Shown in pieces: positions 1 through 64,000 of a DNA stretch of 64,000 bases; the stretch's first letter is position 1, and every line of letters begins with the position of its first letter. This DNA is from a virus (taxonomy: Duplodnaviria; Caudoviricetes). The notes beneath the pieces were generated by a model. That model was not told where the DNA came from, searched no databases, and saw only the letters and a list, made by a program, of their open reading frames with translations. The stretch lies in the IMG/VR virus record IMGVR_UViG_3300027563_000006, positions 6,539-70,538 of that record. One strand, 5' to 3'. A program made the translations under genes and the position numbers.

Positions 1-2
1 CA

Positions 3-1565
3 GTAATCAAGCAGTTGATTGACGCTGGAGTCTACGTGCGGGTGGAGCTTGGCGATGTCCAAGTTGCTCCGTCTCGTGAGGACTTGCAGTATTCGCAGAA
101 GACAATTCAAGGCTTGGTCAAGAATCTTAATCCAGTCATTGACTCGATGGGTTCGACCTTGCTTGCTGACATTCAGTCTGCTCCAGATTACTTTCAAGCT
201 CACTTGATCTTGAGGAAGTTCACTGGCACTGGTGGATATAGTTCTTCCAGCTTCCGTGAAGGTATCGTCAAGAAGCTGAAAGGAAGGCTGAAGTGGAAGG
301 GAATCGATATGCATGAGGATAATCGAATTCCTCTATGTGTCTCGCCCCTCAAGAAAGACCAGACTGAAATCGAGTTGCTTAGATCTCACGGCATCACCGC
401 TATGAGCATAGGCAAGCGTAGCTGGGGCAAGGCTAAGTTCAATGTCGATCGCTCCGTTGACGAGCTTATTATCCACAAGGACACACTCGTCATGGTCAAC
501 GATACTGGCACTGGCTCTGGTGAAGCTCGCGTTCGTCACTGGTTGATGAACGGTGGTCCGTCTGGCGCGACCGTGACTATCATCAACTTCAAAAACGGTG
601 GCAAGGAGTTTCTCAACAAGACTCTGCCGTGGTTTGCAACGACGACATTCCAACAGGTGTCGTCTCTGCCCATGCCCCCACCGAAACAGAAAGGTGTGGG
701 TGCAGACGGAGTTGAGGTTGAATACGACAAGAATGTCAAACACACCAAGGGGAATGTGTTTGGCTTATATGCCAAGTATCAACGCCAAGACAAGCGTAGT
801 GACTATTGGGGAATCTCAGCGGTACCTACGACTGGCAAGAAAGTCTATGTAACACTCGACCAATTCAAGTGGTCAATGCCTGGTAAGGACTTTGATATGG
901 AGGAGTATTATCCTCTACATCGGGCAAAAGAATACTTGAAGGCAATCGGGTATTGCGATCAAATCTATGGCGTGAAGGAAGCTGATGTCGACAAGAAGGT
1001 TGATGCAACTTGGACTAAATTGCAGGATGCAATCGAGCAGGGGACACAAGCCTTCCTCAAGGCTAATCCCGACAAGGCTCAGAAGATTGCTGATCGTTAT
1101 GCCGTCTTGAGTTTCTTCAACTCTCGGGCAACCTATAACACCGATAGGCTTAGGAAAGAGGGTTGCTTCTTTGAGCGATCTTCTTTTGATCGTTGGGCTA
1201 ACCCAAAGACTGGTCCACTCAAAGACATCAAGTCCGACAGCCCATTCCGAATCTTTATGGATAAGGTTCTGGAGATGATTGGAGGACTGGAGAACAATGA
1301 GAAAGACTTGCCAGCCTGGCTTGAAGAACCACAGAATACTTGGGCTCTTGGCCGATCGAATAACGATGATAAGAAAGGTGTATATCAACAGCTCAAAGCG
1401 TCGTTGCCTAAACCTTCTTATGATCTGAAAGGTGAGGGAACTGCAATAGCTTCGAGGTACCCATTATTCCGCCACAACAACTGGCAGACAGACGTAATGG
1501 AGTACGCAACAGAAGGCACTGTCGAGTATGTGCATCTTGTAGATGCAGCTCGCAAAACAAAATAA
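3..1565 (+). CDS. rIIA: rIIA-like protein (5'-truncated by window edge)
   Basis: Frame open from position 3; GDVQVAPSREDLQY motif typical of rIIA-like proteins; directly upstream of an rIIB-like gene. Confidence 0.75.
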   Translation, partial: VIKQLIDAGVYVRVELGDVQVAPSREDLQYSQKTIQGLVKNLNPVIDSMGSTLLADIQSAPDYFQAHLILRKFTGTGGYSSSSFREGIVKKLKGRLKWKGIDMHEDNRIPLCVSPLKKDQTEIELLRSHGITAMSIGKRSWGKAKFNVDRSVDELIIHKDTLVMVNDTGTGSGEARVRHWLMNGGPSGATVTIINFKNGGKEFLNKTLPWFATTTFQQVSSLPMPPPKQKGVGADGVEVEYDKNVKHTKGNVFGLYAKYQRQDKRSDYWGISAVPTTGKKVYVTLDQFKWSMPGKDFDMEEYYPLHRAKEYLKAIGYCDQIYGVKEADVDKKVDATWTKLQDAIEQGTQAFLKANPDKAQKIADRYAVLSFFNSRATYNTDRLRKEGCFFERSSFDRWANPKTGPLKDIKSDSPFRIFMDKVLEMIGGLENNEKDLPAWLEEPQNTWALGRSNNDDKKGVYQQLKASLPKPSYDLKGEGTAIASRYPLFRHNNWQTDVMEYATEGTVEYVHLVDAARKTK

Positions 1566-1586
1566 AAACGAAAGGACACAGTAAGT

Positions 1587-2438
1587 ATGAACTACATCAT
1601 AACTGACGAAACAATAACAGCGGTCATCAACGGGAAGTCTCACACTATCCGTCGTGACCACGCAAATGCAAAGATGGTAATTAACGCGATCGCAGAGGGT
1701 CGTGCGGAGGGTGACATCGAGCAATTGATGGACATCACCAACGCGCTCAATGCGTATCTCGGCAACTCCGTCGAGGTGAAAGACGGTTCGGTGTATCACC
1801 GCGGTGAGATCGTTGACGAGCGCATCGCCAGACGAATCCTCGCCTTTATGGAGGAGAGTCTACCAGTGGAACCGATGACTCGGTTCTTGGAGAATCTCTA
1901 CAACAACCCGAGCCACAATAGTCGCGCTCAACTCTACCAGTTCTTGGAGCACAAGAACATGCCTCTTACTGAAGATGGCTGTTTCTTGGCCTACAAGTCG
2001 GTTGATCAGAACTACATGGACCACCACACTGGCAAGTTCTCAAATCGAGTTGGCCAGGTGTTGACCATTGCTCGACGCAGTGTGGATGACAATCCCGAGA
2101 ACGGATGTTCTTACGGATTCCACGCTGGCTCGCTTGAGTACGCTGGCAACTTCGGTGGCTCCGATCGTCGGGTCGTGATCGTCAAGATCAACCCCGAGGA
2201 TGTGGTATCGGTGCCCAATGACTGCGGGTTCCAGAAGCTTCGTACTTCCAAGTACGAAGTTGTTGCGGACTACACGGGGCCGTTGCCCAAGACGTACGCA
2301 GAAACGTACGACTCCACCGAGGACGACATCTACGATGAGGAAGATGTTGAGACCGATGAATCCGACAGCGACAACAGCCTTGTCACGGCCATCCGTGCCG
2401 CGGCTCATCAGTTGCTCGACGCAGTATCGAATCGCTAA
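1587..2438 (+). CDS. rIIB: rIIB-like protein
   Basis: PLTEDGCFLAYK...CSYGFHAGSLEY...VKINPEDVVSVP.D....KLR...YEV motifs; SD gaaagga upstream. Confidence 0.85.
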   Translation: MNYIITDETITAVINGKSHTIRRDHANAKMVINAIAEGRAEGDIEQLMDITNALNAYLGNSVEVKDGSVYHRGEIVDERIARRILAFMEESLPVEPMTRFLENLYNNPSHNSRAQLYQFLEHKNMPLTEDGCFLAYKSVDQNYMDHHTGKFSNRVGQVLTIARRSVDDNPENGCSYGFHAGSLEYAGNFGGSDRRVVIVKINPEDVVSVPNDCGFQKLRTSKYEVVADYTGPLPKTYAETYDSTEDDIYDEEDVETDESDSDNSLVTAIRAAAHQLLDAVSNR

Positions 2439-2444
2439 CCATTC

Positions 2445-2473
2445 GGGGCGGGTGGGCAAATCCCATCCGCCCC
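2445..2473 (+). other. 12-bp GC-rich hairpin without U-tract (RNA processing/stability site)
   Basis: ggggcgggtggg-caaat-cccatccgcccc, one G-U pair, intergenic after rIIB. Confidence 0.6.
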
Positions 2474-2488
2474 ATCTGAAAGGAATTT

Positions 2489-2728
2489 ATGATCTATAAC
2501 AAAAAAGAATTGAGAGATAGAGTTGCTGATCTAGACCCGAAGGAAAACTGCTACGTCTTGATGTGGACAAAAGACGAGTTTGAATGTTACTTCGGGGAAC
2601 AAGAGTTCAGCAAGAACGACTGGGAAGCTGTGCTTCAAGGTCTAGATACTGAGAGTGAGGAACAATCCATAAAAGAAAACATAGAGATTGAACTCCAAAA
2701 TTTGATTGATGAAAAGGAGGCTGCATGA
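2489..2728 (+). CDS. hypothetical protein (acidic, 79 aa)
   Basis: SD gaaagga; ATGA overlap with next gene. Confidence 0.7.
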   Translation: MIYNKKELRDRVADLDPKENCYVLMWTKDEFECYFGEQEFSKNDWEAVLQGLDTESEEQSIKENIEIELQNLIDEKEAA

Positions 2729-3003
2729 TTGAAGTCGAATATAAAGGTAAACAAGCCAAAAATATAGCGGGGACTAAGTTACCGCAAGGTTTAGGCTGGC
2801 ATAAAGAAGACGCAAAAATCATAGAAACATTGAAGCTTCGAGGCGGAGACGCTTCGGTTCTTCTTGCCGAATGGTGCGAGGCAACTGGATTGGACAGCAA
2901 TAACAATCTGGTCCGCAAAGAGCGATTCGAAGGCAAGAAACCTTGGAATCAAAAAGATGAGAACAAGAAGATCTACACTCGTGAAATCAGACTCTCTGTT
3001 TAA
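2725..3003 (+). CDS. hypothetical protein (92 aa)
   Basis: SD aaggagg; coupled start; 3' end overlaps next ORF. Confidence 0.6.
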   Translation: MIEVEYKGKQAKNIAGTKLPQGLGWHKEDAKIIETLKLRGGDASVLLAEWCEATGLDSNNNLVRKERFEGKKPWNQKDENKKIYTREIRLSV

Positions 3004-3631
3004 AAATAAGAAAGAGGCGGAGAAGATAGTCGGCACTCTATCTAAGCCTTCCAAAATGCCTGGGTTCGCATACTCGACCCCAGCTAAACACTGCCTTATC
3101 GGGCAGAAAATGAGGAAGGTTGCGGGTAGTATCTGTGCGTTTTGTTACGCACTGAAGGGGCGTTATGTGTTTCCAAACGTCATTGCGGCGATGGAAAAAC
3201 GTTTCAAGTCTCTGGCTGACCCGCTCTGGGTGAGCGCCATCTCGTATCTGATCGGCGGGCGTAAGAATTCTTATTTCCGCTGGCATGATTCGGGAGATCT
3301 CCAAGGCGTATGGCATCTAAAGAATATTGTTGAGGTAGCGAACAACCTACCAAACATTTTATTTTGGTTGCCGACCCGTGAGTATGCTTTTGTATCAAGT
3401 TACATTGAGCAAGGTGGATTGGTTCCAGACAATCTGTGCATTCGGTTGTCGGCTCTAATGATGGATGGCCCCGCCCCAGAGGGCATAGCCAAACGCCTTG
3501 GGTTGACGGTATCGGGTGCCAGCATGACTGGTAACTTCAACTGTCCATCGTCAAAACAAGGAAACAAATGCGGTGGATGCCGCAAATGTTGGGATAGAAG
3601 TGTATTCGCAATTGATTACAAGAAGCATTAA
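2981..3631 (+). CDS. GP88-family, radical-SAM-like Fe-S protein (start uncertain: 2957 ATG or 2981 GTG)
   Basis: LSKPSKMPG...C(x12)CAFCYA...FRWHDSGD...WLPTRE and C-terminal CxxCxxC (CGGCRKCW). Confidence 0.7.
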   Translation: MKSDSLFKNKKEAEKIVGTLSKPSKMPGFAYSTPAKHCLIGQKMRKVAGSICAFCYALKGRYVFPNVIAAMEKRFKSLADPLWVSAISYLIGGRKNSYFRWHDSGDLQGVWHLKNIVEVANNLPNILFWLPTREYAFVSSYIEQGGLVPDNLCIRLSALMMDGPAPEGIAKRLGLTVSGASMTGNFNCPSSKQGNKCGGCRKCWDRSVFAIDYKKH

Positions 3632-3636
3632 AATAT

Positions 3637-3855
3637 ATGAGCCTAATAAATAGAGCATCAGTTAAGCGGTCGGCTTTAGACTTGGCAAATGCCAAGTTTA
3701 AAGAGAGAAATAAGACGAGGCTGGAGATGGGAATCGCCCCTATGAAGTCAGCACCGTCGAGAGTTAGTAGTGAATTCATCGACACCTTCGAAGCCAAGGT
3801 CATTGGCTTGTTGGGTTCTATGGTTCACGAGCACAAGTCAGGAGCAACACTATGA
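3637..3855 (+). CDS. hypothetical protein (72 aa)
   Basis: ORF in co-directional operon, overlaps next start. Confidence 0.65.
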   Translation: MSLINRASVKRSALDLANAKFKERNKTRLEMGIAPMKSAPSRVSSEFIDTFEAKVIGLLGSMVHEHKSGATL

Positions 3856-4016
3856 GTAAAACAAAAACAATAACACCAAGGATGGTTGAGGATTGGTTAA
3901 TAGAAATGGATGATGTCTATTACATTTTAGCCGATATAGCCAATGGCAAAATCAAACCATCAGAGTTAAAGTCAGACATTTCAATCTATATAGATAACGA
4001 AAGGAGCTCACGATGA
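3852..4016 (+). CDS. hypothetical protein (54 aa, MSKTKTITPRMVEDW...)
   Basis: Read manually; SD caggag; ATGA overlaps at both ends. Confidence 0.6.
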   Translation: MSKTKTITPRMVEDWLIEMDDVYYILADIANGKIKPSELKSDISIYIDNERSSR

Positions 4017-4237
4017 ATTGTTATTGTATTACAAAACCAACGGAACAAAAGTTCCTATCGATCGACGACAAATGGGTGGACTTCATCGCGGGTATCCGTG
4101 ACGACTCCATCCGAGGCTACACCTCTGAGGAGATGGAAGCCTTGAACAACGATGCAACGAAGCATGGAGGCGAGGTGCGACAGCATCCGTCTCCCGACGG
4201 AGTCACACTTCCCTTGTTTTATGACTGGGGTACGTGA
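4013..4237 (+). CDS. hypothetical protein (74 aa)
   Basis: SD gaaaggag; coupled start. Confidence 0.6.
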   Translation: MNCYCITKPTEQKFLSIDDKWVDFIAGIRDDSIRGYTSEEMEALNNDATKHGGEVRQHPSPDGVTLPLFYDWGT

Positions 4238-4859
4238 AGTATTTGAGGGACTGAAGTCCCGAGAGGTTAGCCGTTACGTCAACTACTGGGACAAGATTAA
4301 GCCCAAGTCCCGTGAAGACGAATGGCGCTTCTGGATTTTCTCGATTCTCGCGGCCAACTTCGGTTGGAAGCAGAACGTGAAAGCCTTTAACGCAATCAAG
4401 AATCGCGACTCGTGGAAGTCCGACCTTGGCAAGCTACAGTTCGAACTGTATCAAACCAAGACTGGACTGTGGCGGACGAAAGCCGTGAGCATCTGGAAGT
4501 TTGATCAGATGTTCGCTGCCAAGCCCCACATCTTCGAGCGTTATCCGAATGAGCCGTTGATGCAATACCGTGATCGGATTGCGGACAACGTCCCAGGATT
4601 GGCGATTGCAAAGTCCAGCTTCTATGTGGAGATGAAACATCACGAAGAGTCAAACGTTGTTTGCCTCGATCGTCGTGTGCTCAAGTCTATCCACAAGAGG
4701 GACAGGAACGTGAACAGGACTGACTACCTCGCGCTTGAGAACGAGTGGCAGACCTGCTCACAGGAGTACGGTATCCCAGCGGCCTCCGCCAGATTCATCT
4801 GGTGGGACAAGTTGCAGGGGTATAAAAATAGTCGGTATTGGAGTGAGGTATTAGAATAA
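4221..4859 (+). CDS. HhH-superfamily DNA glycosylase/AP-lyase-like (OGG2/AGOG-like) protein
   Basis: HhH motif NVPGLAIAKSSF with Lys, followed by VCLDRRVL with Asp, as in archaeal/bacterial 8-oxoG glycosylases. Confidence 0.6.
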   Translation: MTGVREVFEGLKSREVSRYVNYWDKIKPKSREDEWRFWIFSILAANFGWKQNVKAFNAIKNRDSWKSDLGKLQFELYQTKTGLWRTKAVSIWKFDQMFAAKPHIFERYPNEPLMQYRDRIADNVPGLAIAKSSFYVEMKHHEESNVVCLDRRVLKSIHKRDRNVNRTDYLALENEWQTCSQEYGIPAASARFIWWDKLQGYKNSRYWSEVLE

Positions 4860-4861
4860 AT

Positions 4862-5065
4862 ATGAAAAAAGTAAAAGGTGAGATTCTTTGGGGCGCTGGT
4901 GACAGCATCCATAAGATCGCATTCAAAGCAGAAGTGGACACAGCCAAGGAAAAGGTCGACAGCCTTAAACTTGAACTGGACCCGCAGTTCCTTGATGACG
5001 TTCTTCAGAACGTGTACAAGGCGGGTGCAGATGAAGCCCTCCGATTGGCCGCTGTCCAAGGATGA
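4862..5065 (+). CDS. hypothetical protein (67 aa)
   Basis: ORF in operon. Confidence 0.6.
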   Translation: MKKVKGEILWGAGDSIHKIAFKAEVDTAKEKVDSLKLELDPQFLDDVLQNVYKAGADEALRLAAVQG

Positions 5066-5223
5066 AGAACAAACAAAGATTAGCATCGAAAGTGTTGGAG
5101 AGTATTTATTTGTTCTTCACACTCGTAGGTATGATGGTGGTATGTTGGTCCGTCTATTCGATGGCCCTCGGCACTTACGTCAAGACCTGCGAAACGATTC
5201 AAAAGAAACTATTGATGCGGTGA
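5062..5223 (+). CDS. small membrane protein (53 aa)
   Basis: Read manually; ATGA overlap; hydrophobic stretch IYLFFTLVGMMVVCWSVYSMAL. Confidence 0.55.
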   Translation: MKNKQRLASKVLESIYLFFTLVGMMVVCWSVYSMALGTYVKTCETIQKKLLMR

Positions 5224-5268
5224 TGATCTAGAAATTTTCTCCTATCCAGGTTTCGAAATCATCTAATT

Positions 5269-5384
5269 TATTCCCGAGTTCCTCGGGGGTGATGATACCC
5301 AAGGAACAAGCACGCGCAAATTGCAAAATATCCGCGACTTGTTCTGGAAGTATCGCCAACTCCGGGGACTCGGGAATATTTTTT
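5269..5384 (+). ncRNA. long imperfect stem-loop with 3' U-tract (structured RNA or extended terminator)
   Basis: 5269-5289 pairs with 5360-5378 (about 19 bp with G-U pairs); inner helices gatac/gtatc, ggaacaag/cttgttct, cgcg/cgcg; followed by a T-run. Confidence 0.55.
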
Positions 5385-5510
5385 GTCACAATTTTATCCT
5401 TCTACCTATAAGTATACACACAGTTTTAATAATTGAAAGCGTGACGAGGCACGTTAGCCAAATAATATCACGCTTTGTGTTCCTCATTTCCCCAGTTTGT
5501 CCTAGCTATA

Positions 5511-5538
5511 TTGACTTAGCAACCCTGCCAGTCAGCAT
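5511..5538 (+). promoter_or_regulatory. sigma70-like promoter, leaderless
   Basis: TTGACT-N16-CAGCAT, 6 nt before GTG at 5545. Confidence 0.55.
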
Positions 5539-5544
5539 TGAATT

Positions 5545-5805
5545 GTGCCAAAGAAGCTCGCAGAAGCAAAGTTTAACGAACTATCCGAACAGTTCCTCCG
5601 TGTATTACTCGCCGCAGCTGCGGTCGATGGTAAATCGGAAGAGCTGGTTATTACCCGAAAAGCTTTCCATGATCTCCACCAGAAATTAAAGGATGGCTAC
5701 AATCCAGAGATAGATGTTTGGTTTGAGGACAATGAACTACACGTAGCCCTAGCCTGGAGCGAAGTACCTATTGTTGGGTTCAGAAAAATCCGTGGCGAAA
5801 AATAA
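5545..5805 (+). CDS. hypothetical protein (86 aa)
   Basis: ORF directly after promoter. Confidence 0.65.
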   Translation: MPKKLAEAKFNELSEQFLRVLLAAAAVDGKSEELVITRKAFHDLHQKLKDGYNPEIDVWFEDNELHVALAWSEVPIVGFRKIRGEK

Positions 5806-5913
5806 AAAGAAAAAGGTTAAGAGCTTGATCGATCACTCGCATCGACCACGTCAGGGCCTGCTCGACAAGGTTGCCAAGCTGGCGTTATACCACAAGAATT
5901 AGTGCCTGGGGTA

Positions 5914-6054
5914 TCAATACTTACCCAATCCCCGACCCGTGTTAGACACCTTAGGCATAACGTATGGCTTTTTCTTTTCAATCTTAAGCGAAGGCGACTT
6001 GTCAGTTGGCATCTTCGCATTCTTTTGATTCAAATTAATAGAATAGTTTTTCAT
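5914..6054 (-). CDS. small basic protein (46 aa, ends RGLGKY)
   Basis: ATG immediately after stop of 6056..6439. Confidence 0.55.
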   Translation of the reverse strand: MKNYSINLNQKNAKMPTDKSPSLKIEKKKPYVMPKVSNTGRGLGKY

Positions 6055-6055
6055 A

Positions 6056-6439
6056 TTATTTAGCCAAACCAGTTTTCTCCAAGGTGTCTTGTACCGTAAT
6101 TCGTCGAGCTTGCGCCCGCTGGTCATATTCATCCATCCTTCGTTTTCTCTCTAAGTCAGCCCGCTTTTGTATCAATTCTTGTTTTTTAGCTTCCAGTTCT
6201 TTTATAACTTCTGGAGTCATAATTACGCCCGGCTCTTTTTCTACCGAAGGATTCTCACTGTATTTAAAGTTTTGATAATCCCGCCGCGCGCCACTTACGA
6301 GCTGACTATTCTTTGAGGAGGGGGGCACATTTTCTTTTGTGTAAATATTTTTTAATTCGTCTTTTAATTGTTCCCCGAGAACGGCGGGAGGTGTTGCCCC
6401 TATGTATCTTAAAGTCGATAGCAAATCTTTGTAATCCAT
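6056..6439 (-). CDS. hypothetical protein (127 aa, coiled-coil C-terminus)
   Basis: SD gaaaggt; end of late operon. Confidence 0.7.
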   Translation of the reverse strand: MDYKDLLSTLRYIGATPPAVLGEQLKDELKNIYTKENVPPSSKNSQLVSGARRDYQNFKYSENPSVEKEPGVIMTPEVIKELEAKKQELIQKRADLERKRRMDEYDQRAQARRITVQDTLEKTGLAK

Positions 6440-6475
6440 ATTATTTACCTTTCGATTTACAATGATTTTTCAAAA

Positions 6476-6628
6476 TTAAGATTCTTCTCGGCAACCAACA
6501 CGAGTTTCTAATTCTTGTATTCTTGGAAAAAATTCTTCTAGGGTTATCTTTCCATCCTTAAGACTATACACAAGATCAAAAAGTTGCATTACTAGTGTGG
6601 GGGATACGGGCAAGAGTTCGTGACTCAT
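6476..6628 (-). CDS. hypothetical protein (50 aa, MSHELLPVSP...)
   Basis: Read manually; start 1 nt after previous stop. Confidence 0.55.
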   Translation of the reverse strand: MSHELLPVSPTLVMQLFDLVYSLKDGKITLEEFFPRIQELETRVGCREES

Positions 6629-6629
6629 C

Positions 6630-6785
6630 TTACTTGCCTTTCGACTTACTGGCAGCGGTTAGCGCGATAGCAATGATCTGCGCTTTTGGGCGGGGCCGGC
6701 CACCAGCCCCACGAGCTTTACCTTTTTTCTTATTGTCAGCGTAAAGTTCGCTGATGTTGGCGGAGACATTTTTTCCTAGAGGCAT
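6630..6785 (-). CDS. small basic phage protein (51 aa, MPLGKNVSANISELY...QIIAIAL)
   Basis: Read manually; resembles common small basic phage proteins of the MPLKKG...NI...QAVAIAL type. Confidence 0.65.
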   Translation of the reverse strand: MPLGKNVSANISELYADNKKKGKARGAGGRPRPKAQIIAIALTAASKSKGK

Positions 6786-6791
6786 GGGACT

Positions 6792-6820
6792 ATATTATAG
6801 GGTGTAGGGTTGGGGGTCAA
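6792..6820 (-). promoter_or_regulatory. sigma70-like promoter, leaderless
   Basis: TTGACC-N17-TAATAT, 6 nt before ATG at 6785. Confidence 0.5.
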
Positions 6821-7020
6821 GAGCCCTTTTCAAGTTCGTCTTCAACGCCATCCGAATCCTTATCTTTGAAGGCCCCAGGATCGCGGGTGAAGATTCTCTT
6901 AGCTAACATATACCTTTCCTCGGCGGTCATCTCCACCCAAACCTCAGTCCTACCTCTTGGCTTCCAGAGGATTAGGATTACTACTATCCCAACAAAAAAT
7001 ATAACGGGCCAGAAGATCAT
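6817..7020 (-). CDS. small membrane-anchored protein (67 aa)
   Basis: N-terminal TM MIFWPVIFFVGIVVILILW; ATGA overlap with upstream gene. Confidence 0.6.
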   Translation of the reverse strand: MIFWPVIFFVGIVVILILWKPRGRTEVWVEMTAEERYMLAKRIFTRDPGAFKDKDSDGVEDELEKGS

Positions 7021-7247
7021 TTGCCTAGCCCTGTTTTTTTCTTCCAGCTTATACGTTCCGAGCTTGTCTTTTTCTTTGCCGACGAGTTGCACATCGACTT
7101 GGTGGGCCGGCAGGCCGGGTAACTTCCTCCGCTGTCCGCCGACTTCCGACCACACGGACCGCCAGTCTTGCAGTTAATCCAGCCCTTTCCCTTGTTGCGG
7201 GAGAACCAACCGTGTAGCCCCTTTTTCTTTTCGAGTTCGAAGCCCAC
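7017..7247 (-). CDS. small basic Cys-containing conserved phage protein
   Basis: GLHGWF...W.NCKTGGPCGR...YPACRP motif familiar from aquatic phage hypothetical proteins. Confidence 0.7.
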   Translation of the reverse strand: MGFELEKKKGLHGWFSRNKGKGWINCKTGGPCGRKSADSGGSYPACRPTKSMCNSSAKKKTSSERISWKKKTGLGK

Positions 7248-7396
7248 TATTTCTTCCCCTTGTTACCCCAATTAGCTGCCCCTACTTTACGGCACTTCAC
7301 CAAAGCTCCGCTGGCGTAGGCCGAAGGCCATACCGCATAACGAGACTTTACCTTGCGGGTACAGGCATCGGAGGCTTTCTTTTTTCCTAGTGGCAT
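7247..7396 (-). CDS. small basic Cys-containing conserved phage protein (49 aa)
   Basis: DAC..KVKSRY.VWPSAYASGALVKCRKVGAANWG motif familiar from cyanophage hypotheticals; start at MPLGK. Confidence 0.75.
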   Translation of the reverse strand: MPLGKKKASDACTRKVKSRYAVWPSAYASGALVKCRKVGAANWGNKGKK

Positions 7397-7397
7397 A

Positions 7398-7691
7398 TTA
7401 GTATTTCCCCTTTCGATTACTCGGGTTAGCCGTGGTGGCCCCACCTGGACCAGCCCAAAGGTTCTTACAAGCCCAGTATTTGGCACTCAATTTGGTCCCT
7501 GGATTGTCGCAGTTGTGGCGAGCTCGGAAGGATTTACGAGCCGCGGCAGAGTAGTTGTTGCCGTATCCTTTGGCCCCAAAATGTACAAGCCTTTCTTTCC
7601 CGCCCTCACAGGCTTTGACCATTCGCTTCTTGCCTGGCCGTGTGCTAGGCCGAGGCTGATTGCAGGGCATACTGGCTTTTCCGAGGGGCAT
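7398..7691 (-). CDS. small basic Cys/His-containing conserved phage protein (97 aa)
   Basis: VHFGAKG...ARKSFRARHNCDNPG.KLSAKYWAC motif; TTGTAT-N16-TAGACT promoter 6 nt upstream. Confidence 0.75.
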   Translation of the reverse strand: MPLGKASMPCNQPRPSTRPGKKRMVKACEGGKERLVHFGAKGYGNNYSAAARKSFRARHNCDNPGTKLSAKYWACKNLWAGPGGATTANPSNRKGKY

Positions 7692-7704
7692 AACAAAAGT
7701 CTAC

Positions 7705-10700
7705 TTACTGTCTTTCGGGATACAAGATACCCTCTTGATTTTTCTCGGCCAGAACTTGATACAGAATTTCTTTTTTAATTGGATTTACAACTGCCCGTGT
7801 AACTTCTCTAAACTGACCCGGGCTCATTTGCTCTAGCTGTGGGATGAGCTGTGACAGTTGTTCCTGTATGATCGGCCCAGCTCTCATCATCCATTCGTAC
7901 TTCTCATCTGTTGAGAGTTCTCGTTTTAGACTGTAAAAGTCGTCGGCAGTCAACTGATCTCCTTTAGCTTGCGCATCCTGAATCATCTCAAGCATAGCAA
8001 AATCTTTAAGCGGGCCAGCATCCCAATCTAAGGAGGAACGCTTGGATGCGAACATGGAGATAAGCTTATCGTGAATTGCTTGCGGGGTTCTATCTCCATC
8101 GTCATAAGACTGAGAGTCAACACCCGTAGTGGTGAGTCGGCGTAAGAAAGGAACAGTATTCGCTACCTGTGTCTTGGTATTTCCTCCCAGGAAATCAAGA
8201 TCTGGCCGGCCAACCTTTGAAGCGAAAGGGATGGACTGGGCGAATGTGGATAGAAGATTTTCTTGATAAGGCCGAGCAGAGGGGGAGCCAGCTATGCCAT
8301 TGAATAGCTGCTCTACGTCACGGAGCGTTGCGTATCCAGGTATTAAACCACCAGCAACATTGCCAACCGTCTTACTGAGGTTAGTCATGATTCCTTTTGC
8401 ATCACGCTGACCGACGCCTGGAGAAGTGAGGGACATAAGCTGACGTATGCCCGATAGAGCTGCCATGTCTAGAATTCCGTACATCGCTAAGGCGCTGCCC
8501 GTCAGTCCGCCCAATACAATGGACTCCGCTACGGATCGTTTCTCGTATCGGATAGATTCTGTAATAGCTCCTGAGAGAAGTAGAGGGCCGGACAATCCGA
8601 CGGGGAAACCCTCAAAGCTGAAGAACTGTGGTTTTCCGTCGCTGAATCTTCCAATTTGAATAGCCCGAAGTTTTCCACCCGCGGCAAAGAAAGCTTCGCG
8701 TTGAGCTGGATCTGCTGGTCCTTTGAAATGGATGTTGAAATACGGATCATCTTCCCCGCCAATAGCATCTTTTAAGGCGGCTAGTAAAGTTCCAGTGATA
8801 ATATATCCTAGTGCCATTTTACCCAGCAGAAGGTCATGCTCAACTGTTCCGGGGACAGGTGGAGGGCGATAGTATTTGGTGTCCTTCAGCATGGCTGCGG
8901 AGCCGCGATACAATCTGATGGTGGACATCACTGGGAGAAAATTTAAAACTTCGTTCGCCAAGCTTGATCCAGTTTTTAAGAACTTGACAAACAACCTTAA
9001 CGGCCACGCTTTGGCGGAGATGCTCGTCAAACCGTCAGCTAATAATCCAAACCAGCCCTCAAAGTTATTTGTAAATGTGGACTGTGCCGCAAAAGTTTTA
9101 GCTTTCTCTGTTAAATTTTTAACAATCTCTTCGTCCGGCCTGCCTTGCTCAAGAATCTCTTCAACTCGCAACGACTCTTGTTCGGGAGTTAGATTGAATT
9201 CCTTAGCTTCCGAAGCCGCTTTAGCTTCTGCGCGCTTCCTGGCTTCCGGACTTTGATTGAGGAGTCGGGCAACTTCGGCCTCAATCTCATCGTTTGTCTG
9301 GAAACCTTGTGCGATTGCGATGTTAGTAGCCTCGGCAATCTCATACATTTTGCGGGAAGAAATTTTATTGATTGCGTCGCCAGCCGCCATAGATCGACCG
9401 AAGAATATGAAGGGGGCGAGGGCACCATACTTACTGCTTAGGAATTTAGAGTCCAGTGGGATTCTGTACTCTTGTCCGAATACATTAACCGGCAACTCAG
9501 GCTGAACAGCTCCTGGTTTTCCTGCTCGGTAATCTTCTGCCTGTTTTACAATCGCCTCCCAAATATTCACTCCACCCAGCTCTTGAGTCAGAGCGTCCTG
9601 AATGTTCGAATAGTCTCCGTTGAAAAATACATTCGCGGCTGCGTTTAGGGCCGGCTTCTCTCCGGCAAAGATAGCTGAGTTAAGTGCAATTGCCGCATCC
9701 TTATAGGCTTTAGCTCTTGCTTTGTCGCCAGCTATTCCTTTAGCTGCGCCTACCGCGGCGAGAATTCCAGCGTTCAGCTGATTGCTCATCGTCGAAGACC
9801 AAGCATTGATGCCGATCGTTCCAATCCCCGCCAGCAAGTTGGAAGTTTGATAGTTAACGAGCAACTCCCCCCACACTTGGGGTGACACTAGCTTTACATA
9901 CTGATACATCTCAGAAATCTTTTTATTCCGAATCATTCCGACCGGATAGAGAGGAAGATCTTCAATCAACTTGTTGAGCTTCTTGCGTTCTTCCTCTTTA
10001 AGCTCGGGCAATCCAAGCTGAGAATGCATTTGAGCGAATACTTCACTATCGTTCAAAACTCCAAGGTTGGTAGCCTCAATCAAACGGTCTAAGGCTGAAC
10101 GCATTTTCCTAGTCTTACGTTCTTTTTTTGCGTCAAATCTTTTCTTAATTCTTTCTAGTTCTAGCTTGCGTTCTTTAGCGATAAGATCCGTCAATCCTTC
10201 CCGCAGGAAGTCCGTTACTTCTTTCTTTTGAGCTTCGTCGAGCGTTGTGTTTTGAGTCAGCAATGCGCCTAGCTTGTTTTCAAAATCCATGATATCGCCC
10301 TTGCTCGAACGGATGAGGCCACGAATATTAGTTTGAGGCCCACCGATTGATTCGAGAGAGCGAACTGCCTGTTTCAAGCTCGACACAGTAAAGGGACGGC
10401 CAAAGGCTTCATCGATGAAAGGCTCAAGTCCAGCGAGTTCTTCTTCGCTATAAACTTCTTTCAAGGAGTCACGCACATTGTCGATAAACTCCATGACATC
10501 TGGATACTTCTCAATTCTGTCACGAAGAACTTCGGCCTCAGTCGGCTTGGGTTCTGGTGTGTAGGTAGGCTGAAGTCCGCCCTGCTCTTTTGTTCTCTGT
10601 GCAATGAGTCTGCGAATACGTGCAGCAAACTCTTCGAGCTGATCTTTTTTCTTTGGCTCTTGCTGTAAACGGACTGCTTGCTTTTGTAAAGCTTCTGCTG

Positions 10701-13700
10701 ATGCTTCCGCTAAAGCTTCAAGTCTCGAAGTGGCTTCGGTGGGAATTGCGACGGGTGCTTGGTCTTTGGCTTTAGCCTTGGCATCAATGACACGACGAAC
10801 TGCTTCACCGCGAGTTGTTGGGGGTTGAATGCTTTCGCGGGCGCGGGCTTCGCCAAGAGCTTGGGCTGAGAAAATTTCTAGAGCATTGGTCAAAGCCGCG
10901 TCAAAATAAAGATCGAGTTTGCGTCGAACATTCTCCTGATTCTTTGCGTCCCGCAGAGCTGGGGTAAGCATCAGCAAGCTTTTGATCTGATCTTCGGAAG
11001 CAGCAGTCACACTAGGATTTTCAGAACGCTGAATAATCTCAAGTATCATTCGGCTCAGGGCGGTAGTTTGTTCTGGGTTGAGACGAATGCCATCAGCATC
11101 ACTTCCCTCAACCTCGGGGGCGGCGGCTAGATCTGCCCCAAGGAATTCCGCCCCATCTGCCAGCGCTTGCTCGCTTCCAACGTATTCTGCTACTGCCGCT
11201 TCGAGTTCGGCAACAGTTGCTTGCTTCTTATTGAGCTCTACAAGTTTTGCAATTTTTTCAATCGTCGACTTTGTCTTTTTATCCGTCGTTAGTTTGTCGA
11301 CAGCTCTACGAGTTGAGTCAACAAGACCGGAGGATATCTCGCTTTCTTCTTCCGCAAAGCCTGTCAACCTTCCTCGAATCGACGAATCAATCTGTCGGTT
11401 AATGTACATCTTCATGGCTTCTGGATTGTTGGAGAGTTCCCCAAGTGCATTCCAGAGATCGACGGTTCGTCCAGGTTCGGTGCCATACTTCCTGCTCAAT
11501 AGGAGCATTACCTCTGCCAACTGTTCCCTGGCGTACAGGTCTGTCTTAGCTTTCGCACCAAGAGCATTGGCCAACTCAAATCCAATCGCACCCTGCAACG
11601 GCAAGGAGCTTTTGATGTTACCGCTCAAGAAAGCATTGAGAGAATTCTGCAATCCGTTTGTAGCGATATAAGATTTAGCGTCAGCAAATTGTTGTTCGCG
11701 TGGCACAGATTGGTAGTACCAAGCGTCCAAAAGTTTATCCTTCACCTTGCCTTCGGGAAGAACGTCCACGAACTGCGTGACGATATTCTTTACGGCTCGG
11801 CTCTCACGAATCTCGGGGGCCGGAGCAACCAGCGGGGAAACCATATTTACGGAACGAAGTTGTACGTTGGGTCCCCAATTTCGTTTTGCTCTTTCTACGG
11901 CTTGGAAAAAATTCATCCCACGAATAGCATCGGAAGTCCATGTATTTCCGTTGTCAGAAGATATTTCTAACTGTAAAGAATACGGATATTTTGTTTCGTC
12001 AAAACCTTTTCCTTCTTTTCCACTGCCTTCTTTTGGAAAACCTAAAAGTTGATTTTCTACATTCTCGTAATTCGTTTTAATTTTTCTCAAATCAGAACCG
12101 ACTGGAACTGGTTGAGCGACTTGAGGTGACGGAACTGGAATTAGAACTGGTCCGCCATCCAAAGAGACTGAGTTGACGATTGGTTTTTCCATTGCGACTG
12201 CGGGGGCCGGAGAGATAACCTTGGCGAACTTGTTATATCCAGCATCGCGGAGAGCAGCGATCAGAGGTCCGGGGCTGGTATAACGTTGGCCGTTATAGTT
12301 AACCACTTCCTGTCGTTCGAATAGTCGGATGACGGCATTAGCCGTGGCTTTGGCTTCTGAGGAAGCTGTAGTCGGAACGGCTATGTTGCCCGGAATCTTA
12401 ACGCGATATTGTTGGTATGCTGGTTGGGGTTCGAAACTTTGTTCATTGCTGGTCACTTCAGTGGGTGCGGAAGTTGCAACAAAAGCTGCGACGGGTAGTG
12501 ACCTTCCGGCTTCTTCCATATTTTCCGCCAACTCAAGAGCTTTATTGGCAATCGCTGGGAGACTCGCCCTGCCTCCGTCCATAACGGCTTGCGTTGCGGA
12601 ACGGAAAAGATCCCGCTCGTCAGCTGTAATAACTCCACGGCGTCGATTGATATCTAGCGCATCTAGCCATTCCTCCACACCAACGGTCTTAAATAAATCA
12701 TCGGCAACCGTTACCCCAAGCACACCTTCAGTTCTACCTTCCAGGTGATTCTCAATCATGCGGTAGATTCGAAGATCGTATGAGTCAAATACGGTCGCAG
12801 CGCGGGGTGCAGTCGGTGAAGTTCCCGGAGCCGGGATGGGTCTAGCCGGAGCTTCTCCAGCTTGTACAAATTCTTTTGATGTTTTGCGAAGTGTGGAGAT
12901 TGCATCCTCGATGCTTTGACGCATCACCAAACGATCTTTTGCGTTCGGGGCCAATCCCAATCCACGCTTGACCACTGTGGCCATGCTGTCAAACCACACG
13001 CCAAGTCTGGCAAGAACAGATTTACTTTCCGACTTTAAAATATCTTTGAGACGCTGTGTTGCCCGAGCGATATCGTTCGCATTCACAGAGTTAACTTGCT
13101 CTGTGACACCACCTGTTAATTTTAACTGGGATAGCTGACGGATTCCTTCCATGGCCACGAAATAAGGATCATTCGCAAGTGCCTTAATTTTTCCTTGCGT
13201 ATCTGAGTTTGTTATGTCGGACCCTAATGTTGCATAATATAATCTTCCGATAGCTAGTCTGGATGCTTGAGATAATGAATCTCCAATTGCAGTAAGTTCT
13301 TCAACAGGATCAAGACCGAGCTCGCGATAGTACCGCAAGGTCTCCATGTGAATTGTTTCTTCTAACAATGCCTGGGTTATATAAGACTTATAGGCATCGG
13401 GAGATAGAGTCTTCTTTCCTTTCTCCAGAAGTGTTGGGTTAACTACAATAGTATCGGAATCGTTATCTGATCCAACAACCACAGCCATCGAGTGGGTGAA
13501 GGTAGGATCAATCTTCACATTATAGTTGTGAGCCTGACCTTTAGCATCGCGGAATGTGATTACATTATTGTTGTAGTCTTTTCCAAGAGCTGATTTTAAA
13601 ATCTCATCTGTAGCAGAAACTTGTTCGGGAGTTGCTCCTACTGTTGACTTTACCGGGGCGACAGTTTCAGCTGGTTTGGTTTCTTCCGCTTTCAACCCCT

Positions 13701-16700
13701 CAAACCCGGCGCCAGTTGTAGCGTCCAGCAGACGAAGCTTGGCTCGCATGCGATCGATGTTCTGCTGATCAACTTCAGCTTTCGACTCCAAGAAAATAAG
13801 ATTGGGGCGGCTGGCGCTGTCGGTACGCCATACCCTATAGACGAGTTGAACGGCCTGAATCGCGCTGACGGGTGGCGACATAATAATCATGTCGCGAGGC
13901 TCGTCACCAAACTTATCATCTAGCTCAATCCCAGTTCCGCCCATTTCCTTTGTGGCAATGAGAACGTCAGCCGCGTTCTCATTGAAGGCGGCTAGTGCCT
14001 GTTCTTTTGTTTGGCCTGATCCGGTGTACATCCTTGCGATTCTAAGATCGGGGGCAAGGCGAAGGATTGCCGCTTCTACCGCAGCTGAAGTTGGGTCAAC
14101 CGCCTCACCGCGGGCATTTGTTTCTGAAACAAACCCAACATAGATAACTGGCTTGCGACCTTGGCGGATAGATTGGATGGCTCGCTTGGCTGCGGCATCA
14201 ACTTTATATTCTTCCAACGCTCGCTTCTGAGCGGATACTAATTTACGCAATGATGCAATATCGGTGTTTTGCGTACCGCCGTACATGTTCTTGATATCTT
14301 CAAGCTGCTTAGTGATCGCGGAATCTAACGGAACATCTTGGAACTCTACACTCACTCCATCCAATTTGAGAGAGCGAGAGCGTAGGATTCCGTTCTTTAC
14401 CAATCCATCGAGGTAAGCTTCGAGACGATCTTGCATCTCTGTTTCGGTAACTCCTGGCGACAATGTCCAGTAAGATTTCTTTCCACCGCGAAGATATTGT
14501 TTTTCAAATCCGAGTCTCTTGATCAAAGCGTCAGGTGACTCGGTATCAAAAATACCAAGTCGGCCAAGCGAAAGAAGCTGATCGGGTGTTTCAAACGGAG
14601 TTCCAGAAGCCATCAACACTCGACCAGCTTTCTGTGAAATATCATTCATCAGGATTGACCAGGCGCGGCTCTTACCCTCTTGGATTGCTTTGTGCAAATT
14701 GCGTCCGGAATGTTGTTCGTCGAAAATAACAACTGTCTTTGCATCTACCAACGGAAGAATCTTTTCTAAATACTGCGAGGTATAAGTTGAGACAACAACT
14801 TTTCCTGGCACATTCTCAATTGGAAGACCGCGACCACTCTCACCTTTACCCCCACGAGCTGCAATCGGAACGCCCATCAATCCGGCATCTTTCTCAATCG
14901 AGCCGCCAATTGTATTCAGATCCCAGTTCGGGGTCACGGCATCGGGAGCCGTCAAATAAAATACATTAAATCCTTTGTTGAGGTAGTATTTGGCTGCCGC
15001 CAACAATACTCGGGTCTTGCCGGTTCCGGGGCCGTTGGCCAAGTAAAAAGCTTTATGCTTGGAGCTTTCCATCGTGGTGATGGATGCCGCCACATCTTGT
15101 TTTTGTTCGGGGGATAAGAGTCTTACCGTATCCGAACCAATCGGATCTAGAACTTTCTCGCTATAAGGTTTGCCTAGCTGGTTACGGGATTCGACGAAGG
15201 ACTTGGGGATGGGGATGCCACGAGCGCGTTCAGCTCCAAGTCCCCCGACTCCGGTTGCCCCACTTGTAACAGCTGGTCCCACTTCTTTCCGCTCAGGGGG
15301 AACGGTTTCTTTAGGAACTCGCTTTGTGGTGGCAGCACGTTTGGCCTCGAGTTCCGAGAGCTTTTTGCGAGCCTCCTCACGTCGACCATCGGTTGTCTTG
15401 AGGTCGGGCTTTGTGGCTTCAGGTTTTTTGGATTCTTCATAGGTACCTTTCTCGTTTATGTTAAGTCCGCTATCGAGCAGGATTTGGTCGCTAACTCGGA
15501 GCAGATTCGATCGGAAGGTTAAAGCAATTTTATTTTTAGCTTCTCCCTCTTCAAGTGTTTGCGAAGCCAAATAGGGCTCCGCAAGTTTGTTTAGTTTGTC
15601 GATGTAATCATCGGCTTGTTTTTGTGACAGTCTGTCATCCTCTACCGCGTTTTTTAAATTGTTATCGATAGCTTCTGAGAGTTCCGTGATGGCTTCCGGA
15701 GAAAGCTTTTCTTGCGCGATCGACTCAATATAATTTTCAAAAGCCCGGAGCATTTTGACCGAACGAACTTTTTGCACTTCCGACAACAGGGACTTTGCTC
15801 CCGCGAGTTCTTCATCGTCAAAGAAACTATCCGATTGTAGTTTGCGGAATCTTTCTGCCGCGGGTTGTATTTGAGCGGCTGTTAGATTTCCCTCTCGAAC
15901 TAAGCCCTCTGGTTCGCTAACTGCGCGGGAAGGGAGAGTTCCCGCCTGCTGGTTCTTTCGGTACTCTCCCTCTAGACTGGAGATAAATCTATTACGAACT
16001 ACTTCTTGGATAACTTTAATATCGCCAACGGGAAGTTGGACTCCCGCAGCCTCCTGTTGGGTGATCTGTTTCCCCGAAACCAAAGCATCGAACGCGAGCT
16101 TTTCTGCTTCCGTAGTTAAAGTTTGTCTGAAAGAAGGAACAATCTGTTGGGCGAGAACCGCTAAAGCTTCCTGCCGTTGAGCTGGCGAGGGAACTTCAGA
16201 CTGTCCGACAACCTGATTATCCACCTCCGTCGCGTCAATCTGATCAAGAGTTTCATTGATGGCCCCCGCGACGGCTGGGTTCAAACCCTGCTCCTCCGCC
16301 AACGTTTCCGCATCAACGGCGTTAACGCGTAGACCGGGAGTCTCGAGGCTTACGGCTGCCCCAATTCCGACGCCCGCTCGCATCCGAGGAACGGCTCTGC
16401 GAATAAAGTCCCGCAGCCGGCTATTAAAAATTGTACTAAGAGAAAGATTGTTTTTGCCCTGGCGAAGTTCGTAAAGAAAACTGTTGATCGTGGCAGAGGA
16501 TACCTCATCGGATATATTATATTTTTGATACCCAGCCAAAGACTTACTTTGAAGATAAGATTTTTTGCGCTCAACGTAAGCTAATAGGGTTTCGGCGGGA
16601 GTCATGAGATCCCGACCGTTTTCGTCGATCGCTCCGAGGCTTTGGAGTAACTCAACCGTCGCGGGGTTTTTTAAATTAAAAACGCTGGCAAGAACATTTT

Positions 16701-19206
16701 GGGCGTCTTCTCTCGGATCGGGATTAAGCTTCTGATACTTTTGAAAAGATTCACTTTCCGGATTGTTGATCGGTAGAATGACATCGGGTCTAGCCTCGAG
16801 CTCGGGGGCTAATTTTCCCTCGCGGGATTCTGCTTGAACTTCACCCTCAAATTGTTGAACAAGTTTTGACACAGACTCTTCTCCTCGAACCAAGCGGGCA
16901 GCTTGCCCTTCAACCTGCATGGCCTGAAGTCTTGCCAGCTGTTCTTGCATGGCTGGTACTTCATCAACAGGGGCCTGTTTAATCTTAGTTTCAAGAACAT
17001 TAATTTGATCCTGTAATTTTTTTGCGTTAATTTCTGCTGGTTTTTCAACCTCTACTAGATCTTGACTTCTGGCCAGTTTACTTTCCAAAGCAATTTCGTA
17101 ATCGGTTGGCCCTAAATATTTTCTGGCCACTGATTCCAGGTCCTCAGGGGTTCCCGCTTGTTCAAGCTCAGACTCCATTTGATCGAGCTCTTCTTGCTCA
17201 ACCCCAACTTGTTCAGCTCGCAGGAGAAAATCATCTTTAAGATCTTGCTCAAATTCAATGGCCGGGATTCCGTTAAGCCAATTCCCCGAGTCTGTCTTTA
17301 CATTCGTTACCGAATATACTTTTCCGTCGGTCGAGAGTTCTCCAACAATTCGTCCTTGACTCTCGAGCCATTGAATCTTCGAAGCATTCTGCGGAGAATT
17401 AGCCAACTCAATTTTTGTATTTCCAGCTTCAAAAACATTGACTAACTCGTTGAGTGCGGAAAGTTTTTCCTCCTCGGTTTCTGGGGGTCCCTCTTTTAAA
17501 ATAGGAGCAACACCAATCCGACCTTCGGCCTCAGTAAGCTTGGCCGAAAGCATTGATTCAACAGCATTTTGTTTTGAGTTTTCGACCGCCTCGTCTGCTA
17601 CCTTTGCAGTTTCCGGGGAAGTGATACTATCAATTGATGTTCTTACGTTAATCGCATCAAATAATGCTTGGGCTTTAGGGGAAGAGAGCGATTGGCGGAG
17701 TTGAATAATCTGCTCCATCTTTTGTTGATCGTTCAAATTGGGGTCAGTCTTTATACCTGCAACCGTTTGATCAAGCGACTTGGCGAATCGATCGTCGGCC
17801 ATTGCGTAAATTTTTGCGCGCCGCGAAGCAATGACGCTGGAGGTTAGCCCGGGAATGGCCATTCCCAACCCGATACCGCCAGAGACGGCTAGATTTTGCA
17901 GAAAGGGTTCGATCGGATCTTGACCGCGGAGTATAGCTTCGATTTCTTCCGAAGCGGTCTCCCCTAAAGTTGTGCCGACAACTTTACCAGTGCTGCCCAC
18001 CAAGGGGGCTAAAGCGGGCAATTTAGTTGCAAGCGCTTTTGCGGCGACATGATTAGCTAGCGCGACATCAATTGACCCCTCTAGTTTATTTCCTGCGCCC
18101 TCCGCCAAACCAAGAACGGCGGCCTCGCTAAAAACAGAGGACAAACGCTGGGCGATAGAAAGATCTCGGGGGTCCCCTTCAAAAGATTGAGACGCTCCAA
18201 TCGTGGCGTAAGTCGCTCCTCGAGATAAAACAGCGGGCACCTTTATGGATTGACCCGCAATTTGAGCTGCTTTGTTTAGAAACTTGGTAGTGCCAGCCCC
18301 AACTCCTATAAATGAACCGACCGAACCAAGGGCTGCGCCCGCCAAAGTCCCGGTCATATAATCTTTTTGAATGATGCCATTGATTGAATTAGAGAGAGCA
18401 GAACGTCTGGCAACTTGATCTGGATCGTTTTCGTCGACTACAATATCCCCGATGGAAACAAATGGCAGAAACGCGTCGCCAGATTGAATGGCAAAATTTC
18501 GAAGGCTAGCCGAGCCCAATTTTTTAGAGCGATCGCTTTCCAGATCGCGGAGGTAATTTTCCGCCATAGCGAGGTTCATTCCTAACTTGGCTGTGAGTGG
18601 ACCCGCCCCAAAGGCCATGGCTGGGCTTTCGTCTTTAGGAGCGATAGACTTGCCGGCGGCTAATTCATCTTCGTAAAGGGCGCCCAGTTCCAGGGCTTTA
18701 GCTGCCTGTTCGGGGTCTTTGATTGTTCCTATGTAATTTCTAGCGGCTAGGCTTCTTTGAGAGGCTTCGGCCTCTTCGTTGGTCACACCGAGTCCGGATT
18801 GGAGAAACGATCCAATTACTTTCCCGGTGCCACCCAGCGCTAGCTTCGTCATCCCAAGCCAATCTTTTTTGCTTTCCGCCTCTTCAAAAGCCTTATTGTT
18901 TAAATCAAAATAATCTTGTATATTTTTATTTGCGTCCTGCAAAGATTGAGTGTTAAAAGGAGTTTTGCCGTCCCGCAACCTCGTCGCTAAACCCCCCAAG
19001 ATATCTATAGATTTTGGGTCGTCTCGAGTTTCAATAAAAGCACTCGCTTGTCCCAGATTAATTGACGGAGTTTGGGATAGAAATTGAATCTCTTCCTCTT
19101 CTTGAGAGCGGGGCGGGGGCGCAAAAAGTGCGTCTAGTGCTTGTTGATCGTTCTCCGTAAGCTCTGCTAAACCAAGCTCTGTCTCAGAAATGAGGGGATC
19201 CGCCAT
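7705..19206 (-). CDS. giant polyvalent internal virion/ejection protein (3833 aa)
   Basis: Last large gene of podovirus-type tail module after two ejection-like genes; helical N and C termini; internal SF2 helicase, zincin-like and sigma-like segments. Confidence 0.8.
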   Translation of the reverse strand: MADPLISETELGLAELTENDQQALDALFAPPPRSQEEEEIQFLSQTPSINLGQASAFIETRDDPKSIDILGGLATRLRDGKTPFNTQSLQDANKNIQDYFDLNNKAFEEAESKKDWLGMTKLALGGTGKVIGSFLQSGLGVTNEEAEASQRSLAARNYIGTIKDPEQAAKALELGALYEDELAAGKSIAPKDESPAMAFGAGPLTAKLGMNLAMAENYLRDLESDRSKKLGSASLRNFAIQSGDAFLPFVSIGDIVVDENDPDQVARRSALSNSINGIIQKDYMTGTLAGAALGSVGSFIGVGAGTTKFLNKAAQIAGQSIKVPAVLSRGATYATIGASQSFEGDPRDLSIAQRLSSVFSEAAVLGLAEGAGNKLEGSIDVALANHVAAKALATKLPALAPLVGSTGKVVGTTLGETASEEIEAILRGQDPIEPFLQNLAVSGGIGLGMAIPGLTSSVIASRRAKIYAMADDRFAKSLDQTVAGIKTDPNLNDQQKMEQIIQLRQSLSSPKAQALFDAINVRTSIDSITSPETAKVADEAVENSKQNAVESMLSAKLTEAEGRIGVAPILKEGPPETEEEKLSALNELVNVFEAGNTKIELANSPQNASKIQWLESQGRIVGELSTDGKVYSVTNVKTDSGNWLNGIPAIEFEQDLKDDFLLRAEQVGVEQEELDQMESELEQAGTPEDLESVARKYLGPTDYEIALESKLARSQDLVEVEKPAEINAKKLQDQINVLETKIKQAPVDEVPAMQEQLARLQAMQVEGQAARLVRGEESVSKLVQQFEGEVQAESREGKLAPELEARPDVILPINNPESESFQKYQKLNPDPREDAQNVLASVFNLKNPATVELLQSLGAIDENGRDLMTPAETLLAYVERKKSYLQSKSLAGYQKYNISDEVSSATINSFLYELRQGKNNLSLSTIFNSRLRDFIRRAVPRMRAGVGIGAAVSLETPGLRVNAVDAETLAEEQGLNPAVAGAINETLDQIDATEVDNQVVGQSEVPSPAQRQEALAVLAQQIVPSFRQTLTTEAEKLAFDALVSGKQITQQEAAGVQLPVGDIKVIQEVVRNRFISSLEGEYRKNQQAGTLPSRAVSEPEGLVREGNLTAAQIQPAAERFRKLQSDSFFDDEELAGAKSLLSEVQKVRSVKMLRAFENYIESIAQEKLSPEAITELSEAIDNNLKNAVEDDRLSQKQADDYIDKLNKLAEPYLASQTLEEGEAKNKIALTFRSNLLRVSDQILLDSGLNINEKGTYEESKKPEATKPDLKTTDGRREEARKKLSELEAKRAATTKRVPKETVPPERKEVGPAVTSGATGVGGLGAERARGIPIPKSFVESRNQLGKPYSEKVLDPIGSDTVRLLSPEQKQDVAASITTMESSKHKAFYLANGPGTGKTRVLLAAAKYYLNKGFNVFYLTAPDAVTPNWDLNTIGGSIEKDAGLMGVPIAARGGKGESGRGLPIENVPGKVVVSTYTSQYLEKILPLVDAKTVVIFDEQHSGRNLHKAIQEGKSRAWSILMNDISQKAGRVLMASGTPFETPDQLLSLGRLGIFDTESPDALIKRLGFEKQYLRGGKKSYWTLSPGVTETEMQDRLEAYLDGLVKNGILRSRSLKLDGVSVEFQDVPLDSAITKQLEDIKNMYGGTQNTDIASLRKLVSAQKRALEEYKVDAAAKRAIQSIRQGRKPVIYVGFVSETNARGEAVDPTSAAVEAAILRLAPDLRIARMYTGSGQTKEQALAAFNENAADVLIATKEMGGTGIELDDKFGDEPRDMIIMSPPVSAIQAVQLVYRVWRTDSASRPNLIFLESKAEVDQQNIDRMRAKLRLLDATTGAGFEGLKAEETKPAETVAPVKSTVGATPEQVSATDEILKSALGKDYNNNVITFRDAKGQAHNYNVKIDPTFTHSMAVVVGSDNDSDTIVVNPTLLEKGKKTLSPDAYKSYITQALLEETIHMETLRYYRELGLDPVEELTAIGDSLSQASRLAIGRLYYATLGSDITNSDTQGKIKALANDPYFVAMEGIRQLSQLKLTGGVTEQVNSVNANDIARATQRLKDILKSESKSVLARLGVWFDSMATVVKRGLGLAPNAKDRLVMRQSIEDAISTLRKTSKEFVQAGEAPARPIPAPGTSPTAPRAATVFDSYDLRIYRMIENHLEGRTEGVLGVTVADDLFKTVGVEEWLDALDINRRRGVITADERDLFRSATQAVMDGGRASLPAIANKALELAENMEEAGRSLPVAAFVATSAPTEVTSNEQSFEPQPAYQQYRVKIPGNIAVPTTASSEAKATANAVIRLFERQEVVNYNGQRYTSPGPLIAALRDAGYNKFAKVISPAPAVAMEKPIVNSVSLDGGPVLIPVPSPQVAQPVPVGSDLRKIKTNYENVENQLLGFPKEGSGKEGKGFDETKYPYSLQLEISSDNGNTWTSDAIRGMNFFQAVERAKRNWGPNVQLRSVNMVSPLVAPAPEIRESRAVKNIVTQFVDVLPEGKVKDKLLDAWYYQSVPREQQFADAKSYIATNGLQNSLNAFLSGNIKSSLPLQGAIGFELANALGAKAKTDLYAREQLAEVMLLLSRKYGTEPGRTVDLWNALGELSNNPEAMKMYINRQIDSSIRGRLTGFAEEESEISSGLVDSTRRAVDKLTTDKKTKSTIEKIAKLVELNKKQATVAELEAAVAEYVGSEQALADGAEFLGADLAAAPEVEGSDADGIRLNPEQTTALSRMILEIIQRSENPSVTAASEDQIKSLLMLTPALRDAKNQENVRRKLDLYFDAALTNALEIFSAQALGEARARESIQPPTTRGEAVRRVIDAKAKAKDQAPVAIPTEATSRLEALAEASAEALQKQAVRLQQEPKKKDQLEEFAARIRRLIAQRTKEQGGLQPTYTPEPKPTEAEVLRDRIEKYPDVMEFIDNVRDSLKEVYSEEELAGLEPFIDEAFGRPFTVSSLKQAVRSLESIGGPQTNIRGLIRSSKGDIMDFENKLGALLTQNTTLDEAQKKEVTDFLREGLTDLIAKERKLELERIKKRFDAKKERKTRKMRSALDRLIEATNLGVLNDSEVFAQMHSQLGLPELKEEERKKLNKLIEDLPLYPVGMIRNKKISEMYQYVKLVSPQVWGELLVNYQTSNLLAGIGTIGINAWSSTMSNQLNAGILAAVGAAKGIAGDKARAKAYKDAAIALNSAIFAGEKPALNAAANVFFNGDYSNIQDALTQELGGVNIWEAIVKQAEDYRAGKPGAVQPELPVNVFGQEYRIPLDSKFLSSKYGALAPFIFFGRSMAAGDAINKISSRKMYEIAEATNIAIAQGFQTNDEIEAEVARLLNQSPEARKRAEAKAASEAKEFNLTPEQESLRVEEILEQGRPDEEIVKNLTEKAKTFAAQSTFTNNFEGWFGLLADGLTSISAKAWPLRLFVKFLKTGSSLANEVLNFLPVMSTIRLYRGSAAMLKDTKYYRPPPVPGTVEHDLLLGKMALGYIITGTLLAALKDAIGGEDDPYFNIHFKGPADPAQREAFFAAGGKLRAIQIGRFSDGKPQFFSFEGFPVGLSGPLLLSGAITESIRYEKRSVAESIVLGGLTGSALAMYGILDMAALSGIRQLMSLTSPGVGQRDAKGIMTNLSKTVGNVAGGLIPGYATLRDVEQLFNGIAGSPSARPYQENLLSTFAQSIPFASKVGRPDLDFLGGNTKTQVANTVPFLRRLTTTGVDSQSYDDGDRTPQAIHDKLISMFASKRSSLDWDAGPLKDFAMLEMIQDAQAKGDQLTADDFYSLKRELSTDEKYEWMMRAGPIIQEQLSQLIPQLEQMSPGQFREVTRAVVNPIKKEILYQVLAEKNQEGILYPERQ
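13325..13440 (-). other. zincin-like (HExxH-variant EETIH) segment within giant protein
   Basis: IVVNPTLL...YITQALLEETIHMETLRYY; resembles metallopeptidase-like modules of phage polyvalent proteins. Confidence 0.4.
13720..15150 (-). other. strawberry-notch-like SF2 helicase domain within giant protein
   Basis: Walker A FYLANGPGTGKT, Walker B IFDEQH, motif III ASGTP, GGTGIELDD, QLVYRVWR. Confidence 0.7.
15970..16600 (-). other. ECF/sigma70-like domain within giant protein (about aa 870-1080)
   Basis: Region-2-like SDEVSSATINSFL...LSTIFNSRLRDFIRR, VSLETP, PSPAQRQE, region-4-like EAEKLAFDALVSGKQITQQEAAGVQLPVGDIKV. Confidence 0.5.
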
Positions 19207-19241
19207 GATTGATTAAATACAAGAGAGTTTTCACCCAATCG

Positions 19242-20753
19242 TCAACGATTTTGTTGGCTTTCGTTAATTTTAGGGGTTTTCAAAAGGTCTTGAATAGGAT
19301 ACCCATTGGCTTTTAGTTTAGCAACTAAGTCTTTAGCTGATCTTCCAAAAACAAGCGAATCAGGATTTTTTCGATAAGCCTCTACTATGACGGACACGGT
19401 TGAGTCAGACATACGCGCTGGTTCTTTTTTAGCGGCTACGGGAATTGTTGCCGTTCCGGGTGCTCCCCGCTCAAAATCATTCCCGGAGCGGAAGGGGCGC
19501 GTCGCAACAGCCGTAGAGGGTGCTTGGGATGGAGCTGGAGCAACAGCCCGACCTGAAGAATTTTCAGCGGCGGCAGCCATCATCTTTTCAAAGGGGGTTT
19601 GTTGCCCGGCGTAGCGCGGGGAAGTCATTTCGTTTTCCCATTCCTTGGCCCGATCAAAAACGTTTTTTGTCAGTCGCCCTGTGTCGGGGTCAATGTTAGC
19701 GTCAAACCCGACGCGAGGGGATAGATCAGGAATGGGGTAAATAAATGTATCATATTCTTGCCCATTTTGGTCTACATTAACAACTTTAGTTGACGGGTTA
19801 ACCTTGGTTATGTTACTGGCAATTTGTGTTAACCGCGAATCAATGCCGCGGAGTTGCTTAACGGACTCGTTTAAATTTCTCTCATACATTATACCCTGAA
19901 CGGCTTTGCTTGTAAATTTATTTGGGTCATTCTTTAATTCGTCATATTTTTTTTGAAAATTTGGTTCTAGTCTATTTTGTTCAGCTAAGTCTTGAAAAGA
20001 TTGAAGCTCTTTTCCCACAACGGTATCGCGATATTTTTCAAGTTTGGCCAAAGCGGTGGCGCTTACTTTAGCAAAAGGATCGATTACCCTTGGATCTGTG
20101 TTGTTTAATAAAGAGAATTTGTCTTGAATCTCGTCTACTCTTGCTTGATACGCGTCAGGAGTAAAGGCTCTTGGGTCTAACTTGGCAAGCTCTTCCCCTA
20201 AACTTCTTGCGGGAGTGGCCGTGCGCAGGTTGTTCTCCTGCTGGGCAAGCTCTCTGTTTGCTTGAATTCCTGAATAAACATTGTCATAAAGAGAAACTCT
20301 TTGTAATCTTGTTAAATTAGCTTGTCCAATTTTTCCTAAAGCATTGTCTATTCTTTGGGGATCTCCGGAAAGTTGAGCTGCTCTAAATTCTGTTTCTAAA
20401 ACCCCGGCTTGCCTGTCCTGTTCTGCGGCTTTGCTTTGAGCATCCAGGTCATTAAGCTCTTTATTTTGGTCTAAACTGAGCCGAGCCGATGCAAGATTAT
20501 TCTGAAAATTTTGTTGTTCAGTTCGTTGGGCGTCGGACAAAATTGAGGCTTGCAGCTTTTGTGCTTCGAGATTCGCCTGCAAATTCTGAGTTTCTCTTTG
20601 AGCGCCTAATTGAGCGTAAGCCAATTCGAGCCGATCGGCAGCCTGTTCGTTTTCTTGAAATAGCTGTTGCTTTTTTAAAAAGTTGTTTCTCAGATCGTCA
20701 AGAATCCCTCGAACTGAGCCAACATAATCTGGGGCATTGGGGGAGAGGGCCAT
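19242..20753 (-). CDS. putative internal virion/ejection protein (503 aa)
   Basis: Gln/Ala-rich helical protein between tail genes and giant protein. Confidence 0.55.
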   Translation of the reverse strand: MALSPNAPDYVGSVRGILDDLRNNFLKKQQLFQENEQAADRLELAYAQLGAQRETQNLQANLEAQKLQASILSDAQRTEQQNFQNNLASARLSLDQNKELNDLDAQSKAAEQDRQAGVLETEFRAAQLSGDPQRIDNALGKIGQANLTRLQRVSLYDNVYSGIQANRELAQQENNLRTATPARSLGEELAKLDPRAFTPDAYQARVDEIQDKFSLLNNTDPRVIDPFAKVSATALAKLEKYRDTVVGKELQSFQDLAEQNRLEPNFQKKYDELKNDPNKFTSKAVQGIMYERNLNESVKQLRGIDSRLTQIASNITKVNPSTKVVNVDQNGQEYDTFIYPIPDLSPRVGFDANIDPDTGRLTKNVFDRAKEWENEMTSPRYAGQQTPFEKMMAAAAENSSGRAVAPAPSQAPSTAVATRPFRSGNDFERGAPGTATIPVAAKKEPARMSDSTVSVIVEAYRKNPDSLVFGRSAKDLVAKLKANGYPIQDLLKTPKINESQQNR

Positions 20754-20756
20754 AAA

Positions 20757-21893
20757 TTAAGCATTAACTCCACGGTTTATTTTGGGGCCGTAGTATGGAT
20801 TTCGATCATTATACTTCCAGCTATTTTTTTCATACTGTTCGGCCGCGTATAATTGCGAGGGTGTTAGGGGAGTTAATCTGGTTCTATTCCCGCTGTAGCC
20901 TACATACTTGCCCGCTTTAACATCAAATTGCCCCGGCAGAGCTTGAGTCTGCCAAGCGTTGAGCAAGTTTTGATTTTGCGTTTGTTGGTTAACGGAGGCT
21001 GCGCTTGTCATCGTATCGAAAATAGATTGCGGAGCAACCATTAAACTCGACACTGACATGGGGGATCTTGCGGCGATACCTCTCTGGGTAAGATCAAAAG
21101 ATTTAGCAAAAAGATCTGCTCCGGTTTGTTGTAGGCCAAGGCTAGAAAGGCCGAGATCCCTGCTAGTTAAATTTCTCCCTAAACCACCCCTCATTAGGCC
21201 GGTTCCAAAACTAGTAGCAGCGGAAGATCGGGCTACCTCTTGGGCCACAGAAGCGGGTATACGTCCCCCAAGGTAGTCTTTAGCGATATCTCCCATGCTC
21301 AAAATGCCGGCTTGGAAACCAGGCATATAAGAATCGAATTCTTTCCGAGAGGGGGCATTGTATTTTTCGGCCAAAGCCGCCAGCTTGTCTGGATCATTTA
21401 CTTCGCCCAATCTTTTTGCATACTCCTCGTAAGGAATGTTTAATTCCTTTAAGGTGGGGGCTGGTCCTAGATAAAAATCGCTCGGCGCGCCAGAGCCAGT
21501 ATTGGGGGTAAAAGAGCTAGTGCTTTGATTCCACGACTGGGGCCTACTTCCCGATCCACCGAAAGAAGACGAACCGCCGGTAAAGGATCGCTGAGGGGCT
21601 TGGGAGTTGCTCCCACCGAAAGAAGATCCCCCCGAATAGGAGGGGAAGGAGGAAGAGGTTTGCCGGCCTCCGTATGAACCTTGGGCGGCGCTATTAAAAA
21701 TAGAGCTGTAGTCTTTTGAGGGAGCAAACATACTTGGGGTGTAAGAAGTGCCCAAAGCACCCGAGAAAGAATTAGAGTTAGAGAAGCTGGGGGTCGGAGA
21801 AATAAAACTCGATGCGGCGGGACCAGACGATAAAAAATCCGATATCATTCCCCCGGAACTTGGCGGGGTAATAGAAAACATTGATTTTGCCAT
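20757..21893 (-). CDS. putative internal virion/DNA-ejection (pilot) protein (378 aa)
   Basis: Ser/Gly-rich N-terminus; QEVARSSAA...GLGRNLTSRDLGLSSLGLQQTG typical of podovirus pilot-like proteins; position. Confidence 0.55.
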   Translation of the reverse strand: MAKSMFSITPPSSGGMISDFLSSGPAASSFISPTPSFSNSNSFSGALGTSYTPSMFAPSKDYSSIFNSAAQGSYGGRQTSSSFPSYSGGSSFGGSNSQAPQRSFTGGSSSFGGSGSRPQSWNQSTSSFTPNTGSGAPSDFYLGPAPTLKELNIPYEEYAKRLGEVNDPDKLAALAEKYNAPSRKEFDSYMPGFQAGILSMGDIAKDYLGGRIPASVAQEVARSSAATSFGTGLMRGGLGRNLTSRDLGLSSLGLQQTGADLFAKSFDLTQRGIAARSPMSVSSLMVAPQSIFDTMTSAASVNQQTQNQNLLNAWQTQALPGQFDVKAGKYVGYSGNRTRLTPLTPSQLYAAEQYEKNSWKYNDRNPYYGPKINRGVNA

Positions 21894-21895
21894 AA

Positions 21896-23119
21896 TTATG
21901 CCATTGCGGGGACTTCACCCATCGCGAATGCCTCCATTTGAATCTGGGGTCTGCCGATGTTAGTTCCCTCGACCTCTTTAAGTTCTTCACGCAAGAGTTC
22001 GACAGCCTTTTCCTCGTACCTCATGGCTTCGTCCAGGTTATTGTTTTCTTCTTTTTCGATGGCGATCGCCATCATCTTTAAAGCTCCTAAGTTGGTCACG
22101 ATCAAATCGTCGTCATCGGTGATCACGGGAATGAATTTGCGCTTTGCGAGTACGGTCACGGTAACCCCTTCTTCTCTTTCATGGCCGGGAATTGCATATC
22201 GTCTATACTGGGGCAACGTCTCATCGGGCGCAAGTATGGCAATAGAGGATTCAACGCCCGTGGTGGGATCTACTGCATAGACGCGGACCCAGCCTTTCGT
22301 TGCAGTTTTGTTTATGGCATCGATGGATCGAAAGGCGTTGACTGTGGTGCGAGGGAGTTCTGTTGAAGTTATTTCGCCCGGCCAACCTTCTTGCCACGGG
22401 TAGTCCGTGCTGCCCCCATCCGACAAAGCCACTTGGGAGCTTCCGTCTGGATTCGTTATCTGCCAATCAGATCCAGTCCTACTCATAGTGTAACCCAAAG
22501 AGCTTTTATATGCTGGAAAGGAGTCAATGGTCGTGTACCATGCGTAAACTCCGTTCGCAGCTATCGCTTCTGCGTTTCCTGGAATACCCGACATCAACAC
22601 GCTGGAATTCCCCGACCCAGCACTTAAATTCAAACGCTCGCCGTCGATCATAGCGCCACCCTCCTGCGTCTGAACCCGGTTATTGTAAGAGTCGGAACCT
22701 CGGAATAAAATGGTTGAGGTCGAGTCTTCAATCAAGTCGGTGTATACGCGTATATACTTTTGGGATTCAATCGACCGAAAGCAGGGAACATAACCACGAT
22801 CTTGTAGTTGCTTCCAAGCTCCAGCCGGAGAAGTCCCGGGGCCATTGGCCATGAACTCATACCACTGGTTATAAACCTGAGCGGGTGCGCCGCCGTAGTT
22901 GTACCCGAGAATAGATTCAAATTCACGGGGCAACGTGATGCATCCACCATAAACGCAAACAGAATAACGTCCGTAAGTTCCGGCGTACAATCCTTTATTG
23001 AGCAAGCGTTCTTGAGCTTCGTTGGTCCGGGCGAGCAACTGCGGATCGGTCGCGCACATCCCGTTTTGGGTTACCCGCGCCAGCTGTTCTTTAACTGATC
23101 CGTAAGTACGACGGATCAT
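21896..23119 (-). CDS. putative head-tail adaptor/tail tubular protein with internal insertion
   Basis: Helical N- and C-terminal parts, ITLPREFESIL and PQYRRY motifs, position in tail module. Confidence 0.5.
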   Translation of the reverse strand: MIRRTYGSVKEQLARVTQNGMCATDPQLLARTNEAQERLLNKGLYAGTYGRYSVCVYGGCITLPREFESILGYNYGGAPAQVYNQWYEFMANGPGTSPAGAWKQLQDRGYVPCFRSIESQKYIRVYTDLIEDSTSTILFRGSDSYNNRVQTQEGGAMIDGERLNLSAGSGNSSVLMSGIPGNAEAIAANGVYAWYTTIDSFPAYKSSLGYTMSRTGSDWQITNPDGSSQVALSDGGSTDYPWQEGWPGEITSTELPRTTVNAFRSIDAINKTATKGWVRVYAVDPTTGVESSIAILAPDETLPQYRRYAIPGHEREEGVTVTVLAKRKFIPVITDDDDLIVTNLGALKMMAIAIEKEENNNLDEAMRYEEKAVELLREELKEVEGTNIGRPQIQMEAFAMGEVPAMA

Positions 23120-23541
23120 TGGTAATACCCAACATATACTTTATATTTTGCATTTGTCGGCGGGACTGGAGTTGCCGGCGTTAGTAGCGAAATGCCGTTG
23201 ACGACATAAGTCGTACTTCCTATCCCCCAAGGCGAAGCAATTACTGCGTTAGTATCGGTAAGTACAATATCGCCAAAAGCAAAGGGGGTAAACTCGTTCC
23301 AAACCCCACCCGAGTACAATCTAATCGATTGAGGGAGACCATTAACTCCAGCCTGGGTTTGAAACCAAACCTTATCTTGGTCTTCCGCGGGAGGCGTTGA
23401 GCTGGAAACAACGAAAGTAGAAAGAACGGGATCGGAGTTAACTGAAACATAAGATTGAATCAATTGTAGCAAGTCTTGAACGTTACCCGGGTAACCCGTG
23501 TTGCTTGGTAAGGTAGCTGCCGTTAAGGTGTATACGGGCAT
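23116..23541 (-). CDS. virion-associated hypothetical protein (paralog of 23581..24042)
   Basis: Shared YP...Q.L..L, VWFQT, GLP...RL, GD, PWG, KY..YVGY motifs. Confidence 0.7.
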   Translation of the reverse strand: MPVYTLTAATLPSNTGYPGNVQDLLQLIQSYVSVNSDPVLSTFVVSSSTPPAEDQDKVWFQTQAGVNGLPQSIRLYSGGVWNEFTPFAFGDIVLTDTNAVIASPWGIGSTTYVVNGISLLTPATPVPPTNAKYKVYVGYYQ

Positions 23542-23580
23542 GGTCTGTATAAGTTAACGGTTGTAAGTTCTATGTCAACA

Positions 23581-24042
23581 TCAAGGAGTTTTACTTGACC
23601 AATAACCAACATAAGTTTTGTACTTATAACCCCCCGCGGGGGGTGCGGGCGCTGCCGTGGGCGAATAGGGCAAAATATTGGTGTCCCCAAAAGAATAGGT
23701 AAACCCGAATTCCCCCCAAGGGGCAACAATAGTTGAGGTTGCGGTCACCAGAATCCTATCTCCTTGAGCTAATTGCGCAAACTCAAACCAACGAAGACTT
23801 GAAAAAAGACGAGCTACTTTGGGTAAACCGTATCCCGTTGCCCCGGCCGGTGGGGAAGTTTGAAACCAAACATAACTTTGTTGAGTGGAGCCTGGAGCCA
23901 AATGCGAAGCGACGTAGTCGTTCTCCGGCCCAGATATTTGAAGGGTTCCTGTGCTGGCAACAAGATTTATAAGTTGTTGAGTCGAGGCAGGATAGCACGA
24001 ATTTAAGGGAAAGGTTGGGAATTGTAGGATATATTCGGGCAT
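23581..24042 (-). CDS. virion-associated hypothetical protein (paralog of 23116..23541)
   Basis: Same motifs as neighbour; leaderless promoter upstream. Confidence 0.7.
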   Translation of the reverse strand: MPEYILQFPTFPLNSCYPASTQQLINLVASTGTLQISGPENDYVASHLAPGSTQQSYVWFQTSPPAGATGYGLPKVARLFSSLRWFEFAQLAQGDRILVTATSTIVAPWGEFGFTYSFGDTNILPYSPTAAPAPPAGGYKYKTYVGYWSSKTP

Positions 24043-24048
24043 AATTTT

Positions 24049-24077
24049 ATTTTATAAAATGTTAAGCGATAAGTCAA
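24049..24077 (-). promoter_or_regulatory. sigma70-like promoter, leaderless
   Basis: TTGACT-N17-TAAAAT, 6 nt before ATG at 24042. Confidence 0.6.
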
Positions 24078-24090
24078 GCTCGATTAGGTT

Positions 24091-24729
24091 TTAGAAACCA
24101 GTTTTGTAGGCCAGTACTTGCCAAGTTCTTGTGACTCCGTTTTCGCAAACTTGCAAGGTTTGCGGGCCGTAAAGGTCGCCCTGTAGAACTAATCCGGAGG
24201 TATCTAAGGACCAAGAAACTGAGGGCCCGCCCAAACCTCTTCCCTCAAGTTTAGTGGTTCCCCCATAATAAATTCCTCCCGCAAATTGAACTGCTGGGGT
24301 TGAAAAATATCTTGTGCGGTTACTTAAAAACCCGTTGCAATCATAGCAATTCCCGGTAGTAGTTCTATACCCTGTTAACATGGGGGCTGTGCCGACATCT
24401 TCCTCGGAACGACAGTCTGGGCATATGCTGTTGATGACAGTGATATTATTAACATTGGTGGTATTATTAGAGACATTAGTGGTGGTGATGTATGTGTCGG
24501 GAGGGGCCGCAGCGGGGGGAACTACTGTGGGGGTTGGGACCGCGGGATTGCTACCTACCGGAGGAGTTGAACTTGGGGGGGTTACGGGCGCGTTATTAAC
24601 GGCGCCAAATAAAACAGGCCGAACAAAGCTGCCTAGCCCGTTTAAAGCTATGTCTACGGTAGAGCCTCCGCCAAAACCCGGGAAACCGGATGGAAGAGAA
24701 TCTCCTCGGAATTCAATTCTCTCCGCCAT
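24091..24729 (-). CDS. hypothetical virion protein, Pro/Thr-rich linker with Cys motifs (212 aa)
   Basis: ORF in tail operon; CPDC and CYDC motifs. Confidence 0.65.
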   Translation of the reverse strand: MAERIEFRGDSLPSGFPGFGGGSTVDIALNGLGSFVRPVLFGAVNNAPVTPPSSTPPVGSNPAVPTPTVVPPAAAPPDTYITTTNVSNNTTNVNNITVINSICPDCRSEEDVGTAPMLTGYRTTTGNCYDCNGFLSNRTRYFSTPAVQFAGGIYYGGTTKLEGRGLGGPSVSWSLDTSGLVLQGDLYGPQTLQVCENGVTRTWQVLAYKTGF

Positions 24730-24732
24730 AAA

Positions 24733-26664
24733 TTAACACTCGCCAAGATCGCTTATATCTTTTCTTGAGGCGTGAAGCCTAAATAAAGCCAGTCTAGCCG
24801 AACCGGCCCAAGAAATCTTTGGTTGAAATAAATAACCAAATCTTGCTTTTCTATTGCCCCCCGCAACACATGAGTCGGGTGGCTTAATTGTTCTGACATT
24901 ATAATACCCGGGGGCTAAATCAAAAGGGGTGCAGCCCGTTAAGTTTTCGGTTTGAGTATCGAAGTCAACTTCATTTTGTTGCACCTTCAGGAATACTGGA
25001 AAATAGTCGGGGGCAAAGCTAAACTCCCAAGCTAAGGGACCCCGGATATCCGAAAAACCTATATCCGCCCGGACCAACTCTTTAATTTCGTAGGGGAAGT
25101 CCATGGACATTCTCCTCATTTCGACTGAAGAAGAAATGGGGGTTTCAATTTCTTCGTCGTTATCGCTTAGGAGAGTATCAAAATACGCTTCGTTTGTAAT
25201 TTGATACAAAGCATTCTTTCCGTCAGAACCGCAAACCAAGGCAAAACATTTTTGTACTCCTGAGAAAGAGGCGACAACAAACTTACAGACTTGTAACCCG
25301 GTCCACTCTCCGTCATACACGGGGGGATAATTTCCTTCATAGACGCCCGGGTTAAAATCTTGAGGAACAATTTTTGTAAAAACAATATTGTATTCCTCGT
25401 CGCTTTGAAAAACTTTTTGAATCTTAGGTGCGGAACCGTGAAGAGCCCTGTAATCAAAATAACAGGAGGGGGAATTTCTTTGCCACCTGGGAGTTTCATA
25501 GTTTATGACGCGGGTGGCTTCAATGCTGTCCGCCAGGCTGATAGCCGTCCCCCTGCCTTCTTGCAAGGATTGTCTCAAGGACCTAATCCCGTCTATAGCT
25601 TTGAAATAAATATCATTACTTATCGAGATAATAGAGTCATGACTTTCCGACCCCGCGTTAAGAAAAAGTTTTCTCTGCATGCCGGCGGTCGATTGCCAAA
25701 GTGTTCTATCGAAAATGTTAGCCCGAACAGCGCAAATTTCGTTTTCGGTAAAAACAATTAAATCGCCTTGCCCGGTTGAAGTATCTGTTCCTGGCAGAAA
25801 CGAAAGCCCGGTAATATTTGACTCAAAAGAAAAGCTTCCTCCGCCCGTCAAATATTGTTGTTCGGAAAAACGAATTTCTGAACCGGGATAACTACCGGCC
25901 AGATCCCCTGCATACAATTCATTATTATGGGCTACCCAAAGGCGACCATTACCAAAGGCCATAACCGAACCGGTGGGAACGGAGACATCTACTTGCAAGG
26001 GGCCGGGAGAAAAAAACCTTAACAAACCAAGGCCGGTCAGAGTACAAGTTTTACTTAAGGTAAGTTCCGTGGCGGAATCAATAGAAACAATTATGCTATT
26101 ATCCTGAACCCCTCGAGCTGCGCGAACAAGCATTCCCGGAAAAAGACCGGAGGTGGAAGAGCAGTTTAATCTTGCGTTATTGGCCCCCAAAGTGCAGGCC
26201 AACTCAAGAGAATCGACCGGATCTAATATTCTATTCGAGCGATAGGAGCTCGCTCCTGAGTAGATAATAGGCGAACTTAGTCCATCCTGAACGACTAGGA
26301 AATTATTGGCGGGCACAAGATTCGCTCTTCGTGAAACATAGTTATTGGTTTCATTCACGGGAGTGATGTCTTCAACGGGTTGCGCGGGCGACTCTGGTCT
26401 CAAACTGTACAGTCTTCCGTTAATTAAAGAAACAAGCTCTTCGCTGGATTGATTTTTAAAGTAACAAGCGCCCTGAATAACGCCGTTGGGTATAGCCTTG
26501 ATAAACTTAAAGCCTGGTCTTGAACGAGGGAACCCTCCGCGCACAACCATGTTTTGTCCCCAAGCAAACTGATTTGGCTTAATAAGCGAGGGATCAATAC
26601 TGGAGTTGGCGCCGCCTACAAACGAGACCATCCCCTCCACCAAGCGGTTGGTATCGCTAATCAT
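24733..26664 (-). CDS. putative tail nozzle/tubular protein B (beta-propeller-like)
   Basis: 643 aa beta-rich; GGANSSIDPSLI..NQFAWGQNMVVRGG...RPG N-terminus typical of P22 gp10/T7 gp12-like proteins. Confidence 0.65.
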   Translation of the reverse strand: MISDTNRLVEGMVSFVGGANSSIDPSLIKPNQFAWGQNMVVRGGFPRSRPGFKFIKAIPNGVIQGACYFKNQSSEELVSLINGRLYSLRPESPAQPVEDITPVNETNNYVSRRANLVPANNFLVVQDGLSSPIIYSGASSYRSNRILDPVDSLELACTLGANNARLNCSSTSGLFPGMLVRAARGVQDNSIIVSIDSATELTLSKTCTLTGLGLLRFFSPGPLQVDVSVPTGSVMAFGNGRLWVAHNNELYAGDLAGSYPGSEIRFSEQQYLTGGGSFSFESNITGLSFLPGTDTSTGQGDLIVFTENEICAVRANIFDRTLWQSTAGMQRKLFLNAGSESHDSIISISNDIYFKAIDGIRSLRQSLQEGRGTAISLADSIEATRVINYETPRWQRNSPSCYFDYRALHGSAPKIQKVFQSDEEYNIVFTKIVPQDFNPGVYEGNYPPVYDGEWTGLQVCKFVVASFSGVQKCFALVCGSDGKNALYQITNEAYFDTLLSDNDEEIETPISSSVEMRRMSMDFPYEIKELVRADIGFSDIRGPLAWEFSFAPDYFPVFLKVQQNEVDFDTQTENLTGCTPFDLAPGYYNVRTIKPPDSCVAGGNRKARFGYLFQPKISWAGSARLALFRLHASRKDISDLGEC

Positions 26665-26670
26665 ATCGAA

Positions 26671-29577
26671 TTAATAGTTTGTGGCCATAATATGCCAACG
26701 AAGAGAGGCGACGCCATCGCAAACAAGTGTGGCAAATCTTCCCCCTTGAGTGGCTGTGCCCGTGCCAGAGCCAACTCCGGTGGCCACAAAAGTAGTCCCC
26801 ACAGTATTTGTCGCTGCTCCTATTGATGTGAAAACAGTCGAGCCAACAGACAGAATGGTATAGGTAGAGCCAACAACAAAAAAGCCGGCTGTAACTGCTG
26901 GAATAATCGTGGAAGTATCATTACCGAGCATATCCCTAATGTTATTCTGATTGGAATTAATTAGGGCGCCTTGTCTTGTTCTTAAATGAATCGTTCTTCC
27001 AGAAATGGCGGCGGTAGGAGTTGGGAAAGTTAAGGTAAGAGTTGAGTTGACTGCTAAAGACACATCTAGAAAAGCATCTTCAGATGCTATGGTGTAGGCC
27101 GTGGAGAATACGCTGGTGAATTTTCTTAACAGGGCCCCGGTGGAACCGATTCTGGTATTTCCAATAAAATTAGAAGTCCCGTTGACCGTGAATTGTTCGG
27201 AGAGACTTGTGCTGGTGTTAATCCCCACCCTTCCGTTGGAATCGTTTTCAACGAACAACCTTGGATTTGCCTGGTTGTTAGAACCAACAAAAATGCCGTT
27301 TAATATTCCGCCCCCAAAAGTGACTCCGCCAGCAAGATTAACTACCCCAGTAAATCTTGAAGTCCCATTGACCGTGAATTGTTCGGAGAGACTTGTGCTG
27401 GTGTTAATGCCTACTCTGCCTACAAAAGTACCGGTTTCAACGAACAACCTTGGACTTGTTTGCCCGTCGGCTCTTACGATAAGACCTTCCGAAAGACCGC
27501 CCGGGAAGGCAGCCGAACCAGCAACGGAAATTCCGCCGGGGAAAGTGGCTCCCCCAATAAATCTTGAAGTCCCATTGACCGTAAATTGTTCTGTAAGACC
27601 CGTACTAGTGTTGATCCCCACTCTGCCTACAAAAGTACCGGTTTCAACGAACAACCTTGTACTTGGTTGCCCGTCGGCTCTTACGATAAGGCCCTCTGTA
27701 AATCCAGAAGGAATAGAAATTCCGCCGGGGAAATTGGCTACCCCAGTAAATCTTGAAGTCCCATTGACCGTGAATTGTTCGGAGAGACTTGTGCTGGTGT
27801 TAATGCCTACTCTGCCTACAAAAGTACCGGTTTCAACGAACAACCTTGTACTTGGTTGCCCGTCGGCTCTTACGATAAGACCGTTCGAAAGACCGCCCGT
27901 AAAAGAAATTCCTCCGAGGAAATTAGCTGCCCCAGTAAAATTAGAAGTCCCATTGACCGTAAATTGTTCTGTAAGACTCGTACTAGTGTTGATCCCCACT
28001 CTGCCGGTGGCATCGTTCTGGACGAACAGCTTTGTTACTGTTCCTCCGGAGGTGTTTACGATAAGACCTTCTGTGAGTCCGCTTGACAAAGAAATTCCAC
28101 CGGGAAAAGAAGCAAGTCCACTAGCACTTAAGGTCCCAGTGATAGCTGTGTTCCCGAGAATAGCTGTAGTTCCGACCACATCAAACGGGACTGTTGGGAT
28201 TGCTTTATTAATCCCAACTCGGTTACTGGTTGCATCAACAAAAATTACACCTTGGTCTACATTAAGATTCCCGGTGATAGTTGTGGCTCCGCTGATGGTT
28301 GTGGCTCCGGTGATGGTTGTAGTTCCGGTGATGGTTGTAGTTCCGATCACATCAAACGAGTTATCTGGGGTTGTTTTGTTAATTCCAACTCTATTATTGA
28401 TTGCATCTACGACAAGTGTATGTGAATCTACATTAAAATTTCCTCCGACGATAGCTGTAGTTCCGGTGATGGTTGTGGCTCCGACGATAGCTGTAGTTCC
28501 GGTGATGGTTGTGGCTCCGGTGATGGCTGAGATTCCAACCACATCAAATGGGACTGCTGGGTTTGTTTTATTGATTCCAACTCGATTATTGGTCGCGTCA
28601 GCAAAAATTAAACCCGAGTCCACATTAAAATTTCCTCCGGCGATAGCTGTAGTTCCGGTGATGGTTGTGGCTCCGGTGATAGCTGTAGTTCCGGTGATGG
28701 TTGTGGCTCCGAGGATGGCTGTGGTTCCGACCACATCAAACGGAACGGAAGGCGCGGCCGTGCCAACACCAACTCGATTATTAGCCGCATCCACGACAAG
28801 TGTATTTGAGTCTACAGCTAATCCGCCAGAAATTCTAGAATCTCCAACCACATCAAACGCTACGCTGGGGGTAGTGCCAATGCCAACTCGATTGGTGCTA
28901 GCGTCTACAACGAGCGTATTCGAGTCAACTGTTAGACCCTCAGAAACTGCGATCGGCCCAAAAAATGCGGAGGCATTGCTAGATCCCCCGGCAGTCCCAA
29001 CCTGAAAAGTTCCGTTTACATGGAGTAAGCTCGCTGGGGAAGCTATGCCCATGCCGACTCGGCCGGATCCGCCGCCGTTCGCTTGGCAATACAACAAGTG
29101 TTCAAGTGAAACTCCCTCAACCCTAAAATCAGAATTATTCCCGCTAGTATTGATTGTGACTGGTCCATCTAGGCTGGTGACTCCTCCTGTAGCTACGGAA
29201 AGAGAAGGAATGCTTCCCGCAATAGTTGCAATTGCGGTGGGGGTAACTTTTTTACCGGCGGCAACTGTGGCGTTAACAGCAACACCATCTGTGCTCAGTA
29301 ATGTGGCCGAGACAGAATTTACCGGACTGGGTGATATGCTTATTACGTTATAAGTTCCAGCTTGAGCGATATACAGGGCTTGGCCAACTGCTACCCACGC
29401 TGTTTCTGCTAAAAAGAATGTAGCCACCTGTCCTATGGCGGGCTGGATGAAGGAAGCGGTTAGAGTTGAAAACGCATTTATTCCGTTGGCCCCAATAGTC
29501 CCGTTAATCCCGGGAAGACCCTGAGGTCCTTGGGGCCCGGCCTGTCCAACAACAAGTGTGTTACAATCGCAGCTCAT
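26671..29577 (-). CDS. tail fibre protein with collagen-like start and tandem repeats (968 aa)
   Basis: GQAGPQGPQGLPG; repeated NRVGI(G/N)..P...FDV.G and ITGTTAI units; about 63-69 aa repeats. Confidence 0.8.
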   Translation of the reverse strand: MSCDCNTLVVGQAGPQGPQGLPGINGTIGANGINAFSTLTASFIQPAIGQVATFFLAETAWVAVGQALYIAQAGTYNVISISPSPVNSVSATLLSTDGVAVNATVAAGKKVTPTAIATIAGSIPSLSVATGGVTSLDGPVTINTSGNNSDFRVEGVSLEHLLYCQANGGGSGRVGMGIASPASLLHVNGTFQVGTAGGSSNASAFFGPIAVSEGLTVDSNTLVVDASTNRVGIGTTPSVAFDVVGDSRISGGLAVDSNTLVVDAANNRVGVGTAAPSVPFDVVGTTAILGATTITGTTAITGATTITGTTAIAGGNFNVDSGLIFADATNNRVGINKTNPAVPFDVVGISAITGATTITGTTAIVGATTITGTTAIVGGNFNVDSHTLVVDAINNRVGINKTTPDNSFDVIGTTTITGTTTITGATTISGATTITGNLNVDQGVIFVDATSNRVGINKAIPTVPFDVVGTTAILGNTAITGTLSASGLASFPGGISLSSGLTEGLIVNTSGGTVTKLFVQNDATGRVGINTSTSLTEQFTVNGTSNFTGAANFLGGISFTGGLSNGLIVRADGQPSTRLFVETGTFVGRVGINTSTSLSEQFTVNGTSRFTGVANFPGGISIPSGFTEGLIVRADGQPSTRLFVETGTFVGRVGINTSTGLTEQFTVNGTSRFIGGATFPGGISVAGSAAFPGGLSEGLIVRADGQTSPRLFVETGTFVGRVGINTSTSLSEQFTVNGTSRFTGVVNLAGGVTFGGGILNGIFVGSNNQANPRLFVENDSNGRVGINTSTSLSEQFTVNGTSNFIGNTRIGSTGALLRKFTSVFSTAYTIASEDAFLDVSLAVNSTLTLTFPTPTAAISGRTIHLRTRQGALINSNQNNIRDMLGNDTSTIIPAVTAGFFVVGSTYTILSVGSTVFTSIGAATNTVGTTFVATGVGSGTGTATQGGRFATLVCDGVASLRWHIMATNY
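27150..28100. repeat. five tandem 189-207 bp units in tail fibre gene
   Basis: 111 bp identical at 27342-27452 and 27738-27848; units alternate between two sequence types. Confidence 0.85.
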
Positions 29578-29587
29578 TTAGTTCTCC

Positions 29588-31192
29588 TTATGCAGTTTTG
29601 ATGATGGCGACTTTGAAGTTGTAAGCGGCTCCCGGGGTAATTGTTCCGGATGTCGGATTGTGAGCCCTAACAGTTACCGTATTGACGGCTGACACAAAAG
29701 CTTCGAAAACAAGTTTTCCGTTGGTAGCTCCACGACCAGCCGTATCTAAGCAAGTTACAAAAACAACATCGGTAGTAGCTGCACCAGTAAGTGTAATTGT
29801 TAAATCTACAAACCCTCCTGCAATGATAGCACCAAAAGAAAGTGATGTAGAAGCGCTAATCAAAGCAATCGGCAACGTTCCGGTGATATTGGGGAGAGTA
29901 ACTGTTCGGGCGGCGGTAGCGGAACCATTTAGGGTTGTTCTAGTGCCACTTATTCCAAATTGAATCGAGCCAACCCCCTGCGTATTTATACTGCCACCAC
30001 CATTTGAAAGAATTAGCGATCCACCATTACCACCCGCACCGCCAGAAATATCGATTCCACCCCCATCAGCACCATCCACAGCAGATGCGTTAATGCCTCC
30101 TCCATAGTTGGGTTGGCTGCCGTTTCCAGATAAATTTATGCTACCGCCATATAATGAAAGATTTATTGAACCCCCTTCGTTGCCAGTAGAAGTAAAACTC
30201 CCAGCTTGGGAGCCAGAGATATTTATTGACCCACCGCCATCTGAAGTATTGATTGAACCGCCACTACCGTTTGCACCGCCAGAAGTATTGATTGAACCGC
30301 CGTGATTTGAAGTATTGATTGATCCACCTACACCCTCACCACTTGCAGACATATTTAAACTACCCGCATTATATCCATCTGCACCAGTTGCGGTAATATT
30401 TCCCCCCGTATTTCCAGTTATGTCTCCAGATAGATTTATGCTTCCAGAGTTATTTAATAGAGTAATTGATCCACCACCATTAGCGAGGTTTATTGAACCG
30501 CCAGCTCCAGCATTTCCTCCAGAAATATCTATTGAGCCTCCATTGTTAGAAGTGTCTATTGAACCGCCAACGCCAAGTTCTCCTCCCGAGGTATTTATTG
30601 AACCGCCACCATCGCTGTCCCCCGCCGAAGTATTTATTGAACCGCCACTACCGTTTGCACCGCCAGAAGTATTGATTGAACCACCGCCATCCGAAGTATT
30701 GATTGATCCACCTACACCCTCACCACCACCCGAAGTATTAATTGAACCGCCAACGCCCTCATCACCGCCAGTAGTATTGATCGATCCACCGCCATTTGAA
30801 GTGTTGATTGAACCCCCATTTTCGCTATCCCCACCGGATGTATTTATTGAACCTCCACTATTACCACTACTAGAGCCTCTTGTGTCTATATATCCACCAG
30901 AACCATCGCTTCCCGTTGTGTTGATGTATCCGCCACTCGCACCGCCATTTGTCGCCGATGTGTCTATGTACCCACCTGCTTGACCGAGCGCATCCCCGCT
31001 TGTTTTTATGTACCCGCCAGTTCCAGCAAGATTCCTTGTATCGATTGAACCGCCACTCGGAAGAACAAGCGGGTTGGTAATAACTGCCGCTTCGACTTCT
31101 GCAATAAGTTGTGCTGGTGGAGGAGTAGTATTAGCCCCGGCTGTTCCGCAATCGCAATCTCGGGCGTAGTTATCGGGATTAGGAAAACTCAT
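29588..31192 (-). CDS. Gly-rich GGSINTS-repeat fibre/spike protein (534 aa)
   Basis: More than 20 GGSI(N/D)(T/L/I)S repeats; TLPNITG neck and beta-rich C-terminal head. Confidence 0.75.
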   Translation of the reverse strand: MSFPNPDNYARDCDCGTAGANTTPPPAQLIAEVEAAVITNPLVLPSGGSIDTRNLAGTGGYIKTSGDALGQAGGYIDTSATNGGASGGYINTTGSDGSGGYIDTRGSSSGNSGGSINTSGGDSENGGSINTSNGGGSINTTGGDEGVGGSINTSGGGEGVGGSINTSDGGGSINTSGGANGSGGSINTSAGDSDGGGSINTSGGELGVGGSIDTSNNGGSIDISGGNAGAGGSINLANGGGSITLLNNSGSINLSGDITGNTGGNITATGADGYNAGSLNMSASGEGVGGSINTSNHGGSINTSGGANGSGGSINTSDGGGSINISGSQAGSFTSTGNEGGSINLSLYGGSINLSGNGSQPNYGGGINASAVDGADGGGIDISGGAGGNGGSLILSNGGGSINTQGVGSIQFGISGTRTTLNGSATAARTVTLPNITGTLPIALISASTSLSFGAIIAGGFVDLTITLTGAATTDVVFVTCLDTAGRGATNGKLVFEAFVSAVNTVTVRAHNPTSGTITPGAAYNFKVAIIKTA

Positions 31193-31199
31193 CGCAGTG

Positions 31200-31227
31200 A
31201 TTATGCCTGTCTATAATTATGAGTCAA
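31200..31227 (-). promoter_or_regulatory. sigma70-like promoter, leaderless
   Basis: TTGACT-N16-CATAAT, 7 nt before ATG at 31192. Confidence 0.6.
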
Positions 31228-31234
31228 GCAATCC

Positions 31235-31627
31235 CTACTTGAGAGCAGACCAGTTGTCCCGCCATTTGCAGTTGGGCTCCATATAAATGGATTTTGTGCG
31301 GGGAAGCTTTTCCCTTGGTATAATAAACATAGCGTCCAGAGTTGTATGTAAAAAGATAAAGGCGTCGCAATCTCCCTTGGTGTATAACCTTTTCTCCATA
31401 TGGCCAAAACCAGGTCCCCGGATAGCAAAAAACTTTAATTTTCTCCTCTGGCAGTCATCGCTTCCACTCGTGGTTTTAACTTGGACACGTACCAGCTTGC
31501 CTTTCCAATCTGTAACCAAGTCATACCCATCGTCATAGATGGGTAGGCTTACAAGAAAGCCTTGTTCCATCAACTTGGTGGAAACCTTCTGTACGCCTAT
31601 TGCTCCTAGTCTAATGTTATTACTCAT
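31235..31627 (-). CDS. free-standing PD-(D/E)XK endonuclease (homing-endonuclease-like)
   Basis: G..G...V...L...GF.VS.P..DDGYDLV...G.LVRVQVKT motif. Confidence 0.8.
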   Translation of the reverse strand: MSNNIRLGAIGVQKVSTKLMEQGFLVSLPIYDDGYDLVTDWKGKLVRVQVKTTSGSDDCQRRKLKFFAIRGPGFGHMEKRLYTKGDCDAFIFLHTTLDAMFIIPREKLPRTKSIYMEPNCKWRDNWSALK

Positions 31628-32166
31628 AACCAGCTCCTTGCAAGTATTGTACCAAGGGGTCGGCGCTTGCGATAGACCCCATCCCCATCTCTACTACCAT
31701 CGTCGTTTGTATTACCCTCTATCGTTACAGCCCATTTTCCTTCGACTTTTTCGATGATACCCGTATGAGCCACGCGTTTAAGACTTTGAAAATAAATCCC
31801 AAAGGCATCGGCTCGATCTGGCTTCTTTCCGCGACCTCTGTCCCATGTAGGACTTTTAACGAAATCTGGGCTCCAAGCAGATCTCGGGAACGGGTTCTCT
31901 TTCTTGCCGAACGCTTCATCGCCTATGTATACCACCCAGGCCGCGCACCAGGGAGCCCTTGTTCCTTCTAGCCCTACTGAGGCTAGGATCTTGTCCACCA
32001 GGGGCCCGGAGTTCCCCCGCTCTTCTTTCCACCCGATTGTATCTCGGGCAACTTCCATAAGTCTTTCCACTCTTGCTCCTCGCGTCGGTAGGATTCCCTG
32101 AGCAATTCCCTCTCCGGAACCCAGCAAAGATAAAGATGCCAAAGCCAGCGCATAGATTATCCGCAT
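31624..32166 (-). CDS. CHAP-domain endolysin with N-terminal signal/SAR segment
   Basis: PWCAAWV (Cys), VAHTGII (His), TIEGNTN; hydrophobic MRIIYALALASLSLLGSG start. Confidence 0.8.
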   Translation of the reverse strand: MRIIYALALASLSLLGSGEGIAQGILPTRGARVERLMEVARDTIGWKEERGNSGPLVDKILASVGLEGTRAPWCAAWVVYIGDEAFGKKENPFPRSAWSPDFVKSPTWDRGRGKKPDRADAFGIYFQSLKRVAHTGIIEKVEGKWAVTIEGNTNDDGSRDGDGVYRKRRPLGTILARSWL

Positions 32167-32498
32167 AACAAGGCGAAAGCCAGGACGAGCCCGAGGAACA
32201 CGGCGATCAAAAGAGTCGCCCGAGTCTGCCCGCCTAACTCCCGCCAATCGTCTCCCAAGGTATTGTTATCTATGTAGTCATCAAGAAATTTAAACTCTAA
32301 ATTGATTATTAGCCAAGCTAATGACACCGCAAAGAAAAGCTTAACTGCCGAAAAGAGCACTACGTGTAGGGCACCAAGATCCACAACACCCGCGCCGGGG
32401 GAAATATTCTGAAGGATGGGGCCTAAAGCAAGAAATAAAACCACGCTACATGCCAAGGCCCCAAGACCTTGTGCGTTGTCTTTTAGCCACTTTTTCAC
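32157..32498 (-). CDS. putative holin (three hydrophobic segments)
   Basis: 113 aa, 3 TM-like stretches, adjacent to endolysin. Confidence 0.55.
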   Translation of the reverse strand: MKKWLKDNAQGLGALACSVVLFLALGPILQNISPGAGVVDLGALHVVLFSAVKLFFAVSLAWLIINLEFKFLDDYIDNNTLGDDWRELGGQTRATLLIAVFLGLVLAFALLCG

Positions 32499-32882
32499 TT
32501 AAAAGAGTTTAAGAATAGGAAACAGATTACGCAAGGCCAAAAATGCGGGCAAAAGAAGCATACCACCGATACCAATCAAACGCCATTTCCAGAGCATGCC
32601 AACCGCTTTGCTGTACTTGGCTTCAAGGTACTCAAGCCTTTCGGCCATCTCCGAACGTTCTTTGAAGTTCTTGTCGACCTGAGATTGAAGCTTTAGGATC
32701 TGGTCTTTGGTGTTGTCTAACTCATCTGCTACCGGTTTACAGGCTGGGATAGAACGAGCTATGGACTGCGCCTTCAATACGGAAGCAGTTGTGGCCTGAA
32801 GAGTCAATGAGCCAGAAGAACTATATTTCGTAGAGGCGCAGGACGTTAAAGTTAAGAGAACAAGAAGGAAAAGGAGGGGCAT
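32499..32882 (-). CDS. lipoprotein with C-terminal TM helix; unimolecular-spanin candidate
   Basis: Lipobox LTSC at residues 12-15, coiled-coil middle, C-terminal IGIGGMLLLPAFLAL; in lysis cassette. Confidence 0.55.
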   Translation of the reverse strand: MPLLFLLVLLTLTSCASTKYSSSGSLTLQATTASVLKAQSIARSIPACKPVADELDNTKDQILKLQSQVDKNFKERSEMAERLEYLEAKYSKAVGMLWKWRLIGIGGMLLLPAFLALRNLFPILKLF

Positions 32883-33682
32883 TATAGTTCCTTAATCCAC
32901 TTAAAGGACTCTGCAATCTGACGAGAAAATTCCTTGCCCAATACATCGTCCCAATCTTTTTTCAATGGCTCAACTTTATTACGGATAGTGTGATCGCCGT
33001 AAGGCCAGCCTAGTTCGTGTTCTGTGGTGTATTGTTCCACACTATTAAAATCGTGGTCGGGGGATTCTAGTTCTAAATACTTCCAAATAGCGTCCATAGT
33101 TTCTTTGGGTTCTTCGGTCAAAGATTCAAAGTGAACAAAGTGTAGTTTGTCCTTGTACCTCTTTACTGCGTCCGACAATCTTTCTACGGCAATACCAAGT
33201 GGAGGTATGTTGAGCCATCCCTGTGCTCTCTTCTCTATTGTTGTCCAGTTTTGCGGATTTTGTTTTTCAATTCCAGTCAAAGGAAATGGATGCTTTCGCC
33301 ATTTCTTTTCAAGAGAAGAGAGGATGCCACGCATATCACGAACTGGCACTAGCACTTTAGCGTTAGGCCAAATAGCAAAAAGCATGTCCAAATGCCCAAC
33401 CCAAGAGCGGCATTTGTCGACTACAATGGGCCGGTCGGTTAGCCTGTTAAAAGCGTTCTCGCAACCGCCCTTCACATAGTCATAAAACAAAGTCTCGCCA
33501 TCTTTGGGGTTGGGGATGGTTTTAAACTCTTCGGTGCTATAAAACTGTCTCGCTATGTATCCAATTTCGTGCAAGCCGCTGGTGGCTGTTGAATGAACTT
33601 TGGGATTTTGTGCGAGCAAGTTCATTAGTAAGGTTGACCCTGCCCTCGGCAGGCCAGAGACGAAGTGAATAGTTTTAGACAT
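32882..33682 (-). CDS. PAPS-dependent sulfotransferase-family protein
   Basis: 5'-PSB loop FVSGLPRAGSTLL; VVDKCRSW; VPVRDMRGILSS (3'-PB); HFVHFESLTEEP; start placed at MSKTIHF. Confidence 0.85.
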   Translation of the reverse strand: MSKTIHFVSGLPRAGSTLLMNLLAQNPKVHSTATSGLHEIGYIARQFYSTEEFKTIPNPKDGETLFYDYVKGGCENAFNRLTDRPIVVDKCRSWVGHLDMLFAIWPNAKVLVPVRDMRGILSSLEKKWRKHPFPLTGIEKQNPQNWTTIEKRAQGWLNIPPLGIAVERLSDAVKRYKDKLHFVHFESLTEEPKETMDAIWKYLELESPDHDFNSVEQYTTEHELGWPYGDHTIRNKVEPLKKDWDDVLGKEFSRQIAESFKWIKEL

Positions 33683-33711
33683 ACAAGGAGTGTGAATTAA
33701 AATAAGGATTT

Positions 33712-36051
33712 CTACAAGTTCTTTATAACTATGACATTTGGATTTCCTTGGAAAGCCTGTGCCCCGGCCGTCCAAGCATTGCTAACTGCTCCCGAAGCCG
33801 GCACTCGGATAGTTAATGGCGAGGCGGTGCCTTCAAGTGCATTACTTCCAACACTGCCTATAAAAGCTGATGGCGCAACATAGCAAAGAATTGTAGCTAG
33901 GCTAGAGCATTCACCAAACGCATAATTCTCAATATTATTTACGGAGCTAGGGATGGTGACACTGGTTGGGATATTGCAACCATAGAACGCGTAACTCCCA
34001 AGGCTAGTTACGCTTGAGGGGATGTTAATGTTGTTTAGCGAGAAACAGCCTTCGAACGTAGAGCTCCCAACGCTAGTTACGCCAAAAGGAATGCGGGCCT
34101 CGGCTAGGTTAGTGCAACTAAAGAACGCACTGCTTCCTATCGACGTTACGCTCCTGTCGTTTGCAAAGACAACAGAAGTTACAGTGGTATTCTGTTGTAC
34201 CCAAAGACCTTGTATGGGGCCCGTTTGTGTTGAACCAACTTGATCGCCCGAAGAATTAAAAGCTCTCGAGGTGGTGATGGCGGGAGCGGCGGCGATGGTG
34301 ATGCTGGGGTTAGTCCAACCAGTAGTGGGTATAAAGTTTTGATCTGCTGCTGGATTTGTGGGATTGGCTGATGCCGAACTATTATTATCCCAGAAACGCC
34401 AAGTTGAAGTTCCAAACTTTGCTGGTGAAACTAATGAAAATTGAGGTTGGCTTGGATTGTCCCAAGATAAGCCTCCGTCAGACGTCGTATAAACACCGTC
34501 TCTAGACGTGCCAAATCCAGAAATTGTTAGATCATTAGTGGTTCCTGGAATTCCGTCAGCTCCAGCGACGACTGTCATTGGGAAGTTAAACCACCCTGAA
34601 CCGGTTGGAACTACATTTGGATCGGACGAGATATTAGTAGTATTAATAGTGTTAAATTCAAAGAGGCTAGTAAAGGAGTTAAAGGTGAATTGAACGAGCC
34701 TCCAAGAAGCCGAAGTTGAAGTACCAAATAAAACTTCCCCAGAATTGTCTCTCAAATCCATAGAGGGGGCTAACATTATCAGGCCACTATTTTGGACCTC
34801 GCTGTATTTAACATAGCTAACACCGTTAGCGGTAACAAGGGGAGCGGTGCCACTGGAAAGTTTTAATCTGGGCCCAAGTGAAGATATTTGAAAGCCAGTT
34901 CTTGCGACAAAATAAGGCCCATTACCCAGAGCATTTCCCGTTACACTTAATCGATCGGGGGTAAAGCCAGCTATAATCGAAAGATTCCTACCGGACCATC
35001 CAGAGGGGGGTACGGAAAGTGGCCCACTAGAATTGCTACTAGCAATTGTAGCTCCGGCTATATTGAACCCCCATAGGCCGGGGTTATCGAGGCCATACGC
35101 AATTCGCTCTTTGGTACCATCTGTTAAATTATACTCAAAGCTGGATGTACCTTCAACTTTCGTCAAAACCCTAAAGTACGCAGATTCGTTTGACGTCACT
35201 CGAATTGTGTTAATTCGGCTAACCAAAAATCCAAACTGTGGGATTGCAGAATTTATTTCTTCGTATAAATCAGTTACCCTGGAGTCTAGCAACTCTAAAT
35301 TTACATCTTTACCGAGCGAATAAAAAGCTAAACGTATCGCAGCGAGACTGGATATCGTAGTCGAAGTGCCCCCTTGACACGCAAATACGCCAAGCTGAGC
35401 AGCTGACGCGTTTCCAGAAACCGTATTTGCTAGTTGAGTGCTTACTCCGCCAATTCTTCTAATGAAAGTCGTTAAAAAACCCCTAGAGGCCCCAACAAAA
35501 CCTAACTGATGTAAGGCTTGATTGGTATTGCCCCTTATTCTTGTATTTATGTTGACTGCGCTTGAATACGAGAGTGACATATAATTAAATCCTGAAAGAG
35601 GTGGGCCACCCACGACGACGCCAGAAGTATCGACTTGAAGCATAGTTATAAAATAAGACAGGTGGCAATTGGTTAGGGGGAAATCCGCCGTATTGGAATT
35701 ATTGTAGCCAGTAAGAAGACCAGTTGCCCCACCATCTGACGTCAACCCAGCTTTACGGTCATAGTTTCCCGTTAAAAATTTAACATTAAGGGGGGCGTTG
35801 CCTCTTAAGGGAACCAACGCCCCAGCTAGCGTTCTCGCCCCGCACAGAATACAGGAAGCAACAAGAAAATTCCAATTCCCGTCTGCCTTGCATCCAACTA
35901 CAAAATTAATAATGGCTGTTTTTACCTCAGCTTCTAGAGCTTGACCGTCAGCAGTTTCAACTGCGTTGATATAAGCTAACGCATCCGGGTCGGGCCCAGA
36001 ACTGGAGCTAGCTTTACGCGAAAAAAATAAACCTAAGCCGAGTTTCGGCAT
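33712..36051 (-). CDS. multidomain virion/surface protein with BspA-like leucine-rich repeats (779 aa)
   Basis: MPKLGLGL start, lectin-like N-domain, three about 80-aa beta repeats ending P..GW, C-terminal TSIGSSAF..C.NL....IP..VT repeats. Confidence 0.75.
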   Translation of the reverse strand: MPKLGLGLFFSRKASSSSGPDPDALAYINAVETADGQALEAEVKTAIINFVVGCKADGNWNFLVASCILCGARTLAGALVPLRGNAPLNVKFLTGNYDRKAGLTSDGGATGLLTGYNNSNTADFPLTNCHLSYFITMLQVDTSGVVVGGPPLSGFNYMSLSYSSAVNINTRIRGNTNQALHQLGFVGASRGFLTTFIRRIGGVSTQLANTVSGNASAAQLGVFACQGGTSTTISSLAAIRLAFYSLGKDVNLELLDSRVTDLYEEINSAIPQFGFLVSRINTIRVTSNESAYFRVLTKVEGTSSFEYNLTDGTKERIAYGLDNPGLWGFNIAGATIASSNSSGPLSVPPSGWSGRNLSIIAGFTPDRLSVTGNALGNGPYFVARTGFQISSLGPRLKLSSGTAPLVTANGVSYVKYSEVQNSGLIMLAPSMDLRDNSGEVLFGTSTSASWRLVQFTFNSFTSLFEFNTINTTNISSDPNVVPTGSGWFNFPMTVVAGADGIPGTTNDLTISGFGTSRDGVYTTSDGGLSWDNPSQPQFSLVSPAKFGTSTWRFWDNNSSASANPTNPAADQNFIPTTGWTNPSITIAAAPAITTSRAFNSSGDQVGSTQTGPIQGLWVQQNTTVTSVVFANDRSVTSIGSSAFFSCTNLAEARIPFGVTSVGSSTFEGCFSLNNINIPSSVTSLGSYAFYGCNIPTSVTIPSSVNNIENYAFGECSSLATILCYVAPSAFIGSVGSNALEGTASPLTIRVPASGAVSNAWTAGAQAFQGNPNVIVIKNL

Positions 36052-36057
36052 GGCTAT

Positions 36058-36348
36058 TTATCCTGCCTTGTAGGCGATTACTTTTCCAGAGGTGAGGTCG
36101 TAGCTAGTAAACGGGCCGTAAATAATAGTGCCGGCGGTAAGGGTTACACCTACTAAACCGCCGACTGTAGAATTTAAAGCAGTCAAAGCTGAGAAAACTG
36201 TATCAGCAATAATCTGAATGGCGGCGAAATTACCCTCAACTAAGTTTGTGTCCGCTGTGTAAATAAACCCACGTTGGCCAAGGGATACGAGCCCGGCATC
36301 TGTGGGGGTAACGCTAGTAGCTAAATTTTCATCAAAAAAAGTTGGCAT
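36058..36348 (-). CDS. hypothetical virion protein (96 aa)
   Basis: Beta-rich ORF in structural operon. Confidence 0.65.
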   Translation of the reverse strand: MPTFFDENLATSVTPTDAGLVSLGQRGFIYTADTNLVEGNFAAIQIIADTVFSALTALNSTVGGLVGVTLTAGTIIYGPFTSYDLTSGKVIAYKAG

Positions 36349-36362
36349 ATAATTCTCCTATA

Positions 36363-36947
36363 CTAATCGGGTAGCACAACGTAGCCAGCCCACACGTCAG
36401 CGGTTAGAGTTGTGTTCCCGGCGTTAGCCACAATTACTGCTAATTGGGGAATAGTGTTAGGCAATATCCCAGATTTATTTTGAGTCAACTGCTGTCCTGC
36501 CGTAAAAACAGTTGAGCTTGTTGTGCTACCATCAACGTCTACGGTTAAAGTGTTAGACAATTGATTGGATGCTATGGCTATAGTCACCGCGTCAATAGTG
36601 ATTCCTGCTTTAAATACTTTTAGCTGAAGAGGAACTGTTTCGGTGCCGCTAATAGCTTTAATTCGGCATCCGAACTCTGTGACAACAGAAAACTGGGGGA
36701 TGGAGGTAAAGGTAGCTCCGTACTCATCTACTGGCGTCGGAAAAACTGTATATAAGGGAGATGAGGCTGCGGTTAAGTCAAGATTTTTCCAAAACATCAT
36801 TCGGCGAGTACCTGCTGCCGCACCAATATCTGATGGCTTTAAATTATTTAGAATTTGAGTGCTAAAAATAGAATTGACTTGAGCGGCCAAAACGCGGTCG
36901 ACAGTTGCTACAGCAGAAGCAAAGAAAGGGTTGCGAATTGAATCCAT
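36363..36947 (-). CDS. hypothetical virion protein (194 aa)
   Basis: SD aggag; beta-rich. Confidence 0.65.
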   Translation of the reverse strand: MDSIRNPFFASAVATVDRVLAAQVNSIFSTQILNNLKPSDIGAAAGTRRMMFWKNLDLTAASSPLYTVFPTPVDEYGATFTSIPQFSVVTEFGCRIKAISGTETVPLQLKVFKAGITIDAVTIAIASNQLSNTLTVDVDGSTTSSTVFTAGQQLTQNKSGILPNTIPQLAVIVANAGNTTLTADVWAGYVVLPD

Positions 36948-36958
36948 AAAGTACTCCT

Positions 36959-36986
36959 ATTGTGTGGTCTTATTTTTAATTGTCAA
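36959..36986 (-). promoter_or_regulatory. sigma70-like promoter
   Basis: TTGACA-N16-CACAAT, 11 nt before ATG at 36947. Confidence 0.55.
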
Positions 36987-37198
36987 CTATGTTTGCCAAA
37001 AATCTTTGACCAAAAGAATTCGGCAAATGTAGAAATCATAAATGTCATAACCGCTACGACTCCATAACCCATGTGGATATGCTTCTCAACCTTACCGATC
37101 CGCTGGTCATGTTTATCGCGGTCATCGAGCAAGGAATCAAGCTTCTCGTCCATGCGGGCGGTGCGCTCGACAAGGGTAAGTAGATGTTCATTTTCCAT
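36983..37198 (-). CDS. small coiled-coil plus TM protein (holin/XhlA-like)
   Basis: LVERTARMDEKLD...IGKVEK then hydrophobic GYGVVAVMTFMISTFA. Confidence 0.55.
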   Translation of the reverse strand: MENEHLLTLVERTARMDEKLDSLLDDRDKHDQRIGKVEKHIHMGYGVVAVMTFMISTFAEFFWSKIFGKHS

Positions 37199-37412
37199 GG
37201 CTAAATATCCTATCGAGGGTGGGGTATAACCGTGATTTCATCTTATTGGCAGTATAGCTCTCAACACCCAGCAAAGGCAAGAATAGTTCAAAACACATCT
37301 CGAACGATTCCCTCTCAAAACAGGCTTTGGGTCTGGATGGCGGCTTCCCGGCTTCAAGATCTTGGAGGTCGTTCCAAGCTTGCTTGACCACAGCCAGGAT
37401 CAGCTTATCCAC
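37188..37412 (-). CDS. hypothetical protein (74 aa)
   Basis: GTG start just after previous stop. Confidence 0.5.
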   Translation of the reverse strand: MDKLILAVVKQAWNDLQDLEAGKPPSRPKACFERESFEMCFELFLPLLGVESYTANKMKSRLYPTLDRIFSHGK

Positions 37413-37416
37413 GGCC

Positions 37417-37650
37417 TTACGCCATGCCTTGCTCGACAGCCTCAACCATACCCATTTCAGGAGAAGAAGTTTCCTCTTCGACTTCAACTTCAGCTTTTTT
37501 GGCTGGAGAAATCTCGACGCCTTCTACTGATGTTAGGTACATTTTGGGGCCTTTAAAATAACCACTGGCCATGAAGTCGAACGAATCGCCTTCAGCAACA
37601 CCTTCCGGAGGTGTAAAGCCTTTAGGTACGGGGAACGATATGTTTTTCAT
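37417..37650 (-). CDS. acidic 77-aa protein with scaffold-like C-terminal motif
   Basis: Ends MVEAVEQGMA; scaffold ends FVEALERGMK. Confidence 0.7.
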   Translation of the reverse strand: MKNISFPVPKGFTPPEGVAEGDSFDFMASGYFKGPKMYLTSVEGVEISPAKKAEVEVEEETSSPEMGMVEAVEQGMA

Positions 37651-37680
37651 ATTAAATGTCTTTCTTTAGAAAATAGTGTG

Positions 37681-37711
37681 ATCCCCCCAAGGGATAGAAC
37701 CTTGGGGGGAT
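37681..37711. terminator. perfect 12-bp inverted repeat after capsid/decoration genes
   Basis: atccccccaagg-N7-ccttggggggat. Confidence 0.65.
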
Positions 37712-37722
37712 CGATTAATTAT

Positions 37723-38025
37723 TTAGGCATTCAGATTACGCAACAAGGTTAAAATAGTATTAACCTTTGCAGAAACAGAGGCCAAACCATTTTTAACTGC
37801 GGTCATGTCGTCTGTGAGCGACGTAGTCGCATTCGCAGCCGGAGCAGTGATTGCAGCAATAGTGTTGGCAGCCGTACCACCTGTTGAGTCAATGATTGCC
37901 GTCAGACTCGTTGTGGCTGAAGAGCCGGTCAAAGTGGATGTCCACTCTGGGCCGTTATTCAACACACCACGAACTTGGGCAGCCAAGACATTGTCTTGGG
38001 AACGCGTTTGAAGGGGAAAGCTCAT
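37723..38025 (-). CDS. putative capsid decoration/head fibre protein (100 aa)
   Basis: Immediately after MCP, SD aaggag; Ala/Thr-rich with C-terminal heptad ending ILTLLRN. Confidence 0.6.
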   Translation of the reverse strand: MSFPLQTRSQDNVLAAQVRGVLNNGPEWTSTLTGSSATTSLTAIIDSTGGTAANTIAAITAPAANATTSLTDDMTAVKNGLASVSAKVNTILTLLRNLNA

Positions 38026-38046
38026 TTAGAGTTCTCCTTTCTTCAA

Positions 38047-39462
38047 TTAGCTAACGTAGTCAAGGCTGATGGCAGGCCGTGTGTGCAGGATGACATAGCC
38101 ATACTGCGGGAACACGGGCCGAGCGCCACTGGCCACAACACCGCGGAAGTATCCGACATTGCCGTCCGGATTGAACTGCCGATCAAGGATGTTGACCCAC
38201 TTGAACTCACCGCGGTAATTCTGAGCGTTAAAGCCCATCTTGTTACCAACGGCGATCGGGCTAGGAACCACGGAGCGCATAACATCTTGGTGGAAGATGT
38301 AGCTAACTTCGTAGGAAGCCGTCTCGTAAGCAGGGTTAATGTTGTAAGCCGTACCCTTGGTCGTGGTCTCCCTGCGGAAGGGGAACACGCGGATGAGCTT
38401 GTCATTGGTCGTATCAAACACGTTGAAGCGTGGAGGATACGGGTCGATGGAGTGGTAGAAACCACCGTAAGAACGCTCGATGCCGAGAGGCGTGAGCAAT
38501 TCATTCGGTTTGGCATACCGGTAATCCTGGCGAATGTCGGCATTCAACCGGATCAGGTTTTCGCTGGTTTCGGCACCGCAGATGAGCATGAACACAGGGG
38601 CTCCGTTTTCACGGCCCATGGCTTGCGTGCCCGCGCCGTCGCGAATCAGCTTCATGTACAACCGTTTCAGGATACCTTGTGTCAGCTGGCTCTGAGGCAG
38701 AGCGTTAGCGGCAAACGCGCCGGAGGCGGCGGTTCCAGTTCCGGCCGTAACCGCACTGTAAACACCAACCAAGTCAGTCACGCTGATGCTGAAACCATTC
38801 GACCCAGTCGAGTTGACGGGGAGAATACCAATCGTGGAAGCGCTGGGGATAACGAGGTTACCTTCAGCCGCAACCTGCTCGGTGTACAACTGCCGATAAC
38901 GGTCCTGCCAAACCAAGGAGGTCGACTCAGAGAGGACATCCATGATGTTGGAGAGCTGTTCTTTGCGTTTAACGGCAAAGCGCAAATCTTCCAGGGCGAT
39001 ATCAGGGGAATCAACCGAGGCCCACTTCAAGCTGTACTGACGGAGCTTTTGTCCGAAAGTAACGCCAGTGAGGGGGATGGGGAGTGCGTTTCCAGCCGTT
39101 GACGAGGGTGAGCTCGAAGACACGGGGGGTTGGCTTCCACCCGAGATGGTCTGGGTGTAAGGATTGAACCCGGTGTAGGTCTGATCAATCGGATTCGATC
39201 CGAGGGTACGCCATCCGAATCCAGCGTCTCCGGTGATATCACCAGCGGTATAACCGTTGGCGGTAGAGGCAGCGATGCTGCTGGAGGGGTAGAAACGTTC
39301 GAACGTGACCGAACTGATCACATCGCCCATCTCTTCGGGGAATTGTTCCTGTTTAGTGAGTTTGAGCCAGGCGGAAGTATCAACGGTCCGGCGATAAATC
39401 TCCGGTCCGATACGCCCAGCTTCTTTAACCAGCAACTGCTGGATTTCATAAGTCGTAGCCAT
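38047..39462 (-). CDS. major capsid protein (about 471 aa)
   Basis: After scaffold; strongly biased codon use; SD gaaagga; WLKLTKQEQFPEEMG and FKWVNI.D...NPDGNVGYF motifs; start at MATTYE. Confidence 0.8.
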   Translation of the reverse strand: MATTYEIQQLLVKEAGRIGPEIYRRTVDTSAWLKLTKQEQFPEEMGDVISSVTFERFYPSSSIAASTANGYTAGDITGDAGFGWRTLGSNPIDQTYTGFNPYTQTISGGSQPPVSSSSPSSTAGNALPIPLTGVTFGQKLRQYSLKWASVDSPDIALEDLRFAVKRKEQLSNIMDVLSESTSLVWQDRYRQLYTEQVAAEGNLVIPSASTIGILPVNSTGSNGFSISVTDLVGVYSAVTAGTGTAASGAFAANALPQSQLTQGILKRLYMKLIRDGAGTQAMGRENGAPVFMLICGAETSENLIRLNADIRQDYRYAKPNELLTPLGIERSYGGFYHSIDPYPPRFNVFDTTNDKLIRVFPFRRETTTKGTAYNINPAYETASYEVSYIFHQDVMRSVVPSPIAVGNKMGFNAQNYRGEFKWVNILDRQFNPDGNVGYFRGVVASGARPVFPQYGYVILHTRPAISLDYVS

Positions 39463-39499
39463 ATTAGTATTATTTCCTTTCAACCTTCCCCGCTCGCGC

Positions 39500-39683
39500 A
39501 AAGGGTAGGTTATGATTTATAATGATTCTGCCAGTCCCTATCGGGGCTATCCAGTTTCACTATATCTTCAAAACTTTTCCCTGGCGGCATCCCAGAGCTT
39601 TTAATGCCCGAATTCTGCTAGACCATCTCAATCTTTATAGGTCTTATTCAGTAAGGATCTCAATCTTTATACCTGCACTGAAC
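39500..39683 (-). ncRNA. structured 5' leader of capsid gene with two identical-loop hairpins
   Basis: TATAAAGATTGAGAT at 39657-39671 and 39625-39639, each closed by a different stem; further stems downstream. Confidence 0.6.
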
Positions 39684-39689
39684 TAGTTA

Positions 39690-39717
39690 AAAGTATCAAC
39701 CGGATGGAACGTGTCAA
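39690..39717 (-). promoter_or_regulatory. capsid-operon promoter
   Basis: TTGACA-N16-TACTTT with TG extension. Confidence 0.6.
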
Positions 39718-39731
39718 TAGCTTTAACAAAT

Positions 39732-40952
39732 TTATTTCATTCCTCGTTCAAGGGCTTCAACAAAGCTGACATCAGCCGGAACTTCCACTCCGCCACCTTT
39801 CGCTCCCCCAGATGAAGGAATCGTAGATCGAAGCTCTTTAGTGAGCTTCTCCAGCTCAGAAATGCGAGTCTGGGTCTTGGCCACATAATCTTGGAATACG
39901 TTCATAACCAGGGGCATAGCTGCCGCATTAAAGGTCAACTTGGCTTTAGCCCGGGGGTCAAGCTCAGTGTTCTCAATCTGCATGGCCTGTTGTTGAATAT
40001 TGTTTAGAGCGCTATTCCAAGTTTCATTCCCCTCGATAGGACGCAACAGGGCATTTTCTTTTTGGAGGTTTTGCCACTCAGAATCATAAGCAGTTTTAAC
40101 CTCTGTCTCCATTCTTTTCTGAAAAGCTGTTGCCTCTTTCTGCTCTTCGGCTTGAATCATCTGCAATACGGTATTAACATCTTTAGTTAGAACTTCTCGT
40201 CTTTCAAATACTTTTTGAAGTTCCTCTGCCTTGCTTCGAATGGCCAAGGAATCTACTGGATCGAATGCACTTGTAGCTTCTTTTAGCAGGGCGCGACGTT
40301 TGGCGGGATCTGGCTCAACCATTGCGGCGTAGATATTCCGGGGATCAACTCCCTCGTAAAGCTTGCTGATATCGGAAACCTCTTTCTGAATGCCGTTCAG
40401 GGGCTCAGTAACTGCCTGCTTGTATTCCTTGGTGGATTCCAGCCTGGAGAACTTCAACTCATTCTCATACTCATCTCGCTCCTGTTTGAGAGTGTTTAAC
40501 TGATTCTGCAAGTCAATCTGCTCCACCGAATTAGTCGGGGCATCAGAAACTTTTTCTTCCATTTCTTTTAATTTTGTGCGGGCTTCGCGCAAATCTTTGG
40601 TCAGGCGGGCCCAAGCTGTCTGAGCCTCTGGCTTAAGATTTTCTGGAGCTTTAATATCCAATTCATCGGAAACAACCTCTGTCTTTGTGACTTCTTCCTG
40701 TCCAGTCATCCGCCGAGTCAAAATATCCAAAGGATTGGTTGTGGAGGAAGCGTCGGTCTTGGCCACCTCAACGGGTTTCGCGATCTCAGCTGGGGCCGTT
40801 ACAGCGGTTGCAACAGGAGCTTCTGCTACGAGAGCCTCTGCTACGGGAGCTTTATCTAGAGCTTCAAATCCGGCGTCAAATGCGTCAGCAAAATTAATAT
40901 TATTCGATTCCGTTGCGGTTGCTGTGGGTTCTGCGGTCGCTGTTTCACTCAT
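39732..40952 (-). CDS. capsid scaffolding protein
   Basis: Acidic Ala/Pro-rich N-terminus, long coiled coils, between portal and MCP. Confidence 0.75.
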   Translation of the reverse strand: MSETATAEPTATATESNNINFADAFDAGFEALDKAPVAEALVAEAPVATAVTAPAEIAKPVEVAKTDASSTTNPLDILTRRMTGQEEVTKTEVVSDELDIKAPENLKPEAQTAWARLTKDLREARTKLKEMEEKVSDAPTNSVEQIDLQNQLNTLKQERDEYENELKFSRLESTKEYKQAVTEPLNGIQKEVSDISKLYEGVDPRNIYAAMVEPDPAKRRALLKEATSAFDPVDSLAIRSKAEELQKVFERREVLTKDVNTVLQMIQAEEQKEATAFQKRMETEVKTAYDSEWQNLQKENALLRPIEGNETWNSALNNIQQQAMQIENTELDPRAKAKLTFNAAAMPLVMNVFQDYVAKTQTRISELEKLTKELRSTIPSSGGAKGGGVEVPADVSFVEALERGMK

Positions 40953-40967
40953 AGTTTATTTTCCTTA

Positions 40968-41258
40968 TTACTGATTTGTTTCTTCTATTTTGGTTTCCCA
41001 AGGTTCTGGCAAGTTTGAAGGCTCACCTGGTTCTTCTGACAGTGTTGACAGTACACGTATTGCCTCAAAGTAACCTTCTCTTCGAGCATTTAGAGTCGCG
41101 TTCCAATCAATAAAATCGACATTTGGGGGAGGAAGAGTTGCGGATGGGATGCCTAAATTTAATAGGACTTGTATCAAAGATTCACCGGCTTCTGATTTGC
41201 AGAAGACTTTCCAAGCGTTCTTGAGATCGGCTCGTTTATTCCAATCGTTTAACGTCAT
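40968..41258 (-). CDS. small head-module protein (96 aa)
   Basis: Between portal and scaffold; ARREGY motif reminiscent of Bbp19-like proteins. Confidence 0.6.
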   Translation of the reverse strand: MTLNDWNKRADLKNAWKVFCKSEAGESLIQVLLNLGIPSATLPPPNVDFIDWNATLNARREGYFEAIRVLSTLSEEPGEPSNLPEPWETKIEETNQ

Positions 41259-50664: not shown

Positions 50665-52451
50665 ATACATATGCAATTGACTTTGAAACATATTACGACA
50701 AGGAGACATCAATCACAACACTTGGGCAGTGGCATTACTTGCGAAGCCCAGCTTCAGACATCTACATGGTTGCCATTCAGGGGCCAGATGTTGACTACGT
50801 AGGTTGTCCTAAAAAAGCCCCGTGGACCAAGCTTGATGGCCACAAGTGGGTGGCTCATAACTACAGCTTTGACGGCGCGGTAATCGAGAGGTTGCGGGAA
50901 CAGGAATGTGTTCAATCCAAGCCTGTAGCTTGGGACTGTACTGCAAACCTTTCGGTTGCCGTTGGTGCCCCACGTAATTTGTTGGGTGCCTCCAGGGAAC
51001 TTCTTGGTAGGACTATCGACAAAGACCCGCGGGATAAGATGCAGTCCAAGAAATGGAGCGATGTCGAGGGTACTGAATTTGGAAAAGAAGTATTGGAGTA
51101 CGCTCGCCAGGACGCCAAGGCATGTCTTGGTATTTATGAGAAGTTCTCCAGTGATATGCTTCCGGCGGAGTCCGAGCTATCGAAACACACTATTGAGATG
51201 GGGTGGCGTGGGATTCAGGTCGACCAAGATGCTGTTTCCGCGGGTATCAAAGCTCTTCAAAAAGTTACTTGGGAGAGTGAGAACTCATTGCCCTGGATTG
51301 ATGAAACGGACGGAGTAGTTCTATCAACGAAAGCATTCCGCAGGGAATGTGCGAAGGCTGGTATTCCATGGCCTACGTCCTTGGCGGAGAACTCTGAGGA
51401 GTGCGCTTTGTGGGAATCCCAGTACGGTGAGCAGGTTCCTTTCGTCGGGATTATGCGTGACTGGCGTAAGGCAAACTCTTTGCTGGCCAAGCTCAAAGTC
51501 ATGCAAAGTAGAATCAAACCGGACGGAACGATGAGTTACGGATTGAAATACATGGGTGCTCACACTGGCCGTTGGTCTGGTGATTCAAAGTTCAACGTTC
51601 AAAACCTCCCTCGTAATGAAATGTTTGGGGTAGACCTTAGAGGTTGCATCGTACCCCGGCCAGGCAAGAAGTTTGTTATCTGTGACTTGGCCCAGATCGA
51701 GCCGCGGGTACTTGCTTGGTTGTCTGGTAACGAAGGACTCTTGGACGCGATCAGGAACGGTTATGGCATCTACGAGGCAGCGGCTAAGAACATGGGATTA
51801 TGGGACGGAGAGAAAGCGACCCTCAAGAAAGTCGACGCACCCTTGTATCAGCTGGTAAAGGCGATGGTTCTTGGCCTTGGCTATGGTGCCGGGGCGAAGA
51901 AATTTGCTCTTATTGCCAGGATGCAATACGGAATCGACATGACGGAAACTAAGTCGAACATGATCGTCAATGATTTCCGCACTAGGAATCAACCGATCTT
52001 GGATCTGTGGAGGAAGTTGGAGGGCGACTTCCAGAGGGCAAAGGCAGATAAGCAATTCGAGGTGGGCTTGCCTAGCGGTCGAGTTCTTACTTATCGCAAC
52101 ATTATGTCGCAATGGCCGGACAAGCAGAAGTATGACAAAAGTGGTAAAGCTAGGAAATCGGCTTGGACGGCTAGTGTTGAAAGGGGCGGACCGCAGATCC
52201 CATTCTATGGTGGGAAACTATGCGAGAACCTTGTCCAGGCTGTAGCCCGTGATGTCATGGGTGCGGCTGTATTGCGTTTAGAAAAAGCTGGATGTCCTGT
52301 TGTTATGCACATTCACGACGAGGCAGTTTGCGAAGTTGACAATTCTGTTCCTGCTGGTGAGATTGAACGTCTCATGAGCGTCTGTCCCGAATGGTTGGAT
52401 GGGTGTCCAATCGGTGCGGAAGCGACCGACGCAGTGAGGTACAAAAAATGA
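50661..52451 (+). CDS. polA: family A DNA polymerase with 3'-5' exonuclease
   Basis: ExoI AIDFET; HTGRWSG; motif A DLAQIEPR; motif B KAMVLGLGYG; motif C HIHDE. Confidence 0.95.
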   Translation: MNTYAIDFETYYDKETSITTLGQWHYLRSPASDIYMVAIQGPDVDYVGCPKKAPWTKLDGHKWVAHNYSFDGAVIERLREQECVQSKPVAWDCTANLSVAVGAPRNLLGASRELLGRTIDKDPRDKMQSKKWSDVEGTEFGKEVLEYARQDAKACLGIYEKFSSDMLPAESELSKHTIEMGWRGIQVDQDAVSAGIKALQKVTWESENSLPWIDETDGVVLSTKAFRRECAKAGIPWPTSLAENSEECALWESQYGEQVPFVGIMRDWRKANSLLAKLKVMQSRIKPDGTMSYGLKYMGAHTGRWSGDSKFNVQNLPRNEMFGVDLRGCIVPRPGKKFVICDLAQIEPRVLAWLSGNEGLLDAIRNGYGIYEAAAKNMGLWDGEKATLKKVDAPLYQLVKAMVLGLGYGAGAKKFALIARMQYGIDMTETKSNMIVNDFRTRNQPILDLWRKLEGDFQRAKADKQFEVGLPSGRVLTYRNIMSQWPDKQKYDKSGKARKSAWTASVERGGPQIPFYGGKLCENLVQAVARDVMGAAVLRLEKAGCPVVMHIHDEAVCEVDNSVPAGEIERLMSVCPEWLDGCPIGAEATDAVRYKK

Positions 52452-54577
52452 ACCTCTTTCGGATACCTAACTTATCGTCGTCGATTGCCAGTTCATGCAC
52501 ACCTTGGGATGGCAATGTCAATCAACCACCGAGTCTTGAGCCGGAAGTTGCAAAACGTTGGGCCGTTCAGAATTCAACTGACGGAATGTTCGTCAGCGGA
52601 TTCGAAGGTCGTGCCGCGGCTATGCGTGTCACCAGAGATAACCCCCCGGCAAAGATGCATGCGTTCATTGCGGACTATGATTGTGAACTTACATCTGAAG
52701 AGTTTATCTCTGGAGTTGGGGCCAAAGCCAAGGCTGGATTAAAACCCATGTTTGCTCACCGTACTCCGAGTGGGGGTGCGCGGGTTATTTGGATGTTTGA
52801 AACGCCCATGCAAATTCCAGTTGGGTTATTGCCAGCGTTTTTAAAGAGAGTTGCTAAAGAGCTGGGGGCAAAGCGTTTGTTTGCTGGGCTTGATGACAAT
52901 CATGTTAAGCCCGAGCAGTACTATGCTTGGTACTTGCCGATGACCAAAGTGGGAGATGTCCCTTTAAGGACAGAGACTCTGTATAGCTGGTTTGCGTCGA
53001 CAATTGACGCGGACCACAAGTACCGCGGGGAAGGGCCCGTAGAGATCCCGATGGATCGTGTACGTAATCGCGTACATGAAATGTACCCAGACAAACTACT
53101 CGGTAACCTTGAGGTCAACGGAAGAACCAACGCGTTCTGGACTGCGACCTCAGACAACCCGACTGCTTGCGTGGTTACTCCGACCGGAATCGTCAGCTTC
53201 TCGCAGGACAAGAGTTTTTATAGCTGGGCTGAAATCCTTGGCGCGGGGTGGGTCAAAGAGTTTGAGGAGGATCGTTTGGGCGCGCCTCTTGCTAACTATT
53301 ACTTTGATGGCAAGCGATACTGGAGGCAGGATGGTCGTGGCATTTGGCGCGACACAGACTCTGAGACTACCCGCAAGGATATTGCCGGTATCTACGGACT
53401 GTCTCTTGCTCCCATGCAACGTGGTGGAATGTGCGAGGTCGACCAAACTGTTTTGCGGGTGCGTGAAACACGACGGGTTGACGATGCTGGTCCAATCCTG
53501 TTTAGCAAAGAGGAAGTTGTTTACATGGGTGGTCGTACCGTACTCAATATCTCACGGGTAAAAGTTTTAGAGCCTAGGATTGAAGTCTGTGAGAAGTGGG
53601 GCGATGGATTCCCTTGGATCGCAAAGTTCCTCGACGGGTTCTTCAATCCACACGATTCCCTCCAATACTTCCTGGCGTGGCTTCATCACTTCTACGTATC
53701 CGCCAAGTCGGGAAAGCAGTCACAAGGTCAGGCGATCTTCATCGCCGGTCCGGTGGGAGTGGGCAAGACGCTCATGGGCACTCAGATTGTATCCAGACTG
53801 ATGGGTGGTGGTTGCGACGCCTCGGGCCATATCTCTGGGGAGAGCGAGTTCAACTCGGAGATGTTCGAGGTGGGTGTACTCAACGTCGATGATACTATCG
53901 CCTCAACTAGCCACGAAAAGCACTTACTCTTCTCCAATACGGTGAAGAAGTTTGTTGCCAATCGTCGGCATCGTTACCGGGCTATGTGGAAAAATCCTGC
54001 TACCATTGAGTGGTCGGGTCGGGTGTTTGTCACCTTGAATGATGACCCTGACTCCATGCGGGCGGTTCCATACACAGACGCAAGTATATTAGATAAGCTA
54101 ATGCTATTTAAGGCTTCGTCCAAAGGTATGGATTTCCCTCAGTCTCAGGAGCTACAGCGCATTCTTGACGGTGAGTTGCCTGCGTTTGCCAGATGGTTGA
54201 CTGACTTTGAAATTCCTGAGGAGCTTAAGTGTTCCAATCGGTTTCAGGTTAAGTGCTACCACCACGCCGATATCCTTGAGGATACCCGAACTACCCACCC
54301 TAACCATGCCTTCTCGGAGTTGCTGGACGAATTCCTTATTGGATTTAACCAAGCGAACCCAAAGGAAAGAACATGGAAAGGTTCGGCTACCCAGCTACTT
54401 AATCAGATGCTAAATGACCAGAGTCTTACCAATCTTACCCGCCATTATGCCTCTACTCCGGAGAAGATGGGCCAGCGGTTAGCCAAATTGATGACGACAA
54501 AAGGCATCGAGCGTGTGACGATCCAGGGCAAGGTGCTCTGGAAGATCCCGGTTGACGAAGTGAAACCGGCTGTTTAA
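52448..54577 (+). CDS. primase-helicase (N-terminal primase-like plus C-terminal SF3/NrS-1-like helicase)
   Basis: ADYD...HRTPSGG.R N-terminus; Walker A GPVGVGKT, NVDD, follows polymerase. Confidence 0.8.
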   Translation: MNLFRIPNLSSSIASSCTPWDGNVNQPPSLEPEVAKRWAVQNSTDGMFVSGFEGRAAAMRVTRDNPPAKMHAFIADYDCELTSEEFISGVGAKAKAGLKPMFAHRTPSGGARVIWMFETPMQIPVGLLPAFLKRVAKELGAKRLFAGLDDNHVKPEQYYAWYLPMTKVGDVPLRTETLYSWFASTIDADHKYRGEGPVEIPMDRVRNRVHEMYPDKLLGNLEVNGRTNAFWTATSDNPTACVVTPTGIVSFSQDKSFYSWAEILGAGWVKEFEEDRLGAPLANYYFDGKRYWRQDGRGIWRDTDSETTRKDIAGIYGLSLAPMQRGGMCEVDQTVLRVRETRRVDDAGPILFSKEEVVYMGGRTVLNISRVKVLEPRIEVCEKWGDGFPWIAKFLDGFFNPHDSLQYFLAWLHHFYVSAKSGKQSQGQAIFIAGPVGVGKTLMGTQIVSRLMGGGCDASGHISGESEFNSEMFEVGVLNVDDTIASTSHEKHLLFSNTVKKFVANRRHRYRAMWKNPATIEWSGRVFVTLNDDPDSMRAVPYTDASILDKLMLFKASSKGMDFPQSQELQRILDGELPAFARWLTDFEIPEELKCSNRFQVKCYHHADILEDTRTTHPNHAFSELLDEFLIGFNQANPKERTWKGSATQLLNQMLNDQSLTNLTRHYASTPEKMGQRLAKLMTTKGIERVTIQGKVLWKIPVDEVKPAV

Positions 54578-54604
54578 TCTGGTTCCACGCTCAAAACACT
54601 ACTT

Positions 54605-55009
54605 ATGAGAAATGTAGCCATAGCCTTAGCTATGCTGTTTTTAATTCCCACGTTGGCTTCCAATGTATTAATTGAAACACAGCCTAAGAAGCCCACCAAA
54701 AAAATTAAGGTGAGGCTGACGGCTTATTGGTGTGGGCAAGACCCGGACACTTCAAGGCTCAAGTCCTCTACTGGGTATACTTTAAAGTCCGGCAAGACAT
54801 GCGCGGTGGATCCTAAGATCATCCCCTATGGAAGTGTTGTGGTGGTCGATGGTAAGGAATTCAAGGCAATCGATACGGGTACAGCAGTTGTTGCCAAGAA
54901 AGCCTCGCGCGGTAAACTACCTGTTGTGGACCTTTTCTATAAAACAGAGCGACAGGCTATGGTTGCATTGAATAATATGCCAATGCATCCGTGGGTGGAG
55001 ATTCGATAG
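54605..55009 (+). CDS. secreted 3D-domain (MltA-like) cell-wall protein
   Basis: Signal peptide; LTAY, CAVDPKIIPYGS, AIDTG, VVDLF. Confidence 0.85.
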   Translation: MRNVAIALAMLFLIPTLASNVLIETQPKKPTKKIKVRLTAYWCGQDPDTSRLKSSTGYTLKSGKTCAVDPKIIPYGSVVVVDGKEFKAIDTGTAVVAKKASRGKLPVVDLFYKTERQAMVALNNMPMHPWVEIR

Positions 55010-55467
55010 TGTCCGCGATATTGCCTCCAGTTTCCTCCAGGGGCGAAGTGTGTGCTCCGTGCGTAGACCTCACTTCACCTTGTAGAGCTCCGGCAGTAGT
55101 GAATGCATCGGCAACAGTAGTGGTATCTGTGTATCGAAAAGGATGCAGTACTGTCCCCGAATCTTTCGTACAGGCAACGGTAACGTCCCCAAGAGTTAAT
55201 CTGCCCAGTGAGATTGCCTTCTTTGACTTGGGGGGAGTCAACCTCTCCGGATGCGGCGTCACGAGTCAGACTGTGTCGGGTCCTGTCGATTTTGCCTTCT
55301 ATTTCTATGAAGCCTTTGGTATATATTTGAATAATACTATTTCTATATCGCTAACCCCCGGCATAGGCAGCACCGTAACTACAACTATTTTTACAACCGA
55401 AGCAGTTGCCGTAATTTCCGGAGGCGCTAGCCTCTCTGTACCGGCGTCAGTATTTGGAATAGAATAG
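55009..55467 (+). CDS. hypothetical Cys-containing beta-rich protein
   Basis: GTG start overlapping previous stop. Confidence 0.55.
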   Translation: MSAILPPVSSRGEVCAPCVDLTSPCRAPAVVNASATVVVSVYRKGCSTVPESFVQATVTSPRVNLPSEIAFFDLGGVNLSGCGVTSQTVSGPVDFAFYFYEAFGIYLNNTISISLTPGIGSTVTTTIFTTEAVAVISGGASLSVPASVFGIE

Positions 55468-55471
55468 AACC

Positions 55472-55840
55472 ATGACACCGGAAGAAGCGCGGCTGGCCAA
55501 AGAGGAGCTTGCAGCTAAGAAAAAAGAATACTATGAGGGCCTGGAAAAAATGAAGAGAGAGGAAGATCTAAAACGATTGAACCCACCGGAGCAGAACACT
55601 ATTTTGAGGCCAGTTAAAAATTTTACAAAATCAATGGCTACGTGGGTTGGTGGCGGTTTTAAGAGAGTTCAGCAGCATGTCTATGAAAAGCGGATTGCCA
55701 TTTGCCGGGGGTGTCAGTTCTGGGAGGAGAAGGGTAATCTGGGCATGGGAAAGTGCTTGAAGTGTGGCTGCGGAAGAGGTAAACACTGGTTGCCCCACGA
55801 ACAGTGTCCAATCGGTTTATGGGGTAAGGAGAACACATGA
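55472..55840 (+). CDS. Cys-rich putative Zn-binding protein
   Basis: R..ICRGC...CLKCGC......EQCPIGLW motif. Confidence 0.7.
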   Translation: MTPEEARLAKEELAAKKKEYYEGLEKMKREEDLKRLNPPEQNTILRPVKNFTKSMATWVGGGFKRVQQHVYEKRIAICRGCQFWEEKGNLGMGKCLKCGCGRGKHWLPHEQCPIGLWGKENT

Positions 55841-56109
55841 AAAAACAAAAAAGTATATTATCAGCAAAACGGGTTCCATTGTCCCCAGAGGTGGGAAAGC
55901 TGCCGGCTATTAAAATTGTAGCGGAACGTAAAGTTGACTATGTTGAATTAGACCTTGACGTAGATGACAAAGCGGTGGCAGTATTGGCAAAAGCTGGGTT
56001 GGAAACAATCCGGAATGATAAGGAGGCTTTGGTGAGCTACGCGATCACAAAAGCATTAACTGACCTTGTCAAAAACGAGAAAGAAAAAGATGCAAGACAT
56101 ATTGCTTAA
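55837..56109 (+). CDS. hypothetical protein (90 aa)
   Basis: ATGA overlap. Confidence 0.6.
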   Translation: MKKQKSILSAKRVPLSPEVGKLPAIKIVAERKVDYVELDLDVDDKAVAVLAKAGLETIRNDKEALVSYAITKALTDLVKNEKEKDARHIA

Positions 56110-56248
56110 AACGTTTCTCGGTGCGATAGCCGCGTTGCTTGGAGGTGCAATATGTATATTTTTAACTATCGTTGGATTCAGGTGCTGGGACTTTTGTCGT
56201 TCTTTGTTTTCAGCAATTTTGGCCAAACTCAAAACTTTTATGCTTTAA
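56090..56248 (+). CDS. small membrane protein (52 aa)
   Basis: Hydrophobic LGAIAALLGGAICIFLTIVG; overlaps protease ORF. Confidence 0.4.
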   Translation: MQDILLKTFLGAIAALLGGAICIFLTIVGFRCWDFCRSLFSAILAKLKTFML

Positions 56249-56784
56249 AAGCAACGGTAATTCTCTGTTCGGTAAAAATTGAAACGGCTAGTCAGATGGG
56301 GTCGGGTGTTCTTTTGGAGGACGGTGCCACAATAGCCACTTGTGCTCACGTTGTAGGAGACAGTGAGTGGGTCTTCGTGGAAACAGAAAGCTTTTCGGGA
56401 AGGGCTTATTGTGTCGCCAAGGACAGAGATAAAGATATTGCTATTCTAAGATTGAACAAGAGGGGCCAGCCCTTTGCTGTAAAGGAATGCCAGAGTCGGG
56501 AAGAGATGGGGGCTTTCACTTTGGCCGCCGGTAGGCGGATGGAGCACAAGGGCGTAGACATTCAGGCGGGCTATACGCGGGGTTATGTTTCGGGGTATGA
56601 ATCGAATTTTATTATATCTACTGTACCAAAGCCCGGTCATTCGGGTGGCCCCGTTGTAAATCAGGACGGGCAACTCATAGGTATTATACAATCATTTGCG
56701 GGGATTGAGGGAGATGCGGCTACGGCAGTAATTCCTATTTCAGCAGTTTTAGAAGTTATTAAAGAGGCTCGAGAGAAACTATAG
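56152..56784 (+). CDS. trypsin-like serine protease (start uncertain)
   Basis: GSGV, ATCAHVV (His), KDIAIL (Asp), PGHSGGPV (Ser). Confidence 0.85.
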   Translation: MYIFNYRWIQVLGLLSFFVFSNFGQTQNFYALKATVILCSVKIETASQMGSGVLLEDGATIATCAHVVGDSEWVFVETESFSGRAYCVAKDRDKDIAILRLNKRGQPFAVKECQSREEMGAFTLAAGRRMEHKGVDIQAGYTRGYVSGYESNFIISTVPKPGHSGGPVVNQDGQLIGIIQSFAGIEGDAATAVIPISAVLEVIKEAREKL

Positions 56785-56788
56785 GTAA

Positions 56789-57355
56789 ATGCAAATTTTT
56801 AATACGCGAATCGAGATGATAGAGGCGTTAACTCCGAAGGGAGGAGTTGTCGCAGAGGTCGGTGTTTTGGAGGGAGAGTTTTCGAAAAAAATAATTAACC
56901 TGTTGCAACCCAAAAAGATGTACATGATAGATATGTTTGAGGGTTTGTGTTTCTCGGGGGATCAGGACGGAAACAACGGAGCAATATACGATCTAAATGC
57001 GGCTCACAGCAGTCTTGTGGAATACGCTAAGTTAAATCCAGCGGTAACTATTTTGAAGGGGGACAGCTCAACGTTGCTGGACACGCTAGAAGCTAGCTCA
57101 CTGGACATGATCTACCTGGATGGGGATCACGAGTACGAAGGGTGCAAGAAGGATGTAATTGCGTCCCACAGGCTCTTAAAGGCCGGTGGATGGCTTATGG
57201 GCCACGACTACGCTACCAACAAGGACAAAGCCCTAAATAACTATGTTTTTGGAGTAAAGAAGGCTATCGACGAGTTCTGCTGTGGTTATAACCAAACTAT
57301 CCACGCCCTTGGAAACGATGGTATGGTATCCTTCGCTATTAAGATCTCTAAGTAA
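56789..57355 (+). CDS. class I SAM-dependent methyltransferase (Methyltransf_24-like)
   Basis: AEVGVLEG, YMID, LDMIYLDGDH.Y, GG.LMGHDY. Confidence 0.85.
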   Translation: MQIFNTRIEMIEALTPKGGVVAEVGVLEGEFSKKIINLLQPKKMYMIDMFEGLCFSGDQDGNNGAIYDLNAAHSSLVEYAKLNPAVTILKGDSSTLLDTLEASSLDMIYLDGDHEYEGCKKDVIASHRLLKAGGWLMGHDYATNKDKALNNYVFGVKKAIDEFCCGYNQTIHALGNDGMVSFAIKISK

Positions 57356-57419
57356 TTGAATTAAAGGTGGAAGCGCTTATGCTTTCAGCAAAAGGACTTA
57401 CGTAAGGTATATGTAGGAT

Positions 57420-57790
57420 CTGTAAGTCGTTGATACGTGGATAGGGTGGGGGGTCGAATTGATGGTCAAATAGTTCTATATATTTGTGTATCAACGATTC
57501 ATGGCTTCTAGGGTGGTAGGGTGGGGGTGTAGGGGTGGTTTTGAACTCGTTGTTCCTACGGCTTTGTGTGTGCGGCGTGTGTGTACAAACAGCCGGAACG
57601 AGTTGGGATACCCCCACCCAGTGGGACCACCCCCACCCTCTCTTTCTTTATATTTATATATATTAATAGTAAACATACACTTAGACAAGGACCCAAGGTT
57701 CGAAATTTGGGTGGGGGTACCCATTTTTGACCCCCCACCCTAAGGCCCTACCCCCACCCTATTTGGGTAAGAAGTGTCCCGAAAGGGGTA
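57420..57790. repeat. origin-like non-coding region with GGGTGGGGG repeats in both orientations and AT-rich core
   Basis: TAGGGTGGGGG at 57442 and 57517, reverse at 57732 and 57751; 9-mer core also at 57611, 57630 (reverse) and 57709; AT-rich 57641-57678. Confidence 0.6.
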
Positions 57791-57806
57791 TATTCGGGTA
57801 CAACCG

Positions 57807-58532
57807 TCAAGGAATCTTTGACTGTTTGGGGTCACACTTTGTGACCAACGAAGCCATTTCCTGATATTTATCCACCATGGATTTATTGAATCCACAGAAA
57901 TGGTGCAATTGCTTGGATAGGTCGAATTCGTTGTAGCCGGCGAACAGTTGTACCTTTTGGGCTATGTCGTGGCAATTGCCCATCTCAAAGTTTGTCGACA
58001 GGCAGATACCGTAGTTATAAGAAGACTGCTCCAGAATAGCGTCATCCAGCAGTCTCGTTTGAATATGGGGCTCGAATAAGGATCTGATTTTGACCGTGAA
58101 CCCCAGGTCTTTGAATCCGAAGGTCCCAGCATTTAGTCCTTTTAGCATAGTAAACTTTAACTTATCCACATCAGGTGCTTGCTTGTACTGAAACCATTCA
58201 CGGGACATATTGTGGTGCCCTTCGGTTACAATCGTAAAGTCTTTGGTTGGGTCGATCAGATCCATTGGGTTTCCGAAGTAGATAATGTCCGGATCAAGAA
58301 ACAGATAGTAGTCATATCCTTTGGGGATAAGTTCTGAGTACTTGAGGAAACCGCCGTACAAGTAGTCTTTTGGGTCGACAACAACTTTGTGACTGAATCC
58401 TTCTGGCCCCGGCTTGTTGGACATTACGCAGAAGTCGACGTTATCCGGTAGAGTCATGTTCGCGACAAGCAGATCAATACACTTGTGAGACTCCTCGTTG
58501 AAGTCAGTCGCCGTGTAAACTAGAACTCTCAC
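57807..58532 (-). CDS. GT-A fold glycosyltransferase-like protein (GT8/GT77-like)
   Basis: KYSELI...LFLDPDIIY (DxD), LNAG, LEQSSYN, C-terminal HHF. Confidence 0.65.
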   Translation of the reverse strand: MRVLVYTATDFNEESHKCIDLLVANMTLPDNVDFCVMSNKPGPEGFSHKVVVDPKDYLYGGFLKYSELIPKGYDYYLFLDPDIIYFGNPMDLIDPTKDFTIVTEGHHNMSREWFQYKQAPDVDKLKFTMLKGLNAGTFGFKDLGFTVKIRSLFEPHIQTRLLDDAILEQSSYNYGICLSTNFEMGNCHDIAQKVQLFAGYNEFDLSKQLHHFCGFNKSMVDKYQEMASLVTKCDPKQSKIP

Positions 58533-58539
58533 GCGGCCG

Positions 58540-58567
58540 ATTGTATTTTGTCCTTTACAAAAGTCAA
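58540..58567 (-). promoter_or_regulatory. sigma70-like promoter, leaderless
   Basis: TTGACT-N16-TACAAT, 7 nt before GTG at 58532. Confidence 0.6.
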
Positions 58568-58591
58568 AGGAATTGAGACACTGTACGGACG

Positions 58592-58810
58592 ATGAAGGCG
58601 ACCCTTGAGTTTAATCTTCCCGAAGAGGAGACCAATTTTAAATATGCTATGAGCGGGCACGACATGGCAATGATTCTTACGGATCTTGGAATCTTCCTCC
58701 GCTCAAAGATCAAACATGAAATCTCAGACCCCGACCAACTCAACGCTTATGAGAATGTGCGCGATGAGCTTCACTCTTTGCTCGACGACCGGAACGTCAC
58801 CCTCCCATGA
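58592..58810 (+). CDS. hypothetical protein (72 aa, MKATLEFNLPEE)
   Basis: Common small phage protein start motif. Confidence 0.7.
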   Translation: MKATLEFNLPEEETNFKYAMSGHDMAMILTDLGIFLRSKIKHEISDPDQLNAYENVRDELHSLLDDRNVTLP

Positions 58811-59034
58811 AGCATCGAATCCTATCCCATCTGTATTACGCCCTGGGGCACGTATGGAGTTACTTCATGTGCTGGACTGGTTTTGGTTACAGATTCTACA
58901 GCTGGGCCATGAATAAGTCGGTAGAATATGACATTGACTGCCGGCTTTGGAAGCCAGCCCCCGAGTACAAGATGGCTCGGTACCGGACCACAACCTTCGG
59001 TAAGAAACGAAAGAAAAAGAAAAGGAGTAAATAA
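58807..59034 (+). CDS. hypothetical protein with basic tail (75 aa)
   Basis: ATGA overlap. Confidence 0.55.
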   Translation: MKHRILSHLYYALGHVWSYFMCWTGFGYRFYSWAMNKSVEYDIDCRLWKPAPEYKMARYRTTTFGKKRKKKKRSK

Positions 59035-59697
59035 ATGAAGAAAGTATTGTTTTGTATGCCCGGTAGAGAATATTCGGGTAATTTTCTTAAGTGTTGGACA
59101 GCCCTGATCCACGCCTGTTACCAGCGCGAGGTCCTCCCCATTATGTCTCAAACCTATTCTCCGGTCGTTTATTTTTCCAGGAGTCTCTGTCTTGGGGCAG
59201 ATTATATGGCCGGCCCCTCTCAAAAACCTTTTCAGGGCAAGATAGACTATGACTACATCATGTGGATTGATTCTGATATTGTATTTCAACCGGATGATTT
59301 TTTTAATCTTTTAGCTTTAGAAAAGGACATTGCCTCCGGTCTTTATATTATGGCCGACAATACCCATTATCCCGTAGTTGAGACTTGGGACCAAAAAGAA
59401 TTTATTACAAAAGGGAGATTCAAATTCTTGACCAGATCCGACATGGCCGCAAAGACCGGTCCTTTTAAAGTGAGTTATGCCGGAATGGGCTGGATGTTGG
59501 TTAAAAATGGAGTGATGGAGAGTTTAGAGTATCCGTGGTTTCGTCCGCTGTGTACCGAAATAACCCATGAAGGAAAGACCATAATGGATTTAAGTAGTGA
59601 GGATGCGGGTTTTTGTAGAAGTGCCGGCGATCAGGGATATGATGTTTGGGTTGACCCTAGAATTATTGTCGGACACGAAAAGAAAATAGTTCTTTAA
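59035..59697 (+). CDS. GT-A fold (GT2-like) glycosyltransferase-like protein
   Basis: YIMWIDSDIVF, DIASGLY, GMGWMLV, SEDAGFC, VDPRIIVGHEK. Confidence 0.75.
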   Translation: MKKVLFCMPGREYSGNFLKCWTALIHACYQREVLPIMSQTYSPVVYFSRSLCLGADYMAGPSQKPFQGKIDYDYIMWIDSDIVFQPDDFFNLLALEKDIASGLYIMADNTHYPVVETWDQKEFITKGRFKFLTRSDMAAKTGPFKVSYAGMGWMLVKNGVMESLEYPWFRPLCTEITHEGKTIMDLSSEDAGFCRSAGDQGYDVWVDPRIIVGHEKKIVL

Positions 59698-59708
59698 AGT
59701 TTTTATAA

Positions 59709-60341
59709 ATGCCCACACTCAACGAGAACATTCCCAGTTTCAAAGCGATGGTCAGGAAGTCGTTCTTCACTAAAGACGAGACAGATAAAAACGAGTTCTA
59801 CAACGTGTATGTTTTTGCGCTCCAATCCTACCCCGGCACGATCTTGACCTTTCACGTCATGACCGATGCGGGGATGCTTCGAAGCCGAGTTCCCATGTCT
59901 GAGATTTATACTCATGAGCCCACGAATGATATCCCGTTTAATTACAAACAGCTTTGGGATTGTTTCTCGGAGAACGTTACCGTAATCGATTACAGCTTTC
60001 TGGCCTATCACCGCGCTCAGATTGTTTTGAGGGACGGAACCAAAGCATGGGGAACTTACATGTTTACCGTGGACTGGTTCAACAACCCGTACAGCGACGA
60101 ACCTTCCGATTACAAATGCGGCCATGTGTTTGCCGCGGATGACGGGTACTTGCTTTGCATGCCAAACAACCGCATCTTTTGGCGCGACTCCAACTGGGTG
60201 ACCAAGAAGCTTCCTGAGAACCTCAAACAATTTAAGGTGGACACCGAGCTACCTTCTGTGGAGAATCAGTCCGACAGATGGGTGACGGAAGATACCGACT
60301 CGTTTTATTACGACATCCATAAAAGAGAAGAGCCAGCGTAA
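59709..60341 (+). CDS. conserved hypothetical phage protein (210 aa)
   Basis: QLWDCFS...YMFTVDW...KCGH...MPNNRIFW motif familiar from aquatic phages. Confidence 0.7.
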   Translation: MPTLNENIPSFKAMVRKSFFTKDETDKNEFYNVYVFALQSYPGTILTFHVMTDAGMLRSRVPMSEIYTHEPTNDIPFNYKQLWDCFSENVTVIDYSFLAYHRAQIVLRDGTKAWGTYMFTVDWFNNPYSDEPSDYKCGHVFAADDGYLLCMPNNRIFWRDSNWVTKKLPENLKQFKVDTELPSVENQSDRWVTEDTDSFYYDIHKREEPA

Positions 60342-60352
60342 AGGAGATACAT

Positions 60353-61108
60353 ATGAAACAACCCAAGATTGTAACCATCGGAACCCCCGCTTACGGCGGC
60401 CAGGTAACCAGCGGCTTCGCCACCGCACTGGCTGCGTCAGTCAGCCTATTTCAAAACTACAACATGGAACTGCATTGTATTCTTTTGACTGGACACTCCG
60501 TAATTCAAATGGCCCGCAATCGGGTGCTCCGCGAGTTTCTGAAGACCGACAGCGAGATGCTTGTTTGGATTGACTCCGACATTTCATGGAACCCCATGGA
60601 TTTGCTTAAACTTTGCTTGCATGAGGAAGAAGTTGTTGGAGCAACTTATCGGAAGAAGCTTGCCACTACTACCGAGTTTACTGTGCAGTTGAAGCGCGGA
60701 AACCTTGACCCCGACGATCGCGGCCTGCTTGAAGTTGACCGCATCGGTACCGGATTCCTTCGCGTGACCCGCAAAGCCCTTGAAGATTTGACCAAGGACT
60801 GCAATCATCTCGACCTATACAACAAGGCCAGCGAGTCCCATACGATTGGCGGATCGGGCAAGTATCAGGATTCCCAGACCGAGTTTATCCACAATGTGTT
60901 TGAGGTTGGAATTTACAAAGGCGAGTTCCTTTCTGAGGACTTCATCTTTTGCGAGAAGCTTAAAGAGAAGGGCTACAAGATTATGATGGATACCAAAATT
61001 GATCTTGGCCACGAAGGACCCTACACATACCGTGGAAGCATTTCCCATTTCCTGAACTACCTCAAAGAAACGGATGTTGAGCCCGATGGTAAAGACAAAG
61101 TGGATTGA
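60353..61108 (+). CDS. GT-A fold (GT2-like) glycosyltransferase-like protein
   Basis: IGTPAYGG, ARN, LVWIDSDISW, IGTGFL, SEDFIFC, DLGHEG. Confidence 0.75.
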   Translation: MKQPKIVTIGTPAYGGQVTSGFATALAASVSLFQNYNMELHCILLTGHSVIQMARNRVLREFLKTDSEMLVWIDSDISWNPMDLLKLCLHEEEVVGATYRKKLATTTEFTVQLKRGNLDPDDRGLLEVDRIGTGFLRVTRKALEDLTKDCNHLDLYNKASESHTIGGSGKYQDSQTEFIHNVFEVGIYKGEFLSEDFIFCEKLKEKGYKIMMDTKIDLGHEGPYTYRGSISHFLNYLKETDVEPDGKDKVD

Positions 61109-61499
61109 CCTAGCCATGCGGCTGGCTGACGCCGCGGCCAAAACTAGCCAGGATCAGTTCGTCCGAGTTGGTGCAGCAGTCCTTCGACAAGACGGATCGG
61201 TTTGCGGGATTGGGTACAACGGATATCCCCCGGGTTTTGAATTGACCCCCAACGAATCCCAGGACCGCGACTACCGGCGAGACTTTATGGTCCATGCCGA
61301 GACTAACGCCCTTGCTTACAGTCGTCCTGGCGAGCCCCACCTTTTGGCCGTCACTTATCCACCCTGTAAAGCTTGCGTCTTAGAGGCCGTTCGATATGGC
61401 GTTGAGTACATTGCTTACCGCGAGAACGAGAAGTGTCCCATATTTCCATCTGACTATTTGGCGGCCCGGCTTGGCGTCACTTTGATTGCCGAAAAATAA
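61086..61499 (+). CDS. dCMP deaminase
   Basis: VGAA...GYNG, HAETNAL, PCKAC zinc motifs. Confidence 0.9.
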   Translation: MVKTKWIDLAMRLADAAAKTSQDQFVRVGAAVLRQDGSVCGIGYNGYPPGFELTPNESQDRDYRRDFMVHAETNALAYSRPGEPHLLAVTYPPCKACVLEAVRYGVEYIAYRENEKCPIFPSDYLAARLGVTLIAEK

Positions 61500-61548
61500 A
61501 ATAAATTTAATTTTTAAAGTACATACAACAGTATTATGGCTGGCTGGA

Positions 61549-61635
61549 AGGGGGGTGGGGGAGGGGGTGCGTATAGGGTTTGTCCCGCAAACCATACCCC
61601 CGATAGGGGGAGGGGGAGGGGGGAAACATAAAGGA
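61549..61635 (+). promoter_or_regulatory. G-run/hairpin module upstream of early-type gene
   Basis: Six runs of 5-6 G; CCCCC-GATA-GGGGG mini-hairpin; TAGGGGGAGGGG shared with 62759. Confidence 0.45.
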
Positions 61636-61645
61636 AACAAATCAA

Positions 61646-62074
61646 ATGGAAACCACACTAGTAACTACTCAAGCCTCAATCGAAATCAAACCCAGTCGTA
61701 TTGCTCCCAAGAGCAAGCGAACACTAAAGGCGGTGTTCGGTAATTGGCACGGCGAAGCATTAGTCACCGAAGCAGGGAGACTCTGCCCCCGCAAGGAGTT
61801 TGGTATTGTCACCGATACCAGAGGCGTGCAACTCGCTACCCGCTACGATGAAGCGGTGCAGGCGTGGACAACCCTTGGGATGGCGAAGATGTCCCACGAG
61901 TCCACGGAATTATCGGCAGGGAAACGCTCCCTCGTCAAGATGTTCCACGACCCGAAGAACGGGAGACTCACCCTCATCACTGCCCCAGCCAATAAGGATT
62001 TGAAATTGGTCAAGCAGATGAAGGATGCAGGATGCACCGAGGAACAGATCGAGGCGGTGCTAGCCAAGAGGTAA
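61646..62074 (+). CDS. hypothetical protein (142 aa)
   Basis: SD aaagga; bounded by G-rich module and terminator. Confidence 0.75.
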   Translation: METTLVTTQASIEIKPSRIAPKSKRTLKAVFGNWHGEALVTEAGRLCPRKEFGIVTDTRGVQLATRYDEAVQAWTTLGMAKMSHESTELSAGKRSLVKMFHDPKNGRLTLITAPANKDLKLVKQMKDAGCTEEQIEAVLAKR

Positions 62075-62083
62075 GGAAACACT

Positions 62084-62121
62084 GGAGAGGGGGGAGGGAA
62101 ACCTCCCCCCTCCCCTTTTTA
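62084..62121 (+). terminator. intrinsic terminator
   Basis: gaggggggagg-gaaa-cctcccccctc followed by T-run. Confidence 0.8.
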
Positions 62122-62162
62122 TTTCAAAGAATCCAAGAATCTTAGAATCTATGATACCAAGC

Positions 62163-62627
62163 TTAACCAGCTGTAATGTCGATGACAGGTTTCATCGCAT
62201 CGTCGTTTCGAAGAACCGCGAGGTTCACGATCGTCTTGCCGTTGCTTCCTTGATTCTGCGAAGCCAAGCCCAATGCAGGGCGAGCTATCTTGTCCACCTT
62301 CTCGAGCACATCGATATGTTCACGCAATTCTTTCCTGCTTCCAGGCATCTCGGATTCGAGGACGTCCAAACTATGGTCAACTTGATTAGCGATCCTCGAC
62401 AGATAAAGAGCCTGCTTATCGGTAGCAGTCTGAACAATCTGCTTATCAACTCTCTGTTTTATCTGAACAATATTCTCCAACTTCCGTGCAACCCACTTGC
62501 ATCTCCTCGATCTACTATCCAAAGTGTTGATGCTGATACCATACTGCGATGCAATGAAGCTACGACTCTTGCCTCCAACGAAGTCTCTTTCTACTGCTTT
62601 CCAGTCTATAGCCAAGGCTTTAGGCAT
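62163..62627 (-). CDS. putative terminase small subunit (N-terminal HTH)
   Basis: IDWKAVERDF..G.S...IASQYGISINTLDSRSRRCKW pattern typical of TerS HTH, then coiled coil. Confidence 0.6.
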   Translation of the reverse strand: MPKALAIDWKAVERDFVGGKSRSFIASQYGISINTLDSRSRRCKWVARKLENIVQIKQRVDKQIVQTATDKQALYLSRIANQVDHSLDVLESEMPGSRKELREHIDVLEKVDKIARPALGLASQNQGSNGKTIVNLAVLRNDDAMKPVIDITAG

Positions 62628-62633
62628 AAGCCA

Positions 62634-62662
62634 AGCTTATCGGACATTGTGCATAAGGTCAA
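62634..62662 (-). promoter_or_regulatory. sigma70-like promoter, leaderless
   Basis: TTGACC-N17-TAAGCT, 6 nt before ATG at 62627. Confidence 0.55.
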
Positions 62663-62729
62663 TGCATCTTTGAATCAAGGATTCAATGAATCCGTGCATC
62701 CTGTGCACCAGCTTTCATCAGTCAATACA

Positions 62730-62790
62730 CTCCCCCTCTACCTATCGGGTCGTTCCCGTAGGGGGAGGGGAAGCTCGGAGCGTATAAGGA
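62730..62790 (+). promoter_or_regulatory. hairpin/G-rich module at start of early region
   Basis: ctccccc/gggggag stem, CCC-GTA-GGG, TAGGGGGAGGGG-N12-TATAAGG. Confidence 0.45.
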
Positions 62791-62824
62791 GTATGGAAGC
62801 AACCCTAACCCAAGGAGAAAACAA

Positions 62825-63310
62825 ATGAGTAACACATACCTTCAAGACTTTGGTCTGCTACGCAAGCAGATGAACGATCGAGAGGTCAACGACCCTATGT
62901 CTGGCAGTGCCAGATGGGAGGACTTGCAGATGGACTTACGCAAGCCTCATATCCCACAGCCTCGCAGAGCGTCAATGCCTGCCAACCGCAAGCTTAAGAT
63001 TGGTGACCTTGAAATCAGTATCAAGAAGCCCGATGCCAAGCTGACTATGGCTTTTGGGTTCGTGACCACAGGCATCTACAAGCATAAGATGGTTACCCCC
63101 AAGGCTCATACCTACCAGCGTTCCTTGCAGGAGTCCCGCGGTCAGGTTCGTGACCCCAAGGATGCAGAGCTTTACTGCCCCTATGGTTCGGTGGCCGATG
63201 CCATCAAGCGGTATGTCCGCAAGGCTAGGTTCTCCACCATTCCAAGCGTGGCCGACCGCTATCGCCAGAAGATCAAGACCCTATGGCCAGTGCGGAGGGT
63301 CGGGCGATGA
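62825..63310 (+). CDS. hypothetical basic protein (161 aa)
   Basis: SD aaggag; first gene of early block. Confidence 0.7.
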   Translation: MSNTYLQDFGLLRKQMNDREVNDPMSGSARWEDLQMDLRKPHIPQPRRASMPANRKLKIGDLEISIKKPDAKLTMAFGFVTTGIYKHKMVTPKAHTYQRSLQESRGQVRDPKDAELYCPYGSVADAIKRYVRKARFSTIPSVADRYRQKIKTLWPVRRVGR

Positions 63311-63558
63311 AGTGTGATTACTGCAACGACCCGATCGAAGCTGAGCGTATCAACCTAGGCTTCACCAAGTGCAAGGGCTGTGCGTTCCTGCACCCCGAAG
63401 CCAAGGTGCTTGGGGCGATGGTCTATTCAGATAAGACGGGTGGGGCAATCAATGTGATGAGTCCTGAAAGCTTTGATAACTACAAACGAATTTCGCGCAG
63501 GGTCGGTCAGCGTTCAGCGCTTCGGAATGTGCTGGACAATGGCGGTCGCTCGCAATAA
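63307..63558 (+). CDS. DksA/TraR-like C4 zinc-finger protein
   Basis: CDYC...IEAER...TKCKGC at N-terminus; ATGA overlap. Confidence 0.5.
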   Translation: MKCDYCNDPIEAERINLGFTKCKGCAFLHPEAKVLGAMVYSDKTGGAINVMSPESFDNYKRISRRVGQRSALRNVLDNGGRSQ

Positions 63559-63577
63559 CCAAAAGGAAATACATACA

Positions 63578-63781
63578 ATGAACAAAGAGATCAACGGCCA
63601 GACCCGCTGGAGTCCCGAGCAGTTCGGGGCTTTCGCCGCGGGCACAGCGGAGGGTGCAGACCCTACCAAGACTGCATGCCCTGTTTGCAAGGGCACGGGA
63701 ATTGACTTTAAACATCTGTGGCCAGACGGGACACCAGCTTACTGCGAGGAATGTGGTGGCTACGGGGAGGTAAACAAATGA
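63578..63781 (+). CDS. small DnaJ-type zinc-finger protein
   Basis: CPVCKGTG and CEECGGYG; SD aaagga. Confidence 0.65.
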   Translation: MNKEINGQTRWSPEQFGAFAAGTAEGADPTKTACPVCKGTGIDFKHLWPDGTPAYCEECGGYGEVNK

Positions 63782-64000
63782 GCGCGGTTCTACCATTAGA
63801 TGCTTACATTCAACTCAACGGAGTCGAGTACTACGGAAAGCTAGTTAAGTCTGGCTGCCGTAACCACCACCCCATGTCGGAGTATGTCGGCAAGCGGGCG
63901 TTTGATATGTCCAAGCTACCCTCGGACGATAGCTGGACGCACTGGTACATCTTCGAATCCGAGATGCCATTGCCCAACTTCTATGACTCTACGTTCATTC
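63778..64000 (+). CDS. hypothetical protein (3'-truncated)
   Basis: SD ggagg; ATGA overlap; frame open to window end. Confidence 0.6.
   Translation, partial: MSAVLPLDAYIQLNGVEYYGKLVKSGCRNHHPMSEYVGKRAFDMSKLPSDDSWTHWYIFESEMPLPNFYDSTFI

Follow-up and report, generated by a model that had tools for sequence, protein, structure and literature searches.

Three ways by which phages take over the transcription of their host are known, namely free sigma factors, injected proteins that modify the host RNA polymerase (as is the case for T4 Alt), and injected polymerases, the latter being employed by N4, crAss-like and phiKZ-like phages. Among free-standing factors, phiEco32 gp36, a phage sigma factor of the ECF-like type, is one of the closest known systems to the module described here. 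ECF (group 4) sigma factors, such as E. coli sigmaE, S. coelicolor SigR and M. tuberculosis SigH and SigL, have the same layout as this module, in that a sigma2 domain is followed by an acidic linker and a sigma4 domain. T4 Alt is an injected ADP-ribosyltransferase by which the host RNA polymerase is modified (PMC5512222), and the ejection roles of N4 gp50/51/52 and of the T7 proteins used below for comparison have been described (PMC13434306). Phage-type polyvalent proteins were catalogued by Iyer, Burroughs, Anand, de Souza and Aravind in 2017, with a total of 131 domains, and the word ‘sigma’ is absent from the text of that catalogue (PMC5512222).

The original prediction for the locus analysed in the current work was that a sigma-like domain is embedded in a giant virion protein which is ejected together with the phage DNA, an arrangement for which no characterised example was known to its author; in agreement with this, no description of a sigma factor fused to, or packaged within, a virion protein was found in a full-text search of the literature. 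Based on the analysis presented below, aa 826-1088 of the giant protein are interpreted as a highly diverged, sigma-70-family-like module, which is located in a probably ejected polyvalent protein and which is predicted to capture RNA polymerase. We consider this interpretation plausible, if somewhat short of probable, the most economical account being that the module derives from a sigma factor and that the polyvalent protein around it is ejected.

The analysed stretch of DNA (64,000 nucleotides, hereafter the window) corresponds to bases 6539-70538 of a 70,538-bp IMG/VR record that is rated 98% complete and that represents an uncultured phage known from metagenomes alone. The relevant features are listed in Table 1. 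The minus-strand block encodes, in this order, a terminase (identified by a PHROG match), a 769-aa portal-sized protein, a 406-aa capsid-sized protein, tail-type proteins with repeats, and proteins of 407, 378 and 503 aa, followed by the giant protein, which is specified by a stop-free reading frame of 3,833 aa. The plus strand encodes an SF2 helicase, a PD-(D/E)XK nuclease, a family A DNA polymerase and a primase-like protein; tRNA genes were not found in the genome. The synteny of the giant gene is preserved in distant relatives. Among cultured phages, no relative was retrieved by blastn/tblastn for either the sigma-like module or the portal, and the C-terminus of the giant protein produced a single weak match.

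Table 1 Features of the giant protein and its neighbourhood (window coordinates)
Feature	Position	Strand	Remarks
Giant ORF, 0 Cys	7705..19206	-	Closes the late (virion) operon as its last large gene; polyvalent protein, candidate for ejection
C-terminal 954 aa of the giant protein	7708..10569	-	Without Pfam HMM match
SF2 ATPase/helicase, aa 1366-1831	13714..15111	-	Strawberry-notch-type signatures; Pfam
Sigma4-like helix-turn-helix domain, aa 1008-1088 (model residues 183-263)	15943..16185	-	Holds the presumed recognition helix
Acidic linker, aa 944-1007 (model residues 119-182)	16186..16377	-	64 aa, two helices, confidence partly low
Sigma2-like domain, aa 826-943 (model residues 1-118)	16378..16731	-	Better conserved half
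503-aa protein, 0 Cys	19242..20753	-	Slender, all-helical; adjoins the giant gene upstream; candidate ejection-cassette partner
378-aa protein, 0 Cys	20757..21893	-	Second candidate ejection-cassette partner; counterparts in relatives L009, L010 and L011 also Cys-free

This gene arrangement corresponds closely to that of N4, which likewise has a genome of approximately 70 kb and the same block order (terminase, portal, capsid, further genes, two small proteins and a giant protein), with the giant protein described here occupying the gp50 slot. In both phages the giant protein, being 3,500 aa for N4 gp50 (PMC13434306) and 3,833 aa here, is devoid of cysteine, and its gene closes the late operon, following those of two smaller Cys-free proteins. 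The giant, 503-aa, 378-aa and capsid-sized proteins contain 0 Cys, as compared to a Cys content of 0.2-3% in other proteins of the phage; each of 47 giant homologues contains 0-1 Cys, and the Cys-free trio recurs in three distant relatives. The same composition is found in established ejection cassettes, where N4 gp50/51/52 and T7 gp15/16 contain 0 Cys and T7 gp14 contains 1 Cys, the replication and tail proteins of N4 and T7 having a Cys content of 0.3-2.7%. Given that the Cys-free cassette terminates the virion operon, with the giant gene being the final one, and given the absence of Cys, the giant protein is, by analogy with N4 gp50/51/52 and T7 gp15/16, probably a virion protein of the ejection type, as had been proposed.

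No similarity to the N4 and T7 proteins was detected by phmmer or hmmsearch at E<=10, and therefore the parallel with their ejection cassettes is architectural only. The 503-aa neighbour, whose model includes a 120-residue helix, was considered as a protein like T7 gp15 or N4 gp51, and VIA-align returned generic helical bundles only. Nor was a polymerase recognised within the giant protein, in which no conserved DxDxD or T7-type motif was found; a search with PF00940 (T7-type polymerase) produced no match, though its positive controls were likewise silent. The logic common to N4 and the current phage would, by analogy, be the delivery of transcription machinery with the DNA. Where N4 delivers a polymerase, the current phage would bring in a subunit that binds the core of the host enzyme or confers specificity on it, along with an SF2 ATPase.

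The giant protein combines several unrelated domains, including the sigma-like module, an SF2 ATPase and further conserved blocks, and is encoded at the end of a terminase-portal-capsid operon. It thereby shares with polyvalent proteins (PMC5512222) the same very large multidomain build in a virion neighbourhood and an ATPase related to SWI2/SNF2 (strawberry-notch-like). The SF2 ATPase begins approximately 280 aa C-terminal to the sigma-like module; in this region the Pfam model ResIII scores 25.9 bits (above its cut-off), AAA_34 and Helicase_C_4 remain below their cut-offs, and AAA_34 exceeds its cut-off in a distant homologue (P0049). The C-terminal region, which is hydrophobic in two stretches (around aa 3459-3482 and aa 3563-3581), exhibits LPD38-like features, as seen by the language-model search only (23 of 30 matches, at 0.96) and in the absence of a Pfam HMM match. 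A further polyvalent-protein domain, ART-PolyVal, is found in the same distant homologue at just below the Pfam cut-off (30.5 versus 31.2 bits), in a region that is variable within the family. Neither an MPTase nor a methylase domain was identified in the giant protein by Pfam.

Turning to the sigma-like module itself, the residues quoted in the original prediction are all present in the translated protein (aa 899-911, 923-937, 951-957, 1006-1015, 1030-1047 and 1069-1074). The interval that had been assigned to them, 15970-16600, does enclose the quoted strings (window positions 15985-16512) and is off-frame by one base, the in-frame equivalents being 15967-16599 or 15907-16731. The homologous segment is present in 45 giant proteins of 3,406-4,629 aa, at 42-100% identity, and in two further giant homologues, at 27-28% identity, which were retrieved by phmmer from 1.84 billion representatives. 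The module is therefore retained in all of the approximately 47 homologous giant proteins, such retention having been suggested as a check; in the same phmmer search, neither a free-standing copy of the module nor any sigma factor was matched. When 19 diverse giants are aligned, aa 841-1050 form a block that is present in all of them, its first half being conserved to about the same degree as the helicase. The sigma2-like domain consists of helices at aa 848-857, 870-885, 888-896, 898-915 and 923-943. The linker carries a net charge of -4 to -11, being acidic in 17 out of 17 diverse homologues, and in this respect resembles the acidic finger of sigma factors. Of all elements of the module, the presumed recognition helix (aa 1060-1088) shows the lowest conservation (0.44).

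The likeness to the sigma consensus had initially been recognized by eye, and at the level of sequence it did not rise above chance in Pfam, profile, phmmer or RpoE scans. Pfam sigma families produced no match at E<=10, either on the segment or on 11 diverse homologous segments, and this includes the region 4 models Sigma70_r4 (PF04545) and Sigma70_r4_2 (PF08281), for both of which the segment is without a match at this threshold. No sigma link was obtained from PHROGs for the segment. A six-frame search of the 98%-complete genome with Sigma70_r2 (PF04542) and Sigma70_r4_2 (PF08281) was equally negative, with positive controls for PF04542 being detected. Profiles of the segment retrieved no sigma factor from PDB sequences, their sole match being yeast Cus1, which was rejected as a chance match, and ungapped E. 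coli RpoE segments (helices) did not surpass shuffled sequences when compared to the module profile.

In a profile-profile comparison with six E. coli sigma-70-family proteins, hhalign aligned the module as a whole in the right register over 194 colinear columns, with P=0.024. The sigma4-like part, likewise in the right register, obtained P=0.008 (with a probability of <5%), and the sigma2-like part obtained P=0.16, as compared to 0.6-0.9 for reversed controls. This outcome is weakly suggestive of kinship with sigma factors. For the sigma2-like half, the hhalign register and the structural mapping of the helices conflict, so that the residue register of the module relative to sigma factors is uncertain.

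The absence of a sigma signal at this level is in favour of a different explanation, according to which a helical bundle and a helix-turn-helix merely resemble sigma2 and sigma4 and do not contact RNA polymerase, the segment instead keeping hold of the phage DNA by its leading end, acting on another host target or serving as a spacer. Helix-turn-helix domains are, moreover, common in polyvalent proteins (PMC5512222). We regard this explanation as somewhat unlikely in view of the structural comparisons and the predicted docking described below.

For the structural comparisons, the segment encompassing aa 826-1100 was aligned with 26 whole homologues and then folded by AF2 (residue n of the model being residue n+825 of the protein). 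The resulting model is all helical, with a mean pLDDT of 79.6 and a pTM of 0.63, low confidence being confined to parts of the middle. A fold match to sigma2 and sigma4 had been put forward as a check on the prediction, and sigma factors indeed head the lists retrieved from the PDB, BFVD and ESM-Atlas, at middling scores. Foldseek found nothing at E<=1e-3 in the PDB; of the best 49 rows, approximately three in four are sigma factors, colinear over approximately 280 columns, and the best row is T. thermophilus sigmaA (5e17_F, E 9e-3, prob 0.89). Whole ECF sigma factors are aligned end to end, with 162 of 186 residues for sigmaE (6jbq_F) and 161 of 174 for sigL (6dv9_F). The best three rows of the ESM-Atlas shape search are sigma-70 clusters (TM 0.34-0.44), and phage sigma factors lead the BFVD list. 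The language-model feature search placed a ‘Sigma-70 family’ cluster first (0.95), and 19 of its 30 matches are clusters carrying PF04542. The reference domains for sigma2 and sigma4 are covered almost completely.

When judged by the calibration of the tools themselves, each of these scores is of middling strength. In addition, the C-terminal half matches NttA best rather than a sigma factor, and TFIIB and cyclin folds occur among the structural matches, both of which are in line with a mere resemblance. Against this stands the agreement of five libraries and of two kinds of method on one and the same family, the libraries and the language model having independently ranked sigma factors first, with both domains in canonical order; it is this agreement which carries the weight of the fold case. 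Furthermore, another helical model from the same phage, used as control, produced no sigma rows (0 of 50). At fold level the resemblance to sigma factors exceeds chance and the claimed domain order is borne out, with sigma2, an acidic linker and sigma4 being found in one chain, though what these models indicate is a likeness of fold and not proof of homology.

A second argument against a mere resemblance is provided by predicted docking. In this analysis the sigma2-like half, taken as aa 826-950 and supplied with its alignment, was co-folded with residues 230-340 of E. coli beta’, which served as a stand-in for the host beta’. This co-folding with the beta’ clamp helices, which was among the checks proposed, predicts docking with an ipSAE of 0.71, as compared to 0.46 for the best control; among reference pairs, 58 of 80 solved complexes attain the docking mark applied, as do 2 of 110 mismatched pairs. 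At least 97% of the contacts are shared by the three runs, and the partner pLDDT is at least 86. In the predicted interface, beta’ 274-294 is placed against one face of helix aa 898-915, and on the module the start of helix aa 870-885 and a conserved N-terminal stretch are also included. Beta’ 274-294 corresponds to the tip of the clamp helices, to which region 2.2 of sigma factors binds, and it is at the canonical site that the in silico docking passes. Within the half predicted to dock, E833 is invariant and D900 nearly so, and the predicted contact residues are, on the whole, conserved no better than the remainder of the domain (0.65 versus 0.68). The docking pass may reflect likeness to sigma/beta’ complexes that have already been solved, rather than binding.

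The module accordingly shares with ECF sigma factors, in addition to its layout, a colinear structural alignment over its whole length and a predicted docking on the beta’ clamp helices. Unlike ECF sigma factors, it is embedded in a protein of 3,833 aa instead of being free-standing, is without matches to Sigma70_r2, r4 and r4_2, has a linker of 64 aa with two helices, and contains a recognition helix which is poorly conserved and non-basic.

The indirect signs on the sigma4-like helix, as judged from its sequence, are unfavourable to promoter reading. The net charge of the sigma4-like domain is about zero, the presumed recognition helix contains a proline at an early position in close relatives, and a pattern closer to that of canonical recognition helices is present only in the two most distant homologues. 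The promoter templates that had been proposed for in vitro transcription belong to a G-rich cluster at 61551-62770. One relative retains, at 97% identity, a G-rich element of approximately 100 nt from this cluster, while its giant protein is only approximately 78% identical and its recognition helix deviates at the majority of positions. The element is thus functional, but it does not vary together with the helix. A scan for the sigma-70 consensus showed no enrichment over shuffled sequences in the regions scanned, and a repeat search revealed no common intergenic motif apart from the G-rich cluster.

With regard to the mode of action of a sigma-derived module, we infer that the giant protein would be packaged in the virion and then expelled with the DNA through the tail, following which it would refold in or at the cytoplasm. 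The conserved sigma2-like half would then clamp the beta’ clamp helices of the host core RNA polymerase, so that the host polymerase would be captured where the phage DNA enters the cell. The outcome of this capture might be transcription of the first phage genes, the module being a true initiation factor, which we consider doubtful; alternatively, and less probably still, the enzyme might be held or withheld, the module acting as a tether or decoy.

Instead of acting on entry, the module might be a working sigma-like unit in the producing cell, for example by driving or timing late transcription prior to packaging, or the giant protein might never be packaged; yet even though no other recognisable sigma factor is encoded by the genome and packaging is itself deduced, this is very improbable in view of the match of the Cys-free trio and its position to the proven ejection cassettes of N4 and T7, the resemblance of the C-terminal features to a polyvalent-protein domain found in phages only, the near-threshold ART-PolyVal score of the distant homologue, and the oddity of a tethered sigma factor of 3,833 aa as a diffusible late factor.

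Returning to the sigma-derived module in an ejected protein, the adjacent strawberry-notch-type SF2 ATPase could cooperate with it. A more far-reaching proposal, which we deem unlikely though somewhat less so than a tether or decoy, is that a phage lineage of approximately 70 kb and N4 layout has swapped the injected RNA polymerase for an injected sigma-like subunit that is fused to an SF2 motor. On entry, the core RNA polymerase of the host would be seized at the ejectosome by the tethered module, which would start transcription from the incoming DNA, or support it mechanically, before expression of the first phage gene. The principle would be the same as that of T4 Alt, in that the host RNA polymerase is redirected by a virion-delivered protein prior to phage gene expression. 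Unlike T4 Alt, the module would work stoichiometrically, as a mimic of a polymerase subunit.

If this interpretation is correct, a promoter-specificity or core-binding subunit borne by an ejection protein would constitute a fourth route of transcription takeover, by which the problem of the first transcript would be solved while the phage is spared the cost of a polymerase as cargo. The catalogue of polyvalent proteins would gain a new class of domain, and the soluble module of approximately 270 residues would provide a testable handle on the early events of infection in a large group of uncultured phages.

Within the giant protein of 3,833 aa, alignment of 19 diverse homologues revealed a block (aa 1912-1970) in which G, D, I, N-P, E..H, R and E are invariant. 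No Pfam match was obtained for this block, which, judged from its sequence, looks enzymatic and may possibly represent a degenerate zincin-like site. A second region of the same protein (aa ~2340-2460) is variable, being found in only ~40% of homologues, and its counterpart in the distant homologue P0049 (aa 2497-2655) contains an ART-PolyVal-like domain, scored at 30.5 bits and thus under the cut-off of 31.2; this pattern suggests that cassettes are exchanged within the giant protein.

In relatives, a glucosaminidase gene follows the giant gene; none is seen at the corresponding place in the window. The virion block includes genes for a CHAP-domain protein, a sulfotransferase and a BspA-type leucine-rich-repeat protein. 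Two late genes, of 968 aa and 534 aa, contain long internal tandem repeats whose units measure ~190 nt and ~39-66 nt, an arrangement typical of fibre or spike proteins.

A non-coding element with many G-runs and small hairpins lies ahead of the plus-strand small-ORF block. Over approximately 100 nt of it, identity to a relative reaches 97%, against only ~78% for the proteins of that relative (relatives compared: L024 and L025), and seven of the ten matches of a G-rich decamer in the window fall inside 1.2 kb.

Coordinates of the features in the window
Feature	Position	Note
Cysteine-free proteins	7705-21893	giant, 503 aa, 378 aa
Variable region	11827-12189	
Conserved block	13297-13473	
Repeat-containing late genes	26671-31192	968 aa, 534 aa
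CHAP/sulfotransferase/BspA-type genes	31624-36051	
G-rich non-coding element	61549-61648	
G-rich cluster	61551-62770	
Hairpin	62084-62115	in G-rich cluster

The final three proteins of the virion operon contain no cysteine, as is also the case in the distant relatives L009, L010 and L011. The proven ejection proteins gp50/51/52 of N4 (PMC13434306) and gp15/16 of T7 likewise lack this residue, and a total lack of cysteine could represent a simple predictor of ejected proteins.

Follow-up and report, generated by a model that had tools for sequence, protein, structure and literature searches.

The DNA analyzed here, a stretch of 64,000 nt to which we refer as the window, belongs to an uncultured phage whose genes include those for a large terminase, a family A DNA polymerase, a helicase, and a 3,833-aa protein, as well as a block of virion genes on the minus strand. 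Feature coordinates are window positions and refer to the minus strand. In the direction of transcription, part of the virion block reads 41255–43564 (portal-sized, 769 aa), 40968–41258 (96 aa), 39732–40952 (406 aa), and 38047–39462, the gene for the major capsid protein (471 aa, with its ATG at 39462). The 406-aa product is scaffold-like by position, and the 269-nt gap between its gene and the capsid gene is taken up by a promoter and a structured leader.

Neither Pfam nor PHROGs returned a match for the capsid protein, and profile-based sequence searching of the PDB turned up nothing beyond spurious hits to designed ankyrins, which we discarded. Its assignment comes from structure prediction. 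An AlphaFold2 model based on an alignment of 70 sequences, taken from a profile search that had found 690 cluster representatives, reached a pLDDT of 80 (an earlier model from 19 sequences: pLDDT 40). Foldseek comparison of this model to the PDB produced 176 matches at E ≤ 0.001, all of the listed ones being phage capsid or head structures. The best were the capsids of N4, DEV, Moo19, and B2 (top match N4, 9e99_A; E 4.9e-11), followed by other HK97-fold capsids, and a protein-atlas feature search pointed to the N4-gp56 capsid family. The modeled fold thus identifies the protein as an HK97-fold major capsid protein, with that of N4 as the closest.

The head module of N4 offers a direct comparison. 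The order and sizes of gp59-gp58-gp57-gp56 (portal of ~765 aa, ~100 aa, ~405 aa, and capsid) are matched in the window, the 406-aa gene corresponding to gp57 in position and size without sequence similarity. For the three proteins compared, there was no detectable sequence similarity to the N4 counterparts, leaving the capsid fold as the only link. Unlike in the window, merely 11 nt separate gp57 from the capsid gene in N4, so that there is neither promoter nor leader. Promoter and leader are hence a trait of the present uncultured clade rather than of N4-like phages generally. DNA and protein searches of cultured-phage records returned no match.

Relatives of the locus were collected from IMG/VR and metagenome contigs using the capsid protein and a DNA pattern of the leader core described below as queries. 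Several of the metagenome contigs bear identifiers that we take to denote lake samples. Two groups of leaders recur throughout this analysis: family A, with 33 distinct full-length leaders (32 of them aligned) that contain twin hairpins and precede capsid genes whose products are 73–97% identical to the window's, and its sister family B, with 27 distinct sequences and capsids of 40–46% identity.

Transcription of the capsid gene is predicted to start from a promoter within the gap. Its −35 hexamer, TTGACA (39712–39717), can be read directly from the sequence, lies mostly within GGTATTGACA, begins 14 nt past the TAA stop (39734–39732) of the upstream 406-aa gene, and is invariant in 59/59 relatives from families A and B. 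A 16-nt spacer separates it from an extended −10 element, TG-a-TACTTT (39690–39698), in which TG (39698–39697) and TACTTT (39695–39690) flank a single base; a TAnnnT is found at this constant distance in all relatives. In family B, the spacer sequence varies, and across the 59 sequences hexamers and spacing are conserved. A simple promoter scan did not list the site because TACTTT agrees with TATAAT at just 3/6 positions, and it is the conservation across all relatives that supports the assignment. We therefore read it as a host-type, sigma-70-like promoter dedicated to the capsid gene. The predicted start, G39683, is the seventh base past the −10 element and the first base of hairpin 1. The earlier note on this DNA had proposed precisely this arrangement—TTGACA-N16-TACTTT and a start near 39683, at the base of a hairpin—together with a leader of about 220 nt. 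Sequence and relatives bear out the promoter, and from the predicted start the untranslated leader would span 221 nt, from 39683 to 39463.

Elsewhere in the window, TTGACA-N15–18-TAnnnT occurs at one further site, at 23578, and other promoter-like sites of the minus strand (43564, 36986, 31227) take the form TTGAC(A/T)-N16/17-CAnAnT rather than ending in TAnnnT. Two further promoter readings of the leader itself were rejected. A sigma-70 promoter assembled from TTGAGA of loop 1 and TATAAA of loop 2 (18-nt spacer) would have a −10 element without its critical final T and is likewise unlisted by the promoter scan. A T4-type late promoter (TATAAATA), as which TATAAAGA might be read, is not borne out by the distribution of the motif: the 8 instances of TATAAA[GT]A in the window show no tendency to precede virion genes.

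The leader opens with two hairpins. Hairpin 1 (P1; 39646–39683) comprises 11 bp and one bulged C (−9.2 kcal/mol, z −2.7); hairpin 2 (P2; 39620–39644), which begins one base past it, comprises 5 bp (−4.7 kcal/mol, z −1.6). Folded together, the pair reaches −14.9 kcal/mol (z −2.4), and single-sequence folding predicts both hairpins, be it from the whole intergenic RNA or from pieces thereof. As the earlier note had reported, they present the same 15-nt loop: loop 1 (39657–39671) and loop 2 (39625–39639) both read exactly TATAAAGATTGAGAT. These two loops hold the only exact copies of the sequence, both in the window and in the entire single-contig genome of 70,538 bp; the nearest other site has 2 mismatches and falls outside any hairpin. 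Also in line with that note, the closing stems differ and are flipped (GG..CC versus CC..GG), with closing pairs of A-U/G-C/G-C in hairpin 1 and A-U/C-G/C-G in hairpin 2. In both hairpins, all three closing pairs are invariant or nearly so among 32 family A sequences (the A-U pair of hairpin 2 in 31/32). Such a flip would prevent mispairing between two units with identical loops.

The expectation that the loops would be conserved and the stems variable held as well. Between 12 and 13 of the 15 loop positions are invariant across family A relatives (13/15 in loop 1), the consensus being TATAAAGAYTGAGAY for loop 1 and TATAAARATTGARAY for loop 2. Both stems show compensatory changes in the 32 sequences, at 5/11 pairs in P1 (95.7% of cells paired) and at 3/5 pairs in P2 (98.1% paired). 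Hairpin 2 is only marginally stable by itself, yet conserved with covariation, as expected if something stabilizes it. P1 is rich in G-U pairs, and many intermediate states of the covarying pairs are G-U, which points to RNA of the capsid sense strand and not to duplex DNA.

All loop substitutions in relatives are transitions, namely U/C at loop positions 9 and 15 and G/A at positions 7 and 13. Changes of this kind are tolerable opposite G or U, and the loops are long and single-stranded, so one may ask whether they pair with another RNA, either host rRNA (in the manner of the T7 gene 10 epsilon-like enhancer) or a small RNA of host or phage. Transitions, however, are the commonest mutations anyway. 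The best complement within the phage is an 11-nt run, perfectly matching AAAGATTGAGA of the loops, in the minus-strand mRNA of the giant protein (18179–18193 on the plus strand of the window). It is probably a coincidence, as ~0.15 such runs are expected by chance. We consider pairing with another RNA improbable. Covarying partners of the variable loop positions were also sought within the leader, with nothing convincing found; the signals obtained are phylogenetically confounded, one example being column 63 with column 147, the latter of which is already paired to column 156. Inspection of the leader by eye for motifs of the IHF, CsrA, Hfq, and TRAP type revealed none that fits.

Downstream of the twin hairpins lies a shared core, CGGGCAUUAAAAGCUCUGGGAUGCCGCCAGGG (39579–39610), which is invariant in family A. 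The 45-nt stretch around CGGGCAUUAAAAGCUCUGGGAUGCCGCCAGGGAA likewise never changes in family A and hardly does so in family B. The core contains a hairpin, S2 (CUCUGG/CCAGGG, 7-nt loop GAUGCCG), of which 3 pairs have changed in a compensatory manner in family B. In addition, an upstream GGCA(U) could pair with (A)UGCC in the S2 loop to form a stem, S1. Its GGCA/UGCC is invariant in 59/59 sequences, and the 1-nt connector looks tight. S1 and S2 may form a pseudoknot. A small open reading frame starting from the AUG in the core loop was dismissed, its frame being shifted by indels among the relatives.

The core is followed by a long hairpin, P4 (39509–39574), with 22 pairs interrupted by internal loops and a CCCC-GAUA-GGG tip (−18.4 kcal/mol, z −3.7). 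It shows compensatory changes at 10 pairs in the 32 family A sequences, and its counterpart in family B covaries as well. A short GC-rich hairpin, P5 (39485–39508), adjoins the ribosome binding site. It is confined to family A and displays one-sided (G-U) changes only; the case for it as a conserved helix is weak. The Shine-Dalgarno sequence GAAAGGA (39475–39481), 12 nt 5′ of the capsid ATG, is invariant in families A and B and unpaired in the consensus folds. Three further stems had been suggested in this part of the leader, and they fared differently. The ccc-gata-ggg stem stands, as the tip of the covarying P4. The gccag/ctggc stem does not, since the comparative data pair its halves elsewhere: CCAGGG with CTCTGG, which covaries in family B, and CTGGCAG within P4. 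The ggcat/atgcc stem is possible, both of its sides being invariant across relatives. Covariation thus supports a leader that would fold, from 5′ to 3′, into hairpin 1, hairpin 2, the core hairpin, and the long hairpin, with the Shine-Dalgarno sequence left free.

Over the full family A structure (alignment A4, 32 distinct sequences), the paired fraction of cells is 97.5%, and compensatory double changes occur at 18 pairs. None of 500 shuffles reached the observed values, and sliding the 3′ partners by 1–3 columns reduced pairing to 38–46%. Family B yielded 12 compensatory pairs (0/500 shuffles). The compensatory pairs hence exceed both shuffled and slid controls, as is expected of a conserved structured RNA. 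In relatives, the leader is 78–96% identical to the window's versus 53–66% at synonymous third positions of the capsid gene, placing the non-coding leader under stronger constraint than the capsid gene's silent sites. The comparison of homologous capsid leaders called for in the earlier note thus produced both covariation and loop conservation, rather than the lack of them that it had named as speaking against its reading. From these comparisons, the leader is almost certainly a real, selected, structured RNA.

The same data bear on two simpler accounts of the repeated 15-mer. One would see it as a chance repeat or a recent local duplication without function. All that recommends this is that duplications happen; the repeat is kept in more than 32 distinct sequences, accompanied by covarying stems and by capsids that differ by up to 27%, and this conservation across relatives refutes the idea, to which we assign practically no probability. 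The other account would place the function on duplex DNA, with a phage regulator of the capsid promoter binding 15-bp direct repeats and the hairpins being incidental. The repeats are 32 bp apart (three helical turns), at +13 to +59, and a near-consensus promoter would otherwise fire early. Against such an operator, the compensatory and G-U changes in both stems speak for selection on a single-stranded fold of the sense strand, the flipped closing pairs would be meaningless for a DNA site, and the motif is absent from all other promoters in the genome. We hold a DNA-level operator to be very unlikely.

The element accompanies the capsid gene wherever it occurs. A search with the twin-loop pattern found 29 IMG/VR contigs, with one occurrence each, all at this locus. 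True matches to the core pattern that had enough flanking sequence always lay directly 5′ of a capsid homologue, whatever the upstream gene, and the presence of the element in front of the capsid gene even without a scaffold-like neighbor argues that it belongs to the capsid gene. The core pattern also hit bacterial genomes, 17 times, but these are chance matches within coding regions such as ABC-transporter-like genes. A covariance model of twin hairpins plus core scored 142 bits at the site under study and 12.7 bits at the next best site in the window. It matches family B through the core only and found no match in more distant capsid clades or in N4.

Family B retains the promoter, the core, the long hairpin, and the ribosome binding site. 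Its 5′ module differs: the twin hairpins are absent, and in their place is a covarying pseudoknot, with, for instance, pair 28–44 being GC in 17 sequences and UA in 10. Family B leaders (L018, L020–L031, L124, L125, and metagenome loci; alignment A6) would consequently carry pseudoknot modules of one topology twice in a row: a 5′ module that covaries in both stems and, 3′ of it, the shared core. That a module of this topology covaries in both stems makes the core pseudoknot more believable. At 32–42% capsid identity (L126–L150), gaps of ~250 nt harbor at least three further conserved leader families. In the family C leader, a 5′ hairpin bears a conserved 12-nt loop, and RNAalifold counted 19 compensatory pairs over seven sequences; the leader of family D is GC-rich, and that of family E very AT-rich. 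A long structured capsid leader therefore seems to be a clade-wide habit, with modules replaced over time.

Farther downstream lies a 3′ hairpin (37680–37712), GC-rich, with 13 bp and a 7-nt loop, UUCUAUC, ~10 nt past a 100-aa gene that lies 3′ of the capsid gene. All of the 23 relatives checked, from families A and B, have kept this hairpin, its stems covarying, and it probably represents the end of a discrete capsid transcription unit of ~2 kb. As a side observation, its loop is T-loop-like and its tail is not a clean U-run; a 12–13 bp stem with a 7-nt loop is also the size of a tRNA acceptor/T-arm minihelix.

Two stem-loops right behind a promoter that heads ~30 kb of same-strand virion genes, with a strong hairpin 2 kb downstream, call to mind processive antitermination, whereby the nascent hairpins would act on RNA polymerase and allow read-through into the late operon. 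HK022 put and lambda nut boxB (together with N protein) are antitermination RNAs of this kind, and they too are paired stem-loops in nascent RNA near a phage promoter, with a sequence-specific upper part. The resemblance does not extend to size and sequence: the loops here have 15 nt, neither put nor nut shows any similarity, and scans against Rfam came back empty. Several genes beyond the 3′ hairpin are themselves equipped with promoter-like sites, and the sister family lacks the twin hairpins yet keeps the 3′ hairpin. Antitermination is accordingly an account in which we place little belief.

Other classes of regulatory RNA were compared as well. The hallmarks of a riboswitch or attenuator were not found: there is no terminator-like site in 38900–40300, the Shine-Dalgarno sequence is free in the folds, and no known aptamer matches. 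CsrB/RsmZ with their GGA loops and the coat-protein hairpins of MS2 and PP7 likewise present one sequence on several hairpins with unrelated stems; the present leader, in contrast, has no GGA motif, much longer loops, and two copies only, which act in cis on one mRNA. A further parallel is the stem-loop of the Escherichia coli ompA leader type. Such 5′-terminal hairpins stabilize bacterial and phage mRNAs, and a simple stabilizer needs no invariant loops. Here too, a stem-loop is predicted within one base of the start of a highly expressed mRNA; the leader, though, is far larger and multi-domain, with invariant loops and linkers.

A search of Rfam 15 gave no match at the gathering score in the whole window, the best sub-threshold hit in 39300–39900 being Gut-1 (18 bits versus a cut-off of 50); 8 related loci of families B–E yielded no match either. 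The Rfam search that the earlier note had proposed for the leader thus matched it to no family. The suggestion of a new cis-regulatory noncoding RNA class in the capsid leader finds good support in this absence from Rfam, in the covarying stems and conserved loops, in the identity of the downstream gene as that for a major capsid protein, and in the constant association with that gene. Judged by its sequence, the leader would be a phage cis-acting leader RNA, absent from Rfam 15, whose unusual anatomy is solid.

A 2023 survey of IMG/VR predicted 8,495 candidate structured RNAs, five of which lie 5′ of a T7-type capsid gene (PMC10690425). Like these candidates and like Rfam GP20-a/b, the present leader is a covarying RNA just 5′ of structural genes on uncultured phage contigs; the capsid gene that it precedes encodes a protein N4-like in fold and not T7-like. 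The leader pseudoknot of T4 gene 32 and other T4 translational operators (cited in PMC10690425) share with it a pseudoknot-like leader before a dosage-sensitive phage gene, for which autoregulation is an obvious hypothesis; there is no sequence similarity, and a different gene, that for the capsid, is preceded here. In T4, such operators lie beside or across the ribosome binding site. In the window, the loops (39671–39625) lie 160–200 nt upstream of a Shine-Dalgarno sequence (39481–39475) that is unpaired, and the arrangement is thus unlike a classical translational operator, be it of the T4 gp32/RegA or the RNA-phage coat type.

How might such a leader work? In bacteria, mRNA decay often depends on the 5′ end, through RNase E/RppH or RNase J. 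If transcription starts where predicted, at the base of hairpin 1, the 5′ end would be buried in a helix, and without a free 5′ tail the mRNA for the phage's most abundant protein would, by this rule, be longer-lived. In family B, the predicted start likewise sits at the foot of a closing stem. Beyond stabilization, the tandem display of UAUAAAGAUUGAGAU would provide a putative landing site for a factor that acts in trans. The likeliest such factor would be a phage or host protein, either dimeric or with two binding sites, and it could set the amount or timing of capsid protein. The invariant core, common to the sister family, may serve as a second recognition element. We favor such a site over mere stabilization because stabilizers need no invariant 15-nt loops, because hairpin 2 is weak, and because the closing pairs are flipped. 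That the two hairpins serve as a tandem site for a trans-acting factor, by which the stability or the translation of the capsid mRNA would be adjusted, has in our estimation somewhat less than an even chance.

The most serious competitor is a self-contained fold, in which the loops contact the core and P4, and the leader protects against 5′ nucleases, promotes ribosome loading, or both, with no trans factor involved. A conserved loop sequence is equally compatible with intramolecular tertiary contacts, just as transitions are compatible with pairing to other RNA. The 5′ end is predicted within a helix in both families, a covarying pseudoknot occupies the same place in family B, a strong promoter and a 3′ hairpin are typical of a stable, abundant mRNA, and the other long structured leaders of distant capsid clades suggest a generic need rather than one ligand. 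Difficulties for this explanation are the lack of a convincing covarying partner for the variable loop positions, the fact that a stabilizer requires no two identical loops, and the rarity with which simple stabilizers keep 15-nt loops and a 45-nt linker invariant. We regard a purely self-contained fold as unlikely, if well worth keeping in mind.

Should the twin loops indeed be bound by a trans-acting factor, the absence of the loops from family B implies a binder that is lineage-specific or dispensable. The earlier note had named scaffold or capsid autoregulation as an example. Since family B has the same capsid and, in some loci, scaffold-like genes, but no loops, a deeply conserved site of scaffold or capsid autoregulation is disfavored, and either protein as the loop-binding partner is possible but unsupported. 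When neighboring genes were compared between families A and B, one small open reading frame stood out, at 37188–37487 (99 aa, TTG start, very basic N-terminus). It overlaps the end of a 77-aa gene, is present in 14/14 family A loci checked and was undetected in 9 family B loci; it has no recognizable domain. From this distribution, its product might be a lineage-specific partner of the twin loops, a candidate that we mention as a weak lead.

Taken as a whole, the twin-loop hairpins and the pseudoknot-like core could represent an undescribed class of phage regulatory RNA, that is, a modular leader that would govern the amount or timing of capsid synthesis by recruiting a specific phage or host protein or the ribosome, or by blocking a 5′ exonuclease, and whose 5′ modules would have been swapped in evolution. 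This fuller proposal is a tentative one, and we put its likelihood well short of even.

To our knowledge, hardly any work has addressed how tailed DNA phages control capsid synthesis after transcription. The present locus adds a covariation-supported RNA of ~220 nt that is tied to the capsid gene throughout a clade of abundant, uncultured freshwater phages, and that combines two identical 15-nt loops with an invariant 45-nt core and with 5′ modules interchangeable between lineages. As a compact natural RNA with twin loops and pseudoknots, it would be suited to structural study. Even if it were only a stabilizer, it would still be a clean new case of a modular, mRNA-protecting leader, and it provides a testable handle on the dose and timing of the phage's most abundant protein.
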